Both the position numbers and the translations under genes were made by a program. From positions 62,001 to 126,000 of the IMG/VR virus record IMGVR_UViG_3300036770_008729: 64,000 nucleotides of DNA; one strand, given 5' to 3'. Within the stretch, counting starts at the first letter, position 1, and each line of letters opens with the position of its first letter. This document shows positions 1 through 64,000 of this stretch, piece after piece. Under the pieces are notes generated by a model. It was given only the letters and a program-made list of their open reading frames with translations. It had not been told where the DNA came from and did not search any database.

Positions 1-399
1 AAAGGGTGGAAGAATTCTTGGATTGCTTGGACTCATCCAACTACCCCAGGCAGTTCTTTTAGGAATCTGATTTTTATTCCAAATAATAAACTCTCTAAAA
101 GTAAATCCAGCTTCTTGAAATAACCTTGTGAATGTTGAGTAACTTGGTTCATTCAATTGAGATTGAAAGCAACCAATTTGTAGGCAAAATCTACCACCAT
201 CTTTTAATACACGGAAGCTTTCGGAAATCCAAACTTTACACCATTCATAATAAGCCTCTAACTTCATAGAGTCATCATGGTCTTGATAACTGATATTAAG
301 ATTGTATGGTGGTGAAGTAAAGATTAAATCAACAGAATTATTTTCCATTGATTTGAAACCTGAGATGCAATCCTGATTGTATATTTTATTAAATTCCAT
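1..399 (-). CDS. DNA methyltransferase (N6-A/N4-C, beta class), runs off the left edge
   Basis: Manual translation from ATG at 399: MEFNKIYNQDCISGFKSMENNSVDLIFTSPPYN...RVLKDGGRF...IIWNK; SPPY catalytic motif; not in ORF track. Confidence 0.85.
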   Translation of the reverse strand, partial: MEFNKIYNQDCISGFKSMENNSVDLIFTSPPYNLNISYQDHDDSMKLEAYYEWCKVWISESFRVLKDGGRFCLQIGCFQSQLNEPSYSTFTRLFQEAGFTFREFIIWNKNQIPKRTAWGSWMSPSNPRILPPF

Positions 400-439
400 A
401 CTTATTTAAAAGTATATTTTTATTTTGAGAATAAGTTTT

Positions 440-447
440 TATCTTTG
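440..447 (+). promoter_or_regulatory. Bacteroidota-type sigma70 -7 element TAnnTTTG (TATCTTTG)
   Basis: Matches the known Bacteroidota -7 consensus, upstream of ATG 462. Confidence 0.55.
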
Positions 448-461
448 TGTAAAATTAAAAT

Positions 462-650
462 ATGGCAACAGAAAAAAACATAGTAAAGTTAGAAAAAGAA
501 ATCCGAGCTAAAATGATGCAAATTCGCTCCGGTAAAACAACACCCAAAGATTCTGGTATTGGTAAGTTAATCAACTTGATGAAAAGTTTTGATGAGCCGT
601 TACACGGACAAATTATGAATGAGTATAAACAATTAATAACTAAACAATGA
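462..650 (+). CDS. hypothetical protein
   Basis: 62 aa ORF behind a TAnnTTTG motif, first of a 3-gene run. Confidence 0.6.
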   Translation: MATEKNIVKLEKEIRAKMMQIRSGKTTPKDSGIGKLINLMKSFDEPLHGQIMNEYKQLITKQ

Positions 651-656
651 GTACAA

Positions 657-866
657 ATGACAAAAACAATTAAATTTATCTTGATTACTTTCGCAGTAAT
701 CTTACTCGAAACTCTCTACTTCGAGTTCGCGGTCAGTAGAGAAATTAACCTATGGATAGGTAGTATCCTTTCCATTTTAGCGGTGTTCCTTCTATTAGGA
801 TACGGACACTATATTTACAAACTCCTAATTGATGTATTAAAAATTAAAAACAACGAAAACCAATAA
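657..866 (+). CDS. small membrane protein (2 TM)
   Basis: Two hydrophobic stretches; directly upstream of SPFH gene. Confidence 0.65.
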   Translation: MTKTIKFILITFAVILLETLYFEFAVSREINLWIGSILSILAVFLLLGYGHYIYKLLIDVLKIKNNENQ

Positions 867-869
867 ACT

Positions 870-1853
870 ATGATTTCACTTATTATTCTTTCAGTTTCAA
901 TCCTAATCTCTTTAGGATTTCTCTATTCAACTAGAGATAATGCCTTTACTATCACACAAGATAAGTATGGCTCAACAAATAAACAATTTAAAATTACATG
1001 GTTAACAAAACCAGTTCTTATTTTAATAATTGGTATATTGACCTCTATCATTCAACCATTCGCTTTAGAGCGAGTTGATGCTGGTCATGTTGGATTAAAA
1101 GTTCAATTATCCGGAGACAATCGAGGTATATCTGATTATCAATATAAAACAGGTTGGGTAGTTCAGAATACTTGGATTGAAAAATTATATGAGTTTCCTA
1201 CATTCCAACAACATATTGAATATGGTGACCAAACTGTAATCACAAAAGGTGGTTTCTCTGCTATCATTAAACCTACATTCAACTACTCACTTAAATCAGA
1301 TGCTGTTGGTGATATGTTTGAACAATTACGATTAGGAGTTAAAGAAATTGAGCAGGGTTGGCTTATGACTGCTATTGTTGGTTCAGTAAATGATGTTGCT
1401 AATAGATGGGTAGTTGATGATATCTTTAATAAAAGAGAAGAGTTTGAATCAGCCATTATCACAGAGTGTAATAAAAGAACTTCTAAATGGTTTATTATCT
1501 CTCAATTAAGAACTAACATTGTTCCACCTGACGCACTTAAATCAGCCATCGAAGCAAAAACAAAAGCTGTTCAAGATGCTCAAGCCGCTATTCAACAAGC
1601 ACTTGTTGCAGAAGCTCAGGCTAAAAAGAAAATTGCAATTGCTAGAGGTGACTCGGCTTCTGTTGTTATTAATGCTTCGGGTCAGGCGGCAGCTACTATT
1701 ATCACAGCTGATGGTGAAGCTAAGGCGATGAAATTAAAACAAGCACAATTATCTCAGTTGTATATAGATTATATCAGAGCAACCAATTGGGATGGTAAGT
1801 ATCCTCAAACGATGTTAGGTGGTAATACATCCACTTTGTTGAATATAAAATAA
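870..1853 (+). CDS. SPFH/band 7/prohibitin family membrane protein
   Basis: N-terminal TM helices, RVDAGHVGLKV motif, Ala-rich coiled coil (AIEAKTKAVQDAQAA...AEAQAKKKIAIARG), WDGKYPQ tail. Confidence 0.9.
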   Translation: MISLIILSVSILISLGFLYSTRDNAFTITQDKYGSTNKQFKITWLTKPVLILIIGILTSIIQPFALERVDAGHVGLKVQLSGDNRGISDYQYKTGWVVQNTWIEKLYEFPTFQQHIEYGDQTVITKGGFSAIIKPTFNYSLKSDAVGDMFEQLRLGVKEIEQGWLMTAIVGSVNDVANRWVVDDIFNKREEFESAIITECNKRTSKWFIISQLRTNIVPPDALKSAIEAKTKAVQDAQAAIQQALVAEAQAKKKIAIARGDSASVVINASGQAAATIITADGEAKAMKLKQAQLSQLYIDYIRATNWDGKYPQTMLGGNTSTLLNIK

Positions 1854-1870
1854 TCTAAATTGTTAGAAAC

Positions 1871-1897
1871 AAAAAACCCACCATTGGTGGGTTTTTT
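1871..1897. terminator. bidirectional intrinsic terminator
   Basis: aaaaaacccacc-att-ggtgggtttttt between convergent genes; near-identical to 11888-11914. Confidence 0.85.
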
Positions 1898-2786
1898 ATT
1901 GTAGGTTATAGGAAAACATTGTATCTGAACCTTCTTCTTTATCATCATTTTCTGAATAGAAGTTAATTCCCTGATAAACTAATTCTGACATGACTTTCTC
2001 AAACATATCATAAGTAGCTCCGTGTTGTTTCATAAAATCTTCAAACTCTCTATAAGTTATTTTTTCACCTTTATCTTGTCTTGCTTTTAGTTTAGGAAAT
2101 AAATCTTCTACAATTTCCTCTACTAATTTGAAATCAGCTTTATCTCTAAATCCAGATTCAAAGCTTTCGTGAAATCTTTTAATTTTATTTTTACGATAAG
2201 GACTTAATAATCCTTTAACATTCCAAGAAGGAATAAATTGTTTATTCTTTTTTTCAAAATCTTCATAAGATTCAATTCCTGTATCAACTGGGTTTTGAAT
2301 ATATTGTATGTTAGCTCCTTGTTTATTCATATCAGAAACTCTATCACCAATATCAACACCCTTAGTCATTTTACGTAGTTTTTTCCATTGATCAACAGTT
2401 TGTTTTCTAGGTAAAGAACCTTCATTTGTTTGTGTTATAACTTCGACTGTTCCATCTAAATTGAATTTTGCAATAAATGGTGTTTCGATAGCAACATCTC
2501 TTCCTCTTAAATCACAAATGATGATTGGTCCGAACTTTTCTTGAAATTTAAGTATTTCTGAGTTAATAAATTGATCAGGTCCAAAATCTAAAGTTCTACT
2601 TACATTACGAGCACTGACTGGTTGATTTGGTAATAAACATTGTTTTTCATCATTAGTTTCTGCTAAAAATACAAATTGAAATACATCACCTGGATTGTTT
2701 TGAATTAAAGAAACTAACTTTCTAGAACCTGTGGTGTATTCCGCACTTCCTCCAAATGGTTTTAACTGACCTCTAATAATCTTCAT
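1896..2786 (-). CDS. hypothetical protein
   Basis: 296 aa ORF; internal KIKRFHESFES resembles the CTS-like motif; acidic C-terminus. Confidence 0.7.
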   Translation of the reverse strand: MKIIRGQLKPFGGSAEYTTGSRKLVSLIQNNPGDVFQFVFLAETNDEKQCLLPNQPVSARNVSRTLDFGPDQFINSEILKFQEKFGPIIICDLRGRDVAIETPFIAKFNLDGTVEVITQTNEGSLPRKQTVDQWKKLRKMTKGVDIGDRVSDMNKQGANIQYIQNPVDTGIESYEDFEKKNKQFIPSWNVKGLLSPYRKNKIKRFHESFESGFRDKADFKLVEEIVEDLFPKLKARQDKGEKITYREFEDFMKQHGATYDMFEKVMSELVYQGINFYSENDDKEEGSDTMFSYNLQ

Positions 2787-3226
2787 TATAATTCGTTAAA
2801 CTTTTTGATTTTTCCACCATCATTAGAAAGTGATTTTTCACCTTTAAGTGGTTCGTGATTTGTCTTTGCTTTTTTAGTAGGAACATCTACTTCTTGTAAA
2901 GAATTTTCAGGCTTTAATTTCTTATCCTTTTTTCCAAACTTTATAAAGTTTTGCTTTTTCATATCTTTACTAAGCTTCTGAGATTTATTATCTATTGCAT
3001 ACATTTTAACAGTTGATGCAACTTCTTCTGAAAGAAACTTTTCACCATCTAATTTTTTATTAGAAGGCTTTGTTGATTTCATAATCATTTTAGGATTACT
3101 CAATGATTTATCAGCATCTAACTTGTTATTAGTTGGATTTTTAGCTTTTACATGACCTTGCTCCTTAGCATCATCAGAAAGATTTGGTAGCTCATCATTA
3201 ATAGGATGTTGTTTCAAATGTTTCAT
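2786..3226 (-). CDS. Lys-rich hypothetical protein
   Basis: Likely start MKHLKQHPINDE at 3226, preceded by ATAAATATAAC; ends IKKFNEL. Confidence 0.65.
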   Translation of the reverse strand: MKHLKQHPINDELPNLSDDAKEQGHVKAKNPTNNKLDADKSLSNPKMIMKSTKPSNKKLDGEKFLSEEVASTVKMYAIDNKSQKLSKDMKKQNFIKFGKKDKKLKPENSLQEVDVPTKKAKTNHEPLKGEKSLSNDGGKIKKFNEL

Positions 3227-3253
3227 AGTTATATTTATCAATTATTTTTTTAG

Positions 3254-3700
3254 TTAGAACTCATCATCATCTATTATAGTTGGATCATATGGATGAAAAT
3301 CTCTTCTTTTCTTATAGTTAATTGTAGGTTTTTTCTCAATAAAATCTTCTATTTTATCATACAACCTTAAACACTCATCATCTATATCTTTTAATTGTAA
3401 TTCTTTACCATTGTAACTGATAGTTCTGTTGTTATCATCAAGTGTAACATTTCCATCCATTAGATATATGATGTAAACACCGGGTTCGATTTCTACTACA
3501 CCTTTTACAACTTTTATACCATCTTGAAGGCGAGCGGATTGAATAGAGTGATTGTCAATCATTCTGTGAATTTTTTCTAATGTATCTCTGTCCTCTTTTT
3601 TATCGATGTTCAAAACTCTACGAGTTCCTCTTACAAGTCTTTGCATTAAAGGTTCCTTTTTAGGCTCTTCAAATTCTTCGAATAATTTTATATACTTCAT
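3254..3700 (-). CDS. hypothetical protein with CTS-like N-terminus
   Basis: Starts MKYIKLFEEFE; AATATATA 4 nt upstream. Confidence 0.75.
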   Translation of the reverse strand: MKYIKLFEEFEEPKKEPLMQRLVRGTRRVLNIDKKEDRDTLEKIHRMIDNHSIQSARLQDGIKVVKGVVEIEPGVYIIYLMDGNVTLDDNNRTISYNGKELQLKDIDDECLRLYDKIEDFIEKKPTINYKKRRDFHPYDPTIIDDDEF

Positions 3701-3704
3701 ATAT

Positions 3705-3712
3705 TATATATT
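3705..3712 (-). promoter_or_regulatory. AATATATA motif 4 nt before ATG (putative phage late promoter)
   Basis: Recurrent fixed-spacing motif before many starts. Confidence 0.5.
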
Positions 3713-3724
3713 AATTTTTTTTTA

Positions 3725-3732
3725 TATATTTG
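3725..3732 (+). promoter_or_regulatory. TAnnTTTG (TATATTTG) host-type promoter element
   Basis: Upstream of ATG 3741; divergent from the AATATATA-driven gene. Confidence 0.6.
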
Positions 3733-3740
3733 TAATTGAA

Positions 3741-4265
3741 ATGAATAAATGGAAATTTATAAAAGCACTCAACTCACCACTTAAACCATTTAAGTTAAAA
3801 TTTTACTTTGGTAAAATAAGTGTAGGTGTGCCTTATTTCTTCCCACGTAGAACCGTAAAAGATCCTGGTAAACCCGGATACCTTAAATTTGTAGATAAAA
3901 AATTTGGCATTGATGTAGTTTCACTTGGATGGAAAACTAAATGGAGTAGTACTGATTATCGATTAGAATGGGAGCCAAGAATATCATTTGTTTTTTTTAA
4001 GTGGCAATTTGTTATCTTCTTCAATGCACCAGAGTCAGAACACTATTGGCCGATTTGGCTTTACTATCATAATGATACCGATAAGACTAAATCGATTAAA
4101 GAAAGAATCGAACAATGTCAACAGGAATATCCCCAGATATGGGAAAGATCTCAAAATGGAAAAAAAGAGACCATAAATTATTATGACTATGTCTTAAAAG
4201 ATAAATGGAAAAAGAAACCACTTGATGAGGTTAGAGATAAAAAATTAGATAAGATATTAAAATAA
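3741..4265 (+). CDS. aromatic-rich hypothetical protein with C-terminal RDKKLDKIL tail
   Basis: Start reassigned to ATG 3741 (MNKWKF) behind promoter motif. Confidence 0.75.
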   Translation: MNKWKFIKALNSPLKPFKLKFYFGKISVGVPYFFPRRTVKDPGKPGYLKFVDKKFGIDVVSLGWKTKWSSTDYRLEWEPRISFVFFKWQFVIFFNAPESEHYWPIWLYYHNDTDKTKSIKERIEQCQQEYPQIWERSQNGKKETINYYDYVLKDKWKKKPLDEVRDKKLDKILK

Positions 4266-4269
4266 GTTA

Positions 4270-7200
4270 TCAATTTATTTTGTTAACAATTTTGTTTATA
4301 ACCTTAATATATTCTAAATCTATAATCTTTATTAGGTAAATTCCAGTCTTAGATTCTCCTAAATCTTGTTTTATTTTAGTAATACCTTGACTAACACTTT
4401 GCTTTTTTTGACTTATAAGTTTACCACTAATATCATAAACTTCTATCATAAGCTGTGTTTGATTTTTAGTAATATATTCTACAACAAACTCATTTTGTGT
4501 TGGATTAGGATATACTTTTGCATCCACTTCATCTAATTTAATTTGTGAAGTCTTAACAATCAAACTATCATTATTAGGATTTGCTTGTCTTTGTGTTATA
4601 CAACCAGCTTGTATTACTAAAGTTCTCCAAGTACTAGTTCCACAATTAGTTACTGATCGAACTGATAAAGTTCCTCCATTGAATCCCGATGAGAATGTAA
4701 CATCGATTATTCTACTAATGGAAGAACCAGTAGTTCCATTTGGTAACATCCATTGATAACTTGTTGCGCCATTTACTGCTACAATACTGTAAGTGGATGT
4801 TGCTCCTATGTTACCACATGTTGGTCCTGAGATTGCTCCGGGCACTGGTGGTGTTTTACTTATTGATAATGTTCTTGCTGTACTTCTAACACCACAAGCG
4901 TTTTGTGCTTGAACTTGTATAGTACCTCCAGTAAATTGTGGACTAAACTGTACTAATACATTTCTAGTACCTTGACCTTGAACTATTGTGGCGTTGGATG
5001 GTGCTGTCCAAAAATATGAAGTCGCTCCTGATACTGTACTGCTTGAATACAATACATTACTTGATGTTTGATCTACATTAGTATAAGCAGAACAAACATT
5101 TGTTGTACCTGTAATTCTAGTTGGTGTTGCAGGTGCATTAGTACCCGAACTTGTGACAGTTAAGGTACTTGGTGATCCAGTACCACAACTATTGATTGAT
5201 GCCACTGTTATGTTCCCACTTACAAATGAACTTGTAATAGTGACTTGGATAGTATTAGTACCTTGACCATTGTTTAATGTAATACCATTTGGTACTGTCC
5301 AAGAATAACCAATAGTGGCGTCATACATTGGTGATATTGAGTATGAAGTAGTTGTAGCACAAGTACTTGTTGGACCACTAATCGGACCTGGTATTCCAGG
5401 TAAAGAGTTGATTGTGATAGTAGATGAAGCTGATGATATACAATTGCCTGTTGATGCAGTGTATGTCATTGTACTTGTATTTTTAGCATAAACTGTATTT
5501 CTAATATCACCAGTATAAGATTGTGTTGCTGTTGGATTTATATATAATCCAGTTAATGGTGACCAGGTTACCATTGTTGGAGCATATATACCAAACTTCA
5601 TGTTTGGACGATACTTACTACTTATAAGATTGTTTGCTTCATTAAGTGGTTCACAAACTGAAAAGTCATTATCATAACCTCCATAAACTGAGTTAAATGA
5701 AGTTTGACTAAACTCTACTGCTGAGTTTGTACCAGTACAGTTGCTACAAGAATTGTTTACATCATTGTCGTGACAGATCTCTATTACAATATTGTAAAGT
5801 GGATTCCATGTAAATGATTGATTAAAAGAATATACTTTCCATCCAACTGTAGGTGCTTGTTCTTGTCCAGTAGTGTAAACAGTTACAAAAGGACCTACGG
5901 TAACACTTAAAAGACTACCACTTTCTGTAATATAACCATAAGATAAGTTGTCATTTATGGTGTGAGCTATTTTAATTGTAAAGTTATTTTGGTAACCAGT
6001 ACCTTGTGATAGTACTTTTAATGCTAATGAATTTATATCACCAGCAACTAAACCAAGTGCAAGTAATTCTGATGATCTAATTAGATATTGCACTCTTGAA
6101 CCTTCATAGCTACTTGTATAAGGTGTAATACCTGATTGACCAGTAAGAGTTGTATTGACTCCTAATTGACGACTGAATGTAGCTGATCCTCCTGTTGCTG
6201 TTAATGTTGTAATTGAATTACTACAAGCAGTTGTTATTGAAGGTGTAACTGATAAAGCAGATGGTGTTGGGTTTATTTGTATGTCTACAGATGAAGAAGA
6301 ACTACAACCATCTAAAGTCGATGTTAAAGTATATGTTCCTTCATTATTGTATGTAGCGTTATTAATAGTTGGTGACTGTTGTGATGATGTATAGTTATTT
6401 GGTCCAACCCAACTAAATGTATTACCAATATCAGAACTTCCAATTAAACTTATAGTTGAATTTTGACATACAGAACTATTGTTTGTACTAGCATCTGTTA
6501 AAGGTATAGCTTTTATAGTCACACTAACTGGTATATTTGATGAACCACATTCTGAGGTAATAGTTAGTGAGTAGTTACCAGCATCAGCATTTGTAGTATT
6601 GTCAATTAAGAGTGATGGTGTTTCAGCACTTGGATTGATTGATGGATCAATTACTATACTATTTTTATACCATTGGTATTGCACTTGACTACCAGTTGCT
6701 ACAACTGTTAAATCTATTGGATCATTAAAACAAACAGATGATATTGTTGATGGTTGTGAAACAATTTGTAAAGTAGGTATTCCAGTTATATTAATAACAT
6801 CACTAACACTACAACTTCTGTAAGTTGAAGTTAAAGTATAACTATTTAATCCTACTAAAGCAGATGGTATAGTTGCATTTAAAGTACTTGCTGAAAAACT
6901 AGGACCTGTCCAACTGATTGTTGGTGCTACTGTATTTAAAGTAATGGTAATGCTCCAGTCATTAAATGTACCTATATCACCAGTATAGTCATCAGTAATA
7001 CGAAGTGTCCAAACACCATCAGCACTTCCAGTTAAGTTAGAAAAAGGTTGCTCAGGTGTGTATGTTCCTGTGAATGGAGCTGTACCTGATGTTATAGCGG
7101 TACCTGAAGTAGAGAATACTGTGTTAACATAGTTGTCACCAGTACTTCCATTATCACTTGATAAATCTATTGAAGAACCATTTGGAGCAATTAAAGTTAA

Positions 7201-8763
7201 ATCTAAGTCCGCATCAAATGGATGTGTTATGTTTAGTAATACTGAGGTTATTTGATTAGCATTAGCACCAGTTCCACTAACAGTAATAGTTCTGTCTATA
7301 CTTGAAACATCAGGTATTAATAATGAGGATGTATTTGAACCACTAAATGATGGATTCATATTTGGTGAAACTCCATCTAAGTTGATTTCACTACTCTGAC
7401 AAATACTAAAGTCTGTTCCGGCTTCAGCAGTTGGATAAACATTGTTTATGTTGACAGCTACATCATATACAATATTACCAGGACCAGCTCCATTTGTATT
7501 AGTACTAAATTCAAACTGCGATTCTTTAATAACATCAAACGATAAACTATTACTACCAGTTGTTGTAGGAGCAGTTACTGAAAAAGTATATGTGGTAGTT
7601 GATCCAGCAGCTAAGTTGTTAGCATCTATTTTTTGATAACTTGCTTGGTCATTCCATTTAACACCTATATTATAGTCATCTCCACCTCCATCAATCCAAG
7701 AAACAGTACCAGTATTTTTAACAGTTACAGTTATCTGACGAGTTTCTCCTGCACACCACCAAGAGTTGCCTGTATTAGAACTTATCCAAGTTGCAAGATA
7801 TGGTGTAGGTGGAGGTGTCCAAGTATAAGTTAATCCTGAGGCTGGTTTAACTGTGTTTGATAATCTTACAGTAGCACTATTAGTCCCACCTGCTGTAGTA
7901 CTTGACCAACTAGTTGTAGTTGTACGATTTGCAAAATCAGCATTAGAATTTCCTCTTAATCCAATTTCAAAACCAACTGCTGTAGTGTTTGTAGGTCCAA
8001 GTATGCTGTAGACAAAATCTATCGTATTTGTTGTCTCGTTTAATCTAATTTGAAAATCATACAATTCACCAAAACCACCATTTGTAGTATATCTTTGAAA
8101 TCCAGTCCATTGAACTACTAATGTTTGATTTGGAGCAGTTCCAATTGTTTCATAACGAATACCAAATTTTGGATTTGAAAATCTGAAATGAAAACCAGTA
8201 CCTTTTGAAGTTGCTGCGGATGATATTGTAACTGTGTTTGTTCCTATAGCAGTTACAGTTGCATTGTTTGGTATACCAGATCCTGATACCTTATCACCGA
8301 TAGATATTTGACTAATATCACCACTTGTTATTGTGATTGTAGTACTACCACTTGTTCTATTTGCTAAAAAAGAACCTCTACCAATTAAGTCTCCTCCCAT
8401 AGCAGATATTACGTTGTTGGAGGTTCCCAAAGATAATGGGGACATACTGTTTATTGGTAAAGTACCTAATGAAATCCAACCATTAGTACTGATACCAAAC
8501 TGAGTGTAGATTGTATTGTTATAAACAAAATTAAACCCAATTGGTAGTAACGCTGATGAGACGTTATCGTCTAAAAATCCTGCTGTAGTATTTGGTAATG
8601 TTCCAGTATATACACTGTTTGTCCAATTAGTAAAGTTGTTGTAATTGGTTCCTCCTGTAATTTCAGTATATGTTCCTGATGAGGATGAAAAGGTATAATT
8701 ATTTACTTGTGATAATAAGTTGAATGAAATTAGAGTAAGAAGAAGGGTTAGTAATTTTTTCAT
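4270..8763 (-). CDS. large secreted multidomain protein with T9SS type A C-terminal sorting domain (P-proprotein-like, Ig-like and PKD-like repeats)
   Basis: Signal peptide MKKLLTLLLTLISFNLLSQ (ATG 8763); P-domain (LNITHPFDADLDLTLIAPNG...GVWTLRITDD); PKD-like repeats (YSWTVPNG...GQGTNTI); CTD VYPNPTQ...IEVYDISGKLI...GIYLIKI. Confidence 0.85.
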   Translation of the reverse strand: MKKLLTLLLTLISFNLLSQVNNYTFSSSSGTYTEITGGTNYNNFTNWTNSVYTGTLPNTTAGFLDDNVSSALLPIGFNFVYNNTIYTQFGISTNGWISLGTLPINSMSPLSLGTSNNVISAMGGDLIGRGSFLANRTSGSTTITITSGDISQISIGDKVSGSGIPNNATVTAIGTNTVTISSAATSKGTGFHFRFSNPKFGIRYETIGTAPNQTLVVQWTGFQRYTTNGGFGELYDFQIRLNETTNTIDFVYSILGPTNTTAVGFEIGLRGNSNADFANRTTTTSWSSTTAGGTNSATVRLSNTVKPASGLTYTWTPPPTPYLATWISSNTGNSWWCAGETRQITVTVKNTGTVSWIDGGGDDYNIGVKWNDQASYQKIDANNLAAGSTTTYTFSVTAPTTTGSNSLSFDVIKESQFEFSTNTNGAGPGNIVYDVAVNINNVYPTAEAGTDFSICQSSEINLDGVSPNMNPSFSGSNTSSLLIPDVSSIDRTITVSGTGANANQITSVLLNITHPFDADLDLTLIAPNGSSIDLSSDNGSTGDNYVNTVFSTSGTAITSGTAPFTGTYTPEQPFSNLTGSADGVWTLRITDDYTGDIGTFNDWSITITLNTVAPTISWTGPSFSASTLNATIPSALVGLNSYTLTSTYRSCSVSDVINITGIPTLQIVSQPSTISSVCFNDPIDLTVVATGSQVQYQWYKNSIVIDPSINPSAETPSLLIDNTTNADAGNYSLTITSECGSSNIPVSVTIKAIPLTDASTNNSSVCQNSTISLIGSSDIGNTFSWVGPNNYTSSQQSPTINNATYNNEGTYTLTSTLDGCSSSSSVDIQINPTPSALSVTPSITTACSNSITTLTATGGSATFSRQLGVNTTLTGQSGITPYTSSYEGSRVQYLIRSSELLALGLVAGDINSLALKVLSQGTGYQNNFTIKIAHTINDNLSYGYITESGSLLSVTVGPFVTVYTTGQEQAPTVGWKVYSFNQSFTWNPLYNIVIEICHDNDVNNSCSNCTGTNSAVEFSQTSFNSVYGGYDNDFSVCEPLNEANNLISSKYRPNMKFGIYAPTMVTWSPLTGLYINPTATQSYTGDIRNTVYAKNTSTMTYTASTGNCISSASSTITINSLPGIPGPISGPTSTCATTTSYSISPMYDATIGYSWTVPNGITLNNGQGTNTIQVTITSSFVSGNITVASINSCGTGSPSTLTVTSSGTNAPATPTRITGTTNVCSAYTNVDQTSSNVLYSSSTVSGATSYFWTAPSNATIVQGQGTRNVLVQFSPQFTGGTIQVQAQNACGVRSTARTLSISKTPPVPGAISGPTCGNIGATSTYSIVAVNGATSYQWMLPNGTTGSSISRIIDVTFSSGFNGGTLSVRSVTNCGTSTWRTLVIQAGCITQRQANPNNDSLIVKTSQIKLDEVDAKVYPNPTQNEFVVEYITKNQTQLMIEVYDISGKLISQKKQSVSQGITKIKQDLGESKTGIYLIKIIDLEYIKVINKIVNKIN

Positions 8764-8982
8764 GGTCAATAATTACTTTTAGTATATATTCAATAAATGT
8801 AAAAATTGATGAATGAAAAAGAAAGAATCGAAATTTATACAAATTGTCTACAGAATTTCTACAAATAATTTTACTCCGATATTTGTTATTATCATCCTGG
8901 TAGATTTATCACTCTGGATAAATTAAGAAGTGATAAGTTAAATATGTTGGGGATTTAATTTGGTCTCCAATAGATTTTTCAC

Positions 8983-8990
8983 TATTTTTG
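8983..8990 (+). promoter_or_regulatory. TAnnTTTG (TATTTTTG) element 4 nt before ATG 8995
   Basis: Consensus match with conserved spacing. Confidence 0.6.
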
Positions 8991-8994
8991 TATT

Positions 8995-9142
8995 ATGACT
9001 CTAAATGAATTAGAAAAAATAGCAGACTTTTATATGATGGATTTAGAATCTATCATTGATGATATTGATGGTGCAGTAGGCTTTTGAGGAAAAACCTAAA
9101 TCAGAAATAAGAAATGATAAATTAGAAGAATTGGGAATATGA
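8995..9142 (+). pseudogene. small gene split by a +1 frameshift at TTT-TGA (mutation, assembly error or programmed shift)
   Basis: MTLNELEKIADFYMMDLESIIDDIDGAVGF stops at 9085-9087; +1 frame continues EEKPKSEIRNDKLEELGI and ends in an ATGA overlap with the next gene. Confidence 0.55.
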
Positions 9143-9420
9143 TGACAATAGACGAATTAAAATCTTTAAGAAAAGGAGAATTGGTTGTTTTCACTAAGAT
9201 AGATGAAAAGATTACTGAATATCATAATCACCAAGTAGGTGATGAAATGATTTTTATAGAAATTGAAGACGCATATAAGATTGGATCAAGTGGTAGAGAT
9301 GTTGTTAATTTTCTAAGAAACTCATACACAATCTCACACTTCTCTTATGAGATATGCCATTATATAGAAAGAAAATCTAAACTAGAAAGAGATAGAAAAA
9401 TAAAAGACTTAGGACTATGA
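9139..9420 (+). CDS. hypothetical protein (SH3/KOW-like start) with RDRKIKDL tail
   Basis: LRKGELVVF start; ATGA overlaps on both sides. Confidence 0.7.
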   Translation: MMTIDELKSLRKGELVVFTKIDEKITEYHNHQVGDEMIFIEIEDAYKIGSSGRDVVNFLRNSYTISHFSYEICHYIERKSKLERDRKIKDLGL

Positions 9421-9818
9421 AATTTTACTATGATAATAATATAGGATATGAATGCTCCTGGAAAAATAATCTGAAAGGTGGTTATAATTCTTGGTCCAAT
9501 ATGGAATTTGCTAAAATTAAAGTAAGAATACCTATTAGTCTATACAGAAAGATTCTATTTGACTTAAAAGAATATGATGGTGACGATCCTACTTTAGAAT
9601 TTAAGATTTATAAATTTAAAAATGAGGAAGTAGATTGGGGAACTTATTCAACAAACGATGCTGAACTTTGGAAATACATTGCTATCATAGAAAGAATATC
9701 TTATTCATCGGAATTTAATGATAATACTGTTATGGCTCAAATTGAATGTTTAATTCAATATAATGATAAGTGTAATAAGTCAGAGTTAAGAGATGTGATT
9801 TTAAGTGAGTTGATATGA
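9417..9818 (+). CDS. hypothetical protein with RDVILSEL tail
   Basis: 133 aa ORF, coupled to neighbours. Confidence 0.7.
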   Translation: MKFYYDNNIGYECSWKNNLKGGYNSWSNMEFAKIKVRIPISLYRKILFDLKEYDGDDPTLEFKIYKFKNEEVDWGTYSTNDAELWKYIAIIERISYSSEFNDNTVMAQIECLIQYNDKCNKSELRDVILSELI

Positions 9819-10039
9819 ATTTACCAGATAGTATTCCACATAGTATAGATTGTCCTTGTGGACAAATTGCTAATTTAGAATGGCAGTATCCAAGTGCTCT
9901 TCATAAATATCTATCTTATTATTGTAAGGATTGTAAAAATTCATTCACAACAACTTCATCTGATGAGGTATCAATGTGTATTTTCAATTCTAAGAAAAGA
10001 AGTCTTAAACGAAAAAATAAAATTAAAAAAATTATATGA
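9815..10039 (+). CDS. zinc-ribbon-like protein with RKNKIKKII tail
   Basis: CPCG...CKDC cysteine pairs. Confidence 0.65.
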   Translation: MNLPDSIPHSIDCPCGQIANLEWQYPSALHKYLSYYCKDCKNSFTTTSSDEVSMCIFNSKKRSLKRKNKIKKII

Positions 10040-10052
10040 TGCTTTTAAAAGC

Positions 10053-10083
10053 GAAAAACAGGAGTAGCGAATTCCTGTTTTTC
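10053..10083. terminator. inverted repeat, likely terminator
   Basis: gaaaaacagga-gtagcgaat-tcctgtttttc, 11 bp perfect stem after ORF 9815-10039. Confidence 0.6.
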
Positions 10084-10221
10084 TATAGCCATAGCCATAC
10101 CGGTCCCAAAAGGGGCATACTAGCCCACCGGTTAAAATTATATATTAAAAATTAAACTTCCGTAAAAATAAAAAGTAAAAAGAAAAGAAAGGCAAATAAA
10201 TGTTTAACTTAAAACCAAACA

Positions 10222-10533
10222 ATGGTGAAGAACGAAATCAAAATTGAGTTGTCAAACTCAGAAACCTTAAAATCAATTTTTGAAAAAGCTTACTTTGAAG
10301 AAGGAATTCAGGGTAAAATTATTGGAAAAAATAACTACATTACAATCATACCAGAAGATGATATTAATTGGACTATTTTTAAAGGTCTAAATAATGTTAC
10401 TGTTAAAATTACAAACGAAATCATCGATGGTGCTGCTCGATTCTTAATCGATGATACACATGATACTGAAATAAGATTATATCCTATTTCTATCTATTGT
10501 ATCAAAGAAGAAGATAGATATATCTTTTATTAA
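10222..10533 (+). CDS. hypothetical protein
   Basis: 103 aa ORF with a long A-rich leader. Confidence 0.7.
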   Translation: MVKNEIKIELSNSETLKSIFEKAYFEEGIQGKIIGKNNYITIIPEDDINWTIFKGLNNVTVKITNEIIDGAARFLIDDTHDTEIRLYPISIYCIKEEDRYIFY

Positions 10534-10548
10534 AAACAAAATTACCCT

Positions 10549-11625
10549 ATGATAAACTTTGACTTTAATGATATACTGATTACACCTGCTGTTACCTCAA
10601 CAATCAGAAGTAGAAAAGAAATAAATCCCTACTATCAAACAGAGAGTAATTGGCTTCCTATTATAGTATCACCAATGGATACTGTAATTGGTCTTGATAA
10701 TTGGAAATTATTTCTAGACCAAAAAATGCCAATCTGTTTTCCACGAGGTATCAGACCAGAAAATATCAAAGAAGAAGACCAACAATTACTCAACATTTTT
10801 GGTAGTTCTATTTTCTTTTCATATTCATTAGATGAAACGGCTGATTTAGTTAGATTGTTAAATGAAAATCCTAAATTAGACCTTTACCACAATATCTTAA
10901 TTGATATTGCTAATGGTCACATGCAACACATGGTAGATGTTGTTAGAGATCTTAAGAAAAGAACAAAAGTCAAAGTTATGGTTGGTAACATCGCCAATCC
11001 TCTTACCTATCAAACTTTATCTGAAGCGGGTGCTGATTATGTTAGAGTTGGTATTGGATTTGGTGGTGGTTGCCTCACTGCTATGAATACTGGTATTGGT
11101 TATTCAATGGCATCACTTATTGATAAATGTGACCAAGTAAAAAAGAACTTAAAAGGTAAAGGTAAAAGTTATGCGGCTATTGTAGGTGATGGTGGTTTTA
11201 GAGAATACTCAGATATCATCAAAGCTTTAGCTTTAGGAGCTGATTATGTTATGTTAGGATCAATGTTGAATAAATGTTTAGAATCCAGTGGTCAGACATA
11301 TTTAAATTGTAAATTTTTTAGAATACCAGTATTTGGAGAAGTTGCAAAATATCTTTACAAAAGAAAATTCAAATTGGAAAAGAAGTTCAGAGGTATGTCT
11401 ACAAAAGAAGTTCAGAAGAAGTGGGGTAAAGAAAAACTTACCACTTCGGAAGGTGTTGTTAGATTAAGAACTGTGAAATATACTCTTTCTGGATGGAGAG
11501 AAAATTTTGAAGATTATTTGAAATCTTCAATGTCTTATACCAATTCAAGAGACTTAAAAAGTTTCGTTGGTGAGGTTGAATGGACTTTAATATCTCAGAA
11601 TGCATTTTTGAGATTTAATAAATAA
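10549..11625 (+). CDS. GMP reductase / IMP dehydrogenase family oxidoreductase
   Basis: FNDILITP, SPMDTV, IDIANGH, VRVGIGFGGGCLT (catalytic Cys loop), GDGG...KALALGADYVMLGSML, RGMS, SEG; no CBS domains. Confidence 0.85.
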   Translation: MINFDFNDILITPAVTSTIRSRKEINPYYQTESNWLPIIVSPMDTVIGLDNWKLFLDQKMPICFPRGIRPENIKEEDQQLLNIFGSSIFFSYSLDETADLVRLLNENPKLDLYHNILIDIANGHMQHMVDVVRDLKKRTKVKVMVGNIANPLTYQTLSEAGADYVRVGIGFGGGCLTAMNTGIGYSMASLIDKCDQVKKNLKGKGKSYAAIVGDGGFREYSDIIKALALGADYVMLGSMLNKCLESSGQTYLNCKFFRIPVFGEVAKYLYKRKFKLEKKFRGMSTKEVQKKWGKEKLTTSEGVVRLRTVKYTLSGWRENFEDYLKSSMSYTNSRDLKSFVGEVEWTLISQNAFLRFNK

Positions 11626-11674
11626 ACTTAGTATGAATTTATTCATATAAAAAAAGTAAAAAACAAAAAAACAA

Positions 11675-11866
11675 ATGAAAAAAGGAACAGTAAAATTCTT
11701 TAACGAAACTAAAGGTTTTGGTTTTATTAAAGAAGAAAACGGGCAGGACATTTTTGTTCATGTGACCGGATTAAAAGATGAAATTCGTGAAAATGATGAA
11801 GTTGTCTTTGATGTAGAAGAAGGTAAAAAAGGATTAAACGCTATCAATGTAGCTTTAGCTAACTAA
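11675..11866 (+). CDS. csp: cold-shock protein (Bacteroidota-type)
   Basis: GTVKFFNETKGFGFI, DIFVHVTGL, GKKGLNAINV. Confidence 0.95.
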   Translation: MKKGTVKFFNETKGFGFIKEENGQDIFVHVTGLKDEIRENDEVVFDVEEGKKGLNAINVALAN

Positions 11867-11887
11867 ATATATTCTTGTTACAAAAAG

Positions 11888-11914
11888 AAAAACCCACCAA
11901 TTGGTGGGTTTTTT
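11888..11914. terminator. bidirectional intrinsic terminator
   Basis: aaaaacccacca-at-tggtgggtttttt between convergent genes. Confidence 0.85.
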
Positions 11915-11932
11915 ATTTATCGTGAGTATAGG

Positions 11933-12736
11933 TCACTTTTTCACCATAAAGAAGAACGAACTTGTTGATTGGCCTTTAATTTCTTCCTCCACTTCTTTAA
12001 CTTCTTCTTTACCTTGCGTAACAAGATCTGCGGCCTGTATTTTCACGCCACCTGGTAAGGTAAAGTCGTACCTTCCTACCATATTTCCTAAACTTATCTT
12101 AGAATAACCTACAACATATTTAAAGAAAAGATCATCTCTAAATAGATTTTCACGTGGTATATTAGCATAAGCCTCCATAACTACATCGTATTCAACTTTG
12201 GTCAATATATGTATTCTATGATTTAGTTGATTAAATTGATATTTAAGTGTATATTTATTCAACTGATTCATCATATCAGACATATTATCTAATAAGGTTT
12301 TATAAACACCTAACTCACCTATGGTTGTAACATAAGAAGAAAGATAAGGTTGATTAGTAACACCTAAGTTTACTGATAAATTTGGAGTATTAATACCTAA
12401 TTGAAATAAGTTAATATTTCTAACTTCATAAAGATAAACTACTGACTGAATTTCACACGGAACATTTACATAATTCCACTTTGTAAACTCTTCAGAATAA
12501 AATGCTTCTTTTTTGATTAAAAAATACATTTTCTGAACTGCATATTGATACCATCTATAAAAATAAGGAAGTGCTCTTGTTTCAACAATTTGTCTGATTG
12601 TAGCATCTGGTAGAGTTCTTGGTAGAGAGCAATTGACGGTTAACTCATTTTGAATAAAATCAATTAACTCTTCGATTGTGTAACCACCTTGATAAGGAAC
12701 ATAATCGGCATTACCATAACCATTATAATCAGCCAT
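11933..12736 (-). CDS. T4 gp13-like neck (head completion) protein
   Basis: C-terminal KISLGNMVGRYDFTLPGGVKI...GKEEVKEVEEEI resembles gp13; upstream TATAAATA (12742-12749) and AATATATA (12757-12764). Confidence 0.7.
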   Translation of the reverse strand: MADYNGYGNADYVPYQGGYTIEELIDFIQNELTVNCSLPRTLPDATIRQIVETRALPYFYRWYQYAVQKMYFLIKKEAFYSEEFTKWNYVNVPCEIQSVVYLYEVRNINLFQLGINTPNLSVNLGVTNQPYLSSYVTTIGELGVYKTLLDNMSDMMNQLNKYTLKYQFNQLNHRIHILTKVEYDVVMEAYANIPRENLFRDDLFFKYVVGYSKISLGNMVGRYDFTLPGGVKIQAADLVTQGKEEVKEVEEEIKGQSTSSFFFMVKK

Positions 12737-12781
12737 AAAAATATTTATATTTTAGGTATATATTAAAAAACTTTTAGACAA

Positions 12782-13114
12782 TTATCTTAAAAGCCAATCA
12801 CCACATTTAATTTGTTTGTAGTTTGATACATCGTCTTTCCACTCGTATATCCAACATTCGATGTCATTTGATGTAATTATCTTAGTTCTGATATATTCTG
12901 GTCCTTCAAAATCATCTAATTCTGGGAATATTTCTGGATTAACTAAATAAACATCACCCCATACTTTACCATTACCTTTTCTGATAAAACCGGGATAAAA
13001 ATCATTTACTTGATACATTGAACCAGTGATATAAGTTTTACCGCAAAACTTGGCATCTTTAAGAAGAGTTTTTCCGATATCTCTAAATACTCCGTAAACG
13101 AATAAATGTTCCAT
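12782..13114 (-). CDS. gamma-glutamylcyclotransferase (GGCT/AIG2-like)
   Basis: LFVYGVFR, YPGF, VWGDVY, LDDFEG, WIYEW. Confidence 0.85.
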   Translation of the reverse strand: MEHLFVYGVFRDIGKTLLKDAKFCGKTYITGSMYQVNDFYPGFIRKGNGKVWGDVYLVNPEIFPELDDFEGPEYIRTKIITSNDIECWIYEWKDDVSNYKQIKCGDWLLR

Positions 13115-13125
13115 ATAGTATATAT

Positions 13126-13818
13126 TTATTTTATATATGAGCTATCTATTTCAAATCCTATAAAATTTCGATTTAATTCTTTTGCTTTGCTTGCTGTGGT
13201 TCCACTTCCCATAAATGGATCTAAAACTAAATCATCTTCTTCAGTTGTTAATTTGATACAAAGTTCTGGTATAAGTGGATGAAAAGGTGCGGGATGACCG
13301 GATTGTTTGATTGGTGGAATATCCCAAACTTCACTCTTGAATTCTTTAGGTAGATTATCTTTGAATACTTTAGGCTTTTCTTTTACTAGCCAGAAGATAT
13401 ATTCGGTGGTTGGTGTCAATATATCTTTTCTGATATTTGGTGAGTTTTTTCTATTCCAAATTATTATTTGATATAGTTTGAAATTGGTATCTCTAACTAG
13501 TTCATATGGATTGTAAGCGATATTTTTGTTTCTTCTAACTTTATGATTGTAGAACATTGAACCATCTGGCTTTAGTATTCTATGACATTCGTTTAAAATT
13601 TCTTTTTGCCAATTAGTATAATCTTCCTCATTCATATCATCACCATAAGTTGAGTAATCGATATTAAATTTAGACCAGATTTGATTTCCTATTTTCTTTT
13701 TACCACTTAGTCCTTTTTTGTTATAAGGTGGTGATGTGATGATAGTATTAATTGAATTATCTGAAATATTTTTCATTCCAGATAAACAATCTAAATTATG
13801 AATTTTATTAATTTCCAA
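13126..13818 (-). CDS. DNA methyltransferase (N6-A/N4-C, beta class)
   Basis: TSPPYN, HPAPF, VLDPFMGSGTT, FIGFEID. Confidence 0.92.
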   Translation of the reverse strand: MEINKIHNLDCLSGMKNISDNSINTIITSPPYNKKGLSGKKKIGNQIWSKFNIDYSTYGDDMNEEDYTNWQKEILNECHRILKPDGSMFYNHKVRRNKNIAYNPYELVRDTNFKLYQIIIWNRKNSPNIRKDILTPTTEYIFWLVKEKPKVFKDNLPKEFKSEVWDIPPIKQSGHPAPFHPLIPELCIKLTTEEDDLVLDPFMGSGTTASKAKELNRNFIGFEIDSSYIK

Positions 13819-14895
13819 TTAAGCATTAAAGTTTTTAGAATTTTTCAATTTCTCTAAAATTGATTTTTCTTCTAAATTAATACTTTTAGGTATAGAAATT
13901 GAAATCTTTACAAATAAGTCACCAAGTCCTAAATTGATATCGGGAACTCCTTTACCTGTTAGTCTTATTACTTTGCCGTGATGTGTTCCTGGTTCTATTG
14001 TTATTGAAACTTCTCCATGTGGAGTTTTAACTTTTAGGTTTGCTCCAATGATGGCATCAATAACTGAGATATTCTTTTCAACAATTATATTATTCTGTTC
14101 TCTGGTAAAATAAAATTCTCTAATTTCTTCAACTACAATTTGTAAATTACCTGGAACACCATCTTTTATATGATTTCCATACCCGGTCATATTAAGTTGC
14201 ATTCCATTAGAAACTCCAATTGGAATTTCTACTTCTATTGTTTCTTCTCTTAATTGTGTACCGTCACCATAACATTGACCACATTTATTTTTGACTTGTT
14301 TGCCGGCACCGCCACAATCAGGACAAGTTGTAGTTTGTCTTATTTGACCAAATGGTGTATTTTGAACAACTGTTCTATTTCCCGATCCACCACAAGGTAA
14401 ACAATCTCTAGTATCAGTTCCACCCTTTCCATTACAAGAGTTACAACTGTATTGTCTTTTATATTTTAATTTCTTCTTACAACCTTTAATAATTTCATCA
14501 ATTGTAAGTGAGACTTTTATTCTTAAATCGGCACCTCTTGCTTGAGGTCTTTGTTGATAGTTTCTATTCCTATTTCCGAAACCACCACCGAATATGTCTC
14601 CAAATTGACTGAAGATATCATCCATGTTAAATCCATGTCCTTGTCCGCCAAATGGATTACCTCCTCCAAATGGATTACCATCAGCTGTTCCAAATCTGTC
14701 ATAATTAGCTCTTTTTTGAGAGTCTGACAAAACATCATATGCTTCGGCTGCTTCTTTAAATTTAGATTCTGCATCAGGATTTCCTGGATTTCGGTCAGGA
14801 TGGTATTGCATAGCCATCTTACGGTAGGCTTTCTTTATTTCATCTTCTGATGAACCTTTGTTAACTCCTAATATATTGTAGTAATCTTTACTCAT
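13819..14895 (-). CDS. dnaJ: DnaJ chaperone
   Basis: J domain DYYNILGV...HPD, G/F region, four CxxCxGxG zinc repeats, C-terminal domain. Confidence 0.96.
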
Positions 14896-14917
14896 AATCT
14901 TTTTATTATATCAAATT

Positions 14918-15232
14918 TTATGCCAATATTTTATTTAATTTTGACTCTCTATATATTTGTTTGACTGTATCTGTGAGTTTGATAAAAACCCATTTATTAT
15001 ATCTAATCTTAAAATCATCATTCATTACTAATGCCTGCATAATAGGAAGTTCATCTACTAGTTCTTTGAATATTTTATTTGCATCTTCTAACTTCCATTC
15101 AGCCATCTCACTCAATCTTTTGCAAAAATGATTCATAAATGGAGTTGCTGTATCAATTACAGTTTTAAGATATTTATCATTTCTATAGGTATCTGGTGCC
15201 CATTCACTTATTTCAACATACCAGGTAATCAC
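14918..15232 (-). CDS. hypothetical protein with RESKLNKIL tail
   Basis: 104 aa ORF in grpE-dnaJ run. Confidence 0.7.
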   Translation of the reverse strand: MITWYVEISEWAPDTYRNDKYLKTVIDTATPFMNHFCKRLSEMAEWKLEDANKIFKELVDELPIMQALVMNDDFKIRYNKWVFIKLTDTVKQIYRESKLNKILA

Positions 15233-15732
15233 TTTACTATCTTAGTAATTTTTTTATCTCTTATTTCTTCCAATATATTTTGAGATTCTATACATTTTCT
15301 AATTGATTTAGCAACATAGTTATCTACAATTAGTGTTAGAGTTTCAAGAGTTCTATCTAACTCATCGAAATGAAATAATGATGTTTTAACCTTTGGTATC
15401 ATAATCAATAGGTAATCTATGAATTCATCAATATCAAAAGATAATCGATATAATTCTTTTTGATAATCTGTTAATATCTCTGGAGTTTCAATGAAAAACT
15501 TTGCCCAAACTCTTCTAATAGAAGGTAAAATTAAATCTAAAAAATCATCATCACTTTCATAGAATGAACCCTGGAATATATCATCTTCGAATAGATGCAG
15601 TTTCTTATCTAAGACATAGTTTAATATATTCTTTAGTGATTCGGAGTTTCTTACACCTGAACAAACTGAATCTATAACAATTAATCTATATTGTTCATCA
15701 TCTCTGATGGCGAAGATGTTAGCGTGTTTCAT
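15229..15732 (-). CDS. hypothetical protein with RDKKITKIV tail
   Basis: 167 aa ORF, coupled to neighbours. Confidence 0.7.
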   Translation of the reverse strand: MKHANIFAIRDDEQYRLIVIDSVCSGVRNSESLKNILNYVLDKKLHLFEDDIFQGSFYESDDDFLDLILPSIRRVWAKFFIETPEILTDYQKELYRLSFDIDEFIDYLLIMIPKVKTSLFHFDELDRTLETLTLIVDNYVAKSIRKCIESQNILEEIRDKKITKIVK

Positions 15733-16205
15733 TTACCTAAAATGATTTTCGGATATCTAAATGGTTTTCCATTTAATGAATAACCTTTACCTACTACATC
15801 AATGATTTTAGATTCACCAACTTCCATAACAGAAATTACTTCATGTAAATCCTCATCATATGTTTCTGTTTGAATTTCTTCAATACCTTGACTTTTTAAG
15901 AAACTTTGTAGTTTTGTAGATATAAGGTCTAGACCTTTTTTTGCTTCATCATTTTTAACTGACTTTATTGCGAAAGTTAAATCGTTATCCATATCTAAAA
16001 GTGAAGTAAGCATTTTAACTTTTGTATTAGATACAAGTTCTTCTTTTTCTTTAACAACTCTTCTTTTATAATTGTCAAAATCAGCATAAAGAAGAAGATA
16101 TTTTTTCTCAGATTCGGATAATTTTTGTTCTAATTCTTTATGTTTTTCTAATAATTCATCAAAAGGAGTTACGACTTTCTCCGTGTTTTCAGTATTTTCT
16201 TCCAT
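15729..16205 (-). CDS. grpE: GrpE nucleotide exchange factor
   Basis: ADFDNYKRR, DEDLHEVI, KGYSLNGKPFR. Confidence 0.9.
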   Translation of the reverse strand: MEENTENTEKVVTPFDELLEKHKELEQKLSESEKKYLLLYADFDNYKRRVVKEKEELVSNTKVKMLTSLLDMDNDLTFAIKSVKNDEAKKGLDLISTKLQSFLKSQGIEEIQTETYDEDLHEVISVMEVGESKIIDVVGKGYSLNGKPFRYPKIILGK

Positions 16206-16208
16206 AAA

Positions 16209-16694
16209 TTAATAATTGAATTTTAAAAGTTTTTTTACGTTATTTGAATTGTAGAATTCATAAGTTACATTCTTATCTACAATTTTATGTATATCTAATT
16301 TATCTATTTCTATTTTTATAGCATCAATATATTCAATTAACTCTTTAAGAGCTTTGGCGTAAGTTGAGCTTGGTTCCCAATAATCAGGAAACTTATCTAC
16401 AAACTTCTCAACAGCAGAATCGAAAGTCCTTTTTCTAACAAGTAATAAATCTTTTTCTTTAATTGATTTGTTGGTTAAAAATTCCATGACATAAGTATTG
16501 AATCTATGAATAAGATTATCAGTTTCAATTACTTTCAAAAGACCCATAACAAGAGCATCTCTTTCAGATATTTCTAATTCTTTATTTTCTTTTAGTATTT
16601 TTTCGGCTTCTTTTTCAGAACCAACTATGTAGTAAACATAATTGTCCCATAAGCACCTTTTAACAATGTCTTCAGCATGCAGAGTTATTTTCAT
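16209..16694 (-). CDS. hypothetical protein
   Basis: 161 aa ORF heading the grpE-dnaJ-MTase run. Confidence 0.7.
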   Translation of the reverse strand: MKITLHAEDIVKRCLWDNYVYYIVGSEKEAEKILKENKELEISERDALVMGLLKVIETDNLIHRFNTYVMEFLTNKSIKEKDLLLVRKRTFDSAVEKFVDKFPDYWEPSSTYAKALKELIEYIDAIKIEIDKLDIHKIVDKNVTYEFYNSNNVKKLLKFNY

Positions 16695-16817
16695 GTATAA
16701 ATTTATTTTTTTATTTTATAGGTTTTTAATAAAAAAAGTTGATTTTTTCTAAAATTTATGAATATATAACTTACTCTAATTCTAAAGATTAGAGACAAAA
16801 AAAATAACTTATATGAA

Positions 16818-17051
16818 TTGAAGAAACTTGTAAATTCCGAAGTAGATACACCGACAGGTAAGGCTACTCTAAGCGAAATTTATGTCACTGAACTTGGTTT
16901 CATTATGGCTAAAATTTATTATCCTAAAACTAAAGCTTGGATAAATCACAAAATAGGAGATTTGGATAACCTTCTAAAAGATATAAATGTATCTACCAAG
17001 TCTGGAATTATGAGAAAAATGAAAATAGATTTTAAGAAAGAGTTGATTTAA
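16818..17051 (+). CDS. hypothetical protein (start uncertain)
   Basis: TTG start; nearest ATG at 16813 is out of frame; followed by terminator. Confidence 0.55.
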   Translation: MKKLVNSEVDTPTGKATLSEIYVTELGFIMAKIYYPKTKAWINHKIGDLDNLLKDINVSTKSGIMRKMKIDFKKELI

Positions 17052-17066
17052 TCAACTCTTTTTTTA
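17035..17066. terminator. intrinsic terminator between convergent genes
   Basis: aaagagttgat-tta-atcaactcttt followed by T-run. Confidence 0.75.
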
Positions 17067-17088
17067 TACATCGCTACTATTAGATCCT

Positions 17089-17511
17089 TTAAGCATTAAA
17101 ACCTGGTGGATCTATAAACAATTCTAAATTGGTGATATACCAATACTCTTCAAAGTCTTTTAATCTCTGTATATCAACTTTAAATCTATTCAATGATTCT
17201 AGAGATGTTCCCCAATAACCATAGGCATTTCCTTTACTACCATGTTTTTCTATAACATCTATCATTCTTAGAATAGTAGGTTTAACTTCAATCCAATAAG
17301 TAGATTTAGGGAAAATAAATTTGAATGTGTAAATTGCAATTCCATAGAATCTATCACACTCACACTTTACCTCACCTCCAGAAATAGGTTCATCTGTAAG
17401 TTCTCTACATATATCAACTAAATCTGAAAAAAGATTATCATTTAAATCTAAAAGATCTGGTCTAGTCAAAGTTAAAGATTCAAACTGATTATAACTTTTT
17501 ATTCTTTTCAT
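17089..17511 (-). CDS. CTS-like protein, apparent paralog of the 43714-47428 family
   Basis: MKRIKSYNQFES; LVDICRELTDE helix; AATATATA 5 nt upstream. Confidence 0.75.
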   Translation of the reverse strand: MKRIKSYNQFESLTLTRPDLLDLNDNLFSDLVDICRELTDEPISGGEVKCECDRFYGIAIYTFKFIFPKSTYWIEVKPTILRMIDVIEKHGSKGNAYGYWGTSLESLNRFKVDIQRLKDFEEYWYITNLELFIDPPGFNA

Positions 17512-17536
17512 ATTTTTATATATTAATAAAATTTAT

Positions 17537-17544
17537 TATATTTG
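17537..17544 (+). promoter_or_regulatory. TAnnTTTG element 4 nt before ATG 17549
   Basis: TATATTTG. Confidence 0.6.
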
Positions 17545-17548
17545 TGGT

Positions 17549-17965
17549 ATGATAAACGAAACAAAAATCAAACGCATACAGGATAAAATTAAGTTAGCAA
17601 TCTCCAAAATTGAACAAGAAGAAAATGTTAAAATTGATTTTAATTCTGTTAGATTTAATGTTGCTCAATACACAACTCAAATGTCGGTTAAAACATTAGA
17701 TAAGACTGAAAAGGTTGATAATGTCTTTAAAGCTATGTGTTCAAGGCTTGGTTTTACTCAAAATATTATTGGAATGAAATTTGACGGACCAAATGGTATT
17801 TACGAAATTATAGATATACAAACTAAAAATAGAAAGTATCCAGTAATTGCTGTTGCACCAAGTGGAACAAGGTATAAATACTCAGTTGCTCATATCAAAA
17901 AACTTATCGGTGGTGATAAGATTATAAATAGAAACGCAAATTTAGACAAACTAATAGATGGATAA
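17549..17965 (+). CDS. hypothetical protein with RNANLDKLI tail
   Basis: 138 aa ORF heading the adk-ligase run. Confidence 0.7.
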   Translation: MINETKIKRIQDKIKLAISKIEQEENVKIDFNSVRFNVAQYTTQMSVKTLDKTEKVDNVFKAMCSRLGFTQNIIGMKFDGPNGIYEIIDIQTKNRKYPVIAVAPSGTRYKYSVAHIKKLIGGDKIINRNANLDKLIDG

Positions 17966-18191
17966 TATATCATATAAAGTAGCAAATGGTAAACTCTATA
18001 AGCAATCTAAAGAACTAAATTTAGAATTTCTTTATGAGACTCAAGAAGATGTTTATTTTTGTTTAGAAAAAGATGATACTACTTATTATTTATCTGAGAG
18101 TTTAATCACCGGAAAGATTACTGTATCTGATGAGCATAGTAATGTATATCCTGGTGATAGAATGTTAAACTTACTTAAATTAAAAATATGA
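17958..18191 (+). CDS. hypothetical protein
   Basis: 77 aa, overlapping neighbours. Confidence 0.6.
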   Translation: MDNISYKVANGKLYKQSKELNLEFLYETQEDVYFCLEKDDTTYYLSESLITGKITVSDEHSNVYPGDRMLNLLKLKI

Positions 18192-18775
18192 ATATAATAA
18201 TACTTGGTCCTCCTGGTAGTGGTAAAGGAACCGTTTGTGAAAGACTTGTAAAAGATTTTGATTATCAACTAATCTGTGCTGGTGATATTTTAAGAAATGA
18301 AAAATCATCTGGTTCGGTTTTAGGTAACAAAATTGCCGAAATAATTGATAAAGGTAATTTAGTTCCTGATCAATTGATAACTTCTTTAATATTCAAAGAG
18401 TTTGAAAAACCAATTCGACTCGGTAGAAGTTACTTAATTGATGGATATCCAAGAACAGAAAAACAAGCTTTAGATTTAGACTCGATGATTAATGTCCCTA
18501 TTGTTATTTGGTTAGAAGTTTCAGATGAAACAACTATAAAAAGAAATTTGAAAAGAGGATTAACATCTGGGCGACCTGATGATGCAAATGAGGAAATTAT
18601 AAAACAAAGATTAGAGAATTATAAAAAACAATCCTTACCTTTGAAATCTTTCTATTCTGATATGATAGTAGAAATAGATGGAGAAGGAACAATTGAAGAG
18701 GTTTATAAAAGAGTAGTTGATACTCTTTTTGAAGATGTAAAAGAAATGAAAGATATTGAAGATATATTAGAATGA
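18188..18775 (+). CDS. adk: adenylate kinase (short LID)
   Basis: GPPGSGKGT P-loop, GNLVPD, DGYPR, RGLTSGRPDD. Confidence 0.92.
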   Translation: MNIIILGPPGSGKGTVCERLVKDFDYQLICAGDILRNEKSSGSVLGNKIAEIIDKGNLVPDQLITSLIFKEFEKPIRLGRSYLIDGYPRTEKQALDLDSMINVPIVIWLEVSDETTIKRNLKRGLTSGRPDDANEEIIKQRLENYKKQSLPLKSFYSDMIVEIDGEGTIEEVYKRVVDTLFEDVKEMKDIEDILE

Positions 18776-20040
18776 ATATTAAGAGATACATACCAACCTA
18801 TGAAGAAGCTGTAGAGTTATCCTCTTTTTCTATGTCACCTTTTTATGAGACTAAATTGGTGGTTGATGGTTATAATGTGTCTTTATTTAACTATCGCTTG
18901 GCAAACTATGGTGATTTCAAAAATCCACTTCCCGGTAAAGAAGGATTTGAAATGAGAGGTCTTACTTTTGTATTCAATACTGATGGTTCTCTATACAAAA
19001 GATATATCTTATTACATAAATTTTTCAACTTAAATCAAACTGAAGATTCTCTTTATTCGGAAGTAAAAGATTTAAAAATTAAAACTATACAGAATAAAGA
19101 AGATGGTTCTATTGCTTCTTTTGTAAAACTACCTAATGGTAGAGTAGTTGGTAAAACTAAAATGGGATTTGATAATCTTCAATCTGAGGCAATCAATAGA
19201 ATCTATAATTCTAACAAAGAACTAAAGAAATTTGTTAATTGGTCATTAGATAATGATATAGTTTCAATTTTCGAATATGTGTCACCATCTAACAGAATTG
19301 TTTTAAAATATAATAAAGAAGAATTAATACTTCTTAAACTTCGTTGTAATAAAACTGGTAAGTATTTAAATATGCCTGATTATACTTTTCAGATCGGTAA
19401 TTTAAAAGTGGCTGAGTTTGAAATGTCTACTACTTTAGATGACGTTTTAAAACTTAATGAAACTGAAATTGACAAAGAAGGTAGGGTAATTCATTTTGAA
19501 GGAGACCATTTTGTTAAAGTAAAGAATAATTGGTATGTATCATTACATGGATTACTTACTGAAGACATCTATAAAGAAAATGTTATTATTTCAAACATCT
19601 TAGATGATAAGATAGATGATATAATTGGTCAGATACCACAAGATGATACCTATACTCATAACAGAATTAATAAAATAATCTCTATTGTGAAAAAGTCGGT
19701 CAATGACAAAGTGTCAGAAATAAATGACGCTTATCTACATTTTGTCAATTTAGGTATATCTAAAAAAGATTATGCTATCAATTACAGAATTGATAATGAT
19801 AACTTTGTTTTTGTTATGAATATGATAAAGCATAATGAATTGAAATCTCTTTCTGAAAAAGAAGTAATTGACATTTATAAAGATTATGATTCTTATGAGA
19901 AATCTTTAATAAGAACTGATGTTTGGGAAATGGCTAAAGAGTTTATTAGAGATAAAACCAAAAGACTATTGATTGCTAGAGATTGGTTAAAGGAAAAAGA
20001 CGATAATTTATTTTTTATAGATTTAGAAGGTGATAACTAA
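18772..20040 (+). CDS. T4 Rnl1-like RNA ligase
   Basis: EMRGLTF, HKFFNLNQ, motif I KEDGS, FEYVSPSNRIV, EGRVI, VKVKNNWYVSLH. Confidence 0.88.
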   Translation: MNIKRYIPTYEEAVELSSFSMSPFYETKLVVDGYNVSLFNYRLANYGDFKNPLPGKEGFEMRGLTFVFNTDGSLYKRYILLHKFFNLNQTEDSLYSEVKDLKIKTIQNKEDGSIASFVKLPNGRVVGKTKMGFDNLQSEAINRIYNSNKELKKFVNWSLDNDIVSIFEYVSPSNRIVLKYNKEELILLKLRCNKTGKYLNMPDYTFQIGNLKVAEFEMSTTLDDVLKLNETEIDKEGRVIHFEGDHFVKVKNNWYVSLHGLLTEDIYKENVIISNILDDKIDDIIGQIPQDDTYTHNRINKIISIVKKSVNDKVSEINDAYLHFVNLGISKKDYAINYRIDNDNFVFVMNMIKHNELKSLSEKEVIDIYKDYDSYEKSLIRTDVWEMAKEFIRDKTKRLLIARDWLKEKDDNLFFIDLEGDN

Positions 20041-20050
20041 TATATAGTTA

Positions 20051-20128
20051 ATGAAACTATTTAAATTAATTTTATCACCTTTTACTTATTATATCTTTAA
20101 AAGAATTGAATCAAGAAAAAATTTCTAA
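20051..20128 (+). CDS. putative 25 aa micro-protein
   Basis: MKLFKLILSPFTYYIFKRIESRKNF; AATATATA (20039-20046) 4 nt upstream; stop 1 nt before next ATG. Confidence 0.45.
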   Translation: MKLFKLILSPFTYYIFKRIESRKNF

Positions 20129-20129
20129 T

Positions 20130-20291
20130 ATGAAGAAGATTAAAAGGTATAAAGATTTTAACAAAAAAAGAAAAAGAACTATCATTAAAAAAGTTAGTGA
20201 TGGTCCGTATGGTTGGATTCCAAATTTTGACAGAAATTCTCCAGCACCTGAATCAAAATATGCGGTCAATATTGTTCCAGTTAAAATTTAA
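20130..20291 (+). CDS. small basic protein
   Basis: MKKIKRYKDFN...; 53 aa from ATG 20130. Confidence 0.55.
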   Translation: MKKIKRYKDFNKKRKRTIIKKVSDGPYGWIPNFDRNSPAPESKYAVNIVPVKI

Positions 20292-20407
20292 TTTTTTTAT
20301 AAACCTTTTAATTTTCTTTTTATATAACCTTTCATCAGTAATAAAAACAGTGTTTCCAAAACTTTGGTACACTATTTGATATAACAACAATAAAAAACAA
20401 AAAAACT

Positions 20408-22273
20408 ATGAGTAAAATTATTGGTATAGACTTAGGGAGTTACAACTCCGCAGTATCAGTTTACGAAGGAACTGAAGTAAAAATCATTCCTAATTCCGAG
20501 GGTGGATTAACCACTCCTTCTTATGTAGCATTTACAAAAGATGGTATTAAAGTTGGTGAACCTGCTAAAAGACAAGCAGCCGTTAATCCAGAAAAAACAA
20601 TTTTTAACATTAAGCGTTTAATGGGTAAAACTTGGGAACAAGTTAAAGACCTTAAAAGACCTTATAAAATTGTTAATTCTAATGGAAGACCTGGAGTTAA
20701 GATTGATGATAAGACCTATTCACCCGAAGAAATCTCAGCGATGATTATTCAGAAAATGAAAAAAACTGCTGAAGACTTTTTAGGACACGAAGTTAAAAAG
20801 GCTATCATTACAGTTCCTGCTCACTTTAATTCAGAAGAAAGACAAGCAACTAAACTTGCTGGTGAAATTGCTGGTCTTGAAGTAGAGCGTGTAATTGCCG
20901 AACCAACAGCTGCTATTTTGAATGTTGATTCAAAATCAGAAAAGAAGTATGCAGTTTATGACTTTGGTGGATGTACAATGGACTTGTCTATTGTAGATGT
21001 AGCTGATGGGGTGTTTGAAATTCTATCGACAGATGGTGATTTGGATTTAGGTGGTTCTTTGATTGATGAGAAAATCGTTAATTGGATAGCTGATGAATTC
21101 CAAAAGTCAGAGGGTCAAGATTTAAGAAAAGATCCTATGGCTCATCAAAGATTGTTTGAGGCGGCTGAAAAAGCAAAGATTGAATTATCCGGTTCGCAGA
21201 CCGCGGAAATCAATTTGCCTTACATTACATCTATCGATGGAGTTCCTAAACACTTAGTAAACTCCTTATCTAGATCAAAGTTTGAGCAATTGATTGATGA
21301 TATCGTTGAAAGAACAATTGACAAAGCAAAATCTGCACTTAAATCCTCTGGATTAAAAGTTGGTCAGATTGATGAAGTTTTGTTAGTTGGTGGTTCATCA
21401 AGAATTCCTTTAGCTCAAGATAAGTTAGAAAAACTTTTTGGTAAGAAACCATCTAAGTCACTTAACCCTGACACTTGTGTATCAACTGGTGCTACAATTC
21501 AAGGTGGTGTTATTACAGGTAATGTAACAGATGTTTTATTACTTGATGTTCTTCCTATCTCATTAGGTATTGAAACAATGGGTGGAGTTCTTACTAAATT
21601 AGTTGAAGCTAACACAACGATTCCGACTCGTAAATCGGAAACATTCTCAACGGCGTCTGATAATCAACCATCAGTAGAAATTAATGTTATACAAGGTGAG
21701 CGTCCAATGGCTAAAGATAATAAGTCATTAGGAAGATTTCACTTAGATGGTATTATGCCAGCACCTCGTGGAGTTCCTCAAGTAGAAGTAACTTTTGATA
21801 TCTCAGCTGATGGTATTCTTTCAGTATCAGCGAGAGATAAGGCTACCGGTAAAGAGAATAAGATTCGAATTGAAGGTAGTTCTAAACTTTCTAAAGAGGA
21901 AATCGAAAGAATGAAGGCAGAAGCTGAAGCTAACGCTGAGGTTGACCGCCTTGAAAAAGAAAAGGTTGAAAAGCTGAATATGGCTGATAGTATGATTTTC
22001 CAAACAGAAAAACAGATTAAGGAATTTTCAGACAAATTATCTGATGAAGATAAGAACTCTATCAACACTGATCTTGCAGCTCTTAAAGAAGTCCATTCTA
22101 GTAAAGAAATTGAAAAGATTGACGAAGCTATTAAGAAGCTAAATGAAACTTGGACTGCTATAAGCACTAAAATGTATCAAGCAACTCAAGAACAACCACA
22201 ACCGGAGTCAAATCCTAACTCTGGTGATGGAGGAGATAATGTCCAAGATACAACTTTCGAAGAGGTTAAGTAA
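20408..22273 (+). CDS. dnaK: DnaK/Hsp70 chaperone with divergent phosphate loops
   Basis: [44 protein letters not shown], full lid. Confidence 0.96.
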
Positions 22274-22388
22274 TGTCTACTTTTAGGTCGTAAGTCAGGA
22301 AAAGGAACGGAACTGAAACCTCTTAGAAATAAGGTAAGGAAACGAATGTAAAAAGCCTGATGTTTTGACCCCGTTCAGTTAAAGACAT
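22273..22388 (+). ncRNA. candidate structured RNA downstream of dnaK
   Basis: Nested complementary pairs ATGTCT/AGACAT, GGTC/GACC, TCAGG/CCTGA, CTTA-GAAA-TAAG hairpin and crossing AACTGAA/TTCAGTT; lies before the terminator. Confidence 0.45.
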
Positions 22389-22395
22389 GAAAGAC

Positions 22396-22423
22396 AAAAC
22401 CCAGTCAATGACTGGGTTTTTTT
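22396..22423. terminator. bidirectional intrinsic terminator
   Basis: aaaacccagtca-a-tgactgggttttttt. Confidence 0.85.
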
Positions 22424-22429
22424 ATTAAA

Positions 22430-23671
22430 TTAATCTGATGAATATTCATCGTATCCACCACCAGTGTCTCTTAATTCTTTACCACTACCTTTTTCATAAT
22501 TATAAAGACATCCATCATCATCATTAAGATAAGACATAGTATCTAAATAAGGATATTGACTAAAATCTGAATCCTCTAAAACAACTTTTATCCTACACTT
22601 TTTAGTAGTTTTTCCATCTGTAATTGATTCATATTGATCCATATTTTGATTTCTTTTCCACCAGAATCCTTGTTTTTCAGCAAATTGTTTGAATAATTCA
22701 ACATCAGAATCTTGCATAGTATAAATTCTATCCATAAACTTTGCAGGTGTTCCATCAATTAAACAATTCCAAAGAATTGCTCTGCCTTTGATTTTTTCAG
22801 CAGTATATTTTTCACCTTCAATTTTACCATCATCTCCATAAAGTATCACTAATGAAACATTTGAATTTTCTGTGTAGATTTGAAAATATTCTTTTTCAAC
22901 GTCAGCCATACAAGAATTAGCAAGTGTCCCACCACCTTTTACATATCTATTATTGTCATACCAATAAGCAATATCATCACCTGTAGCTATATCAAATTGT
23001 TTAAGAATATCTTTTGCAAAGTCATAAGTCGCTTTATATTGATTTGTAAAATCTTCAATTTCTTTATCTGAAAATGTTATTTTAGCTGATCCTAATACTG
23101 CTCTAACTAATCTACCAATTCTAATTGGATTTCTAGATGTATTCCAAAGTCTCATATCTTCAGCTTCTGTTGGTTCCATCGCTACTTTATTGATAACACC
23201 TACTCTTGGATTATCAACACCATATTCTTGAAACATAACATAAATATTACCAGAACTTTGACTAACAGTTTCACCAGTGATGATACCTATTGTTCCTGAT
23301 TCGGGTGCCCAACATCCATATTTATCTTTATCATATCCTAAGGCTCTAAATAATCGATTATTGCCTGTACTATTTGTTAAGTATCTTCCGGATTCAATAA
23401 TTTTCCAAGTCTCAGGTCTATCTTTTGTAAGTTCTTGAACTTTTCTATCTGGAGTAAAACTTACCTCTTCTTTATTGTCTGTTATATCGATATAATTTTG
23501 TGTAAGTTTATCAACTTCTTTGTGATAAAGATTAAGTAAATCATTAGCAATTTTATTTGATTTCATTCTATTCAAAAGATTAATAAATTTCTTTGAATAA
23601 ATTAATTTCGATTCTAGTAATAGTTCATACAATTTACTTTCTGTAATATATTCTTGATATCTTTTAATCAT
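22430..23671 (-). CDS. 413 aa phage protein with CTS-like N-terminus and SCM...GRAILW...MDRIY...YPYLDT motifs
   Basis: Starts MIKRYQEYITES; conserved-looking C-terminal domain of unknown function. Confidence 0.8.
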   Translation of the reverse strand: MIKRYQEYITESKLYELLLESKLIYSKKFINLLNRMKSNKIANDLLNLYHKEVDKLTQNYIDITDNKEEVSFTPDRKVQELTKDRPETWKIIESGRYLTNSTGNNRLFRALGYDKDKYGCWAPESGTIGIITGETVSQSSGNIYVMFQEYGVDNPRVGVINKVAMEPTEAEDMRLWNTSRNPIRIGRLVRAVLGSAKITFSDKEIEDFTNQYKATYDFAKDILKQFDIATGDDIAYWYDNNRYVKGGGTLANSCMADVEKEYFQIYTENSNVSLVILYGDDGKIEGEKYTAEKIKGRAILWNCLIDGTPAKFMDRIYTMQDSDVELFKQFAEKQGFWWKRNQNMDQYESITDGKTTKKCRIKVVLEDSDFSQYPYLDTMSYLNDDDGCLYNYEKGSGKELRDTGGGYDEYSSD

Positions 23672-23761
23672 AAAAATAATTTTTTTACTATTTGTATATA
23701 TTATTTTATCATTTTACAATAATTGATTTTTTAATCAAAAATATTTAAAAATATATACATC

Positions 23762-24022
23762 ATGAAAAAATTAGTTCAGTTCGCTATGAGAGATGAAATA
23801 ATAAAACTTATCAAAATTCTTGGCATTGGGCTTACCGAATTAGTAATTGAGTTTCATTTGGATTGTGGTAATTTTGAGACTATTGAATATTCATCTGAAG
23901 ATGACTCCTTACTACTTCACATTTTCAAAGATGAGGATTTAGATATAACTTTTGACTTTGATGATTTAAATGAAGAAGATCAGAAAAGAGTTTACATAAC
24001 TTTAGCCGTGTTATACAATTAA
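23762..24022 (+). CDS. acidic hypothetical protein
   Basis: 86 aa; AATATATA (23750-23757) 4 nt upstream. Confidence 0.65.
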   Translation: MKKLVQFAMRDEIIKLIKILGIGLTELVIEFHLDCGNFETIEYSSEDDSLLLHIFKDEDLDITFDFDDLNEEDQKRVYITLAVLYN

Positions 24023-25032
24023 AGTGAATTAAGCATCTGAATTAGTTCTTTCTGTGGAAATACATCAAATTTATCTTGTCTAACCTGTGTATGACTTCTT
24101 AAACCACCATTAGTGAACCATTTGCTATCAAAATTAAACCAATTTTCATCATAAATACCTTTTTCTATTTCAATTGCCCATTTGTTTTGTAGATATTTTA
24201 TCAACTTATATGTGCTGTCAATTTGAGCATCTGTATATTTCTCATAATATTTATATCCTCTGAATGGTTTATCTAATTCAACAACTTCTGAATCATTTAT
24301 TGGTTTATTTACATAATTATAGAATCTAGAGTCTTTTCCTAAAGTAAGTGGACCATAATTACAAATTTCAATTCCTATTGATTTTGAGTTTAAATCTTCA
24401 TTTTTTGATGAAGATATACCCAAGTGATACGCCCAAAACTTATCATCAAATGCTCTCAGTATTTTACCATCCCATAATACATCATCTGTTGATGATGATT
24501 TTCTTCCAATAACATAAGATGTTGCTACTTTAAGAGGTTTTGGATTTCCGTTTGAATCTAAGACAGGATTTCCATTTTTATCTTTTAGAAAATCTTTTTC
24601 CCAACCACCTATACTCCAATCAGGTCTTGATCCACCAGCGGTGTGATGTAAGTAGATTGTTTCTTTTCTAGTTTCTTTCTTGATATATTCTTCATCCGTT
24701 AAAAGATGGTCATATATTCTTAGTCCTGATTCACCTATATGTGATATTTGATTTGGAATATCCACTAACTTTATTAGCTTAGGGGTATTTTGTTCTTTTA
24801 TTGTCTTCTTTTTTTCATGATATCCAATTATATTACTCCAAGTAATTGGACCTACAACACCATCTGGTTTAAGATTTACATCTCTTTGAAAGTTTGTAAC
24901 TGACAAAAGAGTATTTTGTCCAAAAAAACCATCAACTCTGTCTTTAAAAAATCCAAACTCTTTTAATTTTGTTTGAAGAAACCTAACATCTTCTCCTGAC
25001 ATTTTAAGCATTATAACTCTTTGTAGTTTCAT
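24019..25032 (-). CDS. endolysin: N-terminal PG-binding domain plus N-acetylmuramoyl-L-alanine amidase (Amidase_2)
   Basis: GEDVRFLQ...DGFFG...FQ...DGVVGPITW; IYLHHTAG, SIGIEICN, SHTQV...DKFD. Confidence 0.88.
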   Translation of the reverse strand: MKLQRVIMLKMSGEDVRFLQTKLKEFGFFKDRVDGFFGQNTLLSVTNFQRDVNLKPDGVVGPITWSNIIGYHEKKKTIKEQNTPKLIKLVDIPNQISHIGESGLRIYDHLLTDEEYIKKETRKETIYLHHTAGGSRPDWSIGGWEKDFLKDKNGNPVLDSNGNPKPLKVATSYVIGRKSSSTDDVLWDGKILRAFDDKFWAYHLGISSSKNEDLNSKSIGIEICNYGPLTLGKDSRFYNYVNKPINDSEVVELDKPFRGYKYYEKYTDAQIDSTYKLIKYLQNKWAIEIEKGIYDENWFNFDSKWFTNGGLRSHTQVRQDKFDVFPQKELIQMLNSL

Positions 25033-25547
25033 AAAGATTCTTTATTTTTATATCTTTCGTTTTGTTTTTTTTCTAAGTAAGCTTTCAAATCAGCATAAGA
25101 AACGTTACCAGGATTCTTCAAAATCATATCGGCATTTCCATCTGGTTTAGGTTCTAATTTTCTTAGTTCTTCTTTTTTCACTCTTTCTTCATACTCTTCC
25201 TCAACTCCTTTTAGAATAAATCCTAAAAATGAATCAACTCCTTTTTCTGAAACTTTTTCTTCATCCCACTGAAATAGAAACTCTTCGAAATTTGAATTAT
25301 AATATGCTGCAATTGTATTATCTTTCACATAGTGGTCAGTATAAAATCTGATGTCACCTACATTACCCTGTGCATAAAGTGTAGATTTGTATGTTGAATA
25401 ATAAAAATTGGCAAACTTATCCTTATCACTAATCATTCTTTTACCATTTTTGTCCATAGTAGAGGAAAGTCCTAGATTTACACGGAAGTACTTACTTTGT
25501 TTAAATTTATTGATTGTATGATATCCTGCGACAATATGTAGTGCCAT
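25029..25547 (-). CDS. hypothetical protein
   Basis: 172 aa, coupled to endolysin. Confidence 0.7.
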   Translation of the reverse strand: MALHIVAGYHTINKFKQSKYFRVNLGLSSTMDKNGKRMISDKDKFANFYYSTYKSTLYAQGNVGDIRFYTDHYVKDNTIAAYYNSNFEEFLFQWDEEKVSEKGVDSFLGFILKGVEEEYEERVKKEELRKLEPKPDGNADMILKNPGNVSYADLKAYLEKKQNERYKNKESL

Positions 25548-25567
25548 ACATTATTTATTAAAATGTA

Positions 25568-26182
25568 CTACTCCTCTTTATCTTCAGTTTCTATTCCTAA
25601 ATCTTCTTTATCATCAAACTTTTCATCAAGTTCTATTTTTAGTTCAATTAGAAACTCTTCTTTAATTTTCTTAATTTCTACATTTTTGGTAATTTGTCCT
25701 ATGATATCAAATGTATCAATATCATATTTTTTGAACTTTATATAACACTTTTGAATATCATCTTCACTAAAGTCCTTATTAGGATCTTTTGAGATACCTT
25801 CTTTCAAATCAATCATTATGATTAATGTGTAAGTAGCCATATCATCAGAAAATTTAACAGTGAGTGAATCATAAAGTTTAGAATATTTAGAAATTTCAGA
25901 ACTTTCTAATCTTACTCCCAAATCTTTGAAAGACATTTTTTCCTCTTCACCTTCTTCTTCGCCCTGTTCTTTTGCCTTTTTTATACTTTTTTCTTTTTTA
26001 GATTTCTTTTCCTCATCAAAGATATCATTTTGTGGATCTATAAAATCAGCAGATTCCTCATCATCCTCTTCAAACATTCTATCAATTTTTCTTTTGATCT
26101 TCATCAAAGCCATAGAAATATATGACTCAGGAGTATCATTCATACCCTCATTGATAAACTCTGTAAACTTTATTATTTTCAT
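25568..26182 (-). CDS. acidic protein with CTS-like N-terminus
   Basis: MKIIKFTEFINEG; AATATATA 6 nt upstream. Confidence 0.75.
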   Translation of the reverse strand: MKIIKFTEFINEGMNDTPESYISMALMKIKRKIDRMFEEDDEESADFIDPQNDIFDEEKKSKKEKSIKKAKEQGEEEGEEEKMSFKDLGVRLESSEISKYSKLYDSLTVKFSDDMATYTLIIMIDLKEGISKDPNKDFSEDDIQKCYIKFKKYDIDTFDIIGQITKNVEIKKIKEEFLIELKIELDEKFDDKEDLGIETEDKEE

Positions 26183-26262
26183 ATAATCTATATATTAAAA
26201 TCACTTTTCCATTTTTGAAAAAAAGAAAAATCTATATATACCAACAAAATCAAATTAATACT

Positions 26263-26415
26263 ATGCCTTTGCCATATTTCTCTTTTCTTCCTATGTATAA
26301 TAGGATTAGAATGAAAAAAATTAGAACAATATTCAATATCAATATGGATAATAGACTGGAGGAAAAATCTTCTGACAGTAAACTTAAAATGAGTACAAGT
26401 TTGTTTAGAAACTGA
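26263..26415 (+). CDS. possible 50 aa protein upstream of prkA
   Basis: MPLPYFSFLPMYNRIRMKK...; no independent support. Confidence 0.3.
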   Translation: MPLPYFSFLPMYNRIRMKKIRTIFNINMDNRLEEKSSDSKLKMSTSLFRN

Positions 26416-26499
26416 GAGTAGAAAAAAGAAAAATGTATATATACCTTATAGAACTTATTTATTTTAACTAAATATAAAATCAAAAAATAGCCTTAAAAC

Positions 26500-28422
26500 A
26501 TGAGCTTATTATCCACCATCAAAAAGAACTTTTCACAATCTGAAAAAGATATCTCAATCGAAGAGTATCTAAAACTATGTAAATCAGATAAAAAAACTTA
26601 TCTTTCTCCTGCTGAACGAATGCTTGACGCTATCGGTGAAGCTGAACTAATCGAAACTAAATTAGACGAAAGATTAAGTAGAATATACTCAAATAGAGTA
26701 ATAAAAAGATATCCAGCATTTTCTGAATTCTTTGGAATGGAAGATACAATCGAACAAATTGTTTCTTTCTTTAAACATGCCGCACAAGGTTTAGAAGAAA
26801 AGAAACAAATTCTTTATCTTTTAGGACCTGTTGGTGGTGGTAAATCATCATTGGCTGAAAGATTAAAACAATTAATGGAAAAAAGTCACATCTATGTTTT
26901 AGTTGCGAATGACGAGGTTTCTCCTGTTTGGGAAAACCCACTTGGTTTATTTTCATCATATAGAGAACAATTAGAAGAAGAATATGGAATTCCTAAAAGA
27001 TATGTTCCGTCTTGTCCTTCACCGTGGGCTACTAAAAGATTAGCTGAGTTTGATGGTGATATCACTAAATTCAAAGTTAGAAAACTTAAAATGTCTATTG
27101 CTTCTCAAATTGGTATTTCCAAAGTTGAACCAGGTGACGAAAATAATCAAGATATCTCTTCATTAGTAGGTAAAGTTGATATTAGAAAATTAGCCGAGTT
27201 CCCACAAAATGATGCTGACGCTTATTCATATTCAGGAGCACTCTGTAAATCTAATCAGGGTTTAATGGAATTTGTTGAGATGTTTAAGGCACCGATAAAA
27301 TTATTACATCCGCTATTAACAGCAACACAAGAAGGAAATTTTAATGGCACTGAAAATTTACCAGCTATTCCTTTTCAGGGTATTTTATTAGCTCACTCTA
27401 ATGAAAGTGAATGGGAAACTTTCTCAAATGATAAGAAGAATGAGGCTTTCTTAGATCGTGTTTATATTGTGAGAGTTCCTTATTGTTTAAGAGTTGATGA
27501 AGAAGTTCAGATTTATCAAAAACTCTTAAAACATTCTTCTCTTTCAGGTTCGTCTTGTGCTCCTCAAACATTAGATTTGCTTGCTGAATTCTGTGTTATG
27601 ACTAGACTTAAAAATCCAGAAAACTCTCTACTATATTCTAAAATGAGAGTCTATAATGGTGAAAACTTAAAAGAGTCTGATCCAAAAGCTAAATCTTTAC
27701 AAGAATATAAAGATGATGCCGGTATCACAGAAGGTATGTCTGGTATTTCAACTCGTTTTGCGTTCAAAGTTCTCTCTAAGGTATTCAATCACGATTCAGA
27801 AGAAGTGGCTGCTAATCCTGTTCATCTGTTTTATGTATTAGAGCATGAAATAATTAAAGCTCAAATGACTAAGGAAGTAGAAGATTATTACTTAAATATC
27901 TTAAAATCAACTTTAACTAGTAAATACGCTGAGTTTATCGGTGATGAAATACAAAAAGCTTATGTTGATTCTTATCAAGAATATGGTCAAAATCTATTTG
28001 AGAGATACATCACTTATGCTGACCACTGGTGCCAAGATAATGATTTCAGAGATCCTGAAACCGGACAACAATTTGATAGAGCTGCACTTAATGAAGAATT
28101 AGAAAAAATTGAAAAACCAGCTGGTATTGCTAATCCAAAAGATTTTAGAAATGATTTAGTTCAATTTTATCTAAGACACAAAGCTAAAAATGGTAAATCA
28201 CCATCTTGGGACTCTTATGAGAAAATTAAGAATGTTATTGAAAAAAGAATCTTCTCTAAAACAGAAGACCTTATTCCTGTTATTTCTTTCACATCTAAGG
28301 CATCCAAAGATGAACAAAAGAAACATTCTGAATTTGTTAATAGAATGAAAGATAGAGGTTACACTAATAAACAGATTAAATTACTCACTGACTGGTATTT
28401 AAGAATTAGGAAGTCAAATTAA
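26500..28422 (+). CDS. prkA: PrkA/YeaG family AAA+ ATPase / serine kinase
   Basis: EFFGMEDTIEQIV, ILYLLGPVGGGKSSLAE, PGDENNQDIS, GLMEFVEMFKAP, NEAFLDR, GMSGISTRF. Confidence 0.95.
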   Translation: MSLLSTIKKNFSQSEKDISIEEYLKLCKSDKKTYLSPAERMLDAIGEAELIETKLDERLSRIYSNRVIKRYPAFSEFFGMEDTIEQIVSFFKHAAQGLEEKKQILYLLGPVGGGKSSLAERLKQLMEKSHIYVLVANDEVSPVWENPLGLFSSYREQLEEEYGIPKRYVPSCPSPWATKRLAEFDGDITKFKVRKLKMSIASQIGISKVEPGDENNQDISSLVGKVDIRKLAEFPQNDADAYSYSGALCKSNQGLMEFVEMFKAPIKLLHPLLTATQEGNFNGTENLPAIPFQGILLAHSNESEWETFSNDKKNEAFLDRVYIVRVPYCLRVDEEVQIYQKLLKHSSLSGSSCAPQTLDLLAEFCVMTRLKNPENSLLYSKMRVYNGENLKESDPKAKSLQEYKDDAGITEGMSGISTRFAFKVLSKVFNHDSEEVAANPVHLFYVLEHEIIKAQMTKEVEDYYLNILKSTLTSKYAEFIGDEIQKAYVDSYQEYGQNLFERYITYADHWCQDNDFRDPETGQQFDRAALNEELEKIEKPAGIANPKDFRNDLVQFYLRHKAKNGKSPSWDSYEKIKNVIEKRIFSKTEDLIPVISFTSKASKDEQKKHSEFVNRMKDRGYTNKQIKLLTDWYLRIRKSN

Positions 28423-28439
28423 AAAATAGACCCAATTTT

Positions 28440-29702
28440 ATGTCTATTAATATTGTAGATAGGAGAAAAAATCCTAAGGGTAAATCCTCTGAAAACCGTC
28501 AGAGATTCCTTAAACGGATTGAAGGTCAAATAAAAAAGGCCCTGCCTGATATTGTAAAAAATACTAATGTAAAGGATATCACTGGTACCGGTGAGAAAAT
28601 TAAAGTTCCTGTAAAAGGAATTGGTGAGCCTCAGTTCTCTTATGATAGAGAATCTGGTAATAAAAAATATATTCACCCCGGGAATAAAGAATATGTTGAA
28701 GGTGATAAAATTAAAAAACCAGATGGTGGTGAAGGCAGAGGAAATGGAAGACAGGGCTCAAACGATCCAACCGTAACAGAAGATGAATTTACAGTTACAA
28801 TTAGTAGAGAAGAATTTTTAGATTATTTCTTTCAAGATTTGGAACTTCCAGATATGGTGAAAAAACATCTTAATTCTATTGTAGATTGGAAAAGAAAAAG
28901 AGCAGGTTACTCTTCTTATGGAAATCCAAGTAGATTAAATATCACAAGATCTTATAAAAACTCTATGGCTAGGAGAATGGCTGTTGGTATGTTCTTTGAT
29001 AAGAAAATAAAAGAAATTGAAGATAAACTTAAACTCAATCCACCAGATGATGAGAGATTAAAATTAGAAACAGAATTAGATAAACTTAAAAAAATGAAAC
29101 TATCTGTCTCATTTATGGAAGAGGTAGATCTTCAATATAACAACTTTGAGAAATATCCAGTTCCAGTAACATCAGCAGTAATGTTTTGTATTATGGATAT
29201 ATCTGGTTCAATGGGTGAAAAAGAAAAAGATATCTCTAAACGATTTTTTATGCTTCTTTATATGTTCCTAACTAAACAATATGAGAGGATTGAAATTGTT
29301 TTTATCAGACACCACACAGAAGCAAAAGAAGTTGATGAACAAGAATTCTTCAACTCAAAGGAAAGTGGTGGTACTGTGGTTCTTCCAGCTCTCGAATTAA
29401 TGAAAAAGATAATTGATGAGAGATATGCACAAAATTGGAATATCTATGCGGCACAAGCTTCTGATGGTGATGTTTGGAATAAATCAGATGCTGATAATTG
29501 TTATAAGATATTAGATGTTGATTTATTGAATAGAGTTCAATATATGGTTTATATTGAGGTTTGTAGGAGAAATGATGGAGATTTGTGGGGAAATTATAAT
29601 TTGTTGGCGCAAAAGAAAAAGAATTTTCAGATAGGGAAAATATCGGAAGTTAGTGAGATATGGAAAGTGTTTCAAGACTTCTTCAAAAAGAAAGTTGCAT
29701 AG
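28440..29702 (+). CDS. yeaH: YeaH/YhbH family vWA-domain protein
   Basis: IVDRRKNPKGKS..NRQRFL, PGNKEYVEGDKI, MFCIMDISGSMG (MIDAS), FIRHHTEAKEVDEQEFF, ESGGT, QASDGD. Confidence 0.93.
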   Translation: MSINIVDRRKNPKGKSSENRQRFLKRIEGQIKKALPDIVKNTNVKDITGTGEKIKVPVKGIGEPQFSYDRESGNKKYIHPGNKEYVEGDKIKKPDGGEGRGNGRQGSNDPTVTEDEFTVTISREEFLDYFFQDLELPDMVKKHLNSIVDWKRKRAGYSSYGNPSRLNITRSYKNSMARRMAVGMFFDKKIKEIEDKLKLNPPDDERLKLETELDKLKKMKLSVSFMEEVDLQYNNFEKYPVPVTSAVMFCIMDISGSMGEKEKDISKRFFMLLYMFLTKQYERIEIVFIRHHTEAKEVDEQEFFNSKESGGTVVLPALELMKKIIDERYAQNWNIYAAQASDGDVWNKSDADNCYKILDVDLLNRVQYMVYIEVCRRNDGDLWGNYNLLAQKKKNFQIGKISEVSEIWKVFQDFFKKKVA

Positions 29703-29703
29703 A

Positions 29704-31200
29704 ATGAAAAAATCAGAGATAAAAAAACTTCTTAGTAAATCCGATTGGAATGAACATACAATAAGAGTGTTTATTGAAATAATTGATAGAATATCAAAAG
29801 AACACCTTAATTTAGATGTTTATCCTAATCAATTTGAGATTGTTTCATCTGAGCAACTTCTTGATGCTTACGCCTCAATAGGACTCCCTATTTCATATAA
29901 CCATTGGAAGTATGGAAAAGATTTTGTTATAAATCAAAATCAATATAAAAAGGGTAGAATGGGTCTTTCTTATGAAATGGTAATTAATTCTAATCCATGT
30001 ATCTCCTATAACTTAGAAGATAATGATACTTGTTTAATGACTTTGGTTTATGCACATGTACAGGGACACAATCATTTCTTTAAGAACAATTACCTTTTCA
30101 AGCAATGGACTCAGGCAGATTCAATTATTGATTATATGTTATTTGCTAGAAACTTTATTTCCAAATGTGAAGAGAAATATGGATATGAAGAAGTTGAAAT
30201 GGTATTAGATTCTTGCCACGCTCTTATGAACTATGGTGTTGATAAATATAAAAAACCAAAAAAATTAACACCCAAAGAAGAAGCTGAAAGATTAAAGAAG
30301 AAATTAGAAGATGATAGAGTTTTAGTGGATGATATTTGGAGAACACTTCCAAAAGAAGAAGAAAAGAAAAAGAAGAAAATCAAATTCCCAGAACAACCTG
30401 AGGAAAACATTCTTTATTTTATCCAGAAAAACTCACCTATACTTAAAGAGTGGCAAAGAGAAATAATTAGAATTGTAAGAAAAACCGCACAATATTTTTA
30501 TCCACAAGGTCAAACCAAAGTTATTAACGAAGGAACGGCGACTTTTACTCATGTTGAAATCATCAATAAAATGTATGAAGAAGGTTATTTAGATGATGGA
30601 TTTATGCAAGAATTTCTACACCATCATTCTAATGTTGTATATCAACCAGGATTTGATTCTAAATACTATTCTGGACTTAATCCTTATACTTTGGGTTATA
30701 ATATCTTTAAGGATATAAAAAGAATGTCTATTGATCCAACGATTGAAGATTTGCATTGGTTTCCGGATATTGCTGGAAAGGGAAATTGGAAAGAAGTATT
30801 TCTTTATGCGGTTGAGAACTTTAAGGATGAAACTTTTATTTTACAATATTTGTCTCCAAGAGTGATGAGAGATATGAAATTGTTTGAGATAACGGATTAT
30901 GAGGAAGCGCCAAACTATGAAGTATCTTCAATTCATAATGAAAAGGGATATAAAAGAATAAGACAAACTTTATCTGAATTTTACAATCGTAATAGATATG
31001 TTCCAGATATACAGGTTTATAATGTTGATATAACTGGTAATAGAGGATTAACTTTGGAATATACACCTAATGATGCAAAAGAGTTGGATGTAAAAGAGGT
31101 TGATAAGGTGTTGCCTCATATTAAGTTTCTATGGGGATTTCCGGTAAAGATAATTAAGAAGTCTTATGGAAAAATTCATACAATTTCTACAACGGATTAG
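29704..31200 (+). CDS. spoVR: SpoVR/YcgB family protein
   Basis: GLPISYNHWKYGK, YEMVINSNPC, AHVQGHNHFFKNN, KVINEGTATFTH, NPYTLG, LWGFPV; start reassigned to ATG 29704. Confidence 0.93.
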   Translation: MKKSEIKKLLSKSDWNEHTIRVFIEIIDRISKEHLNLDVYPNQFEIVSSEQLLDAYASIGLPISYNHWKYGKDFVINQNQYKKGRMGLSYEMVINSNPCISYNLEDNDTCLMTLVYAHVQGHNHFFKNNYLFKQWTQADSIIDYMLFARNFISKCEEKYGYEEVEMVLDSCHALMNYGVDKYKKPKKLTPKEEAERLKKKLEDDRVLVDDIWRTLPKEEEKKKKKIKFPEQPEENILYFIQKNSPILKEWQREIIRIVRKTAQYFYPQGQTKVINEGTATFTHVEIINKMYEEGYLDDGFMQEFLHHHSNVVYQPGFDSKYYSGLNPYTLGYNIFKDIKRMSIDPTIEDLHWFPDIAGKGNWKEVFLYAVENFKDETFILQYLSPRVMRDMKLFEITDYEEAPNYEVSSIHNEKGYKRIRQTLSEFYNRNRYVPDIQVYNVDITGNRGLTLEYTPNDAKELDVKEVDKVLPHIKFLWGFPVKIIKKSYGKIHTISTTD

Positions 31201-31220
31201 TTTTTTTAGATATTTATTCA

Positions 31221-31228
31221 TATATTTG
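31221..31228 (+). promoter_or_regulatory. TAnnTTTG element 4 nt before uvsE ATG
   Basis: TATATTTG. Confidence 0.6.
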
Positions 31229-31232
31229 TATT

Positions 31233-32159
31233 ATGGGTAATATAGGTTATTGTTGCATAAACCTTTCAATAAATGAAGGTAGAAAAAAGAAAGACCACAT
31301 CTCTGTTAATAGAGGTATGACTAAAAAAACATTTGAGACAAAAGGTCTTTCTTATGTCTCTGAACTAGCTATACAAAATATTAATGACTTACAAAAGATA
31401 TTAGAATGGAATGTTAAGAATAAGATATTTGTTTATAGAATGTCTAGTGATATGTTTCCATGTATAGGATTTTATAAACTAGAAAACCTTCCTCGTTTCG
31501 CAGCAATTTCTCAAAAATTGAAAGCAATTGGTGATTACGCTAAAATTAATTCTATCCGACTTTCTTTTCACCCAACTCATTTCTGTATTCCCGCTAGTGA
31601 GAATCCAATAGTTGTAACAAATGCAATTGATGAATTAGATAAACATGCTCAAATAATGGATATTATGGGTTTAGAACAAACACACTTCTATCCTATAAAC
31701 ATACATGTAAATACTACTAAACCGACCAGAGAAGAAGCAGCTGATAGATTTTGCAAACAGTTTTGGAATTTAAGCGAGTCTTGTAGAAAGAGATTAGTAG
31801 TAGAAAATGATGATGGTCCTAACCAGTATTCTACAAAGATGTTATATGATTTAATTTATACAAAAATTGGAGTTCCCATAACTCATGACTTTCATCACCA
31901 TAACTATGGACCACAAGATATTTCACAGGAAGAAGCACTTAAACTTGCCCATTCTACTTGGAATGGCATTAAACCAATGACTCATATGAGTTCTCCAAAA
32001 ACATTAGAAGATAATTCAGGAAAACAAACAGCACATGCAGATTACATATATGAAGAAATTAAAACTTATGGTCTTGACTTTGATACAGAAATTGAGGCAA
32101 AAGCCAAAGACCTTGCGGTATTCAGATACAGAAAACAATTTCAGATACTCAAAGGGTGA
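31233..32159 (+). CDS. uvsE: UV-damage endonuclease (UvsE/UVDE)
   Basis: IGYCCIN, YRMSSDMFP, RLSFHP, LVVENDD, DFHHH, AHADY, EIEAKAKD. Confidence 0.92.
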   Translation: MGNIGYCCINLSINEGRKKKDHISVNRGMTKKTFETKGLSYVSELAIQNINDLQKILEWNVKNKIFVYRMSSDMFPCIGFYKLENLPRFAAISQKLKAIGDYAKINSIRLSFHPTHFCIPASENPIVVTNAIDELDKHAQIMDIMGLEQTHFYPINIHVNTTKPTREEAADRFCKQFWNLSESCRKRLVVENDDGPNQYSTKMLYDLIYTKIGVPITHDFHHHNYGPQDISQEEALKLAHSTWNGIKPMTHMSSPKTLEDNSGKQTAHADYIYEEIKTYGLDFDTEIEAKAKDLAVFRYRKQFQILKG

Positions 32160-32457
32160 TCGCTTTATCACTAATGATGGTATCGGTTATGTTAAATTTG
32201 AAGTTGGTGAGAAAGTCATAGTTGATGAAATTATCTATGGTGAAGAAAAAGTAGGAGTTGTTATCGATATAAATGCACGATATGTAGTTCCTGAGATTGA
32301 GCAGAGTTGGAAGGTAGAATACTTAGTTATATTCAATCTAAAGACAGGTGATAATATCTACATACAGCCTACTAAAAAATGGCTTACTGATGTGGATTTA
32401 AGAAAATGGTCATTGGATGAAGAAAGAGAATGGAAATTAAATAATATACTATCATAA
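32035..32457 (+). CDS. hypothetical KOW/SH3-like protein with REWKLNNIL tail (start uncertain)
   Basis: FEVGEKVIV; annotated start overlaps uvsE extensively. Confidence 0.55.
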   Translation: MQITYMKKLKLMVLTLIQKLRQKPKTLRYSDTENNFRYSKGDRFITNDGIGYVKFEVGEKVIVDEIIYGEEKVGVVIDINARYVVPEIEQSWKVEYLVIFNLKTGDNIYIQPTKKWLTDVDLRKWSLDEEREWKLNNILS

Positions 32458-32726
32458 TGAGTTACAAAATTATACATTTAGGAGAAGGTCAATTTCAAGC
32501 TGTTATGGATAACGGTGAAATTAAAGAAGTTGGAAATAACATTAAAGGAATGATAAGATACACATTCTTTGAGGATTATAGTTTCCCACCAATTGATTGG
32601 GAAATAACACAAAAAGAGCTATTAGAAACTTATCATCCAAAAGTTCTGGCTGATATAGCAAGTGGTAAAATTAAACCAAGTAAAGAAAAACCAGAAGATA
32701 ATTCTGATTGGATAGAAATAATATAA
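32457..32726 (+). CDS. hypothetical protein
   Basis: 89 aa, coupled. Confidence 0.65.
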   Translation: MSYKIIHLGEGQFQAVMDNGEIKEVGNNIKGMIRYTFFEDYSFPPIDWEITQKELLETYHPKVLADIASGKIKPSKEKPEDNSDWIEII

Positions 32727-32735
32727 AATATTTAA

Positions 32736-33293
32736 ATGCAAATTAAAATACATATCGTACATTGTCAAGATTCTGATACACTTAGAATCATTCAAGACCA
32801 TGAATTAAAGAAAAACAAAACTCCTAAATTAAATGATGGATACATTTTAGTAAGGGAATGGTTTGATGATGATAGTTATGATTATAGAGAAGTTCCAGTT
32901 ACAATTGAACAAACCTTTTTAGTTATTACTAAAGGTGAGTTCATAAGAAATGATAAGAATTCATCAAAGTTAAATGCCTACTATATGTCTGGGGGTTTTG
33001 CCGAAGTCAATAGATTGGCTTATTCTTATTCTGTTAATGTTATTCTATGTGACGGAAATTGGACTTTATATGAAAATGACTTAGTTTATTCTAAGTCTGG
33101 AATAAAGGCAACTACAGGTAGTATGTATTCATATCATTTGAATGAGCCTGAGCAAATGTATATTGAGGATCTATTAGACTATGAAGTTTGGCAAAGTTTA
33201 AATCTTACAGATATTCTAAAATCCTATTTGACTCAATCCGAAATAAGAGATAGTAAAATTGATAAAATATTAGATAATGAGAGTGATACATAA
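32736..33293 (+). CDS. hypothetical protein with RDSKIDKIL tail
   Basis: 185 aa. Confidence 0.7.
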   Translation: MQIKIHIVHCQDSDTLRIIQDHELKKNKTPKLNDGYILVREWFDDDSYDYREVPVTIEQTFLVITKGEFIRNDKNSSKLNAYYMSGGFAEVNRLAYSYSVNVILCDGNWTLYENDLVYSKSGIKATTGSMYSYHLNEPEQMYIEDLLDYEVWQSLNLTDILKSYLTQSEIRDSKIDKILDNESDT

Positions 33294-33516
33294 ATCTAAT
33301 TTTGAAGACAGACCATATGTCTTAAAGACATCATTAATGTTTGTTGAGGATAATAAAATATGTGATGGGTGTGATAGACACGGAGTAAGATGTGCCTCAA
33401 TAAAACTCCTAAAAGGAGATGTTTCAATTCTTTGCCAAGATTGTATTGAGGGAATTTTAGATAGCTTAGACCCAGCTATAGTTAGAGATATTAAAATAGA
33501 TAAGATATTGGAATGA
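33277..33516 (+). CDS. zinc-finger protein with RDIKIDKIL tail
   Basis: CDGC...CQDC. Confidence 0.7.
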   Translation: MRVIHKSNFEDRPYVLKTSLMFVEDNKICDGCDRHGVRCASIKLLKGDVSILCQDCIEGILDSLDPAIVRDIKIDKILE

Positions 33517-33734
33517 ATGTAATTTGTATAAATAAAGGAAAGATAAAAAATCTCACAGAAGGTCGAAGATATCAAATAGTTAAAAAAAATAGTGGATTTC
33601 ACTTTGGATCTGATATTCCTTACTCCAATATGTGGATAATTAATGATGCTGGAATTGAAAAACACTATTCATCTAAAAGATTTTTAACAATCTCCGAATT
33701 CAGAAATATCAAAATAGATTCTATATTAAAATGA
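33513..33734 (+). CDS. small SH3-like protein with RNIKIDSIL tail
   Basis: VICI...LTEGRRY...NDAG...YSSKRF; paralog of next gene. Confidence 0.7.
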   Translation: MNVICINKGKIKNLTEGRRYQIVKKNSGFHFGSDIPYSNMWIINDAGIEKHYSSKRFLTISEFRNIKIDSILK

Positions 33735-33937
33735 TAGTTATTTGTACAGATGTGGACAATGTAGGTTCTGATATGAAATTATCACTTACAATAGGGAAAT
33801 CATATAAGGTCATTAGAGAAAATAATATAGGATTTTATTTAGAAGATGACCGTGGTTCTATTCAATGGTATTCTAAATGGAGGTTCAGTAGGTCAGAGTG
33901 GAGAGATAATCAAATAGATAAAATATTATTTACTTAG
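33731..33937 (+). CDS. small SH3-like protein with RDNQIDKIL tail
   Basis: VICT...LTIGKSY...DDRG...YSKWRF. Confidence 0.7.
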   Translation: MIVICTDVDNVGSDMKLSLTIGKSYKVIRENNIGFYLEDDRGSIQWYSKWRFSRSEWRDNQIDKILFT

Positions 33938-35094
33938 AATTTTTCTATCTCAATTCTTTTAATCTCTTCACCGAGTTCTTTTCCTTTAAATCCTTTATCC
34001 ATTAAGTCCTTAACCGATACGGTTGGTTTCCAATCAACAAATTTAATTATATTAATGTCTTTGATTTTACAGACATCAATCCATTCTAATATAGTAGAAT
34101 CTTTTATATGACAACCTAATTTGAGTTTATAAATATCAATTAATTGTTCTGGTTTGAATGATTGTAGTCTTAATAAAAATTCAACTTTGTTTGCTACTTC
34201 TCCTTCAATTTTGTATTCATCTATTAATTTTTTTGATAACCCTACAGGATTTTCTAATTTAAATAAATGTGATATCACTACAACAAAATCTTTACTATTT
34301 ATTGTAATTGTGTTGATAGAAGCTCCTGGAAAAACTTCATCCCACATATCAAATTTTGTAAAGAAATTTAAGTAATGATTAAAATCTTTCGCCTGAGACC
34401 AAGCCTTCTTAAACTCTTCCCATATTCTTTCCGCTGATATTCTTTTAATCTTACCAGTCTCTGGATCTATATTAGATAGTTGTTTTCTCTTTTCAATTGC
34501 CCTTTCCGTATCTTTATGTAGAGGATGTCCATATCTCGATGCGAATCTAAAGGCTCTTAAAATTCTAAGTGAATCTTCATCAAATCTTTCGACTGGATCA
34601 CCAACCATACGAGTTATTCCACTTTCTAAATCTTGCCTTCCACCTACCAAATCAACCACTTCTTTTTTATCTAAATCATAAAATAAAGAGTTGTAAGTGA
34701 GGTCACGACGCTTGACATCATCTTCAATGGTAACACCTAATTTAACTTCAGGATTTCTTCCCTTAGAAATGTCTTGTCTAAAAGTAGCGATTTCCATTCC
34801 ACCTGGTTGATCGTCAGTGTAGACAACTACTACACCGAAAGCTTTACCTTGTAAGTTAAAGTCATAGTTGTATGATTGTAGTATTTTAATAACCTCATCA
34901 GGAAGAGCATCGGTTGCTAAGTCAAAGTCTTTTGGTTTATCACCAGTTAGGAAATCACGAACTGATCCACCAACTAAATATAGTTTTTTACCAGCTTTTC
35001 TAAAAATGTTATTCAAATCTTTAACTGATTTTGGAATATAATCCCACATATCCGTTTTTGACTCCAAAAACTGTTCATACTTTTTTAATTTCAT
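33934..35094 (-). CDS. cca: class II CCA-adding tRNA nucleotidyltransferase with CTS-like N-terminal extension
   Basis: LVGGSVRD, DFDLAT, EIATFR, DDVKRRDLT, FDEDSLRILRAFRF, ISAERIWEE; starts MKLKKYEQFLES. Confidence 0.9.
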   Translation of the reverse strand: MKLKKYEQFLESKTDMWDYIPKSVKDLNNIFRKAGKKLYLVGGSVRDFLTGDKPKDFDLATDALPDEVIKILQSYNYDFNLQGKAFGVVVVYTDDQPGGMEIATFRQDISKGRNPEVKLGVTIEDDVKRRDLTYNSLFYDLDKKEVVDLVGGRQDLESGITRMVGDPVERFDEDSLRILRAFRFASRYGHPLHKDTERAIEKRKQLSNIDPETGKIKRISAERIWEEFKKAWSQAKDFNHYLNFFTKFDMWDEVFPGASINTITINSKDFVVVISHLFKLENPVGLSKKLIDEYKIEGEVANKVEFLLRLQSFKPEQLIDIYKLKLGCHIKDSTILEWIDVCKIKDINIIKFVDWKPTVSVKDLMDKGFKGKELGEEIKRIEIEKF

Positions 35095-35350
35095 AGAGTA
35101 TATATTCTCTAAATAATTTAGAGAAATTAGTTTTTCTCCTTTTTTCTTTCTTCTGGTGTTAAAAGTCCCTTTCCAAAGTTTTTTATTCTTTCTTCGTATC
35201 TGGTTTTGACTCTTTCAGAAATAGGAACTGGTGTTCCTTCATCATAGATGGTGATTCTTATACAATAGAATTCAAAGAAGGTGAAAAAACAATCAAGAAA
35301 AAATCTGAAATCGTTAAAAAGAAAAACCAGTAATAAAGATTGATACTATA

Positions 35351-35390
35351 AAAAAATTTGGGTATTCGTATCCACGAATACCCAAAAAAT
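35351..35390 (-). terminator. intrinsic terminator downstream of nusG
   Basis: ttgggtattcgt-atcc-acgaatacccaa 12 bp stem flanked by A/T runs. Confidence 0.8.
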
Positions 35391-35413
35391 TATTAAGGTT
35401 TACTACTAAATAA

Positions 35414-35965
35414 TTATGATTTTTTATCGATTTGCATTACACTCAATTCAATTGGTGTTTTTCTACCAAAGATTAATACAGAAACTTTTACTTTTTGATC
35501 TTTAATTTCATCAATAGTTCCAATGAACCCATTAAACGGACCATCCATAACTTTGATTTCTTCACCAATTACATAAGTAGTTTCTGGTTGTTTTGTCTGA
35601 GATTCTTCATGAAGACCTAACATTTTATTTACCTCATCTCTAGAAAGAGGTTGGATGGTTCCACTTCTATCAGTTAAGAATCCGGTAGCACCACTCATTC
35701 CTTTAAGATGGTATTTTAATTCACCAATGGCGTTTGTTTCAACGAAAACATAACCGGGGAACATTACTTTTTCCCTAGTTACTTTTTTTCCGTTTTTCAT
35801 AAAAAAACTTTTTTCCATTGGAACGATTACCTGACCGATTTTACCTTGAAGGTCTCCTTTTTCAGCTTCTTTGATAAGTCTATCGCCAACTGATTTTTCT
35901 CTCATTGCTTGCGCTCTTACTACATACCATTTCATGTTAGTAGTTGTTTCTGTAATTGTACTCAT
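35414..35965 (-). CDS. nusG: transcription elongation factor NusG (NGN + KOW)
   Basis: KWYVVRA, MFPGYVFVE, GEEIKVMDGPFNGF, VSVLIFGRKTPIEL. Confidence 0.95.
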   Translation of the reverse strand: MSTITETTTNMKWYVVRAQAMREKSVGDRLIKEAEKGDLQGKIGQVIVPMEKSFFMKNGKKVTREKVMFPGYVFVETNAIGELKYHLKGMSGATGFLTDRSGTIQPLSRDEVNKMLGLHEESQTKQPETTYVIGEEIKVMDGPFNGFIGTIDEIKDQKVKVSVLIFGRKTPIELSVMQIDKKS

Positions 35966-35967
35966 AT

Positions 35968-36441
35968 TTATTTTTGTTCTTGTATTTTTTTAATGTAAGT
36001 TAATTCTTCTTTAATAAAATCGAAATGTTTATCAATAAGAAAGTTTAAATCTAAATCTTTAATTTCTAATCTCTTTAAGAGTAATTTAAATTCTTTATCA
36101 GAGACTTTTGGTTTTTCACCAGTTTCACCTTTTGACCAGAACCAACTTGGATAAGGTTTATCTAACATGAAATTATACCAAAGATTTAAGGATGTTACTT
36201 TATCTATTGTTTTAAGATTCAAAAGTTGTGCTTTATCAGGATATTTTTTTGAGAAATTCCTATTAATAATAAAAAACCATTTTTCTTTTTGCTCATCTGT
36301 TACATATTGCCAGTCTGTTTTGTTTCTAAACATAGCATTTGTTATAGCAAGTAAATTATCTTCTATTTGTCTCATACAGTTTTTGTATCTGATTATCTCT
36401 AAATTGTTGTAAATCGTAAACTTTTGCAAAATCTTCACCAA
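35968..36441 (-). CDS. hypothetical protein, weakly reminiscent of T4 gp62 clamp-loader subunit
   Basis: FFIINRNFS..YP..AQLLN...WFWSK pattern; near RNase H. Confidence 0.4.
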   Translation of the reverse strand: MVKILQKFTIYNNLEIIRYKNCMRQIEDNLLAITNAMFRNKTDWQYVTDEQKEKWFFIINRNFSKKYPDKAQLLNLKTIDKVTSLNLWYNFMLDKPYPSWFWSKGETGEKPKVSDKEFKLLLKRLEIKDLDLNFLIDKHFDFIKEELTYIKKIQEQK

Positions 36442-36703
36442 ATATACTAACTAAATCTGAATAACTTTCTAAATTCTTTGACTCATTCATAAGTATCTTA
36501 CATATTCTACTCAATGATTCACCCAATCCATCATAGTCAGGTTTTCTGTATTCCCACCATTCACAATATTTACTAAGTATCTCTGTTAAATTATCATCTG
36601 TATATTCATTCCATAATCTAAATAAATCCATAGTAGGTTTCCACTTTATTAAAATCCAGTTGACATCAAAAATAAGATGACTACTTAATTCAACGTCTGT
36701 CAT
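36356..36703 (-). CDS. hypothetical protein with RDNQIQKL tail
   Basis: 115 aa, coupled to RNase H stop. Confidence 0.6.
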   Translation of the reverse strand: MTDVELSSHLIFDVNWILIKWKPTMDLFRLWNEYTDDNLTEILSKYCEWWEYRKPDYDGLGESLSRICKILMNESKNLESYSDLVSIFGEDFAKVYDLQQFRDNQIQKLYETNRR

Positions 36704-37680
36704 TGTGTTTGCTTTTGAGAATACTTTTCTTCCATTTTACTTAGTATTTCAAATGGTAAATTACCTAATCTCAAATCAATCAACTTCATATTACCTTTAA
36801 TATTCTCAACAATAGTATCTATTTGAGTTTTACTTAATTTCTTTTTCTCACAAATTAAATCGGCTATATTTTCATATAAATCTGGATCTTGTAAATTTAC
36901 TTCTCCGAACTCGGAGATATATTGATCGTAAATACTTTTAGCACCTTTTGCACCAATGCCTCTTTTTTTACCACCTTTTGTTTGAGACCAAACAGAACCT
37001 ATATTATCACTTACATCACCTGATATAATCTTAACAATAAGTGATTCAACAGGATTTATTTCATCAATTTCATATTTACTTATGAATCTGTTTAATAATC
37101 CTAAAAAGTCAGAATTATCATTTAGATTGAAAATATCATCATTTGGTAATTTAGATATTTTATTTAAAAATATTTGATAATTTTTAGGTAAGAAAAGTTT
37201 TTCTCTATTCCACATTTCATTACTCATAATGTTAATAAAGAGTGGTTCAATTCCATAACCTACTACTTGTTTTATATCGTGATCGTTAGATACGATAATA
37301 CAAGATCTACCATCGGTATTTGATCTATTAACTAAAAAAGAAATCCAGTCATCACCTTCAACGTGAGGTGCCTCTAAAACTTTAACAGTGCCTTTAAGAG
37401 ATTCTTTGAATTCACCATATGTGTTATAAACAAAAGTCCAATCAATATCTGAATCTTTTTTTCTGGTTGCTTTATAGTTCTGAGTAAGTTGTTTTCTCCA
37501 AGATTTTTCCTTTGAGTCTGATACAAGATAAACATTTGCAAAAGGATACCATTTCCTATAGTTAGAAATAGAATTTTCTAAAGATTTGTAAAGAGATCCA
37601 AATAGTAAATTGTTTTTATGTAGAGTGAATGTATTTTTAGATAATAAAAAATTACCATCTATGATTAAATCTACTAGCAT
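36700..37680 (-). CDS. rnh: T4-type RNase H / 5'-3' flap exonuclease
   Basis: LIIDGN, SWRK, YKATRK, EGDDWI, SNDHDIKQ, GDVSDNI. Confidence 0.88.
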   Translation of the reverse strand: MLVDLIIDGNFLLSKNTFTLHKNNLLFGSLYKSLENSISNYRKWYPFANVYLVSDSKEKSWRKQLTQNYKATRKKDSDIDWTFVYNTYGEFKESLKGTVKVLEAPHVEGDDWISFLVNRSNTDGRSCIIVSNDHDIKQVVGYGIEPLFINIMSNEMWNREKLFLPKNYQIFLNKISKLPNDDIFNLNDNSDFLGLLNRFISKYEIDEINPVESLIVKIISGDVSDNIGSVWSQTKGGKKRGIGAKGAKSIYDQYISEFGEVNLQDPDLYENIADLICEKKKLSKTQIDTIVENIKGNMKLIDLRLGNLPFEILSKMEEKYSQKQTQ

Positions 37681-37722
37681 TATACTTATTTATTTTAATA
37701 TATATAGAAAAAAATATTAGAT

Positions 37723-38625
37723 ATGTTGTTAACTAATTATATTAATGTCTTAATGAATAGAGGTAATATAGGATATTATAATAGGGTTATGTCCAATAAA
37801 TATAAAATAGGTGATTCTGTTGATATACCCATTGAATTATTATCAAAGAGTTCATACCTTAAAGTTAAGGTATCATGTGATATTTGTAAAGATGAGTCAT
37901 ATACAACATATAGAAATTATAATGATTGTTTAGGATACGGATTTTATTCTTGTCAGAAATGTAAACATATTAAAAGAAAGCTAACAAATAACGATAAGTA
38001 TGGCAAAGAAAACTATCAAAACGTTGATAAAATAAAAAAAACAATGATTAGTAAGTATGGTTTTTACAACAACAATAGAGAAAAATCTAAAAAAACCTGT
38101 ATACATAAGTATGGTGTGGATAATGTGTCAAAAGTAGAATTAGTTAAGTTAGCAAAGATTGATACAAATATCAAAAATTAGGGAGTTGATAATGTTTTTC
38201 AGTCAGAAGATATAAAACTTAAATCAAAAAAAACTATGGTTAGTAAATTTGGGGTTGAACATCCTAATCAAAATATCAACTTATTTAAAAAATCACAAAT
38301 ATCCGGATACAAAATGTGTATTTATAATGGGTTATACTATAGAGGTAAAAATGAGTTAAATTTTATAAAGTACTGTGAAGATAAATCATTGGTTATTAAA
38401 AATGGACCATCTATAAGATTTACTATGGAAGGTAAATCTAAAGTTTATCATTCTGATTTTTTTATTGAGTCGGCTAATTTGATATGTGAGATAAAGTCTA
38501 AATATACATATGAGTATAATGAAAAAATTAATATAATTAAAAGAGATGAGTGTATTAAGCAAGGATATGCATTTATATTCATAATAGATATGGATTATTC
38601 CGAATTTGACAAAATTACCCAATAA
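37723..38625 (+). pseudogene. putative homing endonuclease (Zn ribbons, KYGVxN repeats, C-terminal PD-(D/E)XK) interrupted by an in-frame TAG at 38179-38181
   Basis: Two track ORFs are in one frame; CDIC..CQKC; KYGKEN/KYGVDN/KN*GVDN/KFGVEH repeats; YHSDF...EIKS. Confidence 0.7.
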
Positions 38626-39010
38626 GTTTCTTTATATTTTGATCTCTGTTCAATTTTAATTCTTTAGAAGAAGTATCAACAATTAGATCTAAATTTTTAC
38701 ACAAAATCTTATTTTTAGTTTGTTGAAGTATCTCGCTATATTTTATAGCAAAATCAACGTCATTTACTCTGAATTCTTCAAACTCATCTTTAGTAAGTAA
38801 TACAAGTCCGGTTTGTGGACAAACTGCAAAGTGTAAATTATAATTTGTAATAAGATTTGGTCTATTTGAAGAATTACCGGTATCTATATCAAGTGCGTAA
38901 TAAGTGTGTTTTTTTGGCTCTGACCAAATGTCAATTACAATTGAATTGATTTTATTTTCAATAATACTATCTATGAAATTAGATAGTTTGACTTTCATTT
39001 GCTCTGTCAT
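38615..39010 (-). CDS. hypothetical protein with RDQNIKKLI tail
   Basis: 131 aa. Confidence 0.65.
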   Translation of the reverse strand: MTEQMKVKLSNFIDSIIENKINSIVIDIWSEPKKHTYYALDIDTGNSSNRPNLITNYNLHFAVCPQTGLVLLTKDEFEEFRVNDVDFAIKYSEILQQTKNKILCKNLDLIVDTSSKELKLNRDQNIKKLIG

Positions 39011-39299
39011 CTAAAACAGAATTAATTTTTTTATCTCTTTCTAAGATTCTGAATTTCTTTTGAAGAATTGATTCAATTTTTTCAGTAAAAACAAATCCAT
39101 TTTTAATTAACTCTTCATAAAAAGGCTTTCCTAAAACATTTATTAATGCTAAATTTTGTGCTAAAAAAGGATCTCTACCTGAATCAATTTCTACTTCTTC
39201 GCCAAAGATATTATATTTTGTTACGTTGTAATTGTAATTTGGAGTTATTTGGGCTGTTGTATTCCAAGTTCTTGTTAGGTTTGAAATAATCTTTGACAT
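38979..39299 (-). CDS. hypothetical protein with RDKKINSVL near C-terminus
   Basis: Likely ATG at 39299. Confidence 0.6.
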   Translation of the reverse strand: MSKIISNLTRTWNTTAQITPNYNYNVTKYNIFGEEVEIDSGRDPFLAQNLALINVLGKPFYEELIKNGFVFTEKIESILQKKFRILERDKKINSVLDDRANESQTI

Positions 39300-39328
39300 A
39301 CTTTTATAATCCAAAAGTTTGACTTTGT

Positions 39329-40870
39329 TTAAATAATCCTTAAGTATCTCGGAGTTTTGAACTTATCGGTTTCGATTGATAGAGCGTATCTCATTATTTT
39401 TGTAATCAAAGAATTAGATTCTTTGTGACTTACATTATGTAGTTGTAATATAGCAAGAATAATTTGCATAGACTGAATTCTTGATATAAGTCTATTTTCA
39501 CTTTTTGAAATATCAGTTCCTCTTTTTATAGGCTCAACTATTACTAATTGTCCACCTATCGAATCTCTATATTTTTTACACTGTGTAATAAGTTCCATAG
39601 TATAACTTTTTAACTGGTCAATGCTAAGTTGTTTTAATTCATTATATGATTGAAGATTTTGAATTTTATAACCAGAGCTAATTTTCTGATCAATGAATCT
39701 TTTAATTGCATTAAAAGAGATTTTACCATGTCTTGATGTTGAACCTTCTACTTCACCGTCTACATTGACATTATTTCCTGTATTAGAAGAATCAAAATTA
39801 ATTTTTCTATCTTTTATATCCACATCTTTGTTATTTCTATGTTTCCAAATAGAAGTTGTAGATATTTTCGAACCAATACCTTTTAGGTCAGATCCAACAT
39901 GAAATGATTTAATGAAGAAATCTGGTGGATTTTTATCAACCATTGAATTGGTTAATACTCCAAAACGTGATCCAATTTTTTTAAGAGATACTCCGATTAA
40001 TAATTTTTCATCAAATAAACTATTCATTTCGTCTTTTAACTTATGGATGTCTGTACACTCATCAATTCGATTATTTACTTGTTCTACATTATTTCTTGAT
40101 ACTAAATACATATCCGCTGGACAAAACTTAGATATGTTTATATCAGACCAACCACCATCTTTTGCAAATTTTTTATATTTCTTTTCTATATGAACATAAG
40201 GGGAACTATTTCCTACAAATGAGGCGTGATAAATCTCATATAAGTCATTAGTATTAACATATTCTTCTTTCCAGATTCTATTTGGAATCTTACAAAAAGT
40301 ATTAACCCAATCTTCATCCTGTAAAAAGTCATCTAGTAATTGTTCATTTACTTCAACTTTTTCTGGTGTGAAAACCAACTTTTGCATTTGAATATACTTA
40401 TAGAAGAATTCCCTCATATTTCTTGAAGTCAATAATTTATCAGGTAATGCTTGTTTTATACCAAAAAATAAACACTGAACTGATTCAAAGTTTCTAACCA
40501 TTACACCAGCACCCGATGATCCAAACTCTTTAGTCTTTTTGAATTGATTGATTTTGAACTCTTTACCATCTTTACTCATGAACACAGGAATATATCTACT
40601 ACCTGGTTTGAAATAAGACTTAGCCTTATCTATATCGTATTCATCATCTGTAGTAATTTTATCAATAGCAATCTCTGGTTCAACCCATTGTGAGTCGGAC
40701 TTCATTTTATCAACCTTAATTTTCTGATTGCTAGTTGTGGTAAGTTCTTCTTTGTTTTTAATTTTGGTTATAAGAACATCTCCTCTTTTTTGACCATTTA
40801 TCAATTTACCAAGTTCTGTTAAATCAAGTTCTGTTTCTTCTAGGAATTTTTTGAATCTCAACAATTTCAT
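39329..40870 (-). CDS. 513 aa protein with CTS-like N-terminus and PD-(D/E)XK-like nuclease motif
   Basis: MKLLRFKKFLEE; CPADMYLV...LIGVSLKK; AATATATA 5 nt upstream. Confidence 0.6.
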   Translation of the reverse strand: MKLLRFKKFLEETELDLTELGKLINGQKRGDVLITKIKNKEELTTTSNQKIKVDKMKSDSQWVEPEIAIDKITTDDEYDIDKAKSYFKPGSRYIPVFMSKDGKEFKINQFKKTKEFGSSGAGVMVRNFESVQCLFFGIKQALPDKLLTSRNMREFFYKYIQMQKLVFTPEKVEVNEQLLDDFLQDEDWVNTFCKIPNRIWKEEYVNTNDLYEIYHASFVGNSSPYVHIEKKYKKFAKDGGWSDINISKFCPADMYLVSRNNVEQVNNRIDECTDIHKLKDEMNSLFDEKLLIGVSLKKIGSRFGVLTNSMVDKNPPDFFIKSFHVGSDLKGIGSKISTTSIWKHRNNKDVDIKDRKINFDSSNTGNNVNVDGEVEGSTSRHGKISFNAIKRFIDQKISSGYKIQNLQSYNELKQLSIDQLKSYTMELITQCKKYRDSIGGQLVIVEPIKRGTDISKSENRLISRIQSMQIILAILQLHNVSHKESNSLITKIMRYALSIETDKFKTPRYLRII

Positions 40871-40900
40871 ATAAGTATATATTAATATACTTTTTTGAAA

Positions 40901-41425
40901 TTACAAAATCTTTGAAATTTGTATATCTCGATAAAGACTATTAAAAGATTCTCTTATCTCTTCATCATATGGATAGAATGATATATTTGCGTAGTAATCA
41001 TAGTATTCTTGATTGACCAACTTTTTATACTTATCATAAACTCCTTTCACTAAGTCAAAGCAATTTTCTTTCTCAGTCCATTTAACCATATTTCGAATTA
41101 AGTCAAAATCAATATCTTTAAATCCATAGAAGAAATGTTTATTTGCCCAGTTATGAATATAATTTTCTACGACTTTTTTATTAAAGTTATCAATGGATTT
41201 AGGACTTGCCATAAGTGGTGTTGTAAAGTAAAACTCAACATCCATTTTCATAATCTTCTTCGTTAATTTTAAGACAGCCTTATGACATTTACCATCTAAC
41301 ATAACATAATATATACCATCAATAATTGTGCATACTGGAATAAGATTGATTTTCTTAAAGAAAAGAAAATCACCTCTTATAATCCAATTAGAAGAATTAT
41401 CTGGTATGATGTTATTTAACTCCAT
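40901..41425 (-). CDS. hypothetical protein with RDIQISKIL tail
   Basis: 174 aa. Confidence 0.7.
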   Translation of the reverse strand: MELNNIIPDNSSNWIIRGDFLFFKKINLIPVCTIIDGIYYVMLDGKCHKAVLKLTKKIMKMDVEFYFTTPLMASPKSIDNFNKKVVENYIHNWANKHFFYGFKDIDFDLIRNMVKWTEKENCFDLVKGVYDKYKKLVNQEYYDYYANISFYPYDEEIRESFNSLYRDIQISKIL

Positions 41426-41735
41426 TATCTCTTAGAATTTTGAAAAACTCTTTATTTCTATATTCTCTAGTGTCTAACTTTTTATTATCTCTATAATAAC
41501 TTTTTGATTTATTAGGTGAGAACTTAACTTTTCTCTTAGTACCATACTTATCAGTTCTGATACTTTTATATTTCATATAATTTGAATCACCGATATAATC
41601 AGATGGCAATGGATTAGAGATCCTATTACCATTTATATCGGTATAACTACGCCAATATCTCTGATTAAAAGCGTGTACCTTAAGCCTGCGCTTAAAATGT
41701 TTTTCTTCTAAATATCTTCTTTTGGCACGATCCAT
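41412..41735 (-). CDS. basic hypothetical protein
   Basis: Start reassigned to MDRAKRR at 41735; TATATTTG on minus strand at 41745-41752. Confidence 0.6.
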   Translation of the reverse strand: MDRAKRRYLEEKHFKRRLKVHAFNQRYWRSYTDINGNRISNPLPSDYIGDSNYMKYKSIRTDKYGTKRKVKFSPNKSKSYYRDNKKLDTREYRNKEFFKILRDNGVK

Positions 41736-41763
41736 AATAATGGACAAATATAAGGATAAAATC

Positions 41764-43611
41764 CTACTTTAACAACTCAGTCTTTCTTAAATCAGAGTTT
41801 TTACCAAACCAAACATCTAAACTTACATTTGATACATCATCTTTAGTTATAGATGTCATTCTTGGATTATTAATAATGTCTTGATACTCATCATCCACTA
41901 AAGCTGCTAAACCTTTTTTATACTTAATATCAAATTGTTTTAAGTCGTTTTTTTCAACAAACTGATTATATTCTGATTGTGTATAGAAAATAAGTTTCTT
42001 TTTACCTTTTTGTTTTGGTATAGCAACCACAATAGGTGTTTCTACTTTGTAAATCATTTTTCTATCAAACATTTCTGGCCAATACTTATAGAAAAAGTTA
42101 ATAAGAAGACCTGCTATCGAATTACCATCAACATCAGCATCTACATAAAATAGAACTCTACCATATCTTAAATCCCTTAAGTCAACCGTTTGTCCTAATT
42201 TAAGACCAATTGCAGCCATCAAATTAACCACTTCCTCATTTTGAACCAGCTTCTGATTAGTCATTTCTGATACATTAACAAACTTACCTTTAAGTGCAAA
42301 GGCACCCATAGTTTCTGGAGTTCTATACTTTCTAAATGCGGAAATAGCAGAATCACCCTCAAATAAACCAATAGAACATTTCCAGCGGTCTTTACCTTTG
42401 GCATCAATCAGTTTCTCAACTTTGATTTTACTTAATTTCTTATTAAGGTCTCTTTGTAGTTTAGATTCTTCTGCATTTTTCTTTTGTTGAATCCAATCTA
42501 AAATAGAATTAACGATTTCTGATTTAATAATTTGTGCAACAAATTTAGATGTTACCTCAAAAGTAGAACCAAAATCTTTTACTTCTGTAATCAACTTCTC
42601 TTTAGTTTGTGATGAGAATGATGGATTTATTATAGTAGAGTTTAAGAAAAGAAACATATGATTTTTTAGTTCAGATGGTTTAACATCTACTTTGTGTTTC
42701 TTTAGGAAAAACTCTTTTAACTGACTAATAATTTGATTCATTATGTAATCCACGTGGGTTCCACCATCATAAGTTTCAGTAGAGTTAGCAAAACTTACTT
42801 GTTGAAATCCAGATTCTGATAAGGCAACACCGATAGACCAGGTCTTATCTTTTTTAACATCATAGAAAAACTCTTCGTGATAAAGTTTGATATAGTCCTC
42901 AAATGATTTTATATTTATGAACTTATCATTAAAATAAAATTTGATGTTGGGGTTACATCCTGCTAAGTCCCAAACTCGCTTTTCAATTACTTTAAAGTGA
43001 TCGTTATCAATCTTTTCAATTCCAAATTGAGTTAAGTCTGGTTTCCATTTTATTTCAGTAAAGTTTTTAGTACCAGGTTTTACTTTTGCTTTATCTCTGT
43101 CTCTCATATTATTATAGAATCTTTGAGAGAAGTGATTTTTACCATCACAGGTGGTTACAATAAATTCAGTTGAAAAGATGTTTGTCAATTTAGCACCCAG
43201 TCCATTTAGACCGGCTACTGTTCTTTCATCGGTGTCATCATAGTTGGATCCAGACATAAGGTTGCCAAAAATAACCTCAGGAACATATTGATTATGTTCT
43301 TTGTGTATTTGAACGATAATACCACCGTTATCTTTAACAGATAAAGTATTATTCTCTATATCAACGTGAACATCTATTCTATTTAAGCTTTTATTTCTTT
43401 GATGTTCATCAACTGCGTTTGTAATAACTTCATCAAAGATTTTGATGAATGAGGGGATGTAAGTTACGGACTTAAGTTCCATTTTACTTTCATCGTTTAT
43501 TAAGTATTTTTGAGAAGTGTTGGGTTTATTAGAGCCTACATAAGTTCCAGGTCTAAGAAGAACGTGACTAATTTGGTCTAATACTTTATATTTATCTTCA
43601 ATTTTTTTCAT
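41764..43611 (-). CDS. type II DNA topoisomerase ATPase/TOPRIM subunit (T4 gp39+gp60-like)
   Basis: HVLLRPGTYVGS, FDEVITNAVD, GLNGLGAK, LFEGDSA, DADVDG, YKKGL. Confidence 0.95.
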   Translation of the reverse strand: MKKIEDKYKVLDQISHVLLRPGTYVGSNKPNTSQKYLINDESKMELKSVTYIPSFIKIFDEVITNAVDEHQRNKSLNRIDVHVDIENNTLSVKDNGGIIVQIHKEHNQYVPEVIFGNLMSGSNYDDTDERTVAGLNGLGAKLTNIFSTEFIVTTCDGKNHFSQRFYNNMRDRDKAKVKPGTKNFTEIKWKPDLTQFGIEKIDNDHFKVIEKRVWDLAGCNPNIKFYFNDKFINIKSFEDYIKLYHEEFFYDVKKDKTWSIGVALSESGFQQVSFANSTETYDGGTHVDYIMNQIISQLKEFFLKKHKVDVKPSELKNHMFLFLNSTIINPSFSSQTKEKLITEVKDFGSTFEVTSKFVAQIIKSEIVNSILDWIQQKKNAEESKLQRDLNKKLSKIKVEKLIDAKGKDRWKCSIGLFEGDSAISAFRKYRTPETMGAFALKGKFVNVSEMTNQKLVQNEEVVNLMAAIGLKLGQTVDLRDLRYGRVLFYVDADVDGNSIAGLLINFFYKYWPEMFDRKMIYKVETPIVVAIPKQKGKKKLIFYTQSEYNQFVEKNDLKQFDIKYKKGLAALVDDEYQDIINNPRMTSITKDDVSNVSLDVWFGKNSDLRKTELLK

Positions 43612-43701
43612 TATTTGATTACCAAGATTTTTTGAGTAAGCTAAGTATATATATGTTTTTTTTTATTTTGTTTTTAGCTTTGTTTTTTAGGTGGTCAATT
43701 T

Positions 43702-43709
43702 AATATATA
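43702..43709 (+). promoter_or_regulatory. AATATATA motif 4 nt before ATG 43714
   Basis: Heads the CTS-like gene cluster. Confidence 0.5.
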
Positions 43710-43713
43710 GTAA

Positions 43714-44640
43714 ATGAAGTATTTAAAAACTTTTGAAGAAATTTATTATGATTCTAGAAAACCGGTTGATGGTTATATTGACGCTAATGATTTAGTTGGT
43801 CAAAGATTGTGGTTTCATACTAATAGAACACACCGAAACAATGGTTGGAATGGTATGATTGGTATTTATGATACTACAAGAAGTGGTAGAAAAATAGGAT
43901 TAGCGGGTAAATATACAAATGAAGTTAGATTAACTTCTCCAATTTTCTTTCAGACATCAGAGGCAGGTGCTGAAAATATAAAATCTAAAGGTGATAGAAC
44001 TTTAATTGCTGGGGTTTCTGGTGTGGTGATTCCGACTGATAGTAATACTTCTGGAATGCAAAAAATCACTTACAATCCTTTTGATGTCGGGTATTTTCAT
44101 TTACTAGATGATAGTGGTAAAAAGGAAATAGTTTCTGCTGATGAAGTTTATTTTGTGGCTTCCGAAGATGGAAAATGGGAAATATGGGCAATGAATCCAA
44201 AGTTTAAATTATTAAAAGAGAATAGACACTACCGTGGAGAACATCCTAAATCAATGCCAGATGAAGATAAAGATTATATCAATGATATTTTACTTGAACT
44301 TCAGTTATTGGATATGAGATATGAAATTGTAGAGTGTTGGTATCACAAAGACGAATCTGACCAAACGGTTGGTAATATACATAAACATAGTCGTCCTGAA
44401 GAACTGATAAAGTCATATAGGTCGATTAAAGTAAGTTTATATGATAAGGAAAGGAGATTTTTTAGAATAGATGATATAGACTCCGTTTTAACAAGTCTTA
44501 AGGTATGGTCATCGGGTAAATATGAAATTGATTTATCTTGGCCAAACGAAATGATTTATTTACCAATGGAAGATTTTATAGATGAGTTTGGTGGTGAAGA
44601 ATTATATACAATAGACATTTACATTTACAAAAGAAATTAG
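43714..44640 (+). CDS. two-domain CTS-like protein
   Basis: MKYLKTFEE; N-domain with HTNRTH...EAG...ITYNPF; C-domain YINDILLEL like neighbours. Confidence 0.8.
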   Translation: MKYLKTFEEIYYDSRKPVDGYIDANDLVGQRLWFHTNRTHRNNGWNGMIGIYDTTRSGRKIGLAGKYTNEVRLTSPIFFQTSEAGAENIKSKGDRTLIAGVSGVVIPTDSNTSGMQKITYNPFDVGYFHLLDDSGKKEIVSADEVYFVASEDGKWEIWAMNPKFKLLKENRHYRGEHPKSMPDEDKDYINDILLELQLLDMRYEIVECWYHKDESDQTVGNIHKHSRPEELIKSYRSIKVSLYDKERRFFRIDDIDSVLTSLKVWSSGKYEIDLSWPNEMIYLPMEDFIDEFGGEELYTIDIYIYKRN

Positions 44641-44643
44641 GAG

Positions 44644-45186
44644 ATGAAATACTTAAAGAAATATAAATTATTTGAATCCACTCCTGATGAAGAATGGAGT
44701 ACAGTAGAAGAAAGAGAAAATACTATTAGACATATATCACTTGAATTTGAAGACGTTGGACTTATATGTAGTATTTCTAAAGTCAGAAAAGATGTTGAAT
44801 TAGAACCAGACCGTTATAATGGTAAAACAAAAACTGATCTCTTTTTAGAAGTTTATTTGTCAAGAAATTGGTATTCACCAAATAGAGAAATACCTGGTGT
44901 AGTAAATCCTGAAGGTGGTTACCCTGGTAATCTTATTTTCTGGTATGAAATCAAAAATATAATCATTAGAATTGCTAAATGGTATTATGAAGTAGAGAGC
45001 ATTTATGATCCTATAAGTAAAGATGCTGTTTATAGAGATGAAAAGGAGAAATCACCTTTGAGATTCTTTGGTAGTGGAATAGAGATGTTGATTGGTTGTA
45101 GTAAAGAAGAGGATTTTGAGAAATTAGGTGATTTTATTTCATTTACTAATTTTAGAATAATGATTAAAATATCTGAACAAGTATAA
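44644..45186 (+). CDS. CTS-like protein
   Basis: MKYLKKYKLFES; IRHISLEFED. Confidence 0.8.
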   Translation: MKYLKKYKLFESTPDEEWSTVEERENTIRHISLEFEDVGLICSISKVRKDVELEPDRYNGKTKTDLFLEVYLSRNWYSPNREIPGVVNPEGGYPGNLIFWYEIKNIIIRIAKWYYEVESIYDPISKDAVYRDEKEKSPLRFFGSGIEMLIGCSKEEDFEKLGDFISFTNFRIMIKISEQV

Positions 45187-45190
45187 AGTT

Positions 45191-45694
45191 ATGAAGTGGA
45201 TAAAATTATATGAAAATTTCGATGATAACATTTCTATTGAAAAAGATGTTGAAGATATATTCTGGGACTTAGAGGGATTTAAAGTTGAGATTTCATTCTG
45301 GGTAAATGGTGCTCGTGGTGGTTTTTTGGCAAGTGATGAGTCTGGATCGCAAAAATATGGACCAATTGCAGATAATGGTAAATTATACTTAAAAGTTGAG
45401 GTCAAAAAAATAGAACCACCTGGTAACTTCCTTACAAAAGATGGTTTTAATTGGATAGAAACTAAATCTTACTTTAATAGATTGAGAAGTTTTTTAAGCG
45501 AGTATAGTCCAGTTAAATATAAAATCAACACTATGGTATTTAGCCACGCACCTCGTTTTAGTATTGTTAGTAACGCTGAAATACACGATACTTATCAAAC
45601 ATCATTTGATTATGTTGATTCTAAATATATAGAAAAAGATTTTACAGATAGGAATACCTTAACATCGGTATATTATTTTTTTGAAAGATTATGA
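45191..45694 (+). CDS. CTS-like protein
   Basis: MKWIKLYENF; VEDIFWDLE. Confidence 0.8.
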   Translation: MKWIKLYENFDDNISIEKDVEDIFWDLEGFKVEISFWVNGARGGFLASDESGSQKYGPIADNGKLYLKVEVKKIEPPGNFLTKDGFNWIETKSYFNRLRSFLSEYSPVKYKINTMVFSHAPRFSIVSNAEIHDTYQTSFDYVDSKYIEKDFTDRNTLTSVYYFFERL

Positions 45695-46341
45695 AATACT
45701 TAAAATTATTTGAAGAAGCCACTAATGTTCCTGATTACTTTTTACCATTAGAAAGTATCAATCATTATTTAGATCCGAAATCTGGTGTGATTTATCCTAT
45801 ATTAAAATCTGGTGGATATGATGAAAGAAATGATTTTGATTTAGAAGCCTTTACTTCTGGTCCTGAAGAAGCTCAAATTCCTGGAGATGCTCCAACTGGA
45901 AATATTTCAGATGAAGATCAAATGATTATAGACCAGTATCGTCAGTCAACTGAAAAGTATTTCAAAGATAAAATTAATTGGAGTTTAATAGATTTAGCAA
46001 AAGAAAGGTCTTTAGAAATAATTGATAATGGAGGTAGGTTATTAATCTCTGTTTCTATTAAAGTTTCAAATACCTCATCATTTTTTATCTATTATGAGGA
46101 TATAACTCACACAAGACCTAAACAATTCTGGAATATGTATTTTGAAGATTCAATGTCTATATTGTCGAAATGTACAGGCGAATTAATTTATAATTTTTTA
46201 TTATCAACAAAGTTAAATCAAGCTAACCTCCCTTGGGGTGAGGATTATATATCTTATAAAACAGGTGATACAGAAACCAGTGAATTGGTCAGACTACTTC
46301 ATAAGTTATATCCTGAAGAGAATATAAAGGCGATGAATTAA
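45691..46341 (+). CDS. CTS-like protein
   Basis: MKYLKLFEE. Confidence 0.8.
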   Translation: MKYLKLFEEATNVPDYFLPLESINHYLDPKSGVIYPILKSGGYDERNDFDLEAFTSGPEEAQIPGDAPTGNISDEDQMIIDQYRQSTEKYFKDKINWSLIDLAKERSLEIIDNGGRLLISVSIKVSNTSSFFIYYEDITHTRPKQFWNMYFEDSMSILSKCTGELIYNFLLSTKLNQANLPWGEDYISYKTGDTETSELVRLLHKLYPEENIKAMN

Positions 46342-46343
46342 TA

Positions 46344-46793
46344 ATGAAACACCTAAAAAAATATAGATTATTTGAATCACAGAAGTATAATATGGGTGAT
46401 TTTATGGATATCATTTATGATTTGCGTCTTAGGTGTTATGACTTTAACGATGGTGGTTGCACTTGGAAAATTCTACCGGAAGAAGAAATACAAATCAACT
46501 TACTTAGACTTGCCTATAATAGAACTATTGAGTCTAAAGGCGTTGTATTTAAGTTATTAATTGATATACGAAATATAAAATCAGATGATGATCTTAATTC
46601 TCAATCTCTACCTAATTGGTTTATCAATAAATGTCTAGAAATAGAATCAATGATGAGAATGTATGGATTTAAAACTCTACCTTCTATCAAAAGACCAACT
46701 GACTGGGAACATTTTGACACAATTGACGAACTAAGTGAGGCAAGTGGTCTTTTTAGAGAAGTTCAACTTCTTTTCAGAAAAATTGGAGAGTAG
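46344..46793 (+). CDS. CTS-like protein
   Basis: MKHLKKYRLFES; FMDIIYDL. Confidence 0.8.
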   Translation: MKHLKKYRLFESQKYNMGDFMDIIYDLRLRCYDFNDGGCTWKILPEEEIQINLLRLAYNRTIESKGVVFKLLIDIRNIKSDDDLNSQSLPNWFINKCLEIESMMRMYGFKTLPSIKRPTDWEHFDTIDELSEASGLFREVQLLFRKIGE

Positions 46794-46866
46794 AAGATGG
46801 GGGAGTGGACATCTACTTTTATGATTGGCATTTCTCGCTAATGCTAGCCCCTAATTCCCAATCAAC
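46789..46866 (-). ncRNA. candidate small structured RNA
   Basis: GC-rich for this genome; stems GATTGG/CCAATC, GCATT/AATGC, AGTAG(AA)GATG/CATCTACT; minus-strand TATATTTG at 46878-46885. Confidence 0.35.
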
Positions 46867-46924
46867 CAATTTATTTCCAAATATAATAATTAAATTTATA
46901 TATAACTAAAATTAATTTCTTATT

Positions 46925-47005
46925 ATGTTCAGTTCGGGAAACATCTTCATTATGATTTTTGGCATTCTGTTAGCCTTAGGATTAATTTTTAATTTTAATA
47001 TATAA
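46925..47005 (+). CDS. putative 26 aa single-TM peptide
   Basis: MFSSGNIFIMIFGILLALGLIFNFNI; below track cutoff. Confidence 0.45.
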   Translation: MFSSGNIFIMIFGILLALGLIFNFNI

Positions 47006-47008
47006 GTT

Positions 47009-47428
47009 ATGAGATACTTAAAGTCATATAAAGTATTTGAGATAAGAGAAAGTCCTTATTTAGATGGATCGGATAGTCCTATGAAAGTTAAATATGGAAA
47101 AGAAGTTATTGATAAGTGTGATGAGGTGATTGAGTATATCAAACAGATTATGTTAAACTTAGAAGATTTGAAATTTTATTGTTATGTGAATTACACACCT
47201 TTAACAAAAGTTTATCAGGAAGTTGAGCCTATTTTATTTGTTGATATAAGTCAGAATCCAGAAATACCATTAGATGAAGAAGCAAAAACAGAACTTGAGT
47301 ATACAATAGAATCAATTAAAAAATATATTGATTCAAAACATTTTTTCCTAACTGATTATCGTTTTAATGATAGAGGTGTTGAAAAGTATTCAGCAAGATT
47401 CTATCCAAAACCTGAAAAGCAAAACTGA
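47009..47428 (+). CDS. CTS-like protein
   Basis: MRYLKSYKVFE; IKQIMLNLED; AATATATA 4 nt upstream. Confidence 0.8.
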   Translation: MRYLKSYKVFEIRESPYLDGSDSPMKVKYGKEVIDKCDEVIEYIKQIMLNLEDLKFYCYVNYTPLTKVYQEVEPILFVDISQNPEIPLDEEAKTELEYTIESIKKYIDSKHFFLTDYRFNDRGVEKYSARFYPKPEKQN

Positions 47429-47429
47429 T

Positions 47430-48077
47430 ATGAAATACATTAAAACACAAGAAGAATTCAATGAAGGGTTCAATCTTAAAAAAGCACTAATCGGTGGTGC
47501 AATAGGGGCATCTATTGGTTTTTCCGCTTTACATCTTTCAGAAATTGATGGTAAAGCAAAAAAAGAAGATACTGAAATAGTATCTGGTCAGAAATTCGAT
47601 CAATTTGATGTTTATGTTAATAGTGAAGAATTTGATCTCAATATATCCGAAGATGGTGTAATAACTTCAGAATGGACTGAAGAACATGGTTCTGGTAAAA
47701 ACAGAACTACACATACTTATAGAGGAGCTACCGTTCCAAAAGGCACAACCGATATATGGGTCGAATCAAAATTCGCTGAAATAAATGGCAATGTATTTGT
47801 TAGCACTAAGCCTTTACAAAATGGCAATCATATTAGATTATCCGATTTAGATATAGAAGAACAAACTGCCACCTATACAATCTATAGTGGTGGTATGTTT
47901 GGTGACTTAGATTATATCATAGTTGATAATGGACATGTTGATGGTGAGGAATTCACAATTGATGGTAAGATAGGTAATTGGAGTTGTGATAAATTAGGAA
48001 GTCATATTTATAGTTTCACCTTTAAAAACTTTGGTGGAGGATCTGGTGGTGGTGCTGGAAGTGGAGGAAAATTTTAA
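47430..48077 (+). CDS. CTS-like protein with GxxxG hydrophobic helix and Gly-rich C-terminus
   Basis: MKYIKTQEEFNEG-FNLKKALIGGAIGASIGFSAL; ends FGGGSGGGAGSGGKF; start reassigned to 47430. Confidence 0.75.
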   Translation: MKYIKTQEEFNEGFNLKKALIGGAIGASIGFSALHLSEIDGKAKKEDTEIVSGQKFDQFDVYVNSEEFDLNISEDGVITSEWTEEHGSGKNRTTHTYRGATVPKGTTDIWVESKFAEINGNVFVSTKPLQNGNHIRLSDLDIEEQTATYTIYSGGMFGDLDYIIVDNGHVDGEEFTIDGKIGNWSCDKLGSHIYSFTFKNFGGGSGGGAGSGGKF

Positions 48078-48174
48078 AAACTTAACATTAGAAACTTAAC
48101 ATTAAGTTAATATAGAAAATTGAAATTTCCAAAGGTTTATCCTCAAATTTTAATTCATCTAAAATATATAAAGT

Positions 48175-49113
48175 ATGAAAATACTTTATGGAGTTCAACT
48201 CACAGGCAATGGGCATATCAGAAGGTCCTTACACCTTATAGAAAATCTAAGAGCAAAAGGATACAATGTAGATATACTTACATCCGGTGCTGGTAGTAAT
48301 TTAACAATTGAAGCAAAATGGAAATTTACAGGCCTCACTTTACAATACAATAACGGAAGTATTGATTGGATTAAAACTATACTCAAAGCAAAACCAATAC
48401 GACTTATAAAGGAAATTAAAAGTAAATTAGAACACTACGATTTAGTTATCTCTGATTTTGAACCAGTTTCTGCCTATTGGGCAAAATTAAATGGAGTTAA
48501 ATCTATATCAATATGTAATCAAAACTCTATAACCTTAACCGGAAATAACTTTGGAATATCTAAATGGTTTATTAAATGGTTTGCTAAATGTGATCATCTA
48601 ATTGGTTATGATTATCTACAAACTGAAAACATCTTTCAACCAATTTGTAACATATCACTCTTTGGTAGAAAAGAGAGTAAGAACATCTTAGTATACCTAC
48701 CTTATTTGAATAATAAAAAGATAGTAGATGTATTACAAAAAGTAGATTTAGATTGTATTATCTACACAAATCAAAAAGTAGATTCTTCTGGTAAAATACA
48801 AGTAAAAAAATGTAGTGAAGATTTCACAAAAGATCTATTGAGTTGTGTTAGCATTATTACTCATTCTGGATTTTCAACCACTTCAGAAGCCTTAATTTTA
48901 GGAAAAAAGATTTGGACTATACCAGTAAAAGGTCAATTAGAACAGGAACTTAATTGTAAGAAATTAAAATCCATGGGTGTTTATACAGAAGGTGAATTCA
49001 GATTATCAAACTTAAAGATATGGATTAATCAATGGAAATCAATTGAGTATAAATGGAAAGATCCTACTGATAGAGTTGTAAAAAAGATTATTGAAATATA
49101 TGAAAAAGATTAA
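48175..49113 (+). CDS. GT-B glycosyltransferase (MJ1255/VC2487-like)
   Basis: ILYGVQLTGNGHIRR, VISDFEP, HSGFSTTSEAL, PVKGQLEQELN. Confidence 0.85.
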   Translation: MKILYGVQLTGNGHIRRSLHLIENLRAKGYNVDILTSGAGSNLTIEAKWKFTGLTLQYNNGSIDWIKTILKAKPIRLIKEIKSKLEHYDLVISDFEPVSAYWAKLNGVKSISICNQNSITLTGNNFGISKWFIKWFAKCDHLIGYDYLQTENIFQPICNISLFGRKESKNILVYLPYLNNKKIVDVLQKVDLDCIIYTNQKVDSSGKIQVKKCSEDFTKDLLSCVSIITHSGFSTTSEALILGKKIWTIPVKGQLEQELNCKKLKSMGVYTEGEFRLSNLKIWINQWKSIEYKWKDPTDRVVKKIIEIYEKD

Positions 49114-49831
49114 AACACTTTTTATATCAGATGTTCATCTTGGAACTTCTAAGTCAAGAGCTGACTTACTTTTAGAAGTATTTAAGGAATGGGAATATGA
49201 AAACTTAGTTATTATTGGTGATTTTATAGACTTGACCGCACTTAAGAAGAAGTTTTTTTGGAAAGAAGACCATTCAACCGTAATACAAAAAGTTTTAAGG
49301 ATGTCGAGAAAAGATATTAAGGTAATTTACATTTTGGGAAATCACGACCACTATCTTAGAGGTCTGATTAAAGAACAAAACCTAAATATAGGTGATATAT
49401 TACTTTGTGATGAATACTATTATACAACTATAAAAGGTGAAAAAATTTATATTTGTCATGGTGACCAGTTTGATGGATTTATTAGAATGCATCCGTTTTT
49501 ATATGTTTTAGGAGATTGGGCTTATGAGTTATCATTTAAGATTAATAAGTGGTATAATAAGATTAGATTTATGTTTGGATTGGAGTATTGGTCGCTTTCT
49601 GCTTTCTTAAAGATGAAGGTAAAAAATGCAGTATCGTTTATTAATGATTTTAAGATACTTTCCATTAAGAAGTTAGAAGAGGTAAAGTGTGATTCTATAA
49701 TGATAGGTCATATTCATACACCCGCTATTGAAAGAGGAGAAAAGTCCTACTATAACACAGGGGATTTTTGCGAAAGTTGTTCGTATTTAGTTGAAACATT
49801 GGATGGTGAAATCCAGTTGAACTTTTGCTAA
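49100..49831 (+). CDS. calcineurin-like metallophosphoesterase (UDP-2,3-diacylglucosamine diphosphatase-like)
   Basis: ISDVHLG, GDFID, GNHD, HGDQFD, GHIH, NTGD. Confidence 0.88.
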   Translation: MKKIKTLFISDVHLGTSKSRADLLLEVFKEWEYENLVIIGDFIDLTALKKKFFWKEDHSTVIQKVLRMSRKDIKVIYILGNHDHYLRGLIKEQNLNIGDILLCDEYYYTTIKGEKIYICHGDQFDGFIRMHPFLYVLGDWAYELSFKINKWYNKIRFMFGLEYWSLSAFLKMKVKNAVSFINDFKILSIKKLEEVKCDSIMIGHIHTPAIERGEKSYYNTGDFCESCSYLVETLDGEIQLNFC

Positions 49832-49932
49832 TAAATTAGAACTTGAACAAAAACCATCAATACATCAAATTAACTCATCACAAAAATAATATTTATATTT
49901 TTAATACAACATATTATTCTTATATTTGTATT

Positions 49933-50209
49933 ATGGAAATATGTATGAAGAAAACTAAAGAAGAAATAGAGCATATATAAGTTTCAACTTGAAAATATAA
50001 TTGAAGCGTTAAGAATCACTTCTAACATACAAAATTGTAGTAAATTAGAAACATCACACGATAGACAAGTAAGGTCTGCTTTACAGTATGCTAAAAATGC
50101 TTTAAATGGAGATAAAGATATTGAAGTAAATTATATGACAGGAACAAACAAAAATAATATGGGAGGAGACGTAAGAACTTATGGTTTACCTTACTACATA
50201 AAGAAATAA
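49933..50209 (+). pseudogene. frameshifted small gene
   Basis: MEICMKKTKEEIEHI stops at 49978-49980; +1 frame continues YKFQLENIIEALRIT...YIKK; TATATTTG 4 nt upstream. Confidence 0.5.
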
Positions 50210-50227
50210 CAGATAAAGAGGATTAAT

Positions 50228-50389
50228 ATGAACCCACTCGACCTAATAGACGAACATCAAATCATAAGAGAAACAGTTGGATATGAGTTTCTAAAGGATG
50301 TTGAATTGGTAGACATTCCTGAAGTAATGAAGTTCTTAAAGATAGTTTACAATTATAAGAAACTAAAAACAATAGAAAGTAATGGATAG
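50228..50389 (+). CDS. 53 aa hypothetical protein
   Basis: MNPLDLIDEHQIIRETVGY...; stop overlaps next start. Confidence 0.5.
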   Translation: MNPLDLIDEHQIIRETVGYEFLKDVELVDIPEVMKFLKIVYNYKKLKTIESNG

Positions 50390-50576
50390 GCAAGAAGGAT
50401 ATTATTGGGTTAAATATAAAGGAAAATATAAAATAGCTAAATATTCTATTTTCAAATTATATGAAACTATTAAACCATTTTGGTTTATATGTTGTGACCC
50501 AACCTCGTATCAAGATTCAGATTTTGAACACATCAACGAAGTAAGAATTAAACAACCAGGCGAACTACCTGACTAG
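50382..50576 (+). CDS. small hypothetical protein
   Basis: RQEGYYWVKY motif. Confidence 0.6.
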   Translation: MDRQEGYYWVKYKGKYKIAKYSIFKLYETIKPFWFICCDPTSYQDSDFEHINEVRIKQPGELPD

Positions 50577-50620
50577 GCTTCCCAAACCCTTAAACGTATA
50601 TTTAATCAAATTAAAAAGAT

Positions 50621-50938
50621 ATGAGTAAAATAACACAACACAAATACAACGCTGATTTAGTTGTTCCAAGAGAAGAACCAAAAGCAAAATACACATTAAG
50701 AAGATTAAACGATGGTTTAACTAAAACAGGAAGCAGAATAAAATATATTGAATGGGATGAAAACACTAGCGAAGGTCAATCATCACATGACGACATAAAG
50801 GTGGGTCGATCCTTAATGTTAGAACCACGTATGCAATTCACTTGGCTAACAACTGCAATCACTGAAATAGTAGAGCAAAGAGAAGGATACATTAAGTTTC
50901 AAACAAAAAATTCAACTTATGTATTAACTGAATTGTAA
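50621..50938 (+). CDS. hypothetical protein
   Basis: 105 aa; TTAITEI...FQTKNSTY. Confidence 0.65.
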   Translation: MSKITQHKYNADLVVPREEPKAKYTLRRLNDGLTKTGSRIKYIEWDENTSEGQSSHDDIKVGRSLMLEPRMQFTWLTTAITEIVEQREGYIKFQTKNSTYVLTEL

Positions 50939-50947
50939 TTAAAAATT

Positions 50948-51166
50948 ATGGAAAAAAAATCAAAACATCCAGGAGACGTAGCAAAATGGATTGAAAAAGT
51001 AATCTATTCATGTACAAACGTAAGTCAATTACTAGTAGCAGAAAAACTAATTAGTAGATTTTTTATTTTACACGGATATTCTTCACCATATTCATTACAT
51101 TTAAAAATGGTTTCAGAAATGGCTTGGTGTAGATTATCAATACCGACTAAACAAGACAATGAGTAA
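50948..51166 (+). CDS. hypothetical protein
   Basis: 72 aa. Confidence 0.55.
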   Translation: MEKKSKHPGDVAKWIEKVIYSCTNVSQLLVAEKLISRFFILHGYSSPYSLHLKMVSEMAWCRLSIPTKQDNE

Positions 51167-51305
51167 AATTCCCATAAGCCTCATCCAATAGTTCTTGTTG
51201 TTCTTTGTTGTTCTTTGTTGTATTGTACAACATCGGTCATCATTAAATGAAAACAGTTGTACTTTTGCTAATATATAAACAAAATTTAAATATATTAATA
51301 TACCT

Positions 51306-52655
51306 ATGACTATGATGACTGAAAAATCTATTTCTGAGTTTCTCAGTAATGAATATAAGGATTTCGCCATGTATGTGGTCGAAGGACGTGCAATACCATC
51401 AAGTATTGACGGGTTCAAACCCACACAAAGAAAAATTATTCATGTTGCCAATCAAATCTGGAAAACCGGAAATGAAAAAACACTTAAAGTGTTTCAATTA
51501 AGTGGTAAGGTCGCCTCTGATTGTTTCTACCATCACGGCGATATGTCCTTATCAAATGCCATAATAAATATGGCTCAAAAGTTTAAGAACAACGCTCCCC
51601 TTTTAGAAGAAGAAGGTCAGTTTGGTTCTCTTAGGTCTCCACAACCTGGAGCTCCTCGTTATATCGGAACCAAACTAAATGATAACTTCCGTCTAATATA
51701 CAAAGACTTTGAGCTACTTCAATATAAAGAAGAAGAAGGAGAACAAATTGAACCTAAATATTTCTTACCTATTGTTCCTACCGTTTTATTAAACGGATCA
51801 TCTGGAATTGCAGTTGGATTTGCCTCAAACATCTTAAATAGAGATATAAAAAGTATTATTGATGCTTCTGTTAGAGTTCTTATGGGTAAAGAGCCAGGTG
51901 AAGTAAAACCACATTTAAATGGATTTTTAGGTGAGTTTATACAAGATACAGAAAATAATAAAAGATGGATTATTAGAGGTAAGTGTGAAAGAGTTAATAC
52001 TTCTACCGTGAGAATAACTGAACTTCCACCATCAACAACTTATGAAAAGTATGAAGAGGTTTTGGATAAATTGGTGGATGATAAAGTAATTGTTTCTTAT
52101 GATGATAACTGTAAGGATAATATAGATTATACAATCAAATTCACAAGAGTAGATTTAGAAAAGTTCGATGATGAGAAGTTGTTAAGAGTATTGAAGTTAG
52201 AGGAATCATCAACTGAGATTTACTCAACACTGGATGAGTTTGGTAAATTAAAAATATTTGATAATACAACAGACATTATTAAATACTTTGTTAATTTCAG
52301 ATTAACTTATTATCATAAGAGAAAGTCATTCTTATTAGAAAGAATGAATAAAGAATTAAAACTTCTTTCCAATCGAGGTAGATTTATTAAAGCGATTTTA
52401 GATGAGAAGCTAAAAGTTAATAATGTTGTAAAGTCAGAAATCGTAGCACAGATTGAATCTTTGAGTTTAGATAAGATAGATGATTCTTATGATTACTTAT
52501 TGAAAATGCCTATTTACTCTTTAACAAAAGAAGTATTTGAGAAGTTAAAAGAAGATTTCAAATTGAAAAAGGAAGAGATTACAAAGCTGGAAGCAACTGA
52601 TCCTAAGGATATGTATTTAGGAGATTTGGCGGAATTGAAAAAGAAGTATAAATAG
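51306..52655 (+). CDS. type II DNA topoisomerase breakage-reunion subunit (T4 gp52-like)
   Basis: RAIPSSIDGFKPTQRK, YHHGD, APRY (catalytic Tyr), LLNGSSGIAVGF, ITELP. Confidence 0.95.
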   Translation: MTMMTEKSISEFLSNEYKDFAMYVVEGRAIPSSIDGFKPTQRKIIHVANQIWKTGNEKTLKVFQLSGKVASDCFYHHGDMSLSNAIINMAQKFKNNAPLLEEEGQFGSLRSPQPGAPRYIGTKLNDNFRLIYKDFELLQYKEEEGEQIEPKYFLPIVPTVLLNGSSGIAVGFASNILNRDIKSIIDASVRVLMGKEPGEVKPHLNGFLGEFIQDTENNKRWIIRGKCERVNTSTVRITELPPSTTYEKYEEVLDKLVDDKVIVSYDDNCKDNIDYTIKFTRVDLEKFDDEKLLRVLKLEESSTEIYSTLDEFGKLKIFDNTTDIIKYFVNFRLTYYHKRKSFLLERMNKELKLLSNRGRFIKAILDEKLKVNNVVKSEIVAQIESLSLDKIDDSYDYLLKMPIYSLTKEVFEKLKEDFKLKKEEITKLEATDPKDMYLGDLAELKKKYK

Positions 52656-52718
52656 AGAAACCAGAAACTCTTAAATTTTTTCTATCTTTAATTCTAATTA
52701 ATTTAATATATTTGTACC

Positions 52719-53141
52719 ATGAAAAATCTATTCTTAGATGATATAAGAATTCCAAAAGATGCAATCGGCCTAGTTGATTCTAAATTAAATCAATTTTACT
52801 GGTCTCAAGATTGGTCTATTGTTAGAAGTTATGATGAATTCGTTCAATTTATTACCGAAAAAGGTTTGCCCGACTTTATATCATTTGACCACGACTTAGC
52901 AGACGACCACTATAACGACCTTTTTTCTGATAAAAATTGGGCAAAAAAAAATAGTGATATAAAATTAGACTACAATTCATATAAAGAAAAAACTGGATAC
53001 GAGTGTGCTAAATGGTTAGTAGATTGGTGTGTTGATAATGGATTGAAATTGCCAGATTATGTTGTTCATTCTGCTAATCCAGTTGGTAAGAGTAATATAA
53101 TTTCTTATTTAGAAAATGCTAAAAAGCATCTTTCATTATGA
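52719..53141 (+). CDS. cyclic-phosphate processing receiver-domain protein
   Basis: LFLDDIR.P, ISFDHDL, KTGYECAKWL, VHSANPVG; TATATTTG 4 nt upstream. Confidence 0.8.
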   Translation: MKNLFLDDIRIPKDAIGLVDSKLNQFYWSQDWSIVRSYDEFVQFITEKGLPDFISFDHDLADDHYNDLFSDKNWAKKNSDIKLDYNSYKEKTGYECAKWLVDWCVDNGLKLPDYVVHSANPVGKSNIISYLENAKKHLSL

Positions 53142-53156
53142 TAGACATAATTCATT

Positions 53157-53184
53157 AAAAACCTCCTTTTTAGGAGGCTTTTTT
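53157..53184 (+). terminator. intrinsic terminator
   Basis: cctcct-tttt-aggagg followed by T-run. Confidence 0.75.
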
Positions 53185-53209
53185 ATTTTATATCCTTATA
53201 TTTGTCATA

Positions 53210-53626
53210 ATGAATATAATTTTTACTGACATAGATGGTGTTCTTAATACGGTTAATAGAAATGATTGGAATAAAAATTCAATAGACCTATATAATAAAT
53301 TGTGCAAAGAATTTGACTTAAAGGCCGTTATATCTTCTACTTGGAGACTAAACCACACTAAGTCACAATTGCAAAATATATTCAATGAAAAAGGTGTAGA
53401 AGTGGAAATAATTGATTTTACAGATTCATTTCCGGATGAAGGTAGAGGAAGAGAAATTGAAGATTGGATTTTTAATAATTCTCATAGCAAATTCATCATA
53501 ATTGATGATAGTGTTAGAGATATAATTGCTTGGGGATTGCCAAATGTAGTTAGATGTAGAGGTTGGATTGGATTCTCACAAGAAGAATATGAATTGGCAA
53601 GAGAATTATTACTTAAAACTAACTAA
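53210..53626 (+). CDS. HAD-superfamily phosphatase (Swiss-Army-Knife RNA-repair-like)
   Basis: IFTDIDGVLN, ISSTWR, RGREI, IIIDD. Confidence 0.85.
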   Translation: MNIIFTDIDGVLNTVNRNDWNKNSIDLYNKLCKEFDLKAVISSTWRLNHTKSQLQNIFNEKGVEVEIIDFTDSFPDEGRGREIEDWIFNNSHSKFIIIDDSVRDIIAWGLPNVVRCRGWIGFSQEEYELARELLLKTN

Positions 53627-53628
53627 TT

Positions 53629-53796
53629 ATGAAAACAATTAAAATAAAAATACCAAAAGATAAAATACTTAAGATGAATAAAGCCGCGTCTAGACAAGCT
53701 CAAATAGAGCTCGGTATTCCACATCTAAGATCTACAATCTGTAAGTCTAAAAAAACTTATACCAGAAAAACTAAACACAAGGTACCGAAATTTTAA
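53629..53796 (+). CDS. 55 aa basic peptide, ArfA/BrfA-like candidate
   Basis: MKTIKIKIPKDKILKMNKAASRQAQIELGIPHLRSTICKSKKTYTRKTKHKVPKF; below track cutoff. Confidence 0.6.
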   Translation: MKTIKIKIPKDKILKMNKAASRQAQIELGIPHLRSTICKSKKTYTRKTKHKVPKF

Positions 53797-53826
53797 TTTC
53801 ATCTTGTGAATTTTAATATATAACTT

Positions 53827-54393
53827 ATGAAACATCTAAAAAACTATAAGTTATTTGAAAATTTAAATACACCTATCAGTATAGAACAATTCTTATCTGA
53901 AATCAATTTCCCTCAAGAATTAAGAACACAAGTAATAAACTGGTGGAATTTAAACAGAGGTGAATTTATAATTCATTGTTTTAATTTCTCATCACCTCAA
54001 CCAATAGCTGGTGTTTTTCTTGGTGTAGATGAAATTGCTATCAATAAAAGATTACCAATGCCACCTCATATTAAATTATTTTTAGCTCTTCATGAATCTG
54101 GACATTGTAATCAACACAGAGAAGGAAGATTTATGACTGGTTATTATGACACCGTAATTGCTGGTAACAAACCAGCCTTTTTACAAGCCTATATGGATCT
54201 TGAAAAAGAAGCTAATGACTATGCTTTTAATTCATTAAGAGAGATGGGATTAGAAAGATTGTATCAATTTGAGGAATCTAGATTAAGAGGAAATCAAAGA
54301 GCAGGTGAAATGGTTTGGTCAATGATGACTGCTGATATAGCGAGATTCAATCCTAATGATTTTATTGACCTTTTGAAAAAACAAATACTTTAA
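53827..54393 (+). CDS. HExxH zinc metallopeptidase-like protein with CTS-like N-terminus
   Basis: MKHLKNYKLFEN; ALHESGHCNQH; EKEANDYA; AATATATA (53815-53822) 4 nt upstream. Confidence 0.75.
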   Translation: MKHLKNYKLFENLNTPISIEQFLSEINFPQELRTQVINWWNLNRGEFIIHCFNFSSPQPIAGVFLGVDEIAINKRLPMPPHIKLFLALHESGHCNQHREGRFMTGYYDTVIAGNKPAFLQAYMDLEKEANDYAFNSLREMGLERLYQFEESRLRGNQRAGEMVWSMMTADIARFNPNDFIDLLKKQIL

Positions 54394-54428
54394 TACAAAG
54401 TATAATATATCAAAATAATTTAGTATAT

Positions 54429-54794
54429 TTGTATCCTGAAAGAATAATTTATCTCCATCCGTGGGAAGAAGTTTTCAAGTTTTCAAAGTATGATACTCAT
54501 ACAATGATTAGCTTTGTCACTTTAATTGCTAAAGACACTAAAGACGACTATTACTATTTCTACGATGATATAGATAAATTAGGTGACATTTCACGAATGC
54601 CTCTTTATATCAAAGAAGATTGGTTAAACTATAACAAAAAAGAATTAAACATCTCTGTATTAAATGTTTGTATAAAAGAGTGTAAAGATTTATTAGATAA
54701 CCCACCAACGATTGAAGATGAGCATGTATATCAACAACAATTCAATCTGCTAAACTCAATTAGAAGAGATTTAATCATAAAAGGAATAACATGA
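54429..54794 (+). CDS. hypothetical protein with RRDLIIKGI tail (start uncertain)
   Basis: Track start TTG lies inside a TATATTTG motif. Confidence 0.55.
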   Translation: MYPERIIYLHPWEEVFKFSKYDTHTMISFVTLIAKDTKDDYYYFYDDIDKLGDISRMPLYIKEDWLNYNKKELNISVLNVCIKECKDLLDNPPTIEDEHVYQQQFNLLNSIRRDLIIKGIT

Positions 54795-54949
54795 AACAAA
54801 AGAAAATAAACTTAGAAGATTTTGCACTTGTAGGAACCAAACATTGTGAGGCAAAATGTAAAAGAGAAGTTTTAGTGACAAAAGAAGGTCCAATTATTAT
54901 TTGTCACGGATGTAGTAGAATTGTCATAGACAATCGAAAAACACAGTAA
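54791..54949 (+). CDS. 52 aa zinc-ribbon-like protein
   Basis: HCEAKC...CHGC; ATGA overlap with previous gene. Confidence 0.55.
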   Translation: MKQKKINLEDFALVGTKHCEAKCKREVLVTKEGPIIICHGCSRIVIDNRKTQ

Positions 54950-55003
54950 TTTTACAAAAAACAAAAGTTGCAGCAGGATATATAAAAGAAAATATCTTAG
55001 AAT

Positions 55004-55363
55004 ATGAACTGCAAATTAATTTTTACCATAATTTTTCTAATCACTTCGATTGTTGTTAAGTCGCAAACATTCAATATCACTGATAGAAATGGTTATACCG
55101 ATGAAGTTATTGTCAAATACCAATCAGCTTTGAATGGTGCTGATTTAGAAAATTTCAGAGGAAAAACAATCACAAAAACATTCGAGTTTACAAACGGAAT
55201 AAAGTTCACTCTAATTTCTGCAAAAGAACTTTTCATTTCCGGAAAATCAATCGACTTAAATCTTTACAAAGATGAAAGACCAGAAAGTTACAGAGAGCCT
55301 GTTTTCTTTCTGACCGATACTGGTTACTTATTGGCTCAATATAAAAAATTAGAAAAACAATGA
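55004..55363 (+). CDS. secreted protein with signal peptide, coupled to T9SS cargo gene
   Basis: MNCKLIFTIIFLITSIVVKSQ; ATGA overlap with next gene. Confidence 0.7.
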   Translation: MNCKLIFTIIFLITSIVVKSQTFNITDRNGYTDEVIVKYQSALNGADLENFRGKTITKTFEFTNGIKFTLISAKELFISGKSIDLNLYKDERPESYREPVFFLTDTGYLLAQYKKLEKQ

Positions 55364-58300
55364 AAAAATTAACTCTATTTTTAATTGCGACCTTATTTAG
55401 TTTCATTGCAATTTCACAACCAGCAAATAATAATTGTGGAACTGCTCAAAACTTAGGAACATTACCAACTCCAGCGGCTTGTCCCAATGGTGTAGGTGCG
55501 AATGTCAATGTTACTGGAACAACTGTAAATGCTACTTATCCACTACCTTATAATTACTTATTAGGTTGTCAAACTGGTGGAAATCAACCAGCACCATCTC
55601 CTGATGTTTGGTATCAATTTGTGGCATCTGGAAATCAAGTCAATATAAATATAACACCTGGTTCTAGTCCATTTTTAGCTAATCCATCTATCACTCTTTG
55701 GTCTGGTAGTTGTGGTTCATTGAATGGATTCAACTGTGATAATAATGGATCTAACAATGGTAATAACTCTGCTACATTTGAACCATTAACACCAGGTCAA
55801 ACTTATTACATACAAATATCAGGTTCTTCTGCAACATCAACTGGTAACTTTAATATGACAGTAAACGCTAGTAATGATTGCAATAATTGTCTTCAAAATG
55901 TAAGTTTGGTTGCTACACCTAATCCAGTCAATGGATTTTATCAACCTGGTCAAACTATAAACTTTTGTTTAACAATAACTGGATATAATCAAGTAAGTTC
56001 AAATTGGCTTCATGGGGTAATACCAACTTTTGGTAATGGTTGGAATCTAGCTACACTTACAACAACACCGGCCAATTCTTGTTCAACTGCTGGAAATTGG
56101 CAATGGGCAAACTCTAACACATCAACTGCAACAAATCTCATCACAGGTCCCGGATTCTACTATTTCTCAGGATCTGGAGGTTCTGGTAATAACTTTGGAG
56201 ATAATGGATCGACTTGTACAAGAACTTTTTGTTGGTCTATTCAAACAAAATCAGGTTGCACATCAGGAAATAACTTAAATATATCAGTAAATACAACCGC
56301 TGATGGTGAAACTGGTTCTTGGACAAGTCCTGCTTGTCAGGGTGATCCAAATATAAACTTTGCTGCTCAATTGAATTGTTGTCAAACTACGGCTACATCA
56401 ACTTCTCTAACTTGTTTCGGTGGAACAAATGCTACGGCTACTGCAAATCCAACAGGTGTATCACCATTTAACTACTCTTGGAATACAACACCAGTTCAAA
56501 CAACTCAAACCGCTACTGGTCTTTCTGCTGGAAGTTATACAGTAACAGTAACTGATAACGGTGGTTGTGTTTCATCAGCCTCTGTTACAATCACTCAACC
56601 AACACAACTTCAAGTTACAACCACTTCAACAAATGCTAGTTGTGGTCAATTAAATGGATCTGCAACTGCTACTGCTTCAGGTGGAACTGGACCTTACTCC
56701 TACTCTTGGAATACAACTCCTGTTCAAACAACTGGAACCGCAACTGGACTTGGACCTGGAACTTATACAGTAACCGCAACATCTGCTGGTAACTGTCAAT
56801 CAACGGGTACGGTTACTATTTCATCAACTGGTTCAATAACTGCAACCTCGACATCAACTAATGTTACTTGTAATGGTGCAAATAATGGAACAGCTACTGC
56901 TAATCCAAATGGTTCTACTAATTATACTTATTTGTGGAATACAATACCTCCACAAAATACTCAAACCGCCACAGGTTTAGCTCCTGGTAGTTATACTTGC
57001 ACAGTGACAAGTTTTGGATGTCAGACAACTACAACAGTAACTATCACACAACCTCCAGTTTTAACTGCAGCAATAACAACATCAAATGTAATTTGTAATG
57101 GTGGAAATACTGGTTCGGCAGTTGTTACACCAAATGGTGGAACACCAGGATATACTTATCTTTGGACAACCTCACCAAATCAAATAACTGCTACTGCTAC
57201 AAATCTTACATCAGGAACTTACTCTGTAAATGTAACTGATTTGAATGGTTGTACTGTTATAGCATCAGCGAACATTACCCAACCTCAACAATTAAATATA
57301 ACTTTGGTATCATCACAGAATCCAGGATGTAGTGGTTCTTCAACTGGTCAAATTGTGGTTTCTGCATCAGGTGGTGTTGGACCTACTTACTTTTACACTT
57401 TGAATGGTGGAACTCCACAAACATCAGGAACTTTTACTGGATTATCAGGTGGAACTTATACTATTTCTGTAAGTGATGCAAATAACTGCACACAACAAAT
57501 ACAGGTTTCTTTGACTCAACCTTTTCCTATTTCTTCTTCTTATACAGTAACAAATGTTAATTGTAATAGTGGAAATAACGGACAAATACAATTAACGACT
57601 ATTGGAGGAACACCTCCATATACTTATCTTTGGTCTAATTCTTCTCAATCTCCAAATCTCACATCACTTACAGCGGGAACTTATTCAGTTGTTATTACGG
57701 ATGCTTCGGGTTGTCAATTTAATTTGACTAATATAGTAGTTACTCAACCAAATGCTATTAATATACTTTTAACTCCGAATCCATCTTCGATTTGTATTGG
57801 ACAATCTTCAAGTATCACTGCACTTATTGTTGGTGGGACTTTACCATACAACTTTGTATGGTCTAATGGTCAATTAACACAAAATATAACTGTTACACCT
57901 ACTACAACAACTGGTTATACTTTACAAGTATCAGATGCAAATGGTTGTGGACTTAGTGCTAATACGATTATTAATGTTAATCCACCACTCACTGTTTTAA
58001 CAACTTCCTCACAAGGAACTATTTGTGTTGGTCAATCATCGACATTAACTGCTAGTGTGACCGGAGGTAATGGTGGACCATATACTTATAACTGGAATCC
58101 AACAGCTCAATCTGGTCAGTCAATAATAGTAACACCGGGAACTACCACACTTTACACAGTGACAGTAGGTGATGGTTGTTCTACACCAGTAACTAGCACA
58201 GTAACAGTAAATGTTAATTTACTTCCGGTTGTTCAATATACAACAACTGCACTTTCAGGATGTGAGCCTTTAACTGTTACTTTTACCAATAATACACCAA

Positions 58301-58977
58301 ATGTAAATTGTGTTTGGTTTATAAATGGTAATCAAGTAACAAACTGCACCACATCTCAATCTTTTAATACATCTGGAAGTTATTCAGTAACTCTTTCAGT
58401 GACCAATACAAATGGTTGTTCTAACACATCACCAAATATATTGGTGAATGTTTATCCAAAGGCGGTTTCTAACTTTTCAGCTAACCCAATTGTAACAGAT
58501 TTATTAAACCCAAATGTTAGTTTTACCAACTTCTCTACCTCAGGAAATTATCAGTGGTCTTTTGGAGATGGAAACATTTCTTCACTTATAAACCCACAGA
58601 ATACCTATTCTGATACTGGAAGTTATAATGTTCAGTTAATTGTTGTTTCACCTGATGGGTGTAGGGACACTTCTTCACTTGAGATATACATAAGTGATTT
58701 ATTTACATTTTATATTCCTAATGCTTTTACACCGAATGGTGATGGTAAAAATGATGTATTCACACCTCAGATAAGTGGTGCAGAGTGGTATCAATTCTGG
58801 ATTTACAACAGATGGGGAGAGCAAATTTGGGACTCTGGAACTAATGGTGAACCTTGGAATGGAATCTATAAAGGTAGTTTAGTTCAACAAGATGTTTATG
58901 TTTGGAAGTTGATTGTAAAGGAAAAACAACGAGGCAAAAAGCATTTATTTACAGGACATGTTAGTGTTATTAAATAA
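55360..58977 (+). CDS. SprB-repeat/PKD adhesin-like protein with T9SS type B (gliding motility-associated) C-terminal domain
   Basis: Signal peptide; repeated YSWNT...ATGL..G.YTVTVTD..GC units; PKD (WSFGDG); CTD YIPNAFTPNGDGKNDVF...IYNRWGE...WNG...DVYVWK. Confidence 0.9.
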   Translation: MKKLTLFLIATLFSFIAISQPANNNCGTAQNLGTLPTPAACPNGVGANVNVTGTTVNATYPLPYNYLLGCQTGGNQPAPSPDVWYQFVASGNQVNINITPGSSPFLANPSITLWSGSCGSLNGFNCDNNGSNNGNNSATFEPLTPGQTYYIQISGSSATSTGNFNMTVNASNDCNNCLQNVSLVATPNPVNGFYQPGQTINFCLTITGYNQVSSNWLHGVIPTFGNGWNLATLTTTPANSCSTAGNWQWANSNTSTATNLITGPGFYYFSGSGGSGNNFGDNGSTCTRTFCWSIQTKSGCTSGNNLNISVNTTADGETGSWTSPACQGDPNINFAAQLNCCQTTATSTSLTCFGGTNATATANPTGVSPFNYSWNTTPVQTTQTATGLSAGSYTVTVTDNGGCVSSASVTITQPTQLQVTTTSTNASCGQLNGSATATASGGTGPYSYSWNTTPVQTTGTATGLGPGTYTVTATSAGNCQSTGTVTISSTGSITATSTSTNVTCNGANNGTATANPNGSTNYTYLWNTIPPQNTQTATGLAPGSYTCTVTSFGCQTTTTVTITQPPVLTAAITTSNVICNGGNTGSAVVTPNGGTPGYTYLWTTSPNQITATATNLTSGTYSVNVTDLNGCTVIASANITQPQQLNITLVSSQNPGCSGSSTGQIVVSASGGVGPTYFYTLNGGTPQTSGTFTGLSGGTYTISVSDANNCTQQIQVSLTQPFPISSSYTVTNVNCNSGNNGQIQLTTIGGTPPYTYLWSNSSQSPNLTSLTAGTYSVVITDASGCQFNLTNIVVTQPNAINILLTPNPSSICIGQSSSITALIVGGTLPYNFVWSNGQLTQNITVTPTTTTGYTLQVSDANGCGLSANTIINVNPPLTVLTTSSQGTICVGQSSTLTASVTGGNGGPYTYNWNPTAQSGQSIIVTPGTTTLYTVTVGDGCSTPVTSTVTVNVNLLPVVQYTTTALSGCEPLTVTFTNNTPNVNCVWFINGNQVTNCTTSQSFNTSGSYSVTLSVTNTNGCSNTSPNILVNVYPKAVSNFSANPIVTDLLNPNVSFTNFSTSGNYQWSFGDGNISSLINPQNTYSDTGSYNVQLIVVSPDGCRDTSSLEIYISDLFTFYIPNAFTPNGDGKNDVFTPQISGAEWYQFWIYNRWGEQIWDSGTNGEPWNGIYKGSLVQQDVYVWKLIVKEKQRGKKHLFTGHVSVIK

Positions 58978-58980
58978 ATT

Positions 58981-59009
58981 AAAAAACCTGTTGAAAGACA
59001 GGTTTTTTT
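58981..59009 (+). terminator. intrinsic terminator
   Basis: aaaaaacctgt-tgaaag-acaggtttttt. Confidence 0.8.
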
Positions 59010-59037
59010 ATTGCAATTTTTTTACTATATTTGTATT

Positions 59038-59430
59038 ATGAGAAAAGAAAGCATTATAGAAATGATTGATAAAAGAATTATTGAAAACTTTGTCAATGGT
59101 TATAGTCCAGAGTTTATTATAGCTGACATACAATCAAAAACAGATAAAATGTCTGACTTTATTACAAATCAAGGAATTGATTTAGAAAAATTTATTGATA
59201 TGGATTTTGATGTTTTAACTGATGATGATTTCTCAAAAGATAAATTACCAATGACTAGAACTAAATATACAGTTTACTATGTTAAACAATCTAGAAAAAG
59301 AATAAAAGATATAAACTGGATTATTGAGAATTGTAAAAGATTTCCACATTTATCAAAATCACAAGTATTTAGGTTGATTAAACTTAGAGAAAAGTTGAGT
59401 CGTGAGAACGCTATTGAATTACCCTTTTAA
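59038..59430 (+). CDS. hypothetical protein
   Basis: Start reassigned to ATG 59038, 4 nt after TATATTTG (59026-59033). Confidence 0.65.
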   Translation: MRKESIIEMIDKRIIENFVNGYSPEFIIADIQSKTDKMSDFITNQGIDLEKFIDMDFDVLTDDDFSKDKLPMTRTKYTVYYVKQSRKRIKDINWIIENCKRFPHLSKSQVFRLIKLREKLSRENAIELPF

Positions 59431-60162
59431 GTTTCTTATCCATTCAGAGAACTTTATTAAGCTTTCATTAAGTGTCTCAACAAAATTAAAATCTTTTAAG
59501 AAGTCACCAAAGTCTTCAACATAACCTTTTTTACTTTCATCTGTTTTGGTTTGAGTCCATTGCCAGTTAAAACTTAATTGAGTTGGTGTTTTAAACCCGA
59601 AGAATTTTAACACTTCTTTTTCTAATTCAACTGCTTCACTTCCATTCCAGTTATGACCAGTTGCTACAATTCCAACTTCTTTATCCTTTAATAAGTTAGA
59701 TTCTCCTAATGTAGTGTGTCTATTCTCAAGCCAAGTTAATCTTTCAATTAATTGTGTGTAGATAGCATTCATTTTACCCCATCTTATAGATCCAAAAAAG
59801 ATAACTATATCTGCCTCAAAGATTGCATTTGCAACTTTATACATTTCATCTGATTTATTATTGAGTGAAGCCCAACATCTAATTATTTTATGTGGATTCT
59901 TTTCTTTATCCTTTAGAAGTGCGTCTTTTAGACCACAAGTATTTCCTCTTTTAGTTGATACATTACCTTCACATGGAAAGATTTTAAGTTTAGACACATT
60001 AATAATCTCTATACCTTCAATCTTTTTAGCAATTTCATCTGCTATTATAGAAGATTTAGGAAGTTCTTTATCACCAGACCATCTATTAGAAGTAGTAAGA
60101 AAAACAATCTTTTTCTTTTGATTTTTCTTAAGATAGTTGTAAAGTCTTTTCAATTTATCCAT
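59419..60162 (-). CDS. flavodoxin-like / NAD(P)H-dependent FMN reductase family protein
   Basis: LTTSNR, IFPCEG, CWAS, ADIVIFFGSIRWG, VATGHNW; start reassigned to 60162. Confidence 0.75.
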   Translation of the reverse strand: MDKLKRLYNYLKKNQKKKIVFLTTSNRWSGDKELPKSSIIADEIAKKIEGIEIINVSKLKIFPCEGNVSTKRGNTCGLKDALLKDKEKNPHKIIRCWASLNNKSDEMYKVANAIFEADIVIFFGSIRWGKMNAIYTQLIERLTWLENRHTTLGESNLLKDKEVGIVATGHNWNGSEAVELEKEVLKFFGFKTPTQLSFNWQWTQTKTDESKKGYVEDFGDFLKDFNFVETLNESLIKFSEWIRNLKG

Positions 60163-60207
60163 ATTGTATATATAAAAAAAAGAATATACAATCTTAATAT
60201 ATACAAT

Positions 60208-60540
60208 ATGAAAAAGTTTACACAATTAAACGAAGCTAAGTTTTTTACACCAGATCCAAGTATTATTAAAAAATATGCTGCTAGAATTATTCCCCTTTAT
60301 ATAACTGGTGAATTAAAGACTAGAGATACTAAATTAGTAGATGAGTGGTTAGAGATGAATAGGTCATCTGAATCTCACAAAAATGAAAATGTTATTTGTG
60401 ATTTAGAAATTATAGCAATAAAAAACATTTTTGATAATCCACTAACTAATAATGGATATTCTCAATTAGTTCAAGATATAGATGCTGGTTGTCCACGATT
60501 AGAAAGATTTTTAAGACCTATTATTTTCAAAAAGTTCTAA
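60208..60540 (+). CDS. hypothetical protein with CTS-like N-terminus
   Basis: MKKFTQLNEAK; AATATATA (60196-60203) 4 nt upstream. Confidence 0.7.
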   Translation: MKKFTQLNEAKFFTPDPSIIKKYAARIIPLYITGELKTRDTKLVDEWLEMNRSSESHKNENVICDLEIIAIKNIFDNPLTNNGYSQLVQDIDAGCPRLERFLRPIIFKKF

Positions 60541-60601
60541 AACTTTTGAAATTATCAAACATATATATTTTATCATATCTGCATAAATTATATATAGGTT
60601 C

Positions 60602-62020
60602 ATGAAGAATATTTTTTTAACTTTAATATTTTCTCTGATATCAAATCTTTGCTTATCACAAGCTTATTCTACCTGTGCATTAGCCTCTGCGGGTATAGCT
60701 ATATCAAGTGGTGGGTGTATTAATAATCAAACCTTCACAGGGAGTGTAAATATGGCCGGTCTTTGTGTAGGCGGTAATAATCCAGCAATTCACATTAAGT
60801 TTGTAGCTGGTTCTTGTTCACAATTTACAATTACACCAACTGCCAATATCGCTAACATAGGAACTCAAATTCTAACTACTGCGTGTAGTGGTGTTGTTGG
60901 TACAACTGCTTGTCACGAAAATGTTATTGCTGGTGTTCCATTTATGGCAGATGCACATGATAATAGTGGTAATTATTTATTGACACCAGGTACAACTTAT
61001 GTTTTGAGAATATGGGGTGCTGTAGGTACCTCAACATTTAATATTTGTTATAATTCTGGAGTAACAGAGAATCCATCAAACGAATGTTCTGGTGCGTTTG
61101 GTTTAGGAACACTTCCTACGCAGTTTTATAATGGTGGTGATTGCTCATTTACTGGATCTGGAACTGATGCTACAACTTCGGATCCAGCTGCTTCTGGTTT
61201 GTGTGCTGGTTCATTGGAAAATACTCAATGGATTAAATTTCAACCATTGGCTGGTGTTTCTACATTTCAAATTATTGGTAGTTCTATCAATTGTACTGGT
61301 GGTGGATGTGGATTTCAATTTGGTATATTTTCAGGAAGTTGTGGATCTTTAATCTCTGAGGGTTGTTATGGGAATAAAGTTTGCTCTGGTGGACAGTCTG
61401 TATCAGGTCCTACTAACGTTAGTGCTACTGATGGATTTTCAATAGCTTGGTCTGGTACTTCTACAACTGGATTTACAGCAACTATTACAAAAACCGGTGG
61501 TGGTAATTTTATCGGTACAGAGGTTTTTTACTTAGTTATGGATGGCAATGCTGATGCTGATTGTCAATATACTTTACAAGGAACAAATTTACAGGCTTTA
61601 CCAATTGAATTAATCTCTTTTGAAGGTCATTTCAATGGTGAGTTAAACGTTTTACAGTGGTCATGTGCAACTGAAATAAATAATGATTATTTTAGTTTAG
61701 AAAGGTCGGATGATGGAGTAAGTTGGGGAAGTATTGTAAATATATCAGGTGTAGGTAATTCCAACTTAATAACAAATTACTCTTATTATGATAATACTTT
61801 TTTACCTGAAAGGTTTAATTACTATAGATTAAAACAAGTTGACTTCGATGGTAGTTTCAAGTACTTTGATATTATTGCAATAAACAATATGAATATAAAT
61901 AAGCCTAAACTACTAAGAGTTTATAATATCTTAGGGAATAAAGTAGACAAAGAATCAACTGGACTATTGATATATGAATACTCAGATGGTAGTTTCAAAA
62001 AGACATTCGTTAAAGATTAA
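60602..62020 (+). CDS. Cys/Gly-rich secreted protein with Bacteroidota T9SS-type C-terminal region
   Basis: Signal peptide; LPIELISF...WSCATEINNDYFSLERS...YYRLKQVDFDG; short CTD VYNILG...YEYSDGSFKK. Confidence 0.8.
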   Translation: MKNIFLTLIFSLISNLCLSQAYSTCALASAGIAISSGGCINNQTFTGSVNMAGLCVGGNNPAIHIKFVAGSCSQFTITPTANIANIGTQILTTACSGVVGTTACHENVIAGVPFMADAHDNSGNYLLTPGTTYVLRIWGAVGTSTFNICYNSGVTENPSNECSGAFGLGTLPTQFYNGGDCSFTGSGTDATTSDPAASGLCAGSLENTQWIKFQPLAGVSTFQIIGSSINCTGGGCGFQFGIFSGSCGSLISEGCYGNKVCSGGQSVSGPTNVSATDGFSIAWSGTSTTGFTATITKTGGGNFIGTEVFYLVMDGNADADCQYTLQGTNLQALPIELISFEGHFNGELNVLQWSCATEINNDYFSLERSDDGVSWGSIVNISGVGNSNLITNYSYYDNTFLPERFNYYRLKQVDFDGSFKYFDIIAINNMNINKPKLLRVYNILGNKVDKESTGLLIYEYSDGSFKKTFVKD

Positions 62021-62904
62021 TCCTCTATACAAGAAGGTGGCTTTATATTTCTTTTGAATTTCCAATGCATATTCTCCCAATCTTGTATTTCTTTATTAAG
62101 ATTTTTAATTTCCTCAGCAAATAAATTTAATTCCTCTTTTTGAGTATTAAAATCTCTTACTTTATCATTAATTTCATCTTCCTGTTGAGTAAGTTTATCT
62201 TCTTTTCTTTTAAGTTCTTTTGATAAATTTTCTAATTCTTTTTCTTTATCTGAAACTAATTTTAAGTCAGTATCAATTTTAGATTGTAGTTCTGCATACT
62301 TAGAATCTAAATCTTTTGATGATTCTAAAAGACTTCTATCAAAGTTTCTTTCTTTTTCTTTTAAGTCTTGTAATTTATCTTCTAAGTCTAGTTGTTTTTC
62401 AGTAAGATCTCTTGATCGAGTTCTTAATTCATCCTCTTTTTTATCTAATGATTTTAACTCTTCTTTATGCTCAGACTCTCTTTTTTCAACTCTTTTAAGT
62501 CTGATGTCAATCTCCTCTTCTTTGTCTTTGATTCTTCTTTCTCTATTGTTTAAGTCTGTTTCTTTCCATTCTATCTCTTTAACCTTAGATTCGTCCATAG
62601 TTGGACCACTATTTTGTGGAATGGATGAAAGAATCATATCCTCAATGAATGGTATTAATTTCTTACCTAATTGAGCAGGTTGTGGCATTTTTTCAGACCT
62701 CATAAAAGATAACAACTCAGCTTTCCAGTCAATGATTTCAAAAATCTGAGGATTCATCTCAATAACTTCTTTATCAAGTGGAATAGTGTCTCCTTTTAAT
62801 TTATATTTGAATTCTTCAATTATTGTTCCAGATTTTATTAAAAATATCTTTTTATCAGGACTTACATATTGATAATCTGATAAAAGCTTGTGTTTAATCT
62901 TCAT
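62017..62904 (-). CDS. long coiled-coil protein
   Basis: About 170 aa of E/K/L heptads; TATAAATA upstream. Confidence 0.75.
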   Translation of the reverse strand: MKIKHKLLSDYQYVSPDKKIFLIKSGTIIEEFKYKLKGDTIPLDKEVIEMNPQIFEIIDWKAELLSFMRSEKMPQPAQLGKKLIPFIEDMILSSIPQNSGPTMDESKVKEIEWKETDLNNRERRIKDKEEEIDIRLKRVEKRESEHKEELKSLDKKEDELRTRSRDLTEKQLDLEDKLQDLKEKERNFDRSLLESSKDLDSKYAELQSKIDTDLKLVSDKEKELENLSKELKRKEDKLTQQEDEINDKVRDFNTQKEELNLFAEEIKNLNKEIQDWENMHWKFKRNIKPPSCIED

Positions 62905-63006
62905 GTTAGTAGATAAATTTTATTTATATATAAAAAACCTTCTTTTTTGTTTATTATATTGAATTATTTACTTTCTAGATTAATATATAAAATAAATTTC
63001 ATAAAA

Positions 63007-63576
63007 ATGCCAAAAAGAATATTTCTAAAAGAAAATGTAGTTGTAGGGTCAAACCCACCTGGTGGTTATAAATCCTTAGAATTAAACACATCCGGTGATT
63101 TATCTTTAAAAAGTTCGGGTGGAACAGTTTCTGCAGTATCTGGTGGATCTGATATTTTTGTATTCAAAACTTCTTCTCAAGACGATTCAAGTAATACTTT
63201 AGTAAATGATACTGAGCTTTTTTTCACAGCACTTGCAAATTCTACATATATTGTTAATACTTGCTTTATCTTAAATGTAAATGATAGTAGTGGTTATATT
63301 AGTGCTAAAATAGATACTACTAACTCACCAGATGTTTATGGTGATTGGATATTATTAGATAGAGGAAGTGGTGGTCAATATTATGGACAAAGTACTCCTG
63401 TAGTAACTGATACGGTAATCTATGTTGCTGATGAGAGTGGAACATATTCGCTTAACAATAAGTTTTTGATAAAAACATCTACTGAAAGTTTGATTACTGT
63501 TCAATTTAAGTCAGATGGTTCAACTACTGCAACTATGAATACTGGTTCTTATCTTCATGCTCAAAAAGTAGCATAA
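63007..63576 (+). CDS. possible virion structural protein (fibre/decoration-like)
   Basis: S/T/G-rich beta composition; AATATATA upstream; start reassigned to MPKRIF at 63007. Confidence 0.5.
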   Translation: MPKRIFLKENVVVGSNPPGGYKSLELNTSGDLSLKSSGGTVSAVSGGSDIFVFKTSSQDDSSNTLVNDTELFFTALANSTYIVNTCFILNVNDSSGYISAKIDTTNSPDVYGDWILLDRGSGGQYYGQSTPVVTDTVIYVADESGTYSLNNKFLIKTSTESLITVQFKSDGSTTATMNTGSYLHAQKVA

Positions 63577-63613
63577 AATAGTTTTTCTTAATTTTTTTTC
63601 ATATTTTTGTAAT

Positions 63614-64000
63614 ATGAAAAAATCTCAATTAAATAATCTAATCAGATTTTGCTTTAACTTTCATCAAACTATGGATGTTATTTGGGCTCTACAAACACCT
63701 GACTATATTTGGGAAAAGTGGCAAAAGTATATTGGATTTGCACCTAATAAATTAGAATTATACCCATCTAATGACCAGACCATAAAGTGGTTAAAAACTT
63801 GGAATGTTAGTAATGAAGATTGGGAAAAATTAAAAGAAATTATCAACTTTATCCAAGTGGTAAATAGTAAGGCACTTGTGGTGTCTGGTGGTAATGATAA
63901 TGGTAGATTTAATCAATGGTCTCCATCAGAATTAATTTCTGAATTTGAAAATTTAATTGGTGATAAAAATAAAATAAATGATTTAGAATATAAAAGACTA
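63614..64000 (+). CDS. hypothetical protein, runs off the right edge
   Basis: MKKSQLNNLIRFCFNF... open to window end; TATTTTTG (63602-63609) 4 nt upstream. Confidence 0.7.
   Translation, partial: MKKSQLNNLIRFCFNFHQTMDVIWALQTPDYIWEKWQKYIGFAPNKLELYPSNDQTIKWLKTWNVSNEDWEKLKEIINFIQVVNSKALVVSGGNDNGRFNQWSPSELISEFENLIGDKNKINDLEYKRL

What the first reader, a model, noticed from the sequence alone, without database searches (positions are those of the whole stretch)
55004..58977. Phage-encoded SprB-like adhesin with a T9SS type B CTD but no cognate PorP/SprF gene
Seen: signal peptide, multiple SprB-type repeats, PKD domains and a type B CTD, coupled to a small secreted ORF. Established: type B CTD cargos such as SprB need a PorP/SprF-like partner and ride the gliding machinery. 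Inference: the phage protein borrows a host PorP/SprF and could alter gliding, adhesion or biofilm behaviour of infected cells, or compete with SprB, a known phage-sensitivity determinant in Flavobacterium.
Basis: partly seen in the sequence, partly recalled or inferred. Interest (0 to 1): 0.75.

Follow-up and report, generated by a model that had tools for sequence, protein, structure and literature searches.

The report
Huge-phage T9SS adhesin with small partner
A very large freshwater phage of Bacteroidota carries a two-gene cassette, taken from its hosts and kept under selection, that should place a long adhesin-like protein on the infected cell's surface through the host's type IX secretion system; the missing PorP/SprF gene is normal for this adhesin family, and the more interesting part is a small uncharacterised partner protein predicted to bind the adhesin's head.

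Summary
Window 55360-58977 encodes a 1205-aa protein with a Sec signal peptide, a two-β-sandwich head, 6 SprB repeats plus 2 Ig-like repeats, 2 PKD domains and a full type B T9SS CTD. It is translationally coupled to a 119-aa secreted ORF and ends at a terminator.

It is phage-borne, not host contamination. The cassette is syntenic in the 642-kb huge phage LR756502 and in other phage contigs. Phage genes flank it, and dN/dS is 0.17 (CTD 0.10).

No PorP/SprF gene exists in this record or in two complete ~640-kb relatives, with a working positive control. That is not unusual. The same two-gene module sits in bacterial chromosomes, also without an adjacent PorP/SprF. One such genome has about 31 type B CTDs but only about 13 PorP genes.

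The phage CTD groups with "orphan" CTDs, so it probably uses a shared host shuttle.

The small ORF belongs to an uncharacterised family of about 400 representatives. It always lies just upstream of genes with this head domain (19/19 loci) and is predicted to bind the head, not the CTD.

The protein is not an SprB orthologue, and a Flavobacterium host is not supported; the closest chromosomal copy is in a Crocinitomicaceae MAG. The benefit to the phage is untested.

The parts
55004..55363 (+). Small secreted partner ORF (119 aa; signal peptide about residues 1-20, mature protein from Gln21). Member of an uncharacterised family with no Pfam model.
   Evidence: ORF and translation. No Pfam or NCBIfam hit. 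15 close homologues. 401 representatives in a profile search. Lies directly upstream of a head-domain adhesin gene in 19/19 loci. AF2 model pLDDT 82 with an alpha/beta fold and no PDB match. Predicted to bind the adhesin head (0.65 against a best control of 0.00).
55360..58977 (+). 1205-aa T9SS type B cargo, adhesin-like. The start overlaps the small ORF's stop (ATGA).
   Evidence: dN/dS is 0.17 against an 84%-identical relative.
55360..55419 (+). Sec signal peptide (residues 1-20, MKKLTLFLIATLFSFIAIS|Q).
   Evidence: Read from the sequence. Gln at +1 fits the Bacteroidetes Q-rule (PMC5837995). No predictor was run.
55420..56394 (+). Head region (residues 21-345): two beta-sandwich domains. 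The first is PPC / GBD_T9SS_assoc-like.
   Evidence: AF2 pLDDT 82.8. PF23759 matches 13 of 28 homologues (best E 2.5e-7), but the focal copy has only sub-threshold PPC hits. Foldseek matches are generic (ColG collagen-binding domain, GH2 sugar-binding domains, Sgo0707 adhesin head). dN/dS 0.12.
56395..58179 (+). Stalk (residues 346-940): eight ~75-residue Ig-like repeats. Six are recognised as SprB repeats and two are divergent.
   Evidence: Pfam SprB x6. Periodicity read from the translation. Repeat number varies among relatives (13 in LR756502).
58180..58689 (+). Two PKD domains (residues about 941-1110).
   Evidence: PKD_4 / PKD x2.
58714..58974 (+). Type B T9SS C-terminal sorting domain (residues 1119-1205).
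   Evidence: CHU_C at E 3e-13 and TIGR04131 at 44.7-51.2 bits (cut-off 35). dN/dS 0.10. Groups with orphan-type CTDs.
58981..59008 (+). Intrinsic terminator-like hairpin with a T-run immediately after the adhesin stop codon. It marks the end of the two-gene operon. The scan reported the hairpin on the minus strand, and the inverted repeat reads the same way on the plus strand.
   Evidence: Sequence. Scan (11-bp stem).

Best explanation
This is a two-gene operon carried by a huge phage of freshwater or subsurface Bacteroidota, related to the 634-642-kb 'huge phages' LR756502 and LR745206.

Gene 1 encodes a ~100-residue Sec-exported protein of an uncharacterised family. Gene 2 encodes a 1205-aa surface adhesin-like protein. 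Its parts, in order, are a signal peptide, a two-β-sandwich head, an Ig-like stalk (SprB repeats and PKD domains) and a type B T9SS sorting domain.

The module was captured from a Bacteroidota chromosome; the closest chromosomal copy is in a Crocinitomicaceae MAG. It has since been inherited and diversified within the phage lineage under purifying selection.

During infection the two proteins would enter the periplasm through Sec. The small protein would bind the adhesin's head, acting as a chaperone, a mask or a co-exported subunit. The CTD would take the adhesin through the host SprA translocon. A host-encoded PorP/SprF-type shuttle, of the kind shared by the many 'orphan' type B cargos, would collect it and hold it on the cell surface, possibly on the gliding track.

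The infected cell would therefore display a phage-specified adhesin. This fragment also encodes two further phage T9SS cargos with type A CTDs.

Shown here: the gene architecture, the phage context, the bacterial origin of the module, the absence of a phage PorP, the selection, and the conserved pairing of the small ORF with the head domain.

Inferred: binding of the partner to the head (model only), secretion, which shuttle is used, and any benefit to the phage (attachment of infected cells, or superinfection exclusion by altering receptor adhesins).
For: Architecture.

Phage context:
- T4-type topoisomerase II subunits, phrog_1479, phrog_1818 and RNA ligase lie upstream.
- A virion structural / tail-spike protein and a baseplate wedge lie elsewhere in the genome.
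- The order topo II ... small ORF, adhesin, downstream ORF is the same in LR756502. It is also the same in a 617-kb contig and in a 21-kb contig.

Lineage:
- Verified phage copies form one clade of 38 tips (support 0.87).
- The bacterial copy P0050 is sister to that clade plus three neighbouring sequences whose context was not checked (P0036, P0040, P0044); that node has support 0.97.
- The other verified bacterial copies lie outside.

Selection: dN/dS is 0.17 overall, 0.12 for the head and 0.10 for the CTD.

The module is bacterial too. A homologous small ORF sits next to a head-domain adhesin, with no adjacent PorP, in contigs of 2.04 Mb, 786 kb and 268 kb. The same holds in 7 further genomes.

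PorP: none in the phage or in two complete relatives, against about 13 in G001.

Orphans are common. G001 has about 31 type B CTDs, of which only 9 are PorP-adjacent. In F. johnsoniae the orphans share the shuttle Fjoh_1677 (PMC12618676). The phage CTD groups with the module CTDs and with a block of 11 orphan CTDs in G001.

Partner binding: median score 0.65 against a best control of 0.00. That mark was reached by 58 of 80 solved complexes and 2 of 110 mismatched pairs. Contacts fall only on the head. The small ORF also accompanies a head-domain protein that has a type A CTD.

Recurrence: the gene is seen in metagenomes from several independent studies. Fragments at 98.5% identity occur in two lake metatranscriptome libraries.
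Against: - There is no experimental evidence of secretion, surface display or phenotype.
- The host is unknown.
- The record is truncated, so a PorP gene in the unseen part of this phage cannot be excluded. Two complete relatives have none.
- The complex prediction succeeded in only 2 of 3 runs and used my own alignments, so the calibration holds only roughly.
- The predicted head interface is not more conserved than the rest of the head (0.59 against 0.66).
- The CTD tree rests on 100 residues and is weakly resolved.
- The RNA-library fragments are at low depth and could be DNA carry-over.
- Not all members of the 'phage clade' were verified as phage-borne.
- Major capsid and terminase genes were not identified in this record. 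They were not specifically searched for.
Confidence: 0.65

Rival explanations
1. First reader's specific version. The protein acts as an SprB mimic or competitor: it loads onto the gliding track through a borrowed SprF and changes gliding, biofilm behaviour or sensitivity to other phages.
For: The protein has a type B CTD and SprB repeats. [quoted passage not shown] The phage CTD groups with orphan-type CTDs. SprB and RemA are thought to be phage receptors (PMC9804748).
Against: It is not an SprB orthologue. It is 1205 aa, has a different head domain and has no sprC/sprD/sprF context. Its closest relatives are a distinct adhesin family with their own small partner. Other type B cargos are statically anchored, and CTD sequence alone cannot say which fate applies here. 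No host or phenotype is known.
Confidence: 0.25
2. Host contamination or a chimeric assembly. On this view the adhesin cassette belongs to a bacterial chromosome, which the 'provirus' label would fit.
For: IMG/VR classes the record as a provirus. The adhesin region has higher GC than its surroundings (0.377 against about 0.30). Homologous modules exist in bacterial chromosomes.
Against: The same cassette sits in the same position relative to the topoisomerase II genes in an independently assembled 642-kb huge phage and in other contigs. Phage genes lie on both sides within the record. Phage copies are monophyletic and at most 56% identical (head region) to named bacterial copies. Beyond the record's end, another assembly continues with phage-like ORFs and no housekeeping genes. 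The GC rise is explained by the Thr/Gly/Ser/Pro/Asn-rich repeats.
Confidence: 0.03
3. The small upstream ORF is a phage-supplied substitute for PorP/SprF, acting as a miniature shuttle for the type B CTD.
For: It is secreted, translationally coupled to the adhesin, and always adjacent to it.
Against: The mature protein has about 98 residues and a soluble alpha/beta fold. PorP/SprF proteins are outer-membrane proteins of about 310-350 aa. It shows no similarity to PorP. The same family accompanies a head-domain protein with a type A CTD. It also occurs in bacteria that have about 13 PorP genes. The complex model places it on the head, with no confident contact to the PKD+CTD tail.
Confidence: 0.04
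4. The protein is a virion component, an Ig-like fibre or decoration protein used for adsorption. On this view the secretion signals are vestigial.
For: Ig-like, PKD and SprB-type domains are common on phage particles. Another giant in this genome matches Hoc-like decoration families.
Against: The signal peptide with the Q-rule site and the CTD are both intact. The CTD is the most constrained part of the protein (dN/dS 0.10). The architecture is identical to that of chromosomal cell-surface homologues. The gene lies among replication and RNA-repair genes rather than structural genes. Virions assemble in the cytoplasm, whereas this protein is addressed to the periplasm and the outer surface.
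Confidence: 0.06
5. The cassette is a neutral passenger: a recently acquired host gene with no role for the phage.
For: No function has been demonstrated. Huge phages carry many host-like genes.
Against: The cassette is retained at a syntenic site across a diversified clade, with head identity ranging from 57% to 99%. Selection is purifying on all parts. The reading frame is intact in every phage copy examined except one: the copy in L023 (783 aa) had no CHU_C domain on record.
Confidence: 0.08

Closest known systems
'Orphan' type B CTD T9SS substrates of Flavobacterium johnsoniae (Fjoh_1123, Fjoh_1720, Fjoh_4934), served by the shuttle Fjoh_1677 that is encoded elsewhere in the genome (Paillat et al. 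2025, PMC12618676)
   Same: Both have a Sec signal peptide and a TIGR04131 / CHU_C type B CTD at the extreme C-terminus. Neither has an adjacent PorP/SprF gene, so a PorP/SprF-type shuttle encoded elsewhere is implied. Both are adhesin-like with Ig-like repeats.
   Different: This one is encoded by a phage, so the shuttle must come from another genome. It has a distinct two-β-sandwich head and an obligatory small upstream partner gene that is not described for the F. johnsoniae proteins. Its secretion and final location are untested.
SprB gliding adhesin of F. johnsoniae (sprC-sprD-sprB-sprF operon)
   Same: Both have SprB-type repeats and a type B CTD. Both are cell-surface proteins dependent on the T9SS. 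Both have possible relevance to phage adsorption (PMC9804748).
   Different: SprB is several-fold larger (thousands of residues, from established knowledge). It is encoded with sprC, sprD and its cognate sprF. The phage protein has 1205 aa, a different N-terminal head and no sprC/D/F neighbours. Its closest relatives form a separate family. It is not an orthologue.
Phage-encoded T9SS cargo reported earlier: 'Cryophage' (Bellas et al. 2020, PMC7468147) and T9SS sorting-domain proteins in crAss-BACON phage clusters (de Jonge et al. 2019, PMC6949934)
   Same: In all cases a Bacteroidota phage carries genes whose products bear a T9SS sorting domain and presumably use the host's secretion system.
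   Different: The Cryophage cargos have type A CTDs, which use the general shuttle PorV, and are enzymes or PA14 proteins. The CTD type is not stated for the crAss-BACON clusters. Here the cargo has a type B CTD, a class known for shuttle specificity. It is an adhesin-like protein with a dedicated small partner and is conserved across a huge-phage lineage. The same phage fragment also has two type A cargos.
Chromosomal two-gene modules (small ORF plus head-domain adhesin) in Crocinitomicaceae and other uncultured Bacteroidota, for example in GCA_023957475 and GCA_017303895
   Same: The gene order, the small-ORF family, the head domain and the type B CTD are the same, and there is no adjacent PorP.
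   Different: They are at most 56% identical in the head. They lie in housekeeping contexts and have different stalk lengths (Ig_7 repeats rather than mainly SprB repeats). None has been characterised experimentally, as far as the searched library shows.

Membership tests
T9SS type B CTD cargo (TIGR04131 / PF13585 CHU_C) | C-terminal sorting domain matching the family model above its curated cut-off, located at the extreme C-terminus | tested here: met
   TIGR04131 scores 44.7 bits (hmmscan) and 51.2 bits (genome search) against a cut-off of 35, at residues 1119-1203 of 1205. CHU_C scores 50.1 bits against a cut-off of 27.
T9SS type B CTD cargo (TIGR04131 / PF13585 CHU_C) | [quoted passage not shown] | tested here: met
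   Judged by inspection only. Lys-Lys n-region, 15-residue hydrophobic core, A-I-S|Q cleavage motif with Gln at +1, which is the Bacteroidetes Q-rule (PMC5837995). No predictor was available.
T9SS type B CTD cargo (TIGR04131 / PF13585 CHU_C) | Secretion depends on the T9SS translocon and a PorP/SprF-type shuttle | not testable with these tools
   This requires expression in a T9SS host and its mutants.
T9SS type B CTD cargo (TIGR04131 / PF13585 CHU_C) | Cognate PorP/SprF gene immediately downstream (typical but not universal: 9 of 12 in F. johnsoniae) | tested here: not met
   No PF11751 or TIGR03519 match in G000, LR756502 or LR745206, against about 13 in the control genome G001. tblastn and phmmer were negative. 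The gene is followed by a terminator. This feature is not defining, because orphans exist in bacteria.
SprB (gliding motility adhesin orthologue) | SprB-type repeats | tested here: met
   PF13573 x6, E 9e-42.
SprB (gliding motility adhesin orthologue) | Orthology and operon context: very large protein encoded with sprC, sprD and sprF | tested here: not met
   The protein has 1205 aa. Its neighbours are a 119-aa secreted ORF and a terminator. There is no PorP/SprF. The nearest relatives share a head domain typical of a different adhesin family. The size and operon of SprB are taken from established knowledge, not tested here.
SprB (gliding motility adhesin orthologue) | Moves along the cell surface on the gliding track | not testable with these tools
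   This requires live-cell imaging.
Phage-encoded auxiliary (moron-type) gene | Lies inside a phage genome, flanked by phage genes, and is conserved at the same place in related phages | tested here: met
   Phage families lie upstream. Structural genes lie at G000 0.8-3.9 kb and 181-183 kb. Synteny holds with LR756502, the 617-kb contig, L025 and L063.
PorP/SprF shuttle family (as a candidate identity for the small ORF or its neighbours) | Match to PF11751 / TIGR03519; outer-membrane protein of about 300-350 aa | tested here: not met
   No match. The small ORF is 119 aa with a soluble alpha/beta model. The neighbouring ORFs have no hit.
GBD_T9SS_assoc (PF23759) / PPC-like beta-sandwich, for the head domain | Match to the Pfam model above threshold | tested here: inconclusive
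   The focal head gives only sub-threshold hits (PPC E 0.024). 13 of 28 homologous heads match PF23759 at E <= 1, best 2.5e-7. The AF2 model shows two beta-sandwiches with a ColG collagen-binding-domain match, probability 1.0 and TM 0.59 by target.

The most novel reading that the evidence does not exclude
The ~100-residue partner is a new class of T9SS accessory protein. It would be a periplasmic escort, or a 'hitch-hiking' subunit with no CTD of its own, that binds the folded head of a specific adhesin family and travels with it through the translocon. Huge phages would have captured the adhesin-partner pair, together with type A cargos, to resurface infected cells during their long infection cycle. 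That could tether infected cells to particles or neighbouring cells, or displace native receptor adhesins on the shared orphan shuttle and so exclude competing phages.
Probability: 0.2. Interest if true: 0.75.

Novelty: new variant of a known kind. Interest (0 to 1): 0.5.

Why it matters
Phage-encoded T9SS cargo has been noted before, but only for type A or unspecified sorting domains. Type B signals are read by specific PorP/SprF shuttles, so a phage-borne type B cargo has to match a host shuttle. That makes it a natural probe of shuttle specificity and a possible marker of host range.

The work also defines a conserved and apparently undescribed pair: a small secreted protein and an adhesin head domain. 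The small-protein family has about 400 representatives. It has no Pfam model and no match among solved structures. The pair occurs in uncultured freshwater Bacteroidota and in their huge phages.

If the phage proteins do reach the surface, huge phages remodel the adhesive surface of infected cells. That bears on particle attachment, gliding and superinfection in aquatic Bacteroidota.

Tried and rejected
- A megablast of the locus against GenBank phages found nothing. Only protein-level searches found relatives.
- PF11751 and TIGR03519 genome searches, tblastn and phmmer for PorP/SprF in the phage were all negative.
- PHROGs and Pfam scans of the downstream ORFs (59011-62904) and of the 188-aa upstream ORF gave nothing useful.
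- I tested whether the 188-aa ORF matches the rhomboid / DUF6576 genes found upstream of the module in related phages. It does not.
- Fold searches of the small-protein model found no solved structure and only 'uncharacterised' AlphaFold clusters.
- Fold searches of the head gave only generic beta-sandwich matches and no specific ligand.
- The interface-conservation test was neutral: small ORF p = 0.055, head not enriched.
- dS for the small ORF was saturated, so no dN/dS could be computed for it.
- The metatranscriptome search produced only two short near-identical fragments at low depth, which is not proof of transcription.
- I considered the conserved downstream 130-aa ORF (59038-59430) as part of the cassette and rejected it. 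It lies after a terminator, has no signal peptide and evolves faster (dN/dS 0.48).
- I did not identify capsid or terminase genes. The large ORFs I scanned did not include recognisable ones.

Full report
**1. What is at the coordinates**

Two ORFs lie on the plus strand: 55004-55363 (119 aa) and 55360-58977 (1205 aa). The second start codon overlaps the first stop codon as ATGA.

Pfam finds six SprB repeats (E 9e-42), two PKD domains and a CHU_C domain at residues 1119-1193 in the large protein. NCBIfam TIGR04131, the type B T9SS sorting domain, scores 44.7 bits against a cut-off of 35 and covers nearly the whole model at the extreme C-terminus. A six-frame genome search gives 51.2 bits.

Reading the translation shows eight ~75-residue Ig-like repeats between residues 346 and 940, of which Pfam calls six. 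Two PKD domains and the CTD follow.

Both proteins begin with a typical Sec signal peptide that ends in Ser followed by Gln at +1. This fits the Bacteroidetes 'Q-rule' for signal peptidase I substrates (PMC5837995). It was judged by eye, because no predictor was available.

A strong hairpin plus T-run follows the adhesin stop directly (58981-59008). The transcription unit is therefore the small ORF plus the adhesin.

**2. Phage or host?**

The window is part of a 281,114-bp IMG/VR virus record that is labelled 'provirus' with 94% CheckV completeness.

Genes upstream of the cassette are phage families:
- both T4-type topoisomerase II subunits (phrog_543 and phrog_551, E 7e-179 and 8e-151);
- phrog_1479 and phrog_1818 (cREC_REC and HAD_SAK_2 RNA-repair domains);
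- an RNA ligase and a tRNA nucleotidyltransferase;
- a PrkA/YeaG-YeaH-SpoVR-like operon with full-length matches to rare PHROGs.

Elsewhere in the record there is a virion structural / tail-spike protein at 0.8-3.9 kb and a baseplate wedge subunit at 181.6-183.3 kb.

By tblastn the nearest GenBank phages are the metagenomic huge phages LR745206 (635 kb), LR756502 (642 kb) and LR756504 (636 kb). Their PrkA is 86%, 86% and 66% identical.

In LR756502 the gene order is the same as in the window: topo II large subunit, topo II medium subunit, small ORFs, a 122-aa homologue of the small ORF (40% identity), a 1670-aa homologue of the adhesin, and a homologue of the downstream ORF. The adhesin homologue is 53% identical over residues 1-938 and has 13 SprB repeats, PKD and CHU_C.

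The same arrangement occurs in a 617-kb JGI contig, in a 21-kb contig next to topo II, and in a 15-kb contig with an 84%-identical head.

The last 10.9 kb of the record are 100% identical to another assembly. That assembly continues for 9.8 kb with small, Pfam-less ORFs and no housekeeping genes. The record is therefore a truncated piece of a larger phage genome, and its edge is not a phage-host junction.

Host contamination is very unlikely.

**3. PorP/SprF**

PF11751 and TIGR03519 find nothing in the record or in the complete genomes LR756502 and LR745206. The same TIGR03519 search finds about 13 genes in a 3.1-Mb bacterial genome, G001 = GCA_023957475, named a Crocinitomicaceae MAG by NCBI. 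This is the positive control that the built-in control genomes lacked.

tblastn and phmmer with a genuine PorP from that genome are also negative.

LR756502 and LR745206 carry 3 and 4 matches to the type B CTD model respectively; six of the seven are over the family cut-off. Phage-borne type B cargos without a phage PorP are therefore a lineage trait.

**4. Why that is not unusual**

A search with the head region (residues 1-345) finds at least 188 proteins.

The best hits, at 57-99% identity, include proteins on contigs of 506, 617 and 642 kb. Named bacterial MAG proteins begin at 56%.

In undoubted chromosomal contexts the homologous adhesin is also preceded by a 122-130-aa ORF and is not followed by PorP/SprF. 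These contexts are a 2.04-Mb contig, a 786-kb contig, and a 268-kb contig carrying lpxC, lpxD and fabA. The upstream ORFs are homologous to the phage small ORF, sharing ten invariant positions.

Seven further genomes of G001's family that have a small-ORF match all carry a gene immediately downstream that starts with the full head domain (E 1e-103 to 1e-123). Where that gene is complete, it ends in a type B CTD.

No PorP lies in any of 17 module loci, apart from an unrelated canonical CTD-PorP pair a few kb away in one of them.

In G001, about 31 ORFs carry a type B CTD above the cut-off but only 9 are PorP-adjacent. Four PorP genes are themselves orphans.

In F. johnsoniae, 3 of 12 type B substrates are orphans. 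All three use the orphan shuttle Fjoh_1677 and are routed to the gliding machinery (PMC12618676).

A tree of the last 100 residues places the phage CTD first with the other phage copies, then with the CTDs of the bacterial module proteins, and then with a block of 11 orphan CTDs of G001. Five of the PorP-paired CTDs of G001 cluster elsewhere. This tree is short and only suggestive.

The likeliest route is therefore a host shuttle that is shared among orphan cargos.

**5. Origin and selection**

In a head-domain tree of 121 sequences, all six copies verified as phage-borne fall in one clade of 38 tips (support 0.87). G001's chromosomal copy is sister to that clade plus three neighbouring sequences (P0036, P0040, P0044) whose context was not checked, at a node with support 0.97. 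The other verified bacterial copies lie outside.

This fits a single capture from a Crocinitomicaceae-like bacterium followed by diversification in the phage lineage. It also gives a weak hint about the host. The hint rests on one gene, and not all clade members were verified.

Against the 84% relative, dN/dS is 0.17 overall. By region it is 0.12 for the head, 0.19 for the repeats, 0.18 for the PKD domains and 0.10 for the CTD. dS is high, so these values are approximate. The secretion signal is the most constrained part, which argues against a vestigial signal or a virion role.

The gene is present at about 100% of sampled words in three subsurface metagenome runs of one study. It is present at 12-65% in freshwater, lagoon and other metagenome runs from ten further studies.

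Two RNA-library contigs match it at about 98.5% identity: 272 nt in one lake metatranscriptome and 161 nt in another freshwater metatranscriptome. Depth is low and DNA carry-over cannot be excluded.

**6. The small partner**

The family has no Pfam or NCBIfam model.

A profile search of 1.84 billion representatives finds 401 members at E <= 1e-3. The 150 best-scoring members listed are 97-184 aa long.

Among species-representative genomes the family is patchy. It was found in none of 300 other Bacteroidota sampled evenly across the phylum, and in 8 of 151 genomes of G001's family.

The AF2 model (pLDDT 82) is a small alpha/beta fold. It has no match among solved structures and only 'uncharacterised' AlphaFold neighbours.

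The small ORF tracks the head domain and not the CTD type: a head-domain protein with a type A CTD also has a family member directly upstream (hhalign probability 98.6%). One type A homologue lacks it.

I ran a three-chain complex prediction with the head (21-345), the PKD+CTD tail (1030-1205) and the mature small protein as the partner. The median score was 0.65 against a best control of 0.00. That mark was reached by 58 of 80 solved complexes and 2 of 110 mismatched pairs. The calibration holds only roughly here, because my own alignments were used.

Two of the three runs agree on 96% of contacts. All confident contacts are on the head, mainly its first beta-sandwich (residues 61-69, 78-79, 115-125). 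They involve the conserved C-terminal strand of the small protein (residues 108-119).

Conservation at the predicted interface does not add support.

The small protein is thus best read as a head-binding partner: a chaperone, a mask or a co-exported subunit. It is not a PorP substitute.

**7. The head**

The AF2 model (pLDDT 82.8) shows two beta-sandwiches.

13 of 28 homologous heads match PF23759 (GBD_T9SS_assoc). The focal head gives only sub-threshold PPC-like hits.

Foldseek returns generic matches, including the ColG collagen-binding domain, the sugar-binding domains of GH2 enzymes and a Gram-positive adhesin head. This fits a binding module, but the ligand is unknown.

**8. Comparison and novelty**

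Phage-encoded T9SS cargo has been reported before. Type A cargos were described in 'Cryophage' (PMC7468147). Sorting-domain proteins were noted in crAss-BACON phage clusters (PMC6949934). Q-rule secreted proteins were noted in P. gingivalis phages (PMC10367356).

I found no paper that links huge phages with the T9SS. None of the phage papers I read on T9SS sorting domains describes a phage-borne type B cargo, and the small-partner family carries no name or Pfam model in the databases searched.

The protein is a member of the type B cargo class. It is not an SprB orthologue.

I rate it a new variant of a known kind: a phage-borne, orphan-type type B adhesin module with an uncharacterised head-binding partner.

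The fragment also encodes two further T9SS cargos with type A CTDs and Q-rule signal peptides. One has 1499 aa with PKD_6, P-domain and Ig domains. The other has 2325 aa with a Gly-rich domain, six SprB repeats and five PKD_6 domains. Surface remodelling of the infected cell therefore looks like a broader strategy of this phage.

**9. Verdict**

- The 'missing PorP/SprF' is ordinary for this adhesin family.
- The biological role for the phage (attachment, gliding interference or superinfection exclusion) remains inference.

Interest is moderate (0.5).

Noticed in passing
window 4270-8769 (-) and G000 7250-14227 (+) = L001:7250-14227: There are two more phage-encoded T9SS cargos, both with type A CTDs (Por_Secre_tail) and Q-rule signal peptides. 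One is a 1499-aa protein with PKD_6 x3, a proprotein-convertase P-domain, and Ig and CARDB domains. The other is a 2325-aa protein with a Gly_rich_2 domain, 6 SprB repeats and 5 PKD_6 domains. The 2325-aa protein also matches Hoc-like decoration PHROGs.
   Followed up: partly
G000 record end (281114); L064:1-9809: The IMG/VR record is labelled 'provirus' and 94% complete. Its last 10.9 kb match another assembly at 100% identity, and that assembly runs 9.8 kb further with phage-like ORFs (Laminin_G_3 x2, a 905-aa fn3 protein, a PrsW protease). The nearest relatives are 634-642 kb. The record is probably a truncated piece of a much larger phage, and the completeness estimate and provirus call look unreliable.
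   Followed up: partly
window 26500-31200 (+): A PrkA/YeaG serine kinase, YeaH-like and SpoVR-like three-gene operon sits on the phage. PrkA is 86% identical to those of LR745206 and LR756502. It is also present in Ralstonia phage RsoM2USA and in Enterobacter phage LAU1 (annotated YeaG). This is a bacterial stress and sporulation-associated signalling module carried by jumbo phages.
   Followed up: no
window 18772-20040, 33934-35094, 52719-53626: An RNA-repair toolkit is scattered through the window. It includes a T4 RnlA-type RNA ligase (phrog_562), a tRNA nucleotidyltransferase, a cREC_REC cyclic-phosphate-processing receiver domain and a HAD_SAK_2 'Swiss Army Knife' RNA-repair domain. This suggests a counter-defence against tRNA- or RNA-targeting host systems.
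   Followed up: no
window 59038-59430 (+): A basic ~130-aa ORF with no signal peptide lies just after the adhesin terminator. It is conserved at the same place in LR756502 (39% identity) and in L063, but evolves fast (dN/dS 0.48). Its function is unknown, and it may simply be phage backbone.
   Followed up: partly
window 53827-54393 (+): A 188-aa ORF upstream of the module contains an HExxH motif (LALHESGHCNQH), has no signal peptide and has no Pfam or PHROG hit. It is unrelated to the rhomboid / DUF6576 membrane proteins that occupy a similar position in related phages (L025 5777-6373, L029 4834-5424, L063 2413-3048).
   Followed up: partly
L029:535-3586: In the 617-kb relative the topoisomerase II medium-subunit gene appears split. 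DNA_topoisoIV pieces of 167 aa and 415 aa are separated by a 427-aa ORF with no Pfam hit. This could be a mobile insertion or a homing-endonuclease-type element.
   Followed up: no
L021:7127-10744 (LR745206): A second huge phage carries a different 1205-aa type B cargo. It has a Reelin subrepeat-B-like N-terminal domain in place of the head studied here. Its 159-aa upstream ORF was not matched by the small-ORF family profile. Its PKD+CTD tail is 40% identical to the focal one. This suggests heads are swapped on a common tail.
   Followed up: partly
L026:3345-5387 and L027:1-5423: In two bacterial chromosomes the small-ORF / adhesin module lies directly downstream of another type B CTD adhesin gene (680 aa and more than 3700 aa). 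The modules therefore sit in tandem adhesin arrays.
   Followed up: no

What the first reader, a model, noticed from the sequence alone, without database searches (positions are those of the whole stretch)
60602..62020. Third T9SS-type secreted protein, Cys/Gly-rich
Seen: signal peptide, two Cys-rich beta modules, the Bacteroidota LPIELxxF...YYRLKQVDFDG domain and a short CTD. With the genes at 4270 and 55360, that makes three host-secretion cargos in 64 kb, each with an ATATATA-like element upstream. Inference: a deliberate late programme of host-surface remodelling.
Basis: partly seen in the sequence, partly recalled or inferred. Interest (0 to 1): 0.6.

Follow-up and report, generated by a model that had tools for sequence, protein, structure and literature searches.

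The report
Megaphage exported protein with mini T9SS tail
A roughly 600 kb phage of Flavobacteria-like hosts carries a host-derived, exported binding protein that ends in a 40-residue cut-down version of the type IX secretion tag, so the phage probably sends it to the host cell surface, but that tag fails the standard tests and its function is unproven.

Summary
It has a signal peptide with the Bacteroidota Q-rule cleavage site, two disulfide-rich beta-sandwich modules (PPC / collagen-binding-domain fold), an Fn3 domain holding LPIEL...YYRLKQVDFDG, and a 40-residue tail.

The tail is not a canonical T9SS C-terminal domain (CTD). Pfam and NCBIfam give no match. It has three strands instead of seven, and the first ~28 and an inner ~18 residues of a type A CTD are missing. 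It keeps the D- and E-like motifs, sits exactly where type A CTDs sit in paralogues, is conserved in 88 proteins, and is predicted to dock on a Fluviicola PorV (ipSAE 0.74, best control 0.00).

The gene belongs to an unnamed Crocinitomicaceae/Fluviicola family. The phage copies form one syntenic, compositionally adapted clade inside it. The window is part of a 598 kb megaphage contig related to LR745206 and LR756502, which also carry 4-6 canonical T9SS-tailed genes each.

The ATATATA element is real but genome-wide (about a third of genes, including topoisomerase II), so it marks neither these cargos nor a late class. Timing and surface remodelling remain untested.

The parts
60561..60567 (+). 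Distal ATATATA copy, 34 nt before the ATG. On the minus strand it reads AATATATA at 60562-60569.
   Evidence: It belongs to a genome-wide directional motif.
60590..60596 (+). Proximal ATATATA copy (context ttATATATAgg), 5 nt before the ATG.
   Evidence: The distance falls in the 0-9 nt class of the bimodal distribution.
60602..62020 (+). Whole gene, 472 aa plus stop codon (P0001).
   Evidence: The identical protein is on a 598,435 bp JGI contig and on a 16.9 kb Logan contig.
60602..60658 (+). Signal peptide, residues 1-19, with predicted signal peptidase I cleavage at S19|Q20 (Bacteroidota Q-rule).
   Evidence: Q20 is invariant in 57/57 relatives and position -1 is S/G/A in 56/57. No signal-peptide predictor was available, so this rests on inspection and conservation.
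60659..61066 (+). Cys-rich module 1 (residues ~20-155), a PPC / collagen-binding-domain-like beta sandwich.
   Evidence: VIA-align to ColH CBD 3jqw_A: Z 9.9, rmsd 2.8 over 107 residues, model range 19-153. pLDDT above 90. Conserved Cys at 25, 39, 55, 72, 95, 104 and 149.
61067..61591 (+). Cys-rich module 2 (residues ~156-330), a second PPC / GBD_T9SS_assoc-like sandwich with invariant CAGxLEN..W and DGN motifs.
   Evidence: The tandem ColG s3a-s3b structure 5iku_A aligns over model residues 22-329 with Z 9.7. The nearest Atlas feature clusters are PF23759/PF04151, score 0.94. Invariant columns are listed.
61598..61897 (+). Fn3-fold domain (residues 333-432) holding LPIELISF and YYRLKQVDFDG. 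In host genomes this domain is a common spacer placed just before a CTD.
   Evidence: Z 10-11.7, rmsd 2.1-2.6 against many Fn3 structures. There are 27 copies per Fluviicola genome, and at least 14 of 27 in G001 abut a PF18962 CTD.
61898..62017 (+). C-terminal tail (residues 433-472), three beta strands: a candidate mini-CTD with a D-like motif (YNILGNKV) and an E-like motif (GLLIYEYSDGSFKK).
   Evidence: Alignments. hhalign against full type A CTDs gives E 6.5e-4, probability 28%. All confident predicted PorV contacts lie in residues 441-472. No HMM match.
55360..58977 (+). Neighbouring canonical T9SS cargo: SprB repeats, PKD domains and a type B CTD.
   Evidence: PF13573 9e-42, PF13585 3e-13, TIGR04131 1e-11. 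Signal peptide ends ...AIS|QPA.
4270..8763 (-). Canonical T9SS cargo: PKD_6, a P_proprotein domain, Ig domains and a type A CTD. AATATATA lies at 8783-8790 (minus strand).
   Evidence: PF18962 1.9e-10, TIGR04183 3.9e-10. Signal peptide ends ...LLS|QVN. Motif coordinates.

Best explanation
The gene encodes an exported, non-enzymatic binding protein that an ancestor of this megaphage clade acquired from a Crocinitomicaceae/Fluviicola-type host and has kept since.

Proposed pathway, with each step marked:
1. During infection the host Sec system exports the protein, and signal peptidase I cuts before Gln20. This is inferred from the sequence and its conservation.
2. The two disulfide-rich PPC/GBD-like sandwiches and the Fn3 domain fold in the periplasm. 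The fold is predicted with high confidence.
3. The last 40 residues act as a cut-down type A T9SS signal. They keep only the motif D and motif E strands, the parts reported to contact PorM and PorV and reported to suffice for secretion of GFP in Porphyromonas. This step is inferred, with in-silico support.
4. The host T9SS then hands the protein to PorV and releases it or fixes it on the cell surface. There the N-terminal modules bind an unknown ligand. This step is speculative.

The gene is one of at least four T9SS-addressed proteins in this phage. Its upstream ATATATA elements are copies of the phage's general promoter-like motif and not a cargo-specific signal.
For: Architecture:
- AF2 model with pLDDT 89.3 and pTM 0.71.
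- Domain folds and Atlas features.

Export:
- Invariant Q20 after a small residue, and 15 conserved Cys.

Tail:
- In-family relatives of about 505 aa carry a full PF18962 CTD at the same position. P0001 aligns only to its last strands.
- Profile-profile alignment is in register, E 6.5e-4.
- Gly445 and Lys467 are near-invariant across short tails.
- Some phage-clade tails read PGIYLRK...K, close to canonical motif E.
- The same Fn3 plus short-tail module ends proteins with unrelated N-termini, 4-5 per Fluviicola genome.
- At least 14 of 27 Fn3 copies in G001 abut a canonical CTD.
- PorV docking gives ipSAE 0.74/0.75/0.74 against a best control of 0.00. Runs share at least 88% of contacts, partner pLDDT is at least 81, and the interface uses residues 441-472 only. 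The mark was reached by 51 of 78 solved complexes and 2 of 108 mismatched pairs.
- Literature: the last 22 residues (D+E) of HBP35 suffice for GFP secretion, and motif E lysines are required (PMC10202324).

Phage residence:
- Window genes match phage-only PHROGs and split T4-type topoisomerase II, with 70-73% nt identity to megaphages.
- A 19-member clade with SH-aLRT 95 holds all phage-context copies.
- Synteny with the topoisomerase II pair.
- GC3 of 0.13-0.17 matches the phage genome.
Against: - No T9SS model (PF18962, TIGR04183, TIGR04131, NF033708) matches the tail, even at E<=1.
- The tail has 3 strands, not the 7-strand Ig fold. It lacks motifs A-C, including the PNP motif.
- hhalign probability is only 28%.
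- The PorV pass may reflect the model's memory of solved PorV-CTD complexes. It used a PorV from a candidate, not proven, host.
- In F. johnsoniae about 100-residue type A CTD regions are the ones described as secretion signals (PMC12618676). The 22-residue result comes from one Porphyromonas protein.
- No expression data are available.
- The ligand and the benefit to the phage are unknown.
Confidence: 0.55

Rival explanations
1. The tail is a decayed remnant of a type A CTD that no longer works as a secretion signal. The protein is Sec-exported but stays in the periplasm, or reaches the outer membrane by another route, and acts there.
For: It fails all CTD HMMs. It lacks 4 of 7 strands and motifs A-C. 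Studies in F. johnsoniae describe about 100-residue type A CTD regions as the secretion signal.
Against: A remnant should drift. Instead the tail is conserved in 88 proteins, with near-invariant Gly and Lys. It recurs on unrelated N-terminal domains, is kept in a 19-member phage clade, and is predicted to dock on PorV through exactly those residues.
Confidence: 0.22
2. The Fn3 plus short tail is a separate sorting or anchoring module with its own partner. That partner could be another outer-membrane shuttle or a surface-layer component. Its resemblance to CTD motifs D and E would then be superficial.
For: The module is restricted to Crocinitomicaceae-like genomes and absent from a Vicingaceae chromosome that has 12 Fn3 copies. 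Similarity to CTDs is weak. T9SS has several CTD classes with dedicated shuttles.
Against: The module occupies the same position as type A CTDs in orthologues and paralogues. Some tails have a canonical GIYL.K motif E. The PorV prediction passes with zero-scoring controls.
Confidence: 0.15
3. The region is host DNA: a binning or assembly chimera, or the host flank of a provirus. It would then not be a phage gene.
For: IMG/VR flags the 281 kb record as 'provirus'. The family is bacterial in origin, with chromosomal relatives at 41-49% identity.
Against: Phage genes lie on both sides of the gene. The identical context occurs on two independent contigs. Four of four checked members of the closest clade sit in phage-like contexts, one of them syntenic with the topoisomerase II pair. 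GC3 is adapted to the phage. The gene carries the phage's own upstream motif.
Confidence: 0.03
4. The protein is a virion component, such as a decoration or adhesion protein built from Ig-like and Fn3 domains, and not a protein exported into the host envelope.
For: Fn3/Ig-like and carbohydrate-binding-like modules are common on phage capsids and fibres (general knowledge). The protein has no enzymatic domain.
Against: It has a cleavable signal peptide with an invariant Q-rule site and 15 conserved cysteines, which point to folding outside the cytoplasm. Its orthologues are ordinary chromosomal genes of bacteria.
Confidence: 0.05

Closest known systems
Type A T9SS cargo proteins (PF18962 / TIGR04183 CTD), such as P. 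gingivalis RgpB and HBP35, F. johnsoniae RemA and AmyB, and the window's own gene at 4270-8763
   Same: Sec signal peptide with the Q-rule site. Passenger domains followed by an Ig/Fn3-type spacer. A C-terminal beta-strand signal ending in a Gly...Lys motif E preceded by a motif D-like 'v.N..G..V' strand. Found only in T9SS-bearing Bacteroidota and their phages. Predicted contact with PorV.
   Different: The tail is about 40 residues and 3 strands, not 70-100 residues and 7 strands. Motifs A-C are absent. It scores below every curated threshold.
The 22-residue minimal signal of the HBP35 CTD (as summarised in PMC10202324)
   Same: A D+E-only segment is reported to be enough to drive secretion of GFP. 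The natural tail here retains just that part.
   Different: The HBP35 result comes from an engineered truncation in Porphyromonas. Here the short form is a naturally conserved module in Crocinitomicaceae-like bacteria and megaphages, and it is untested.
GBD_T9SS_assoc (PF23759) and PPC (PF04151) domains; collagen-binding domains of clostridial collagenases ColG and ColH
   Same: Same beta-sandwich fold, also in tandem (Z 9.7-9.9). These are the nearest language-model clusters. The domain is typically attached to T9SS cargo.
   Different: No HMM match, even at E<=1. The disulfide-rich pattern of 15 conserved Cys and the invariant CAGxLEN..W and DGN motifs are specific to this family. No ligand is known.
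Envelope-directed proteins of huge phages (sortase B substrates, outer membrane proteins, PspA; bioRxiv 10.64898/2026.10.24.761521)
   Same: Huge phages encode signal-peptide proteins with host-type sorting signals that could place phage-encoded proteins on the bacterial surface.
   Different: That survey covers Gram-positive sortase signals and beta-barrel OMPs and does not mention type IX secretion. Here the route would be the Bacteroidota T9SS.

Membership tests
T9SS type A C-terminal sorting domain (PF18962 / TIGR04183) | Scores above the curated cut-off of the family HMM | tested here: not met
   No match for the whole protein at E<=0.1 or for residues 325-472 at E<=1. The same scans detect the CTDs of the two neighbouring genes.
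T9SS type A C-terminal sorting domain (PF18962 / TIGR04183) | A 70-100 residue, seven-strand Ig-like beta sandwich with motifs A, B, D and E | tested here: not met
   The tail is about 40 residues with three strands. Alignment to full CTDs shows the first ~28 and an inner ~18 residues are missing, including the PNP motif.
T9SS type A C-terminal sorting domain (PF18962 / TIGR04183) | Motif D and motif E (conserved Gly and C-terminal Lys) at the extreme C-terminus | tested here: inconclusive
   hhalign is in register with E 6.5e-4 but probability of only 28%. Gly445 and Lys467 are at least 90% conserved. Some clade members read GIYLRK...K.
T9SS type A C-terminal sorting domain (PF18962 / TIGR04183) | N-terminal Sec signal peptide | tested here: met
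   Typical n-, h- and c-regions with an invariant Q at +1 (57/57) after S/G/A. No dedicated predictor was available.
T9SS type A C-terminal sorting domain (PF18962 / TIGR04183) | Recognition by the shuttle PorV | tested here: inconclusive
   In silico only. ipSAE is 0.74 against a best control of 0.00, runs share at least 88% of contacts, partner pLDDT is at least 81, and the interface uses tail residues 441-472. The mark was reached by 51 of 78 solved complexes and 2 of 108 mismatched pairs. The pass may reflect memory of solved PorV-CTD complexes.
T9SS type A C-terminal sorting domain (PF18962 / TIGR04183) | T9SS-dependent secretion and removal of the CTD by PorU | not testable with these tools
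   This needs secretion assays in wild-type and T9SS-mutant strains plus mass spectrometry.
T9SS type B CTD (PF13585 / TIGR04131) | Scores above the curated cut-off of the family HMM | tested here: not met
   No match. The only PF13585 match in the 281 kb record is the 55360 gene.
PPC / GBD_T9SS_assoc binding domains (PF04151, PF23759) | HMM match, and a beta-sandwich fold of the collagen-binding-domain type | tested here: inconclusive
   HMM criterion not met at E<=1. Fold criterion met: 3jqw_A with Z 9.9 and 5iku_A with Z 9.7. Atlas feature neighbours are PF23759/PF04151 clusters, score 0.94.
Fibronectin type III domain | Seven-strand Fn3 sandwich | tested here: met
   Residues 334-432 match many Fn3 structures at Z 10-11.7, rmsd 2.1-2.6 over 83-100 residues. 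The Pfam fn3 HMM itself does not match.
Host-derived accessory gene of a phage lineage (moron-like) | Bacterial homologues in the presumed host lineage, phage copies forming a nested clade, and adaptation to the phage genome | tested here: met
   Crocinitomicaceae/Fluviicola relatives at 41-49% identity in chromosomal contexts. Phage clade with SH-aLRT 95. Synteny. GC3 adapted to the phage. The phage motif lies upstream.

The most novel reading that the evidence does not exclude
The 40-residue tail is a natural minimal type IX secretion signal, a D+E-only 'mini-CTD' placed behind an Fn3 spacer. It would define an unrecognised CTD class used by Crocinitomicaceae-like bacteria. Freshwater and subsurface megaphages would have adopted it, together with canonical type A and orphan type B cargos, to place their own binding proteins on the infected cell's surface.
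Probability: 0.4. Interest if true: 0.7.

Novelty: new variant of a known kind. Interest (0 to 1): 0.55.

Why it matters
There are two reasons.

First, T9SS researchers have an open question about which parts of the type A CTD are really needed. One engineered 22-residue fragment suffices in Porphyromonas, which casts doubt on motifs A-C. A naturally conserved family of about 40-residue D+E-only tails, sitting exactly where full CTDs sit in paralogues, would be a ready-made test of that question. It would also mean that current HMM-based counts of T9SS cargo miss a class.

Second, it extends the emerging picture that huge phages encode proteins for the host envelope to the Bacteroidota-specific T9SS. 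This phage and two 630+ kb relatives each carry several T9SS-addressed genes, including SprB-like adhesins. In Flavobacteria, T9SS and gliding surface proteins are linked to phage sensitivity (my own knowledge, not checked here), so such cargo could alter adsorption, superinfection or attachment of infected cells.

The cargo content also points to a Crocinitomicaceae/Fluviicola-type host for a megaphage group that has no assigned host.

Tried and rejected
- **Pfam and NCBIfam** on the whole protein, and Pfam on its two halves at E<=1, found nothing useful.
- **Foldseek on the whole multi-domain model** gave only generic beta-sandwich chains at TM about 0.15. The domain-resolving VIA search was used instead.
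- **IMG/VR viral-contig scan** with the family profile found no other relative.
- **Literature search for the YYRLKQ motif** gave only irrelevant hits. A search for phage-encoded T9SS cargo found none described, although the library is incomplete.
- **Expression:** no RNA run holds the locus, so read laying was not used, and timing ('late') and the transcription start could not be addressed.
- **PorP/SprF (PF11751)** was not found in this record or in LR745206/LR756502. The tool's control genomes were also silent, so this negative is weak.
- **Sigma-70 and terminator scans** around the gene were at chance level, with no terminator.
- **tRNAs:** none in the window.
- **Tree:** the careful search did not finish in 300 s, so the quick IQ-TREE tree with SH-aLRT support was used. 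The context of the long-CTD sister group (P0046) stayed ambiguous.
- **Not run:** the large representative-protein search, because the word search already gave about 100 full-length relatives and the operators asked to spare it.
- **Other limits:** Only genetic code 11 was used.
- **Rejected readings:** a lipoprotein (Cys17 is not conserved and has no lipobox), and an enzyme (no catalytic domain by sequence or fold).
Full report
**1. What is there**

The window holds an uninterrupted ORF at 60602..62020 on the + strand, 472 aa.
- **Signal peptide.** Residues 1-19 are a typical signal peptide ending ...CLS, followed by Gln20. In an alignment of 57 full-length relatives, Gln20 is invariant (57/57) and the preceding residue is S, G or A in 56/57. 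This is the Bacteroidota 'Q-rule' signal peptidase I site, which I name from my own knowledge of that literature. The two neighbouring cargo genes have the same site...AIS|QPA and ...LLS|QVN.
- **Cysteines.** Fifteen cysteines are at least 80% conserved, as expected for a protein that folds outside the cytoplasm.
- **Model.** An AlphaFold2 model built on the 57-sequence alignment is confident: mean pLDDT 89.3, pTM 0.71, and no segment below 50.

**2. Domains**

A search of about 48,000 representative solved chains resolves the parts.
- **Residues 334-432**, which hold LPIELISF and YYRLKQVDFDG, are an Fn3 sandwich (Z 10-11.7, rmsd 2.1-2.6 over 83-100 residues).
- **Residues 19-153** match the collagen-binding domain of ColH (3jqw_A: Z 9.9, rmsd 2.8, 107 residues).
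- **Residues 22-329** match the tandem ColG s3a-s3b pair (5iku_A: Z 9.7).

The two 'Cys/Gly-rich modules' are therefore tandem PPC-fold binding domains. A language-model search independently places residues 21-330 beside GBD_T9SS_assoc (PF23759) and PPC (PF04151) clusters, with score 0.94 and 176 shared features. Pfam and NCBIfam give no significant match to any part of the protein, even at E<=1. No catalytic domain is seen by sequence or by fold.

**3. The tail**

The last 40 residues or so (433-472) form three strands outside the Fn3 domain. They are not a canonical T9SS C-terminal domain. The models that readily detect the type A CTD of the 4270 gene and the type B CTD of the 55360 gene find nothing here.

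The family itself shows where the tail came from. Relatives of about 505 aa (P0025, P0026, P0038, P0046, P0047, P0088, P0092, P0107, P0109) carry a full PF18962 domain after the same Fn3 domain. P0001 and 87 other listed proteins have only the short tail.

A profile of 46 short tails aligns in register with a profile of 12 full CTDs. 'vv..NlmGqeV' lies on the CTD strand 'I.I.D..Gk.I', and 'GivI..YsDGT..K' lies on the terminal 'GiY.i.I...K'. The first ~28 and an inner ~18 residues are missing. The statistics are modest: E 6.5e-4 and probability 28%. Gly445 and Lys467 are at least 90% conserved. Some phage-clade tails read 'PGIYLRKC..K.EKI.K', which is close to canonical motif E.

A review states three relevant points (PMC10202324):
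- Type A CTDs have motifs A-E on a seven-strand Ig fold.
- The motif E lysines in the last 13 residues are required for secretion.
- The last 22 residues of HBP35 (motifs D+E) suffice to secrete GFP, and D and E govern the contacts with PorM and PorV.

The tail here keeps just that part.

**4. Position and modularity**

A profile of the Fn3 plus tail finds 27 Fn3 copies in each of two Fluviicola genomes and 12 in a Vicingaceae chromosome. In Fluviicola genome G001, comparison with the PF18962 hits gives this breakdown:
- At least 14 of the 27 copies are followed within 40 nt, in the same ORF, by a canonical type A CTD.
- Four carry the short tail.

The short tail therefore sits exactly where a type A CTD normally sits. 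The Fn3 plus short-tail module also ends proteins whose N-terminal parts are unrelated to P0001, for example a GBD_T9SS_assoc protein, on ORFs of 339 to 1,069 aa. That is the behaviour of a sorting module and not of a decaying remnant.

**5. In-silico binding test**

I paired PorV of Fluviicola G001 (L037:1423-2682, residues 20-419) with P0001 residues 329-472.
- The score was ipSAE 0.74, 0.75 and 0.74 in three runs, against a best control of 0.00.
- Runs shared at least 88% of contacts, and partner pLDDT was at least 81.
- In the tool's calibration the mark was reached by 51 of 78 solved complexes and 2 of 108 mismatched pairs.
- All confident contacts on P0001 are in residues 441-449, 452-455, 457, 459 and 465-472. 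These are the D-like and E-like stretches. None is in the Fn3 domain.

PorV-CTD complexes have been solved, so the pass may be partly memory. It shows that the tail looks like a PorV-binding CTD end, not that it binds. The PorV also comes from a candidate host, not a proven one.

**6. Whose gene is it**

The window is phage.
- It holds both T4-type topoisomerase II subunit genes, an RNA ligase, a tRNA nucleotidyltransferase and several large families known only from phages, with E-values down to 1e-222.
- Its topoisomerase gene is 70-73% identical at the nucleotide level to the 634 and 642 kb megaphages LR745206 and LR756502.
- The window is positions 62001-126000 of a 281 kb IMG/VR record flagged 'provirus'. 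The identical gene and neighbourhood lie at the same coordinates on a 598,435 bp JGI contig. I infer that the record is the first part of a roughly 600 kb megaphage genome and not an integrated prophage.

The protein family has about 100 full-length members, none of them named. The contexts split as follows.
- **Bacterial, chromosomal.** P0030 (49% identity) lies with EF-P and HisRS. P0076 (42%) lies with PBP2 and RodA, near a PorP/SprF gene. P0029 (49%) lies with LpxC, LpxD and MurB. GTDB genomes with relatives at 41-46% identity are Crocinitomicaceae, Fluviicola and other Flavobacteriales.
- **Phage-like.** P0006 (67%), P0011 (62%) and P0022 (54%) lie among dense small ORFs. P0022 sits just downstream of the same split topoisomerase II pair as in the window.

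In a quick maximum-likelihood tree, the phage-context proteins placed on it (P0001, P0006, P0011) fall in one 19-row clade with SH-aLRT 95, nested among bacterial rows; P0022, whose phage context was established afterwards, lies in the same clade. Phage copies have GC3 of 0.13-0.17, matching their 29-30% GC genomes. Bacterial copies track their own genomes. The gene is therefore host-derived in origin but long established in a megaphage lineage. The host is probably a Crocinitomicaceae/Fluviicola-type bacterium; that is an inference.

**7. The 'three cargos' and related phages**

The genes at 4270-8763 (-) and 55360-58977 (+) are bona fide T9SS cargo. The 281 kb record holds one more type A gene outside the window, a 2,328 aa ORF. 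LR745206 has 1-2 type A and 4 type B tails, and LR756502 has 1 and 3. Each also has one Fn3 plus short-tail ORF. Carrying T9SS-addressed genes is thus a trait of this phage group.

I found no paper describing it. A 2026 preprint on envelope proteins of huge phages covers sortase B substrates, PspA and OMPs, but not T9SS.

**8. The ATATATA element**

It is real but general.
- ATATATA lies within 60 nt upstream of 105 of 328 crude gene calls, where 7.2 are expected.
- The extended consensus is about TTAATATATA(C/A).
- In intergenic DNA, AATATATA points at a gene start 91 times and at a gene end 9 times. The total of 100 compares with 24 +/- 5 in shuffled intergenic sequence.
- It precedes both topoisomerase II genes, the tRNA nucleotidyltransferase gene and most first genes of co-directional blocks.

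It therefore neither singles out the cargos nor defines a late class. The target has two copies, at 60561-60567 and 60590-60596. The 4270 gene has one at 8783-8790. The 55360 gene has none of its own and is probably co-transcribed with ORF 55004. No RNA data exist for the locus.

**9. Verdict**

- **Well supported:** the anatomy, Sec export, the bacterial origin of the family and the gene's residence in the phage.
- **More likely than not, but unproven (about 0.55):** routing through the T9SS by a mini-CTD. The tail fails formal membership of the type A CTD family, so I describe it as working like one and do not file it as one.
- **Open:** the ligand, the timing and the benefit to the phage.

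Noticed in passing
Whole 281 kb record G000. In the window, e.g. 8783-8790 (-), 43702-43709 (+), 51270-51277 (+), 60196-60203 (+), 62982-62989 (+): There is a directional promoter-like motif, about TTAATATATA(C/A), upstream of roughly a third of all genes. In intergenic DNA, 91 copies point at gene starts and 9 point at gene ends. Its distance to the ATG is bimodal (0-9 and 15-30 nt). The 0-9 nt class would imply leaderless or very short-leader mRNAs, which is unexplained.
   Followed up: partly
window 55360-58977 (+) and 59011-59430 (+): The SprB-repeat, type B CTD cargo has no PorP/SprF shuttle gene beside it. None was found in this record or in LR745206/LR756502, although the tool's controls were silent too. 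Type B cargo normally needs a cognate shuttle, so this one would have to borrow a host shuttle.
   Followed up: partly
G000:C1 about 7.2-14.2 kb (outside the window): A fourth T9SS-addressed gene in the same phage: a 2,328 aa open frame ending in a PF18962 type A CTD (E 4.7e-12).
   Followed up: no
window 41764-43611 (-) and 51306-52655 (+); also the P0022 contig: The split T4-type topoisomerase II subunit genes flank a variable region. The target gene lies downstream of them in two distantly related phages, so this is a conserved landmark. The P0022 contig also has a LAGLIDADG homing endonuclease there.
   Followed up: partly
IMG/VR record G000 versus JGI contig Ga0310126_0000009 (598,435 bp): The 'provirus' record of 281 kb (CheckV 94% complete) has the same coordinates as the first part of a 598 kb contig. 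The provirus call and the completeness estimate are probably artefacts of host-like genes in a megaphage.
   Followed up: partly
LR745206 42667-43029 (-) and LR756502 552703-553119 (-): Both megaphages encode small ORFs (147 and 237 aa open frames) that consist of little more than the Fn3 plus short-tail module.
   Followed up: no
window 59419-60162 (-), 33934-35094 (-), 18772-20040 (+): Accessory genes near the target: a weak FMN-reductase-like protein, a tRNA nucleotidyltransferase and an RNA ligase. No tRNA genes are present in the 64 kb window.
   Followed up: no
window 62017-62904 (-): A convergent gene overlaps the target's stop codon by 4 nt. It encodes a 295 aa, Glu/Lys-rich, coiled-coil-looking protein with no family match on record. 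No terminator-like hairpin lies between the two genes.
   Followed up: no
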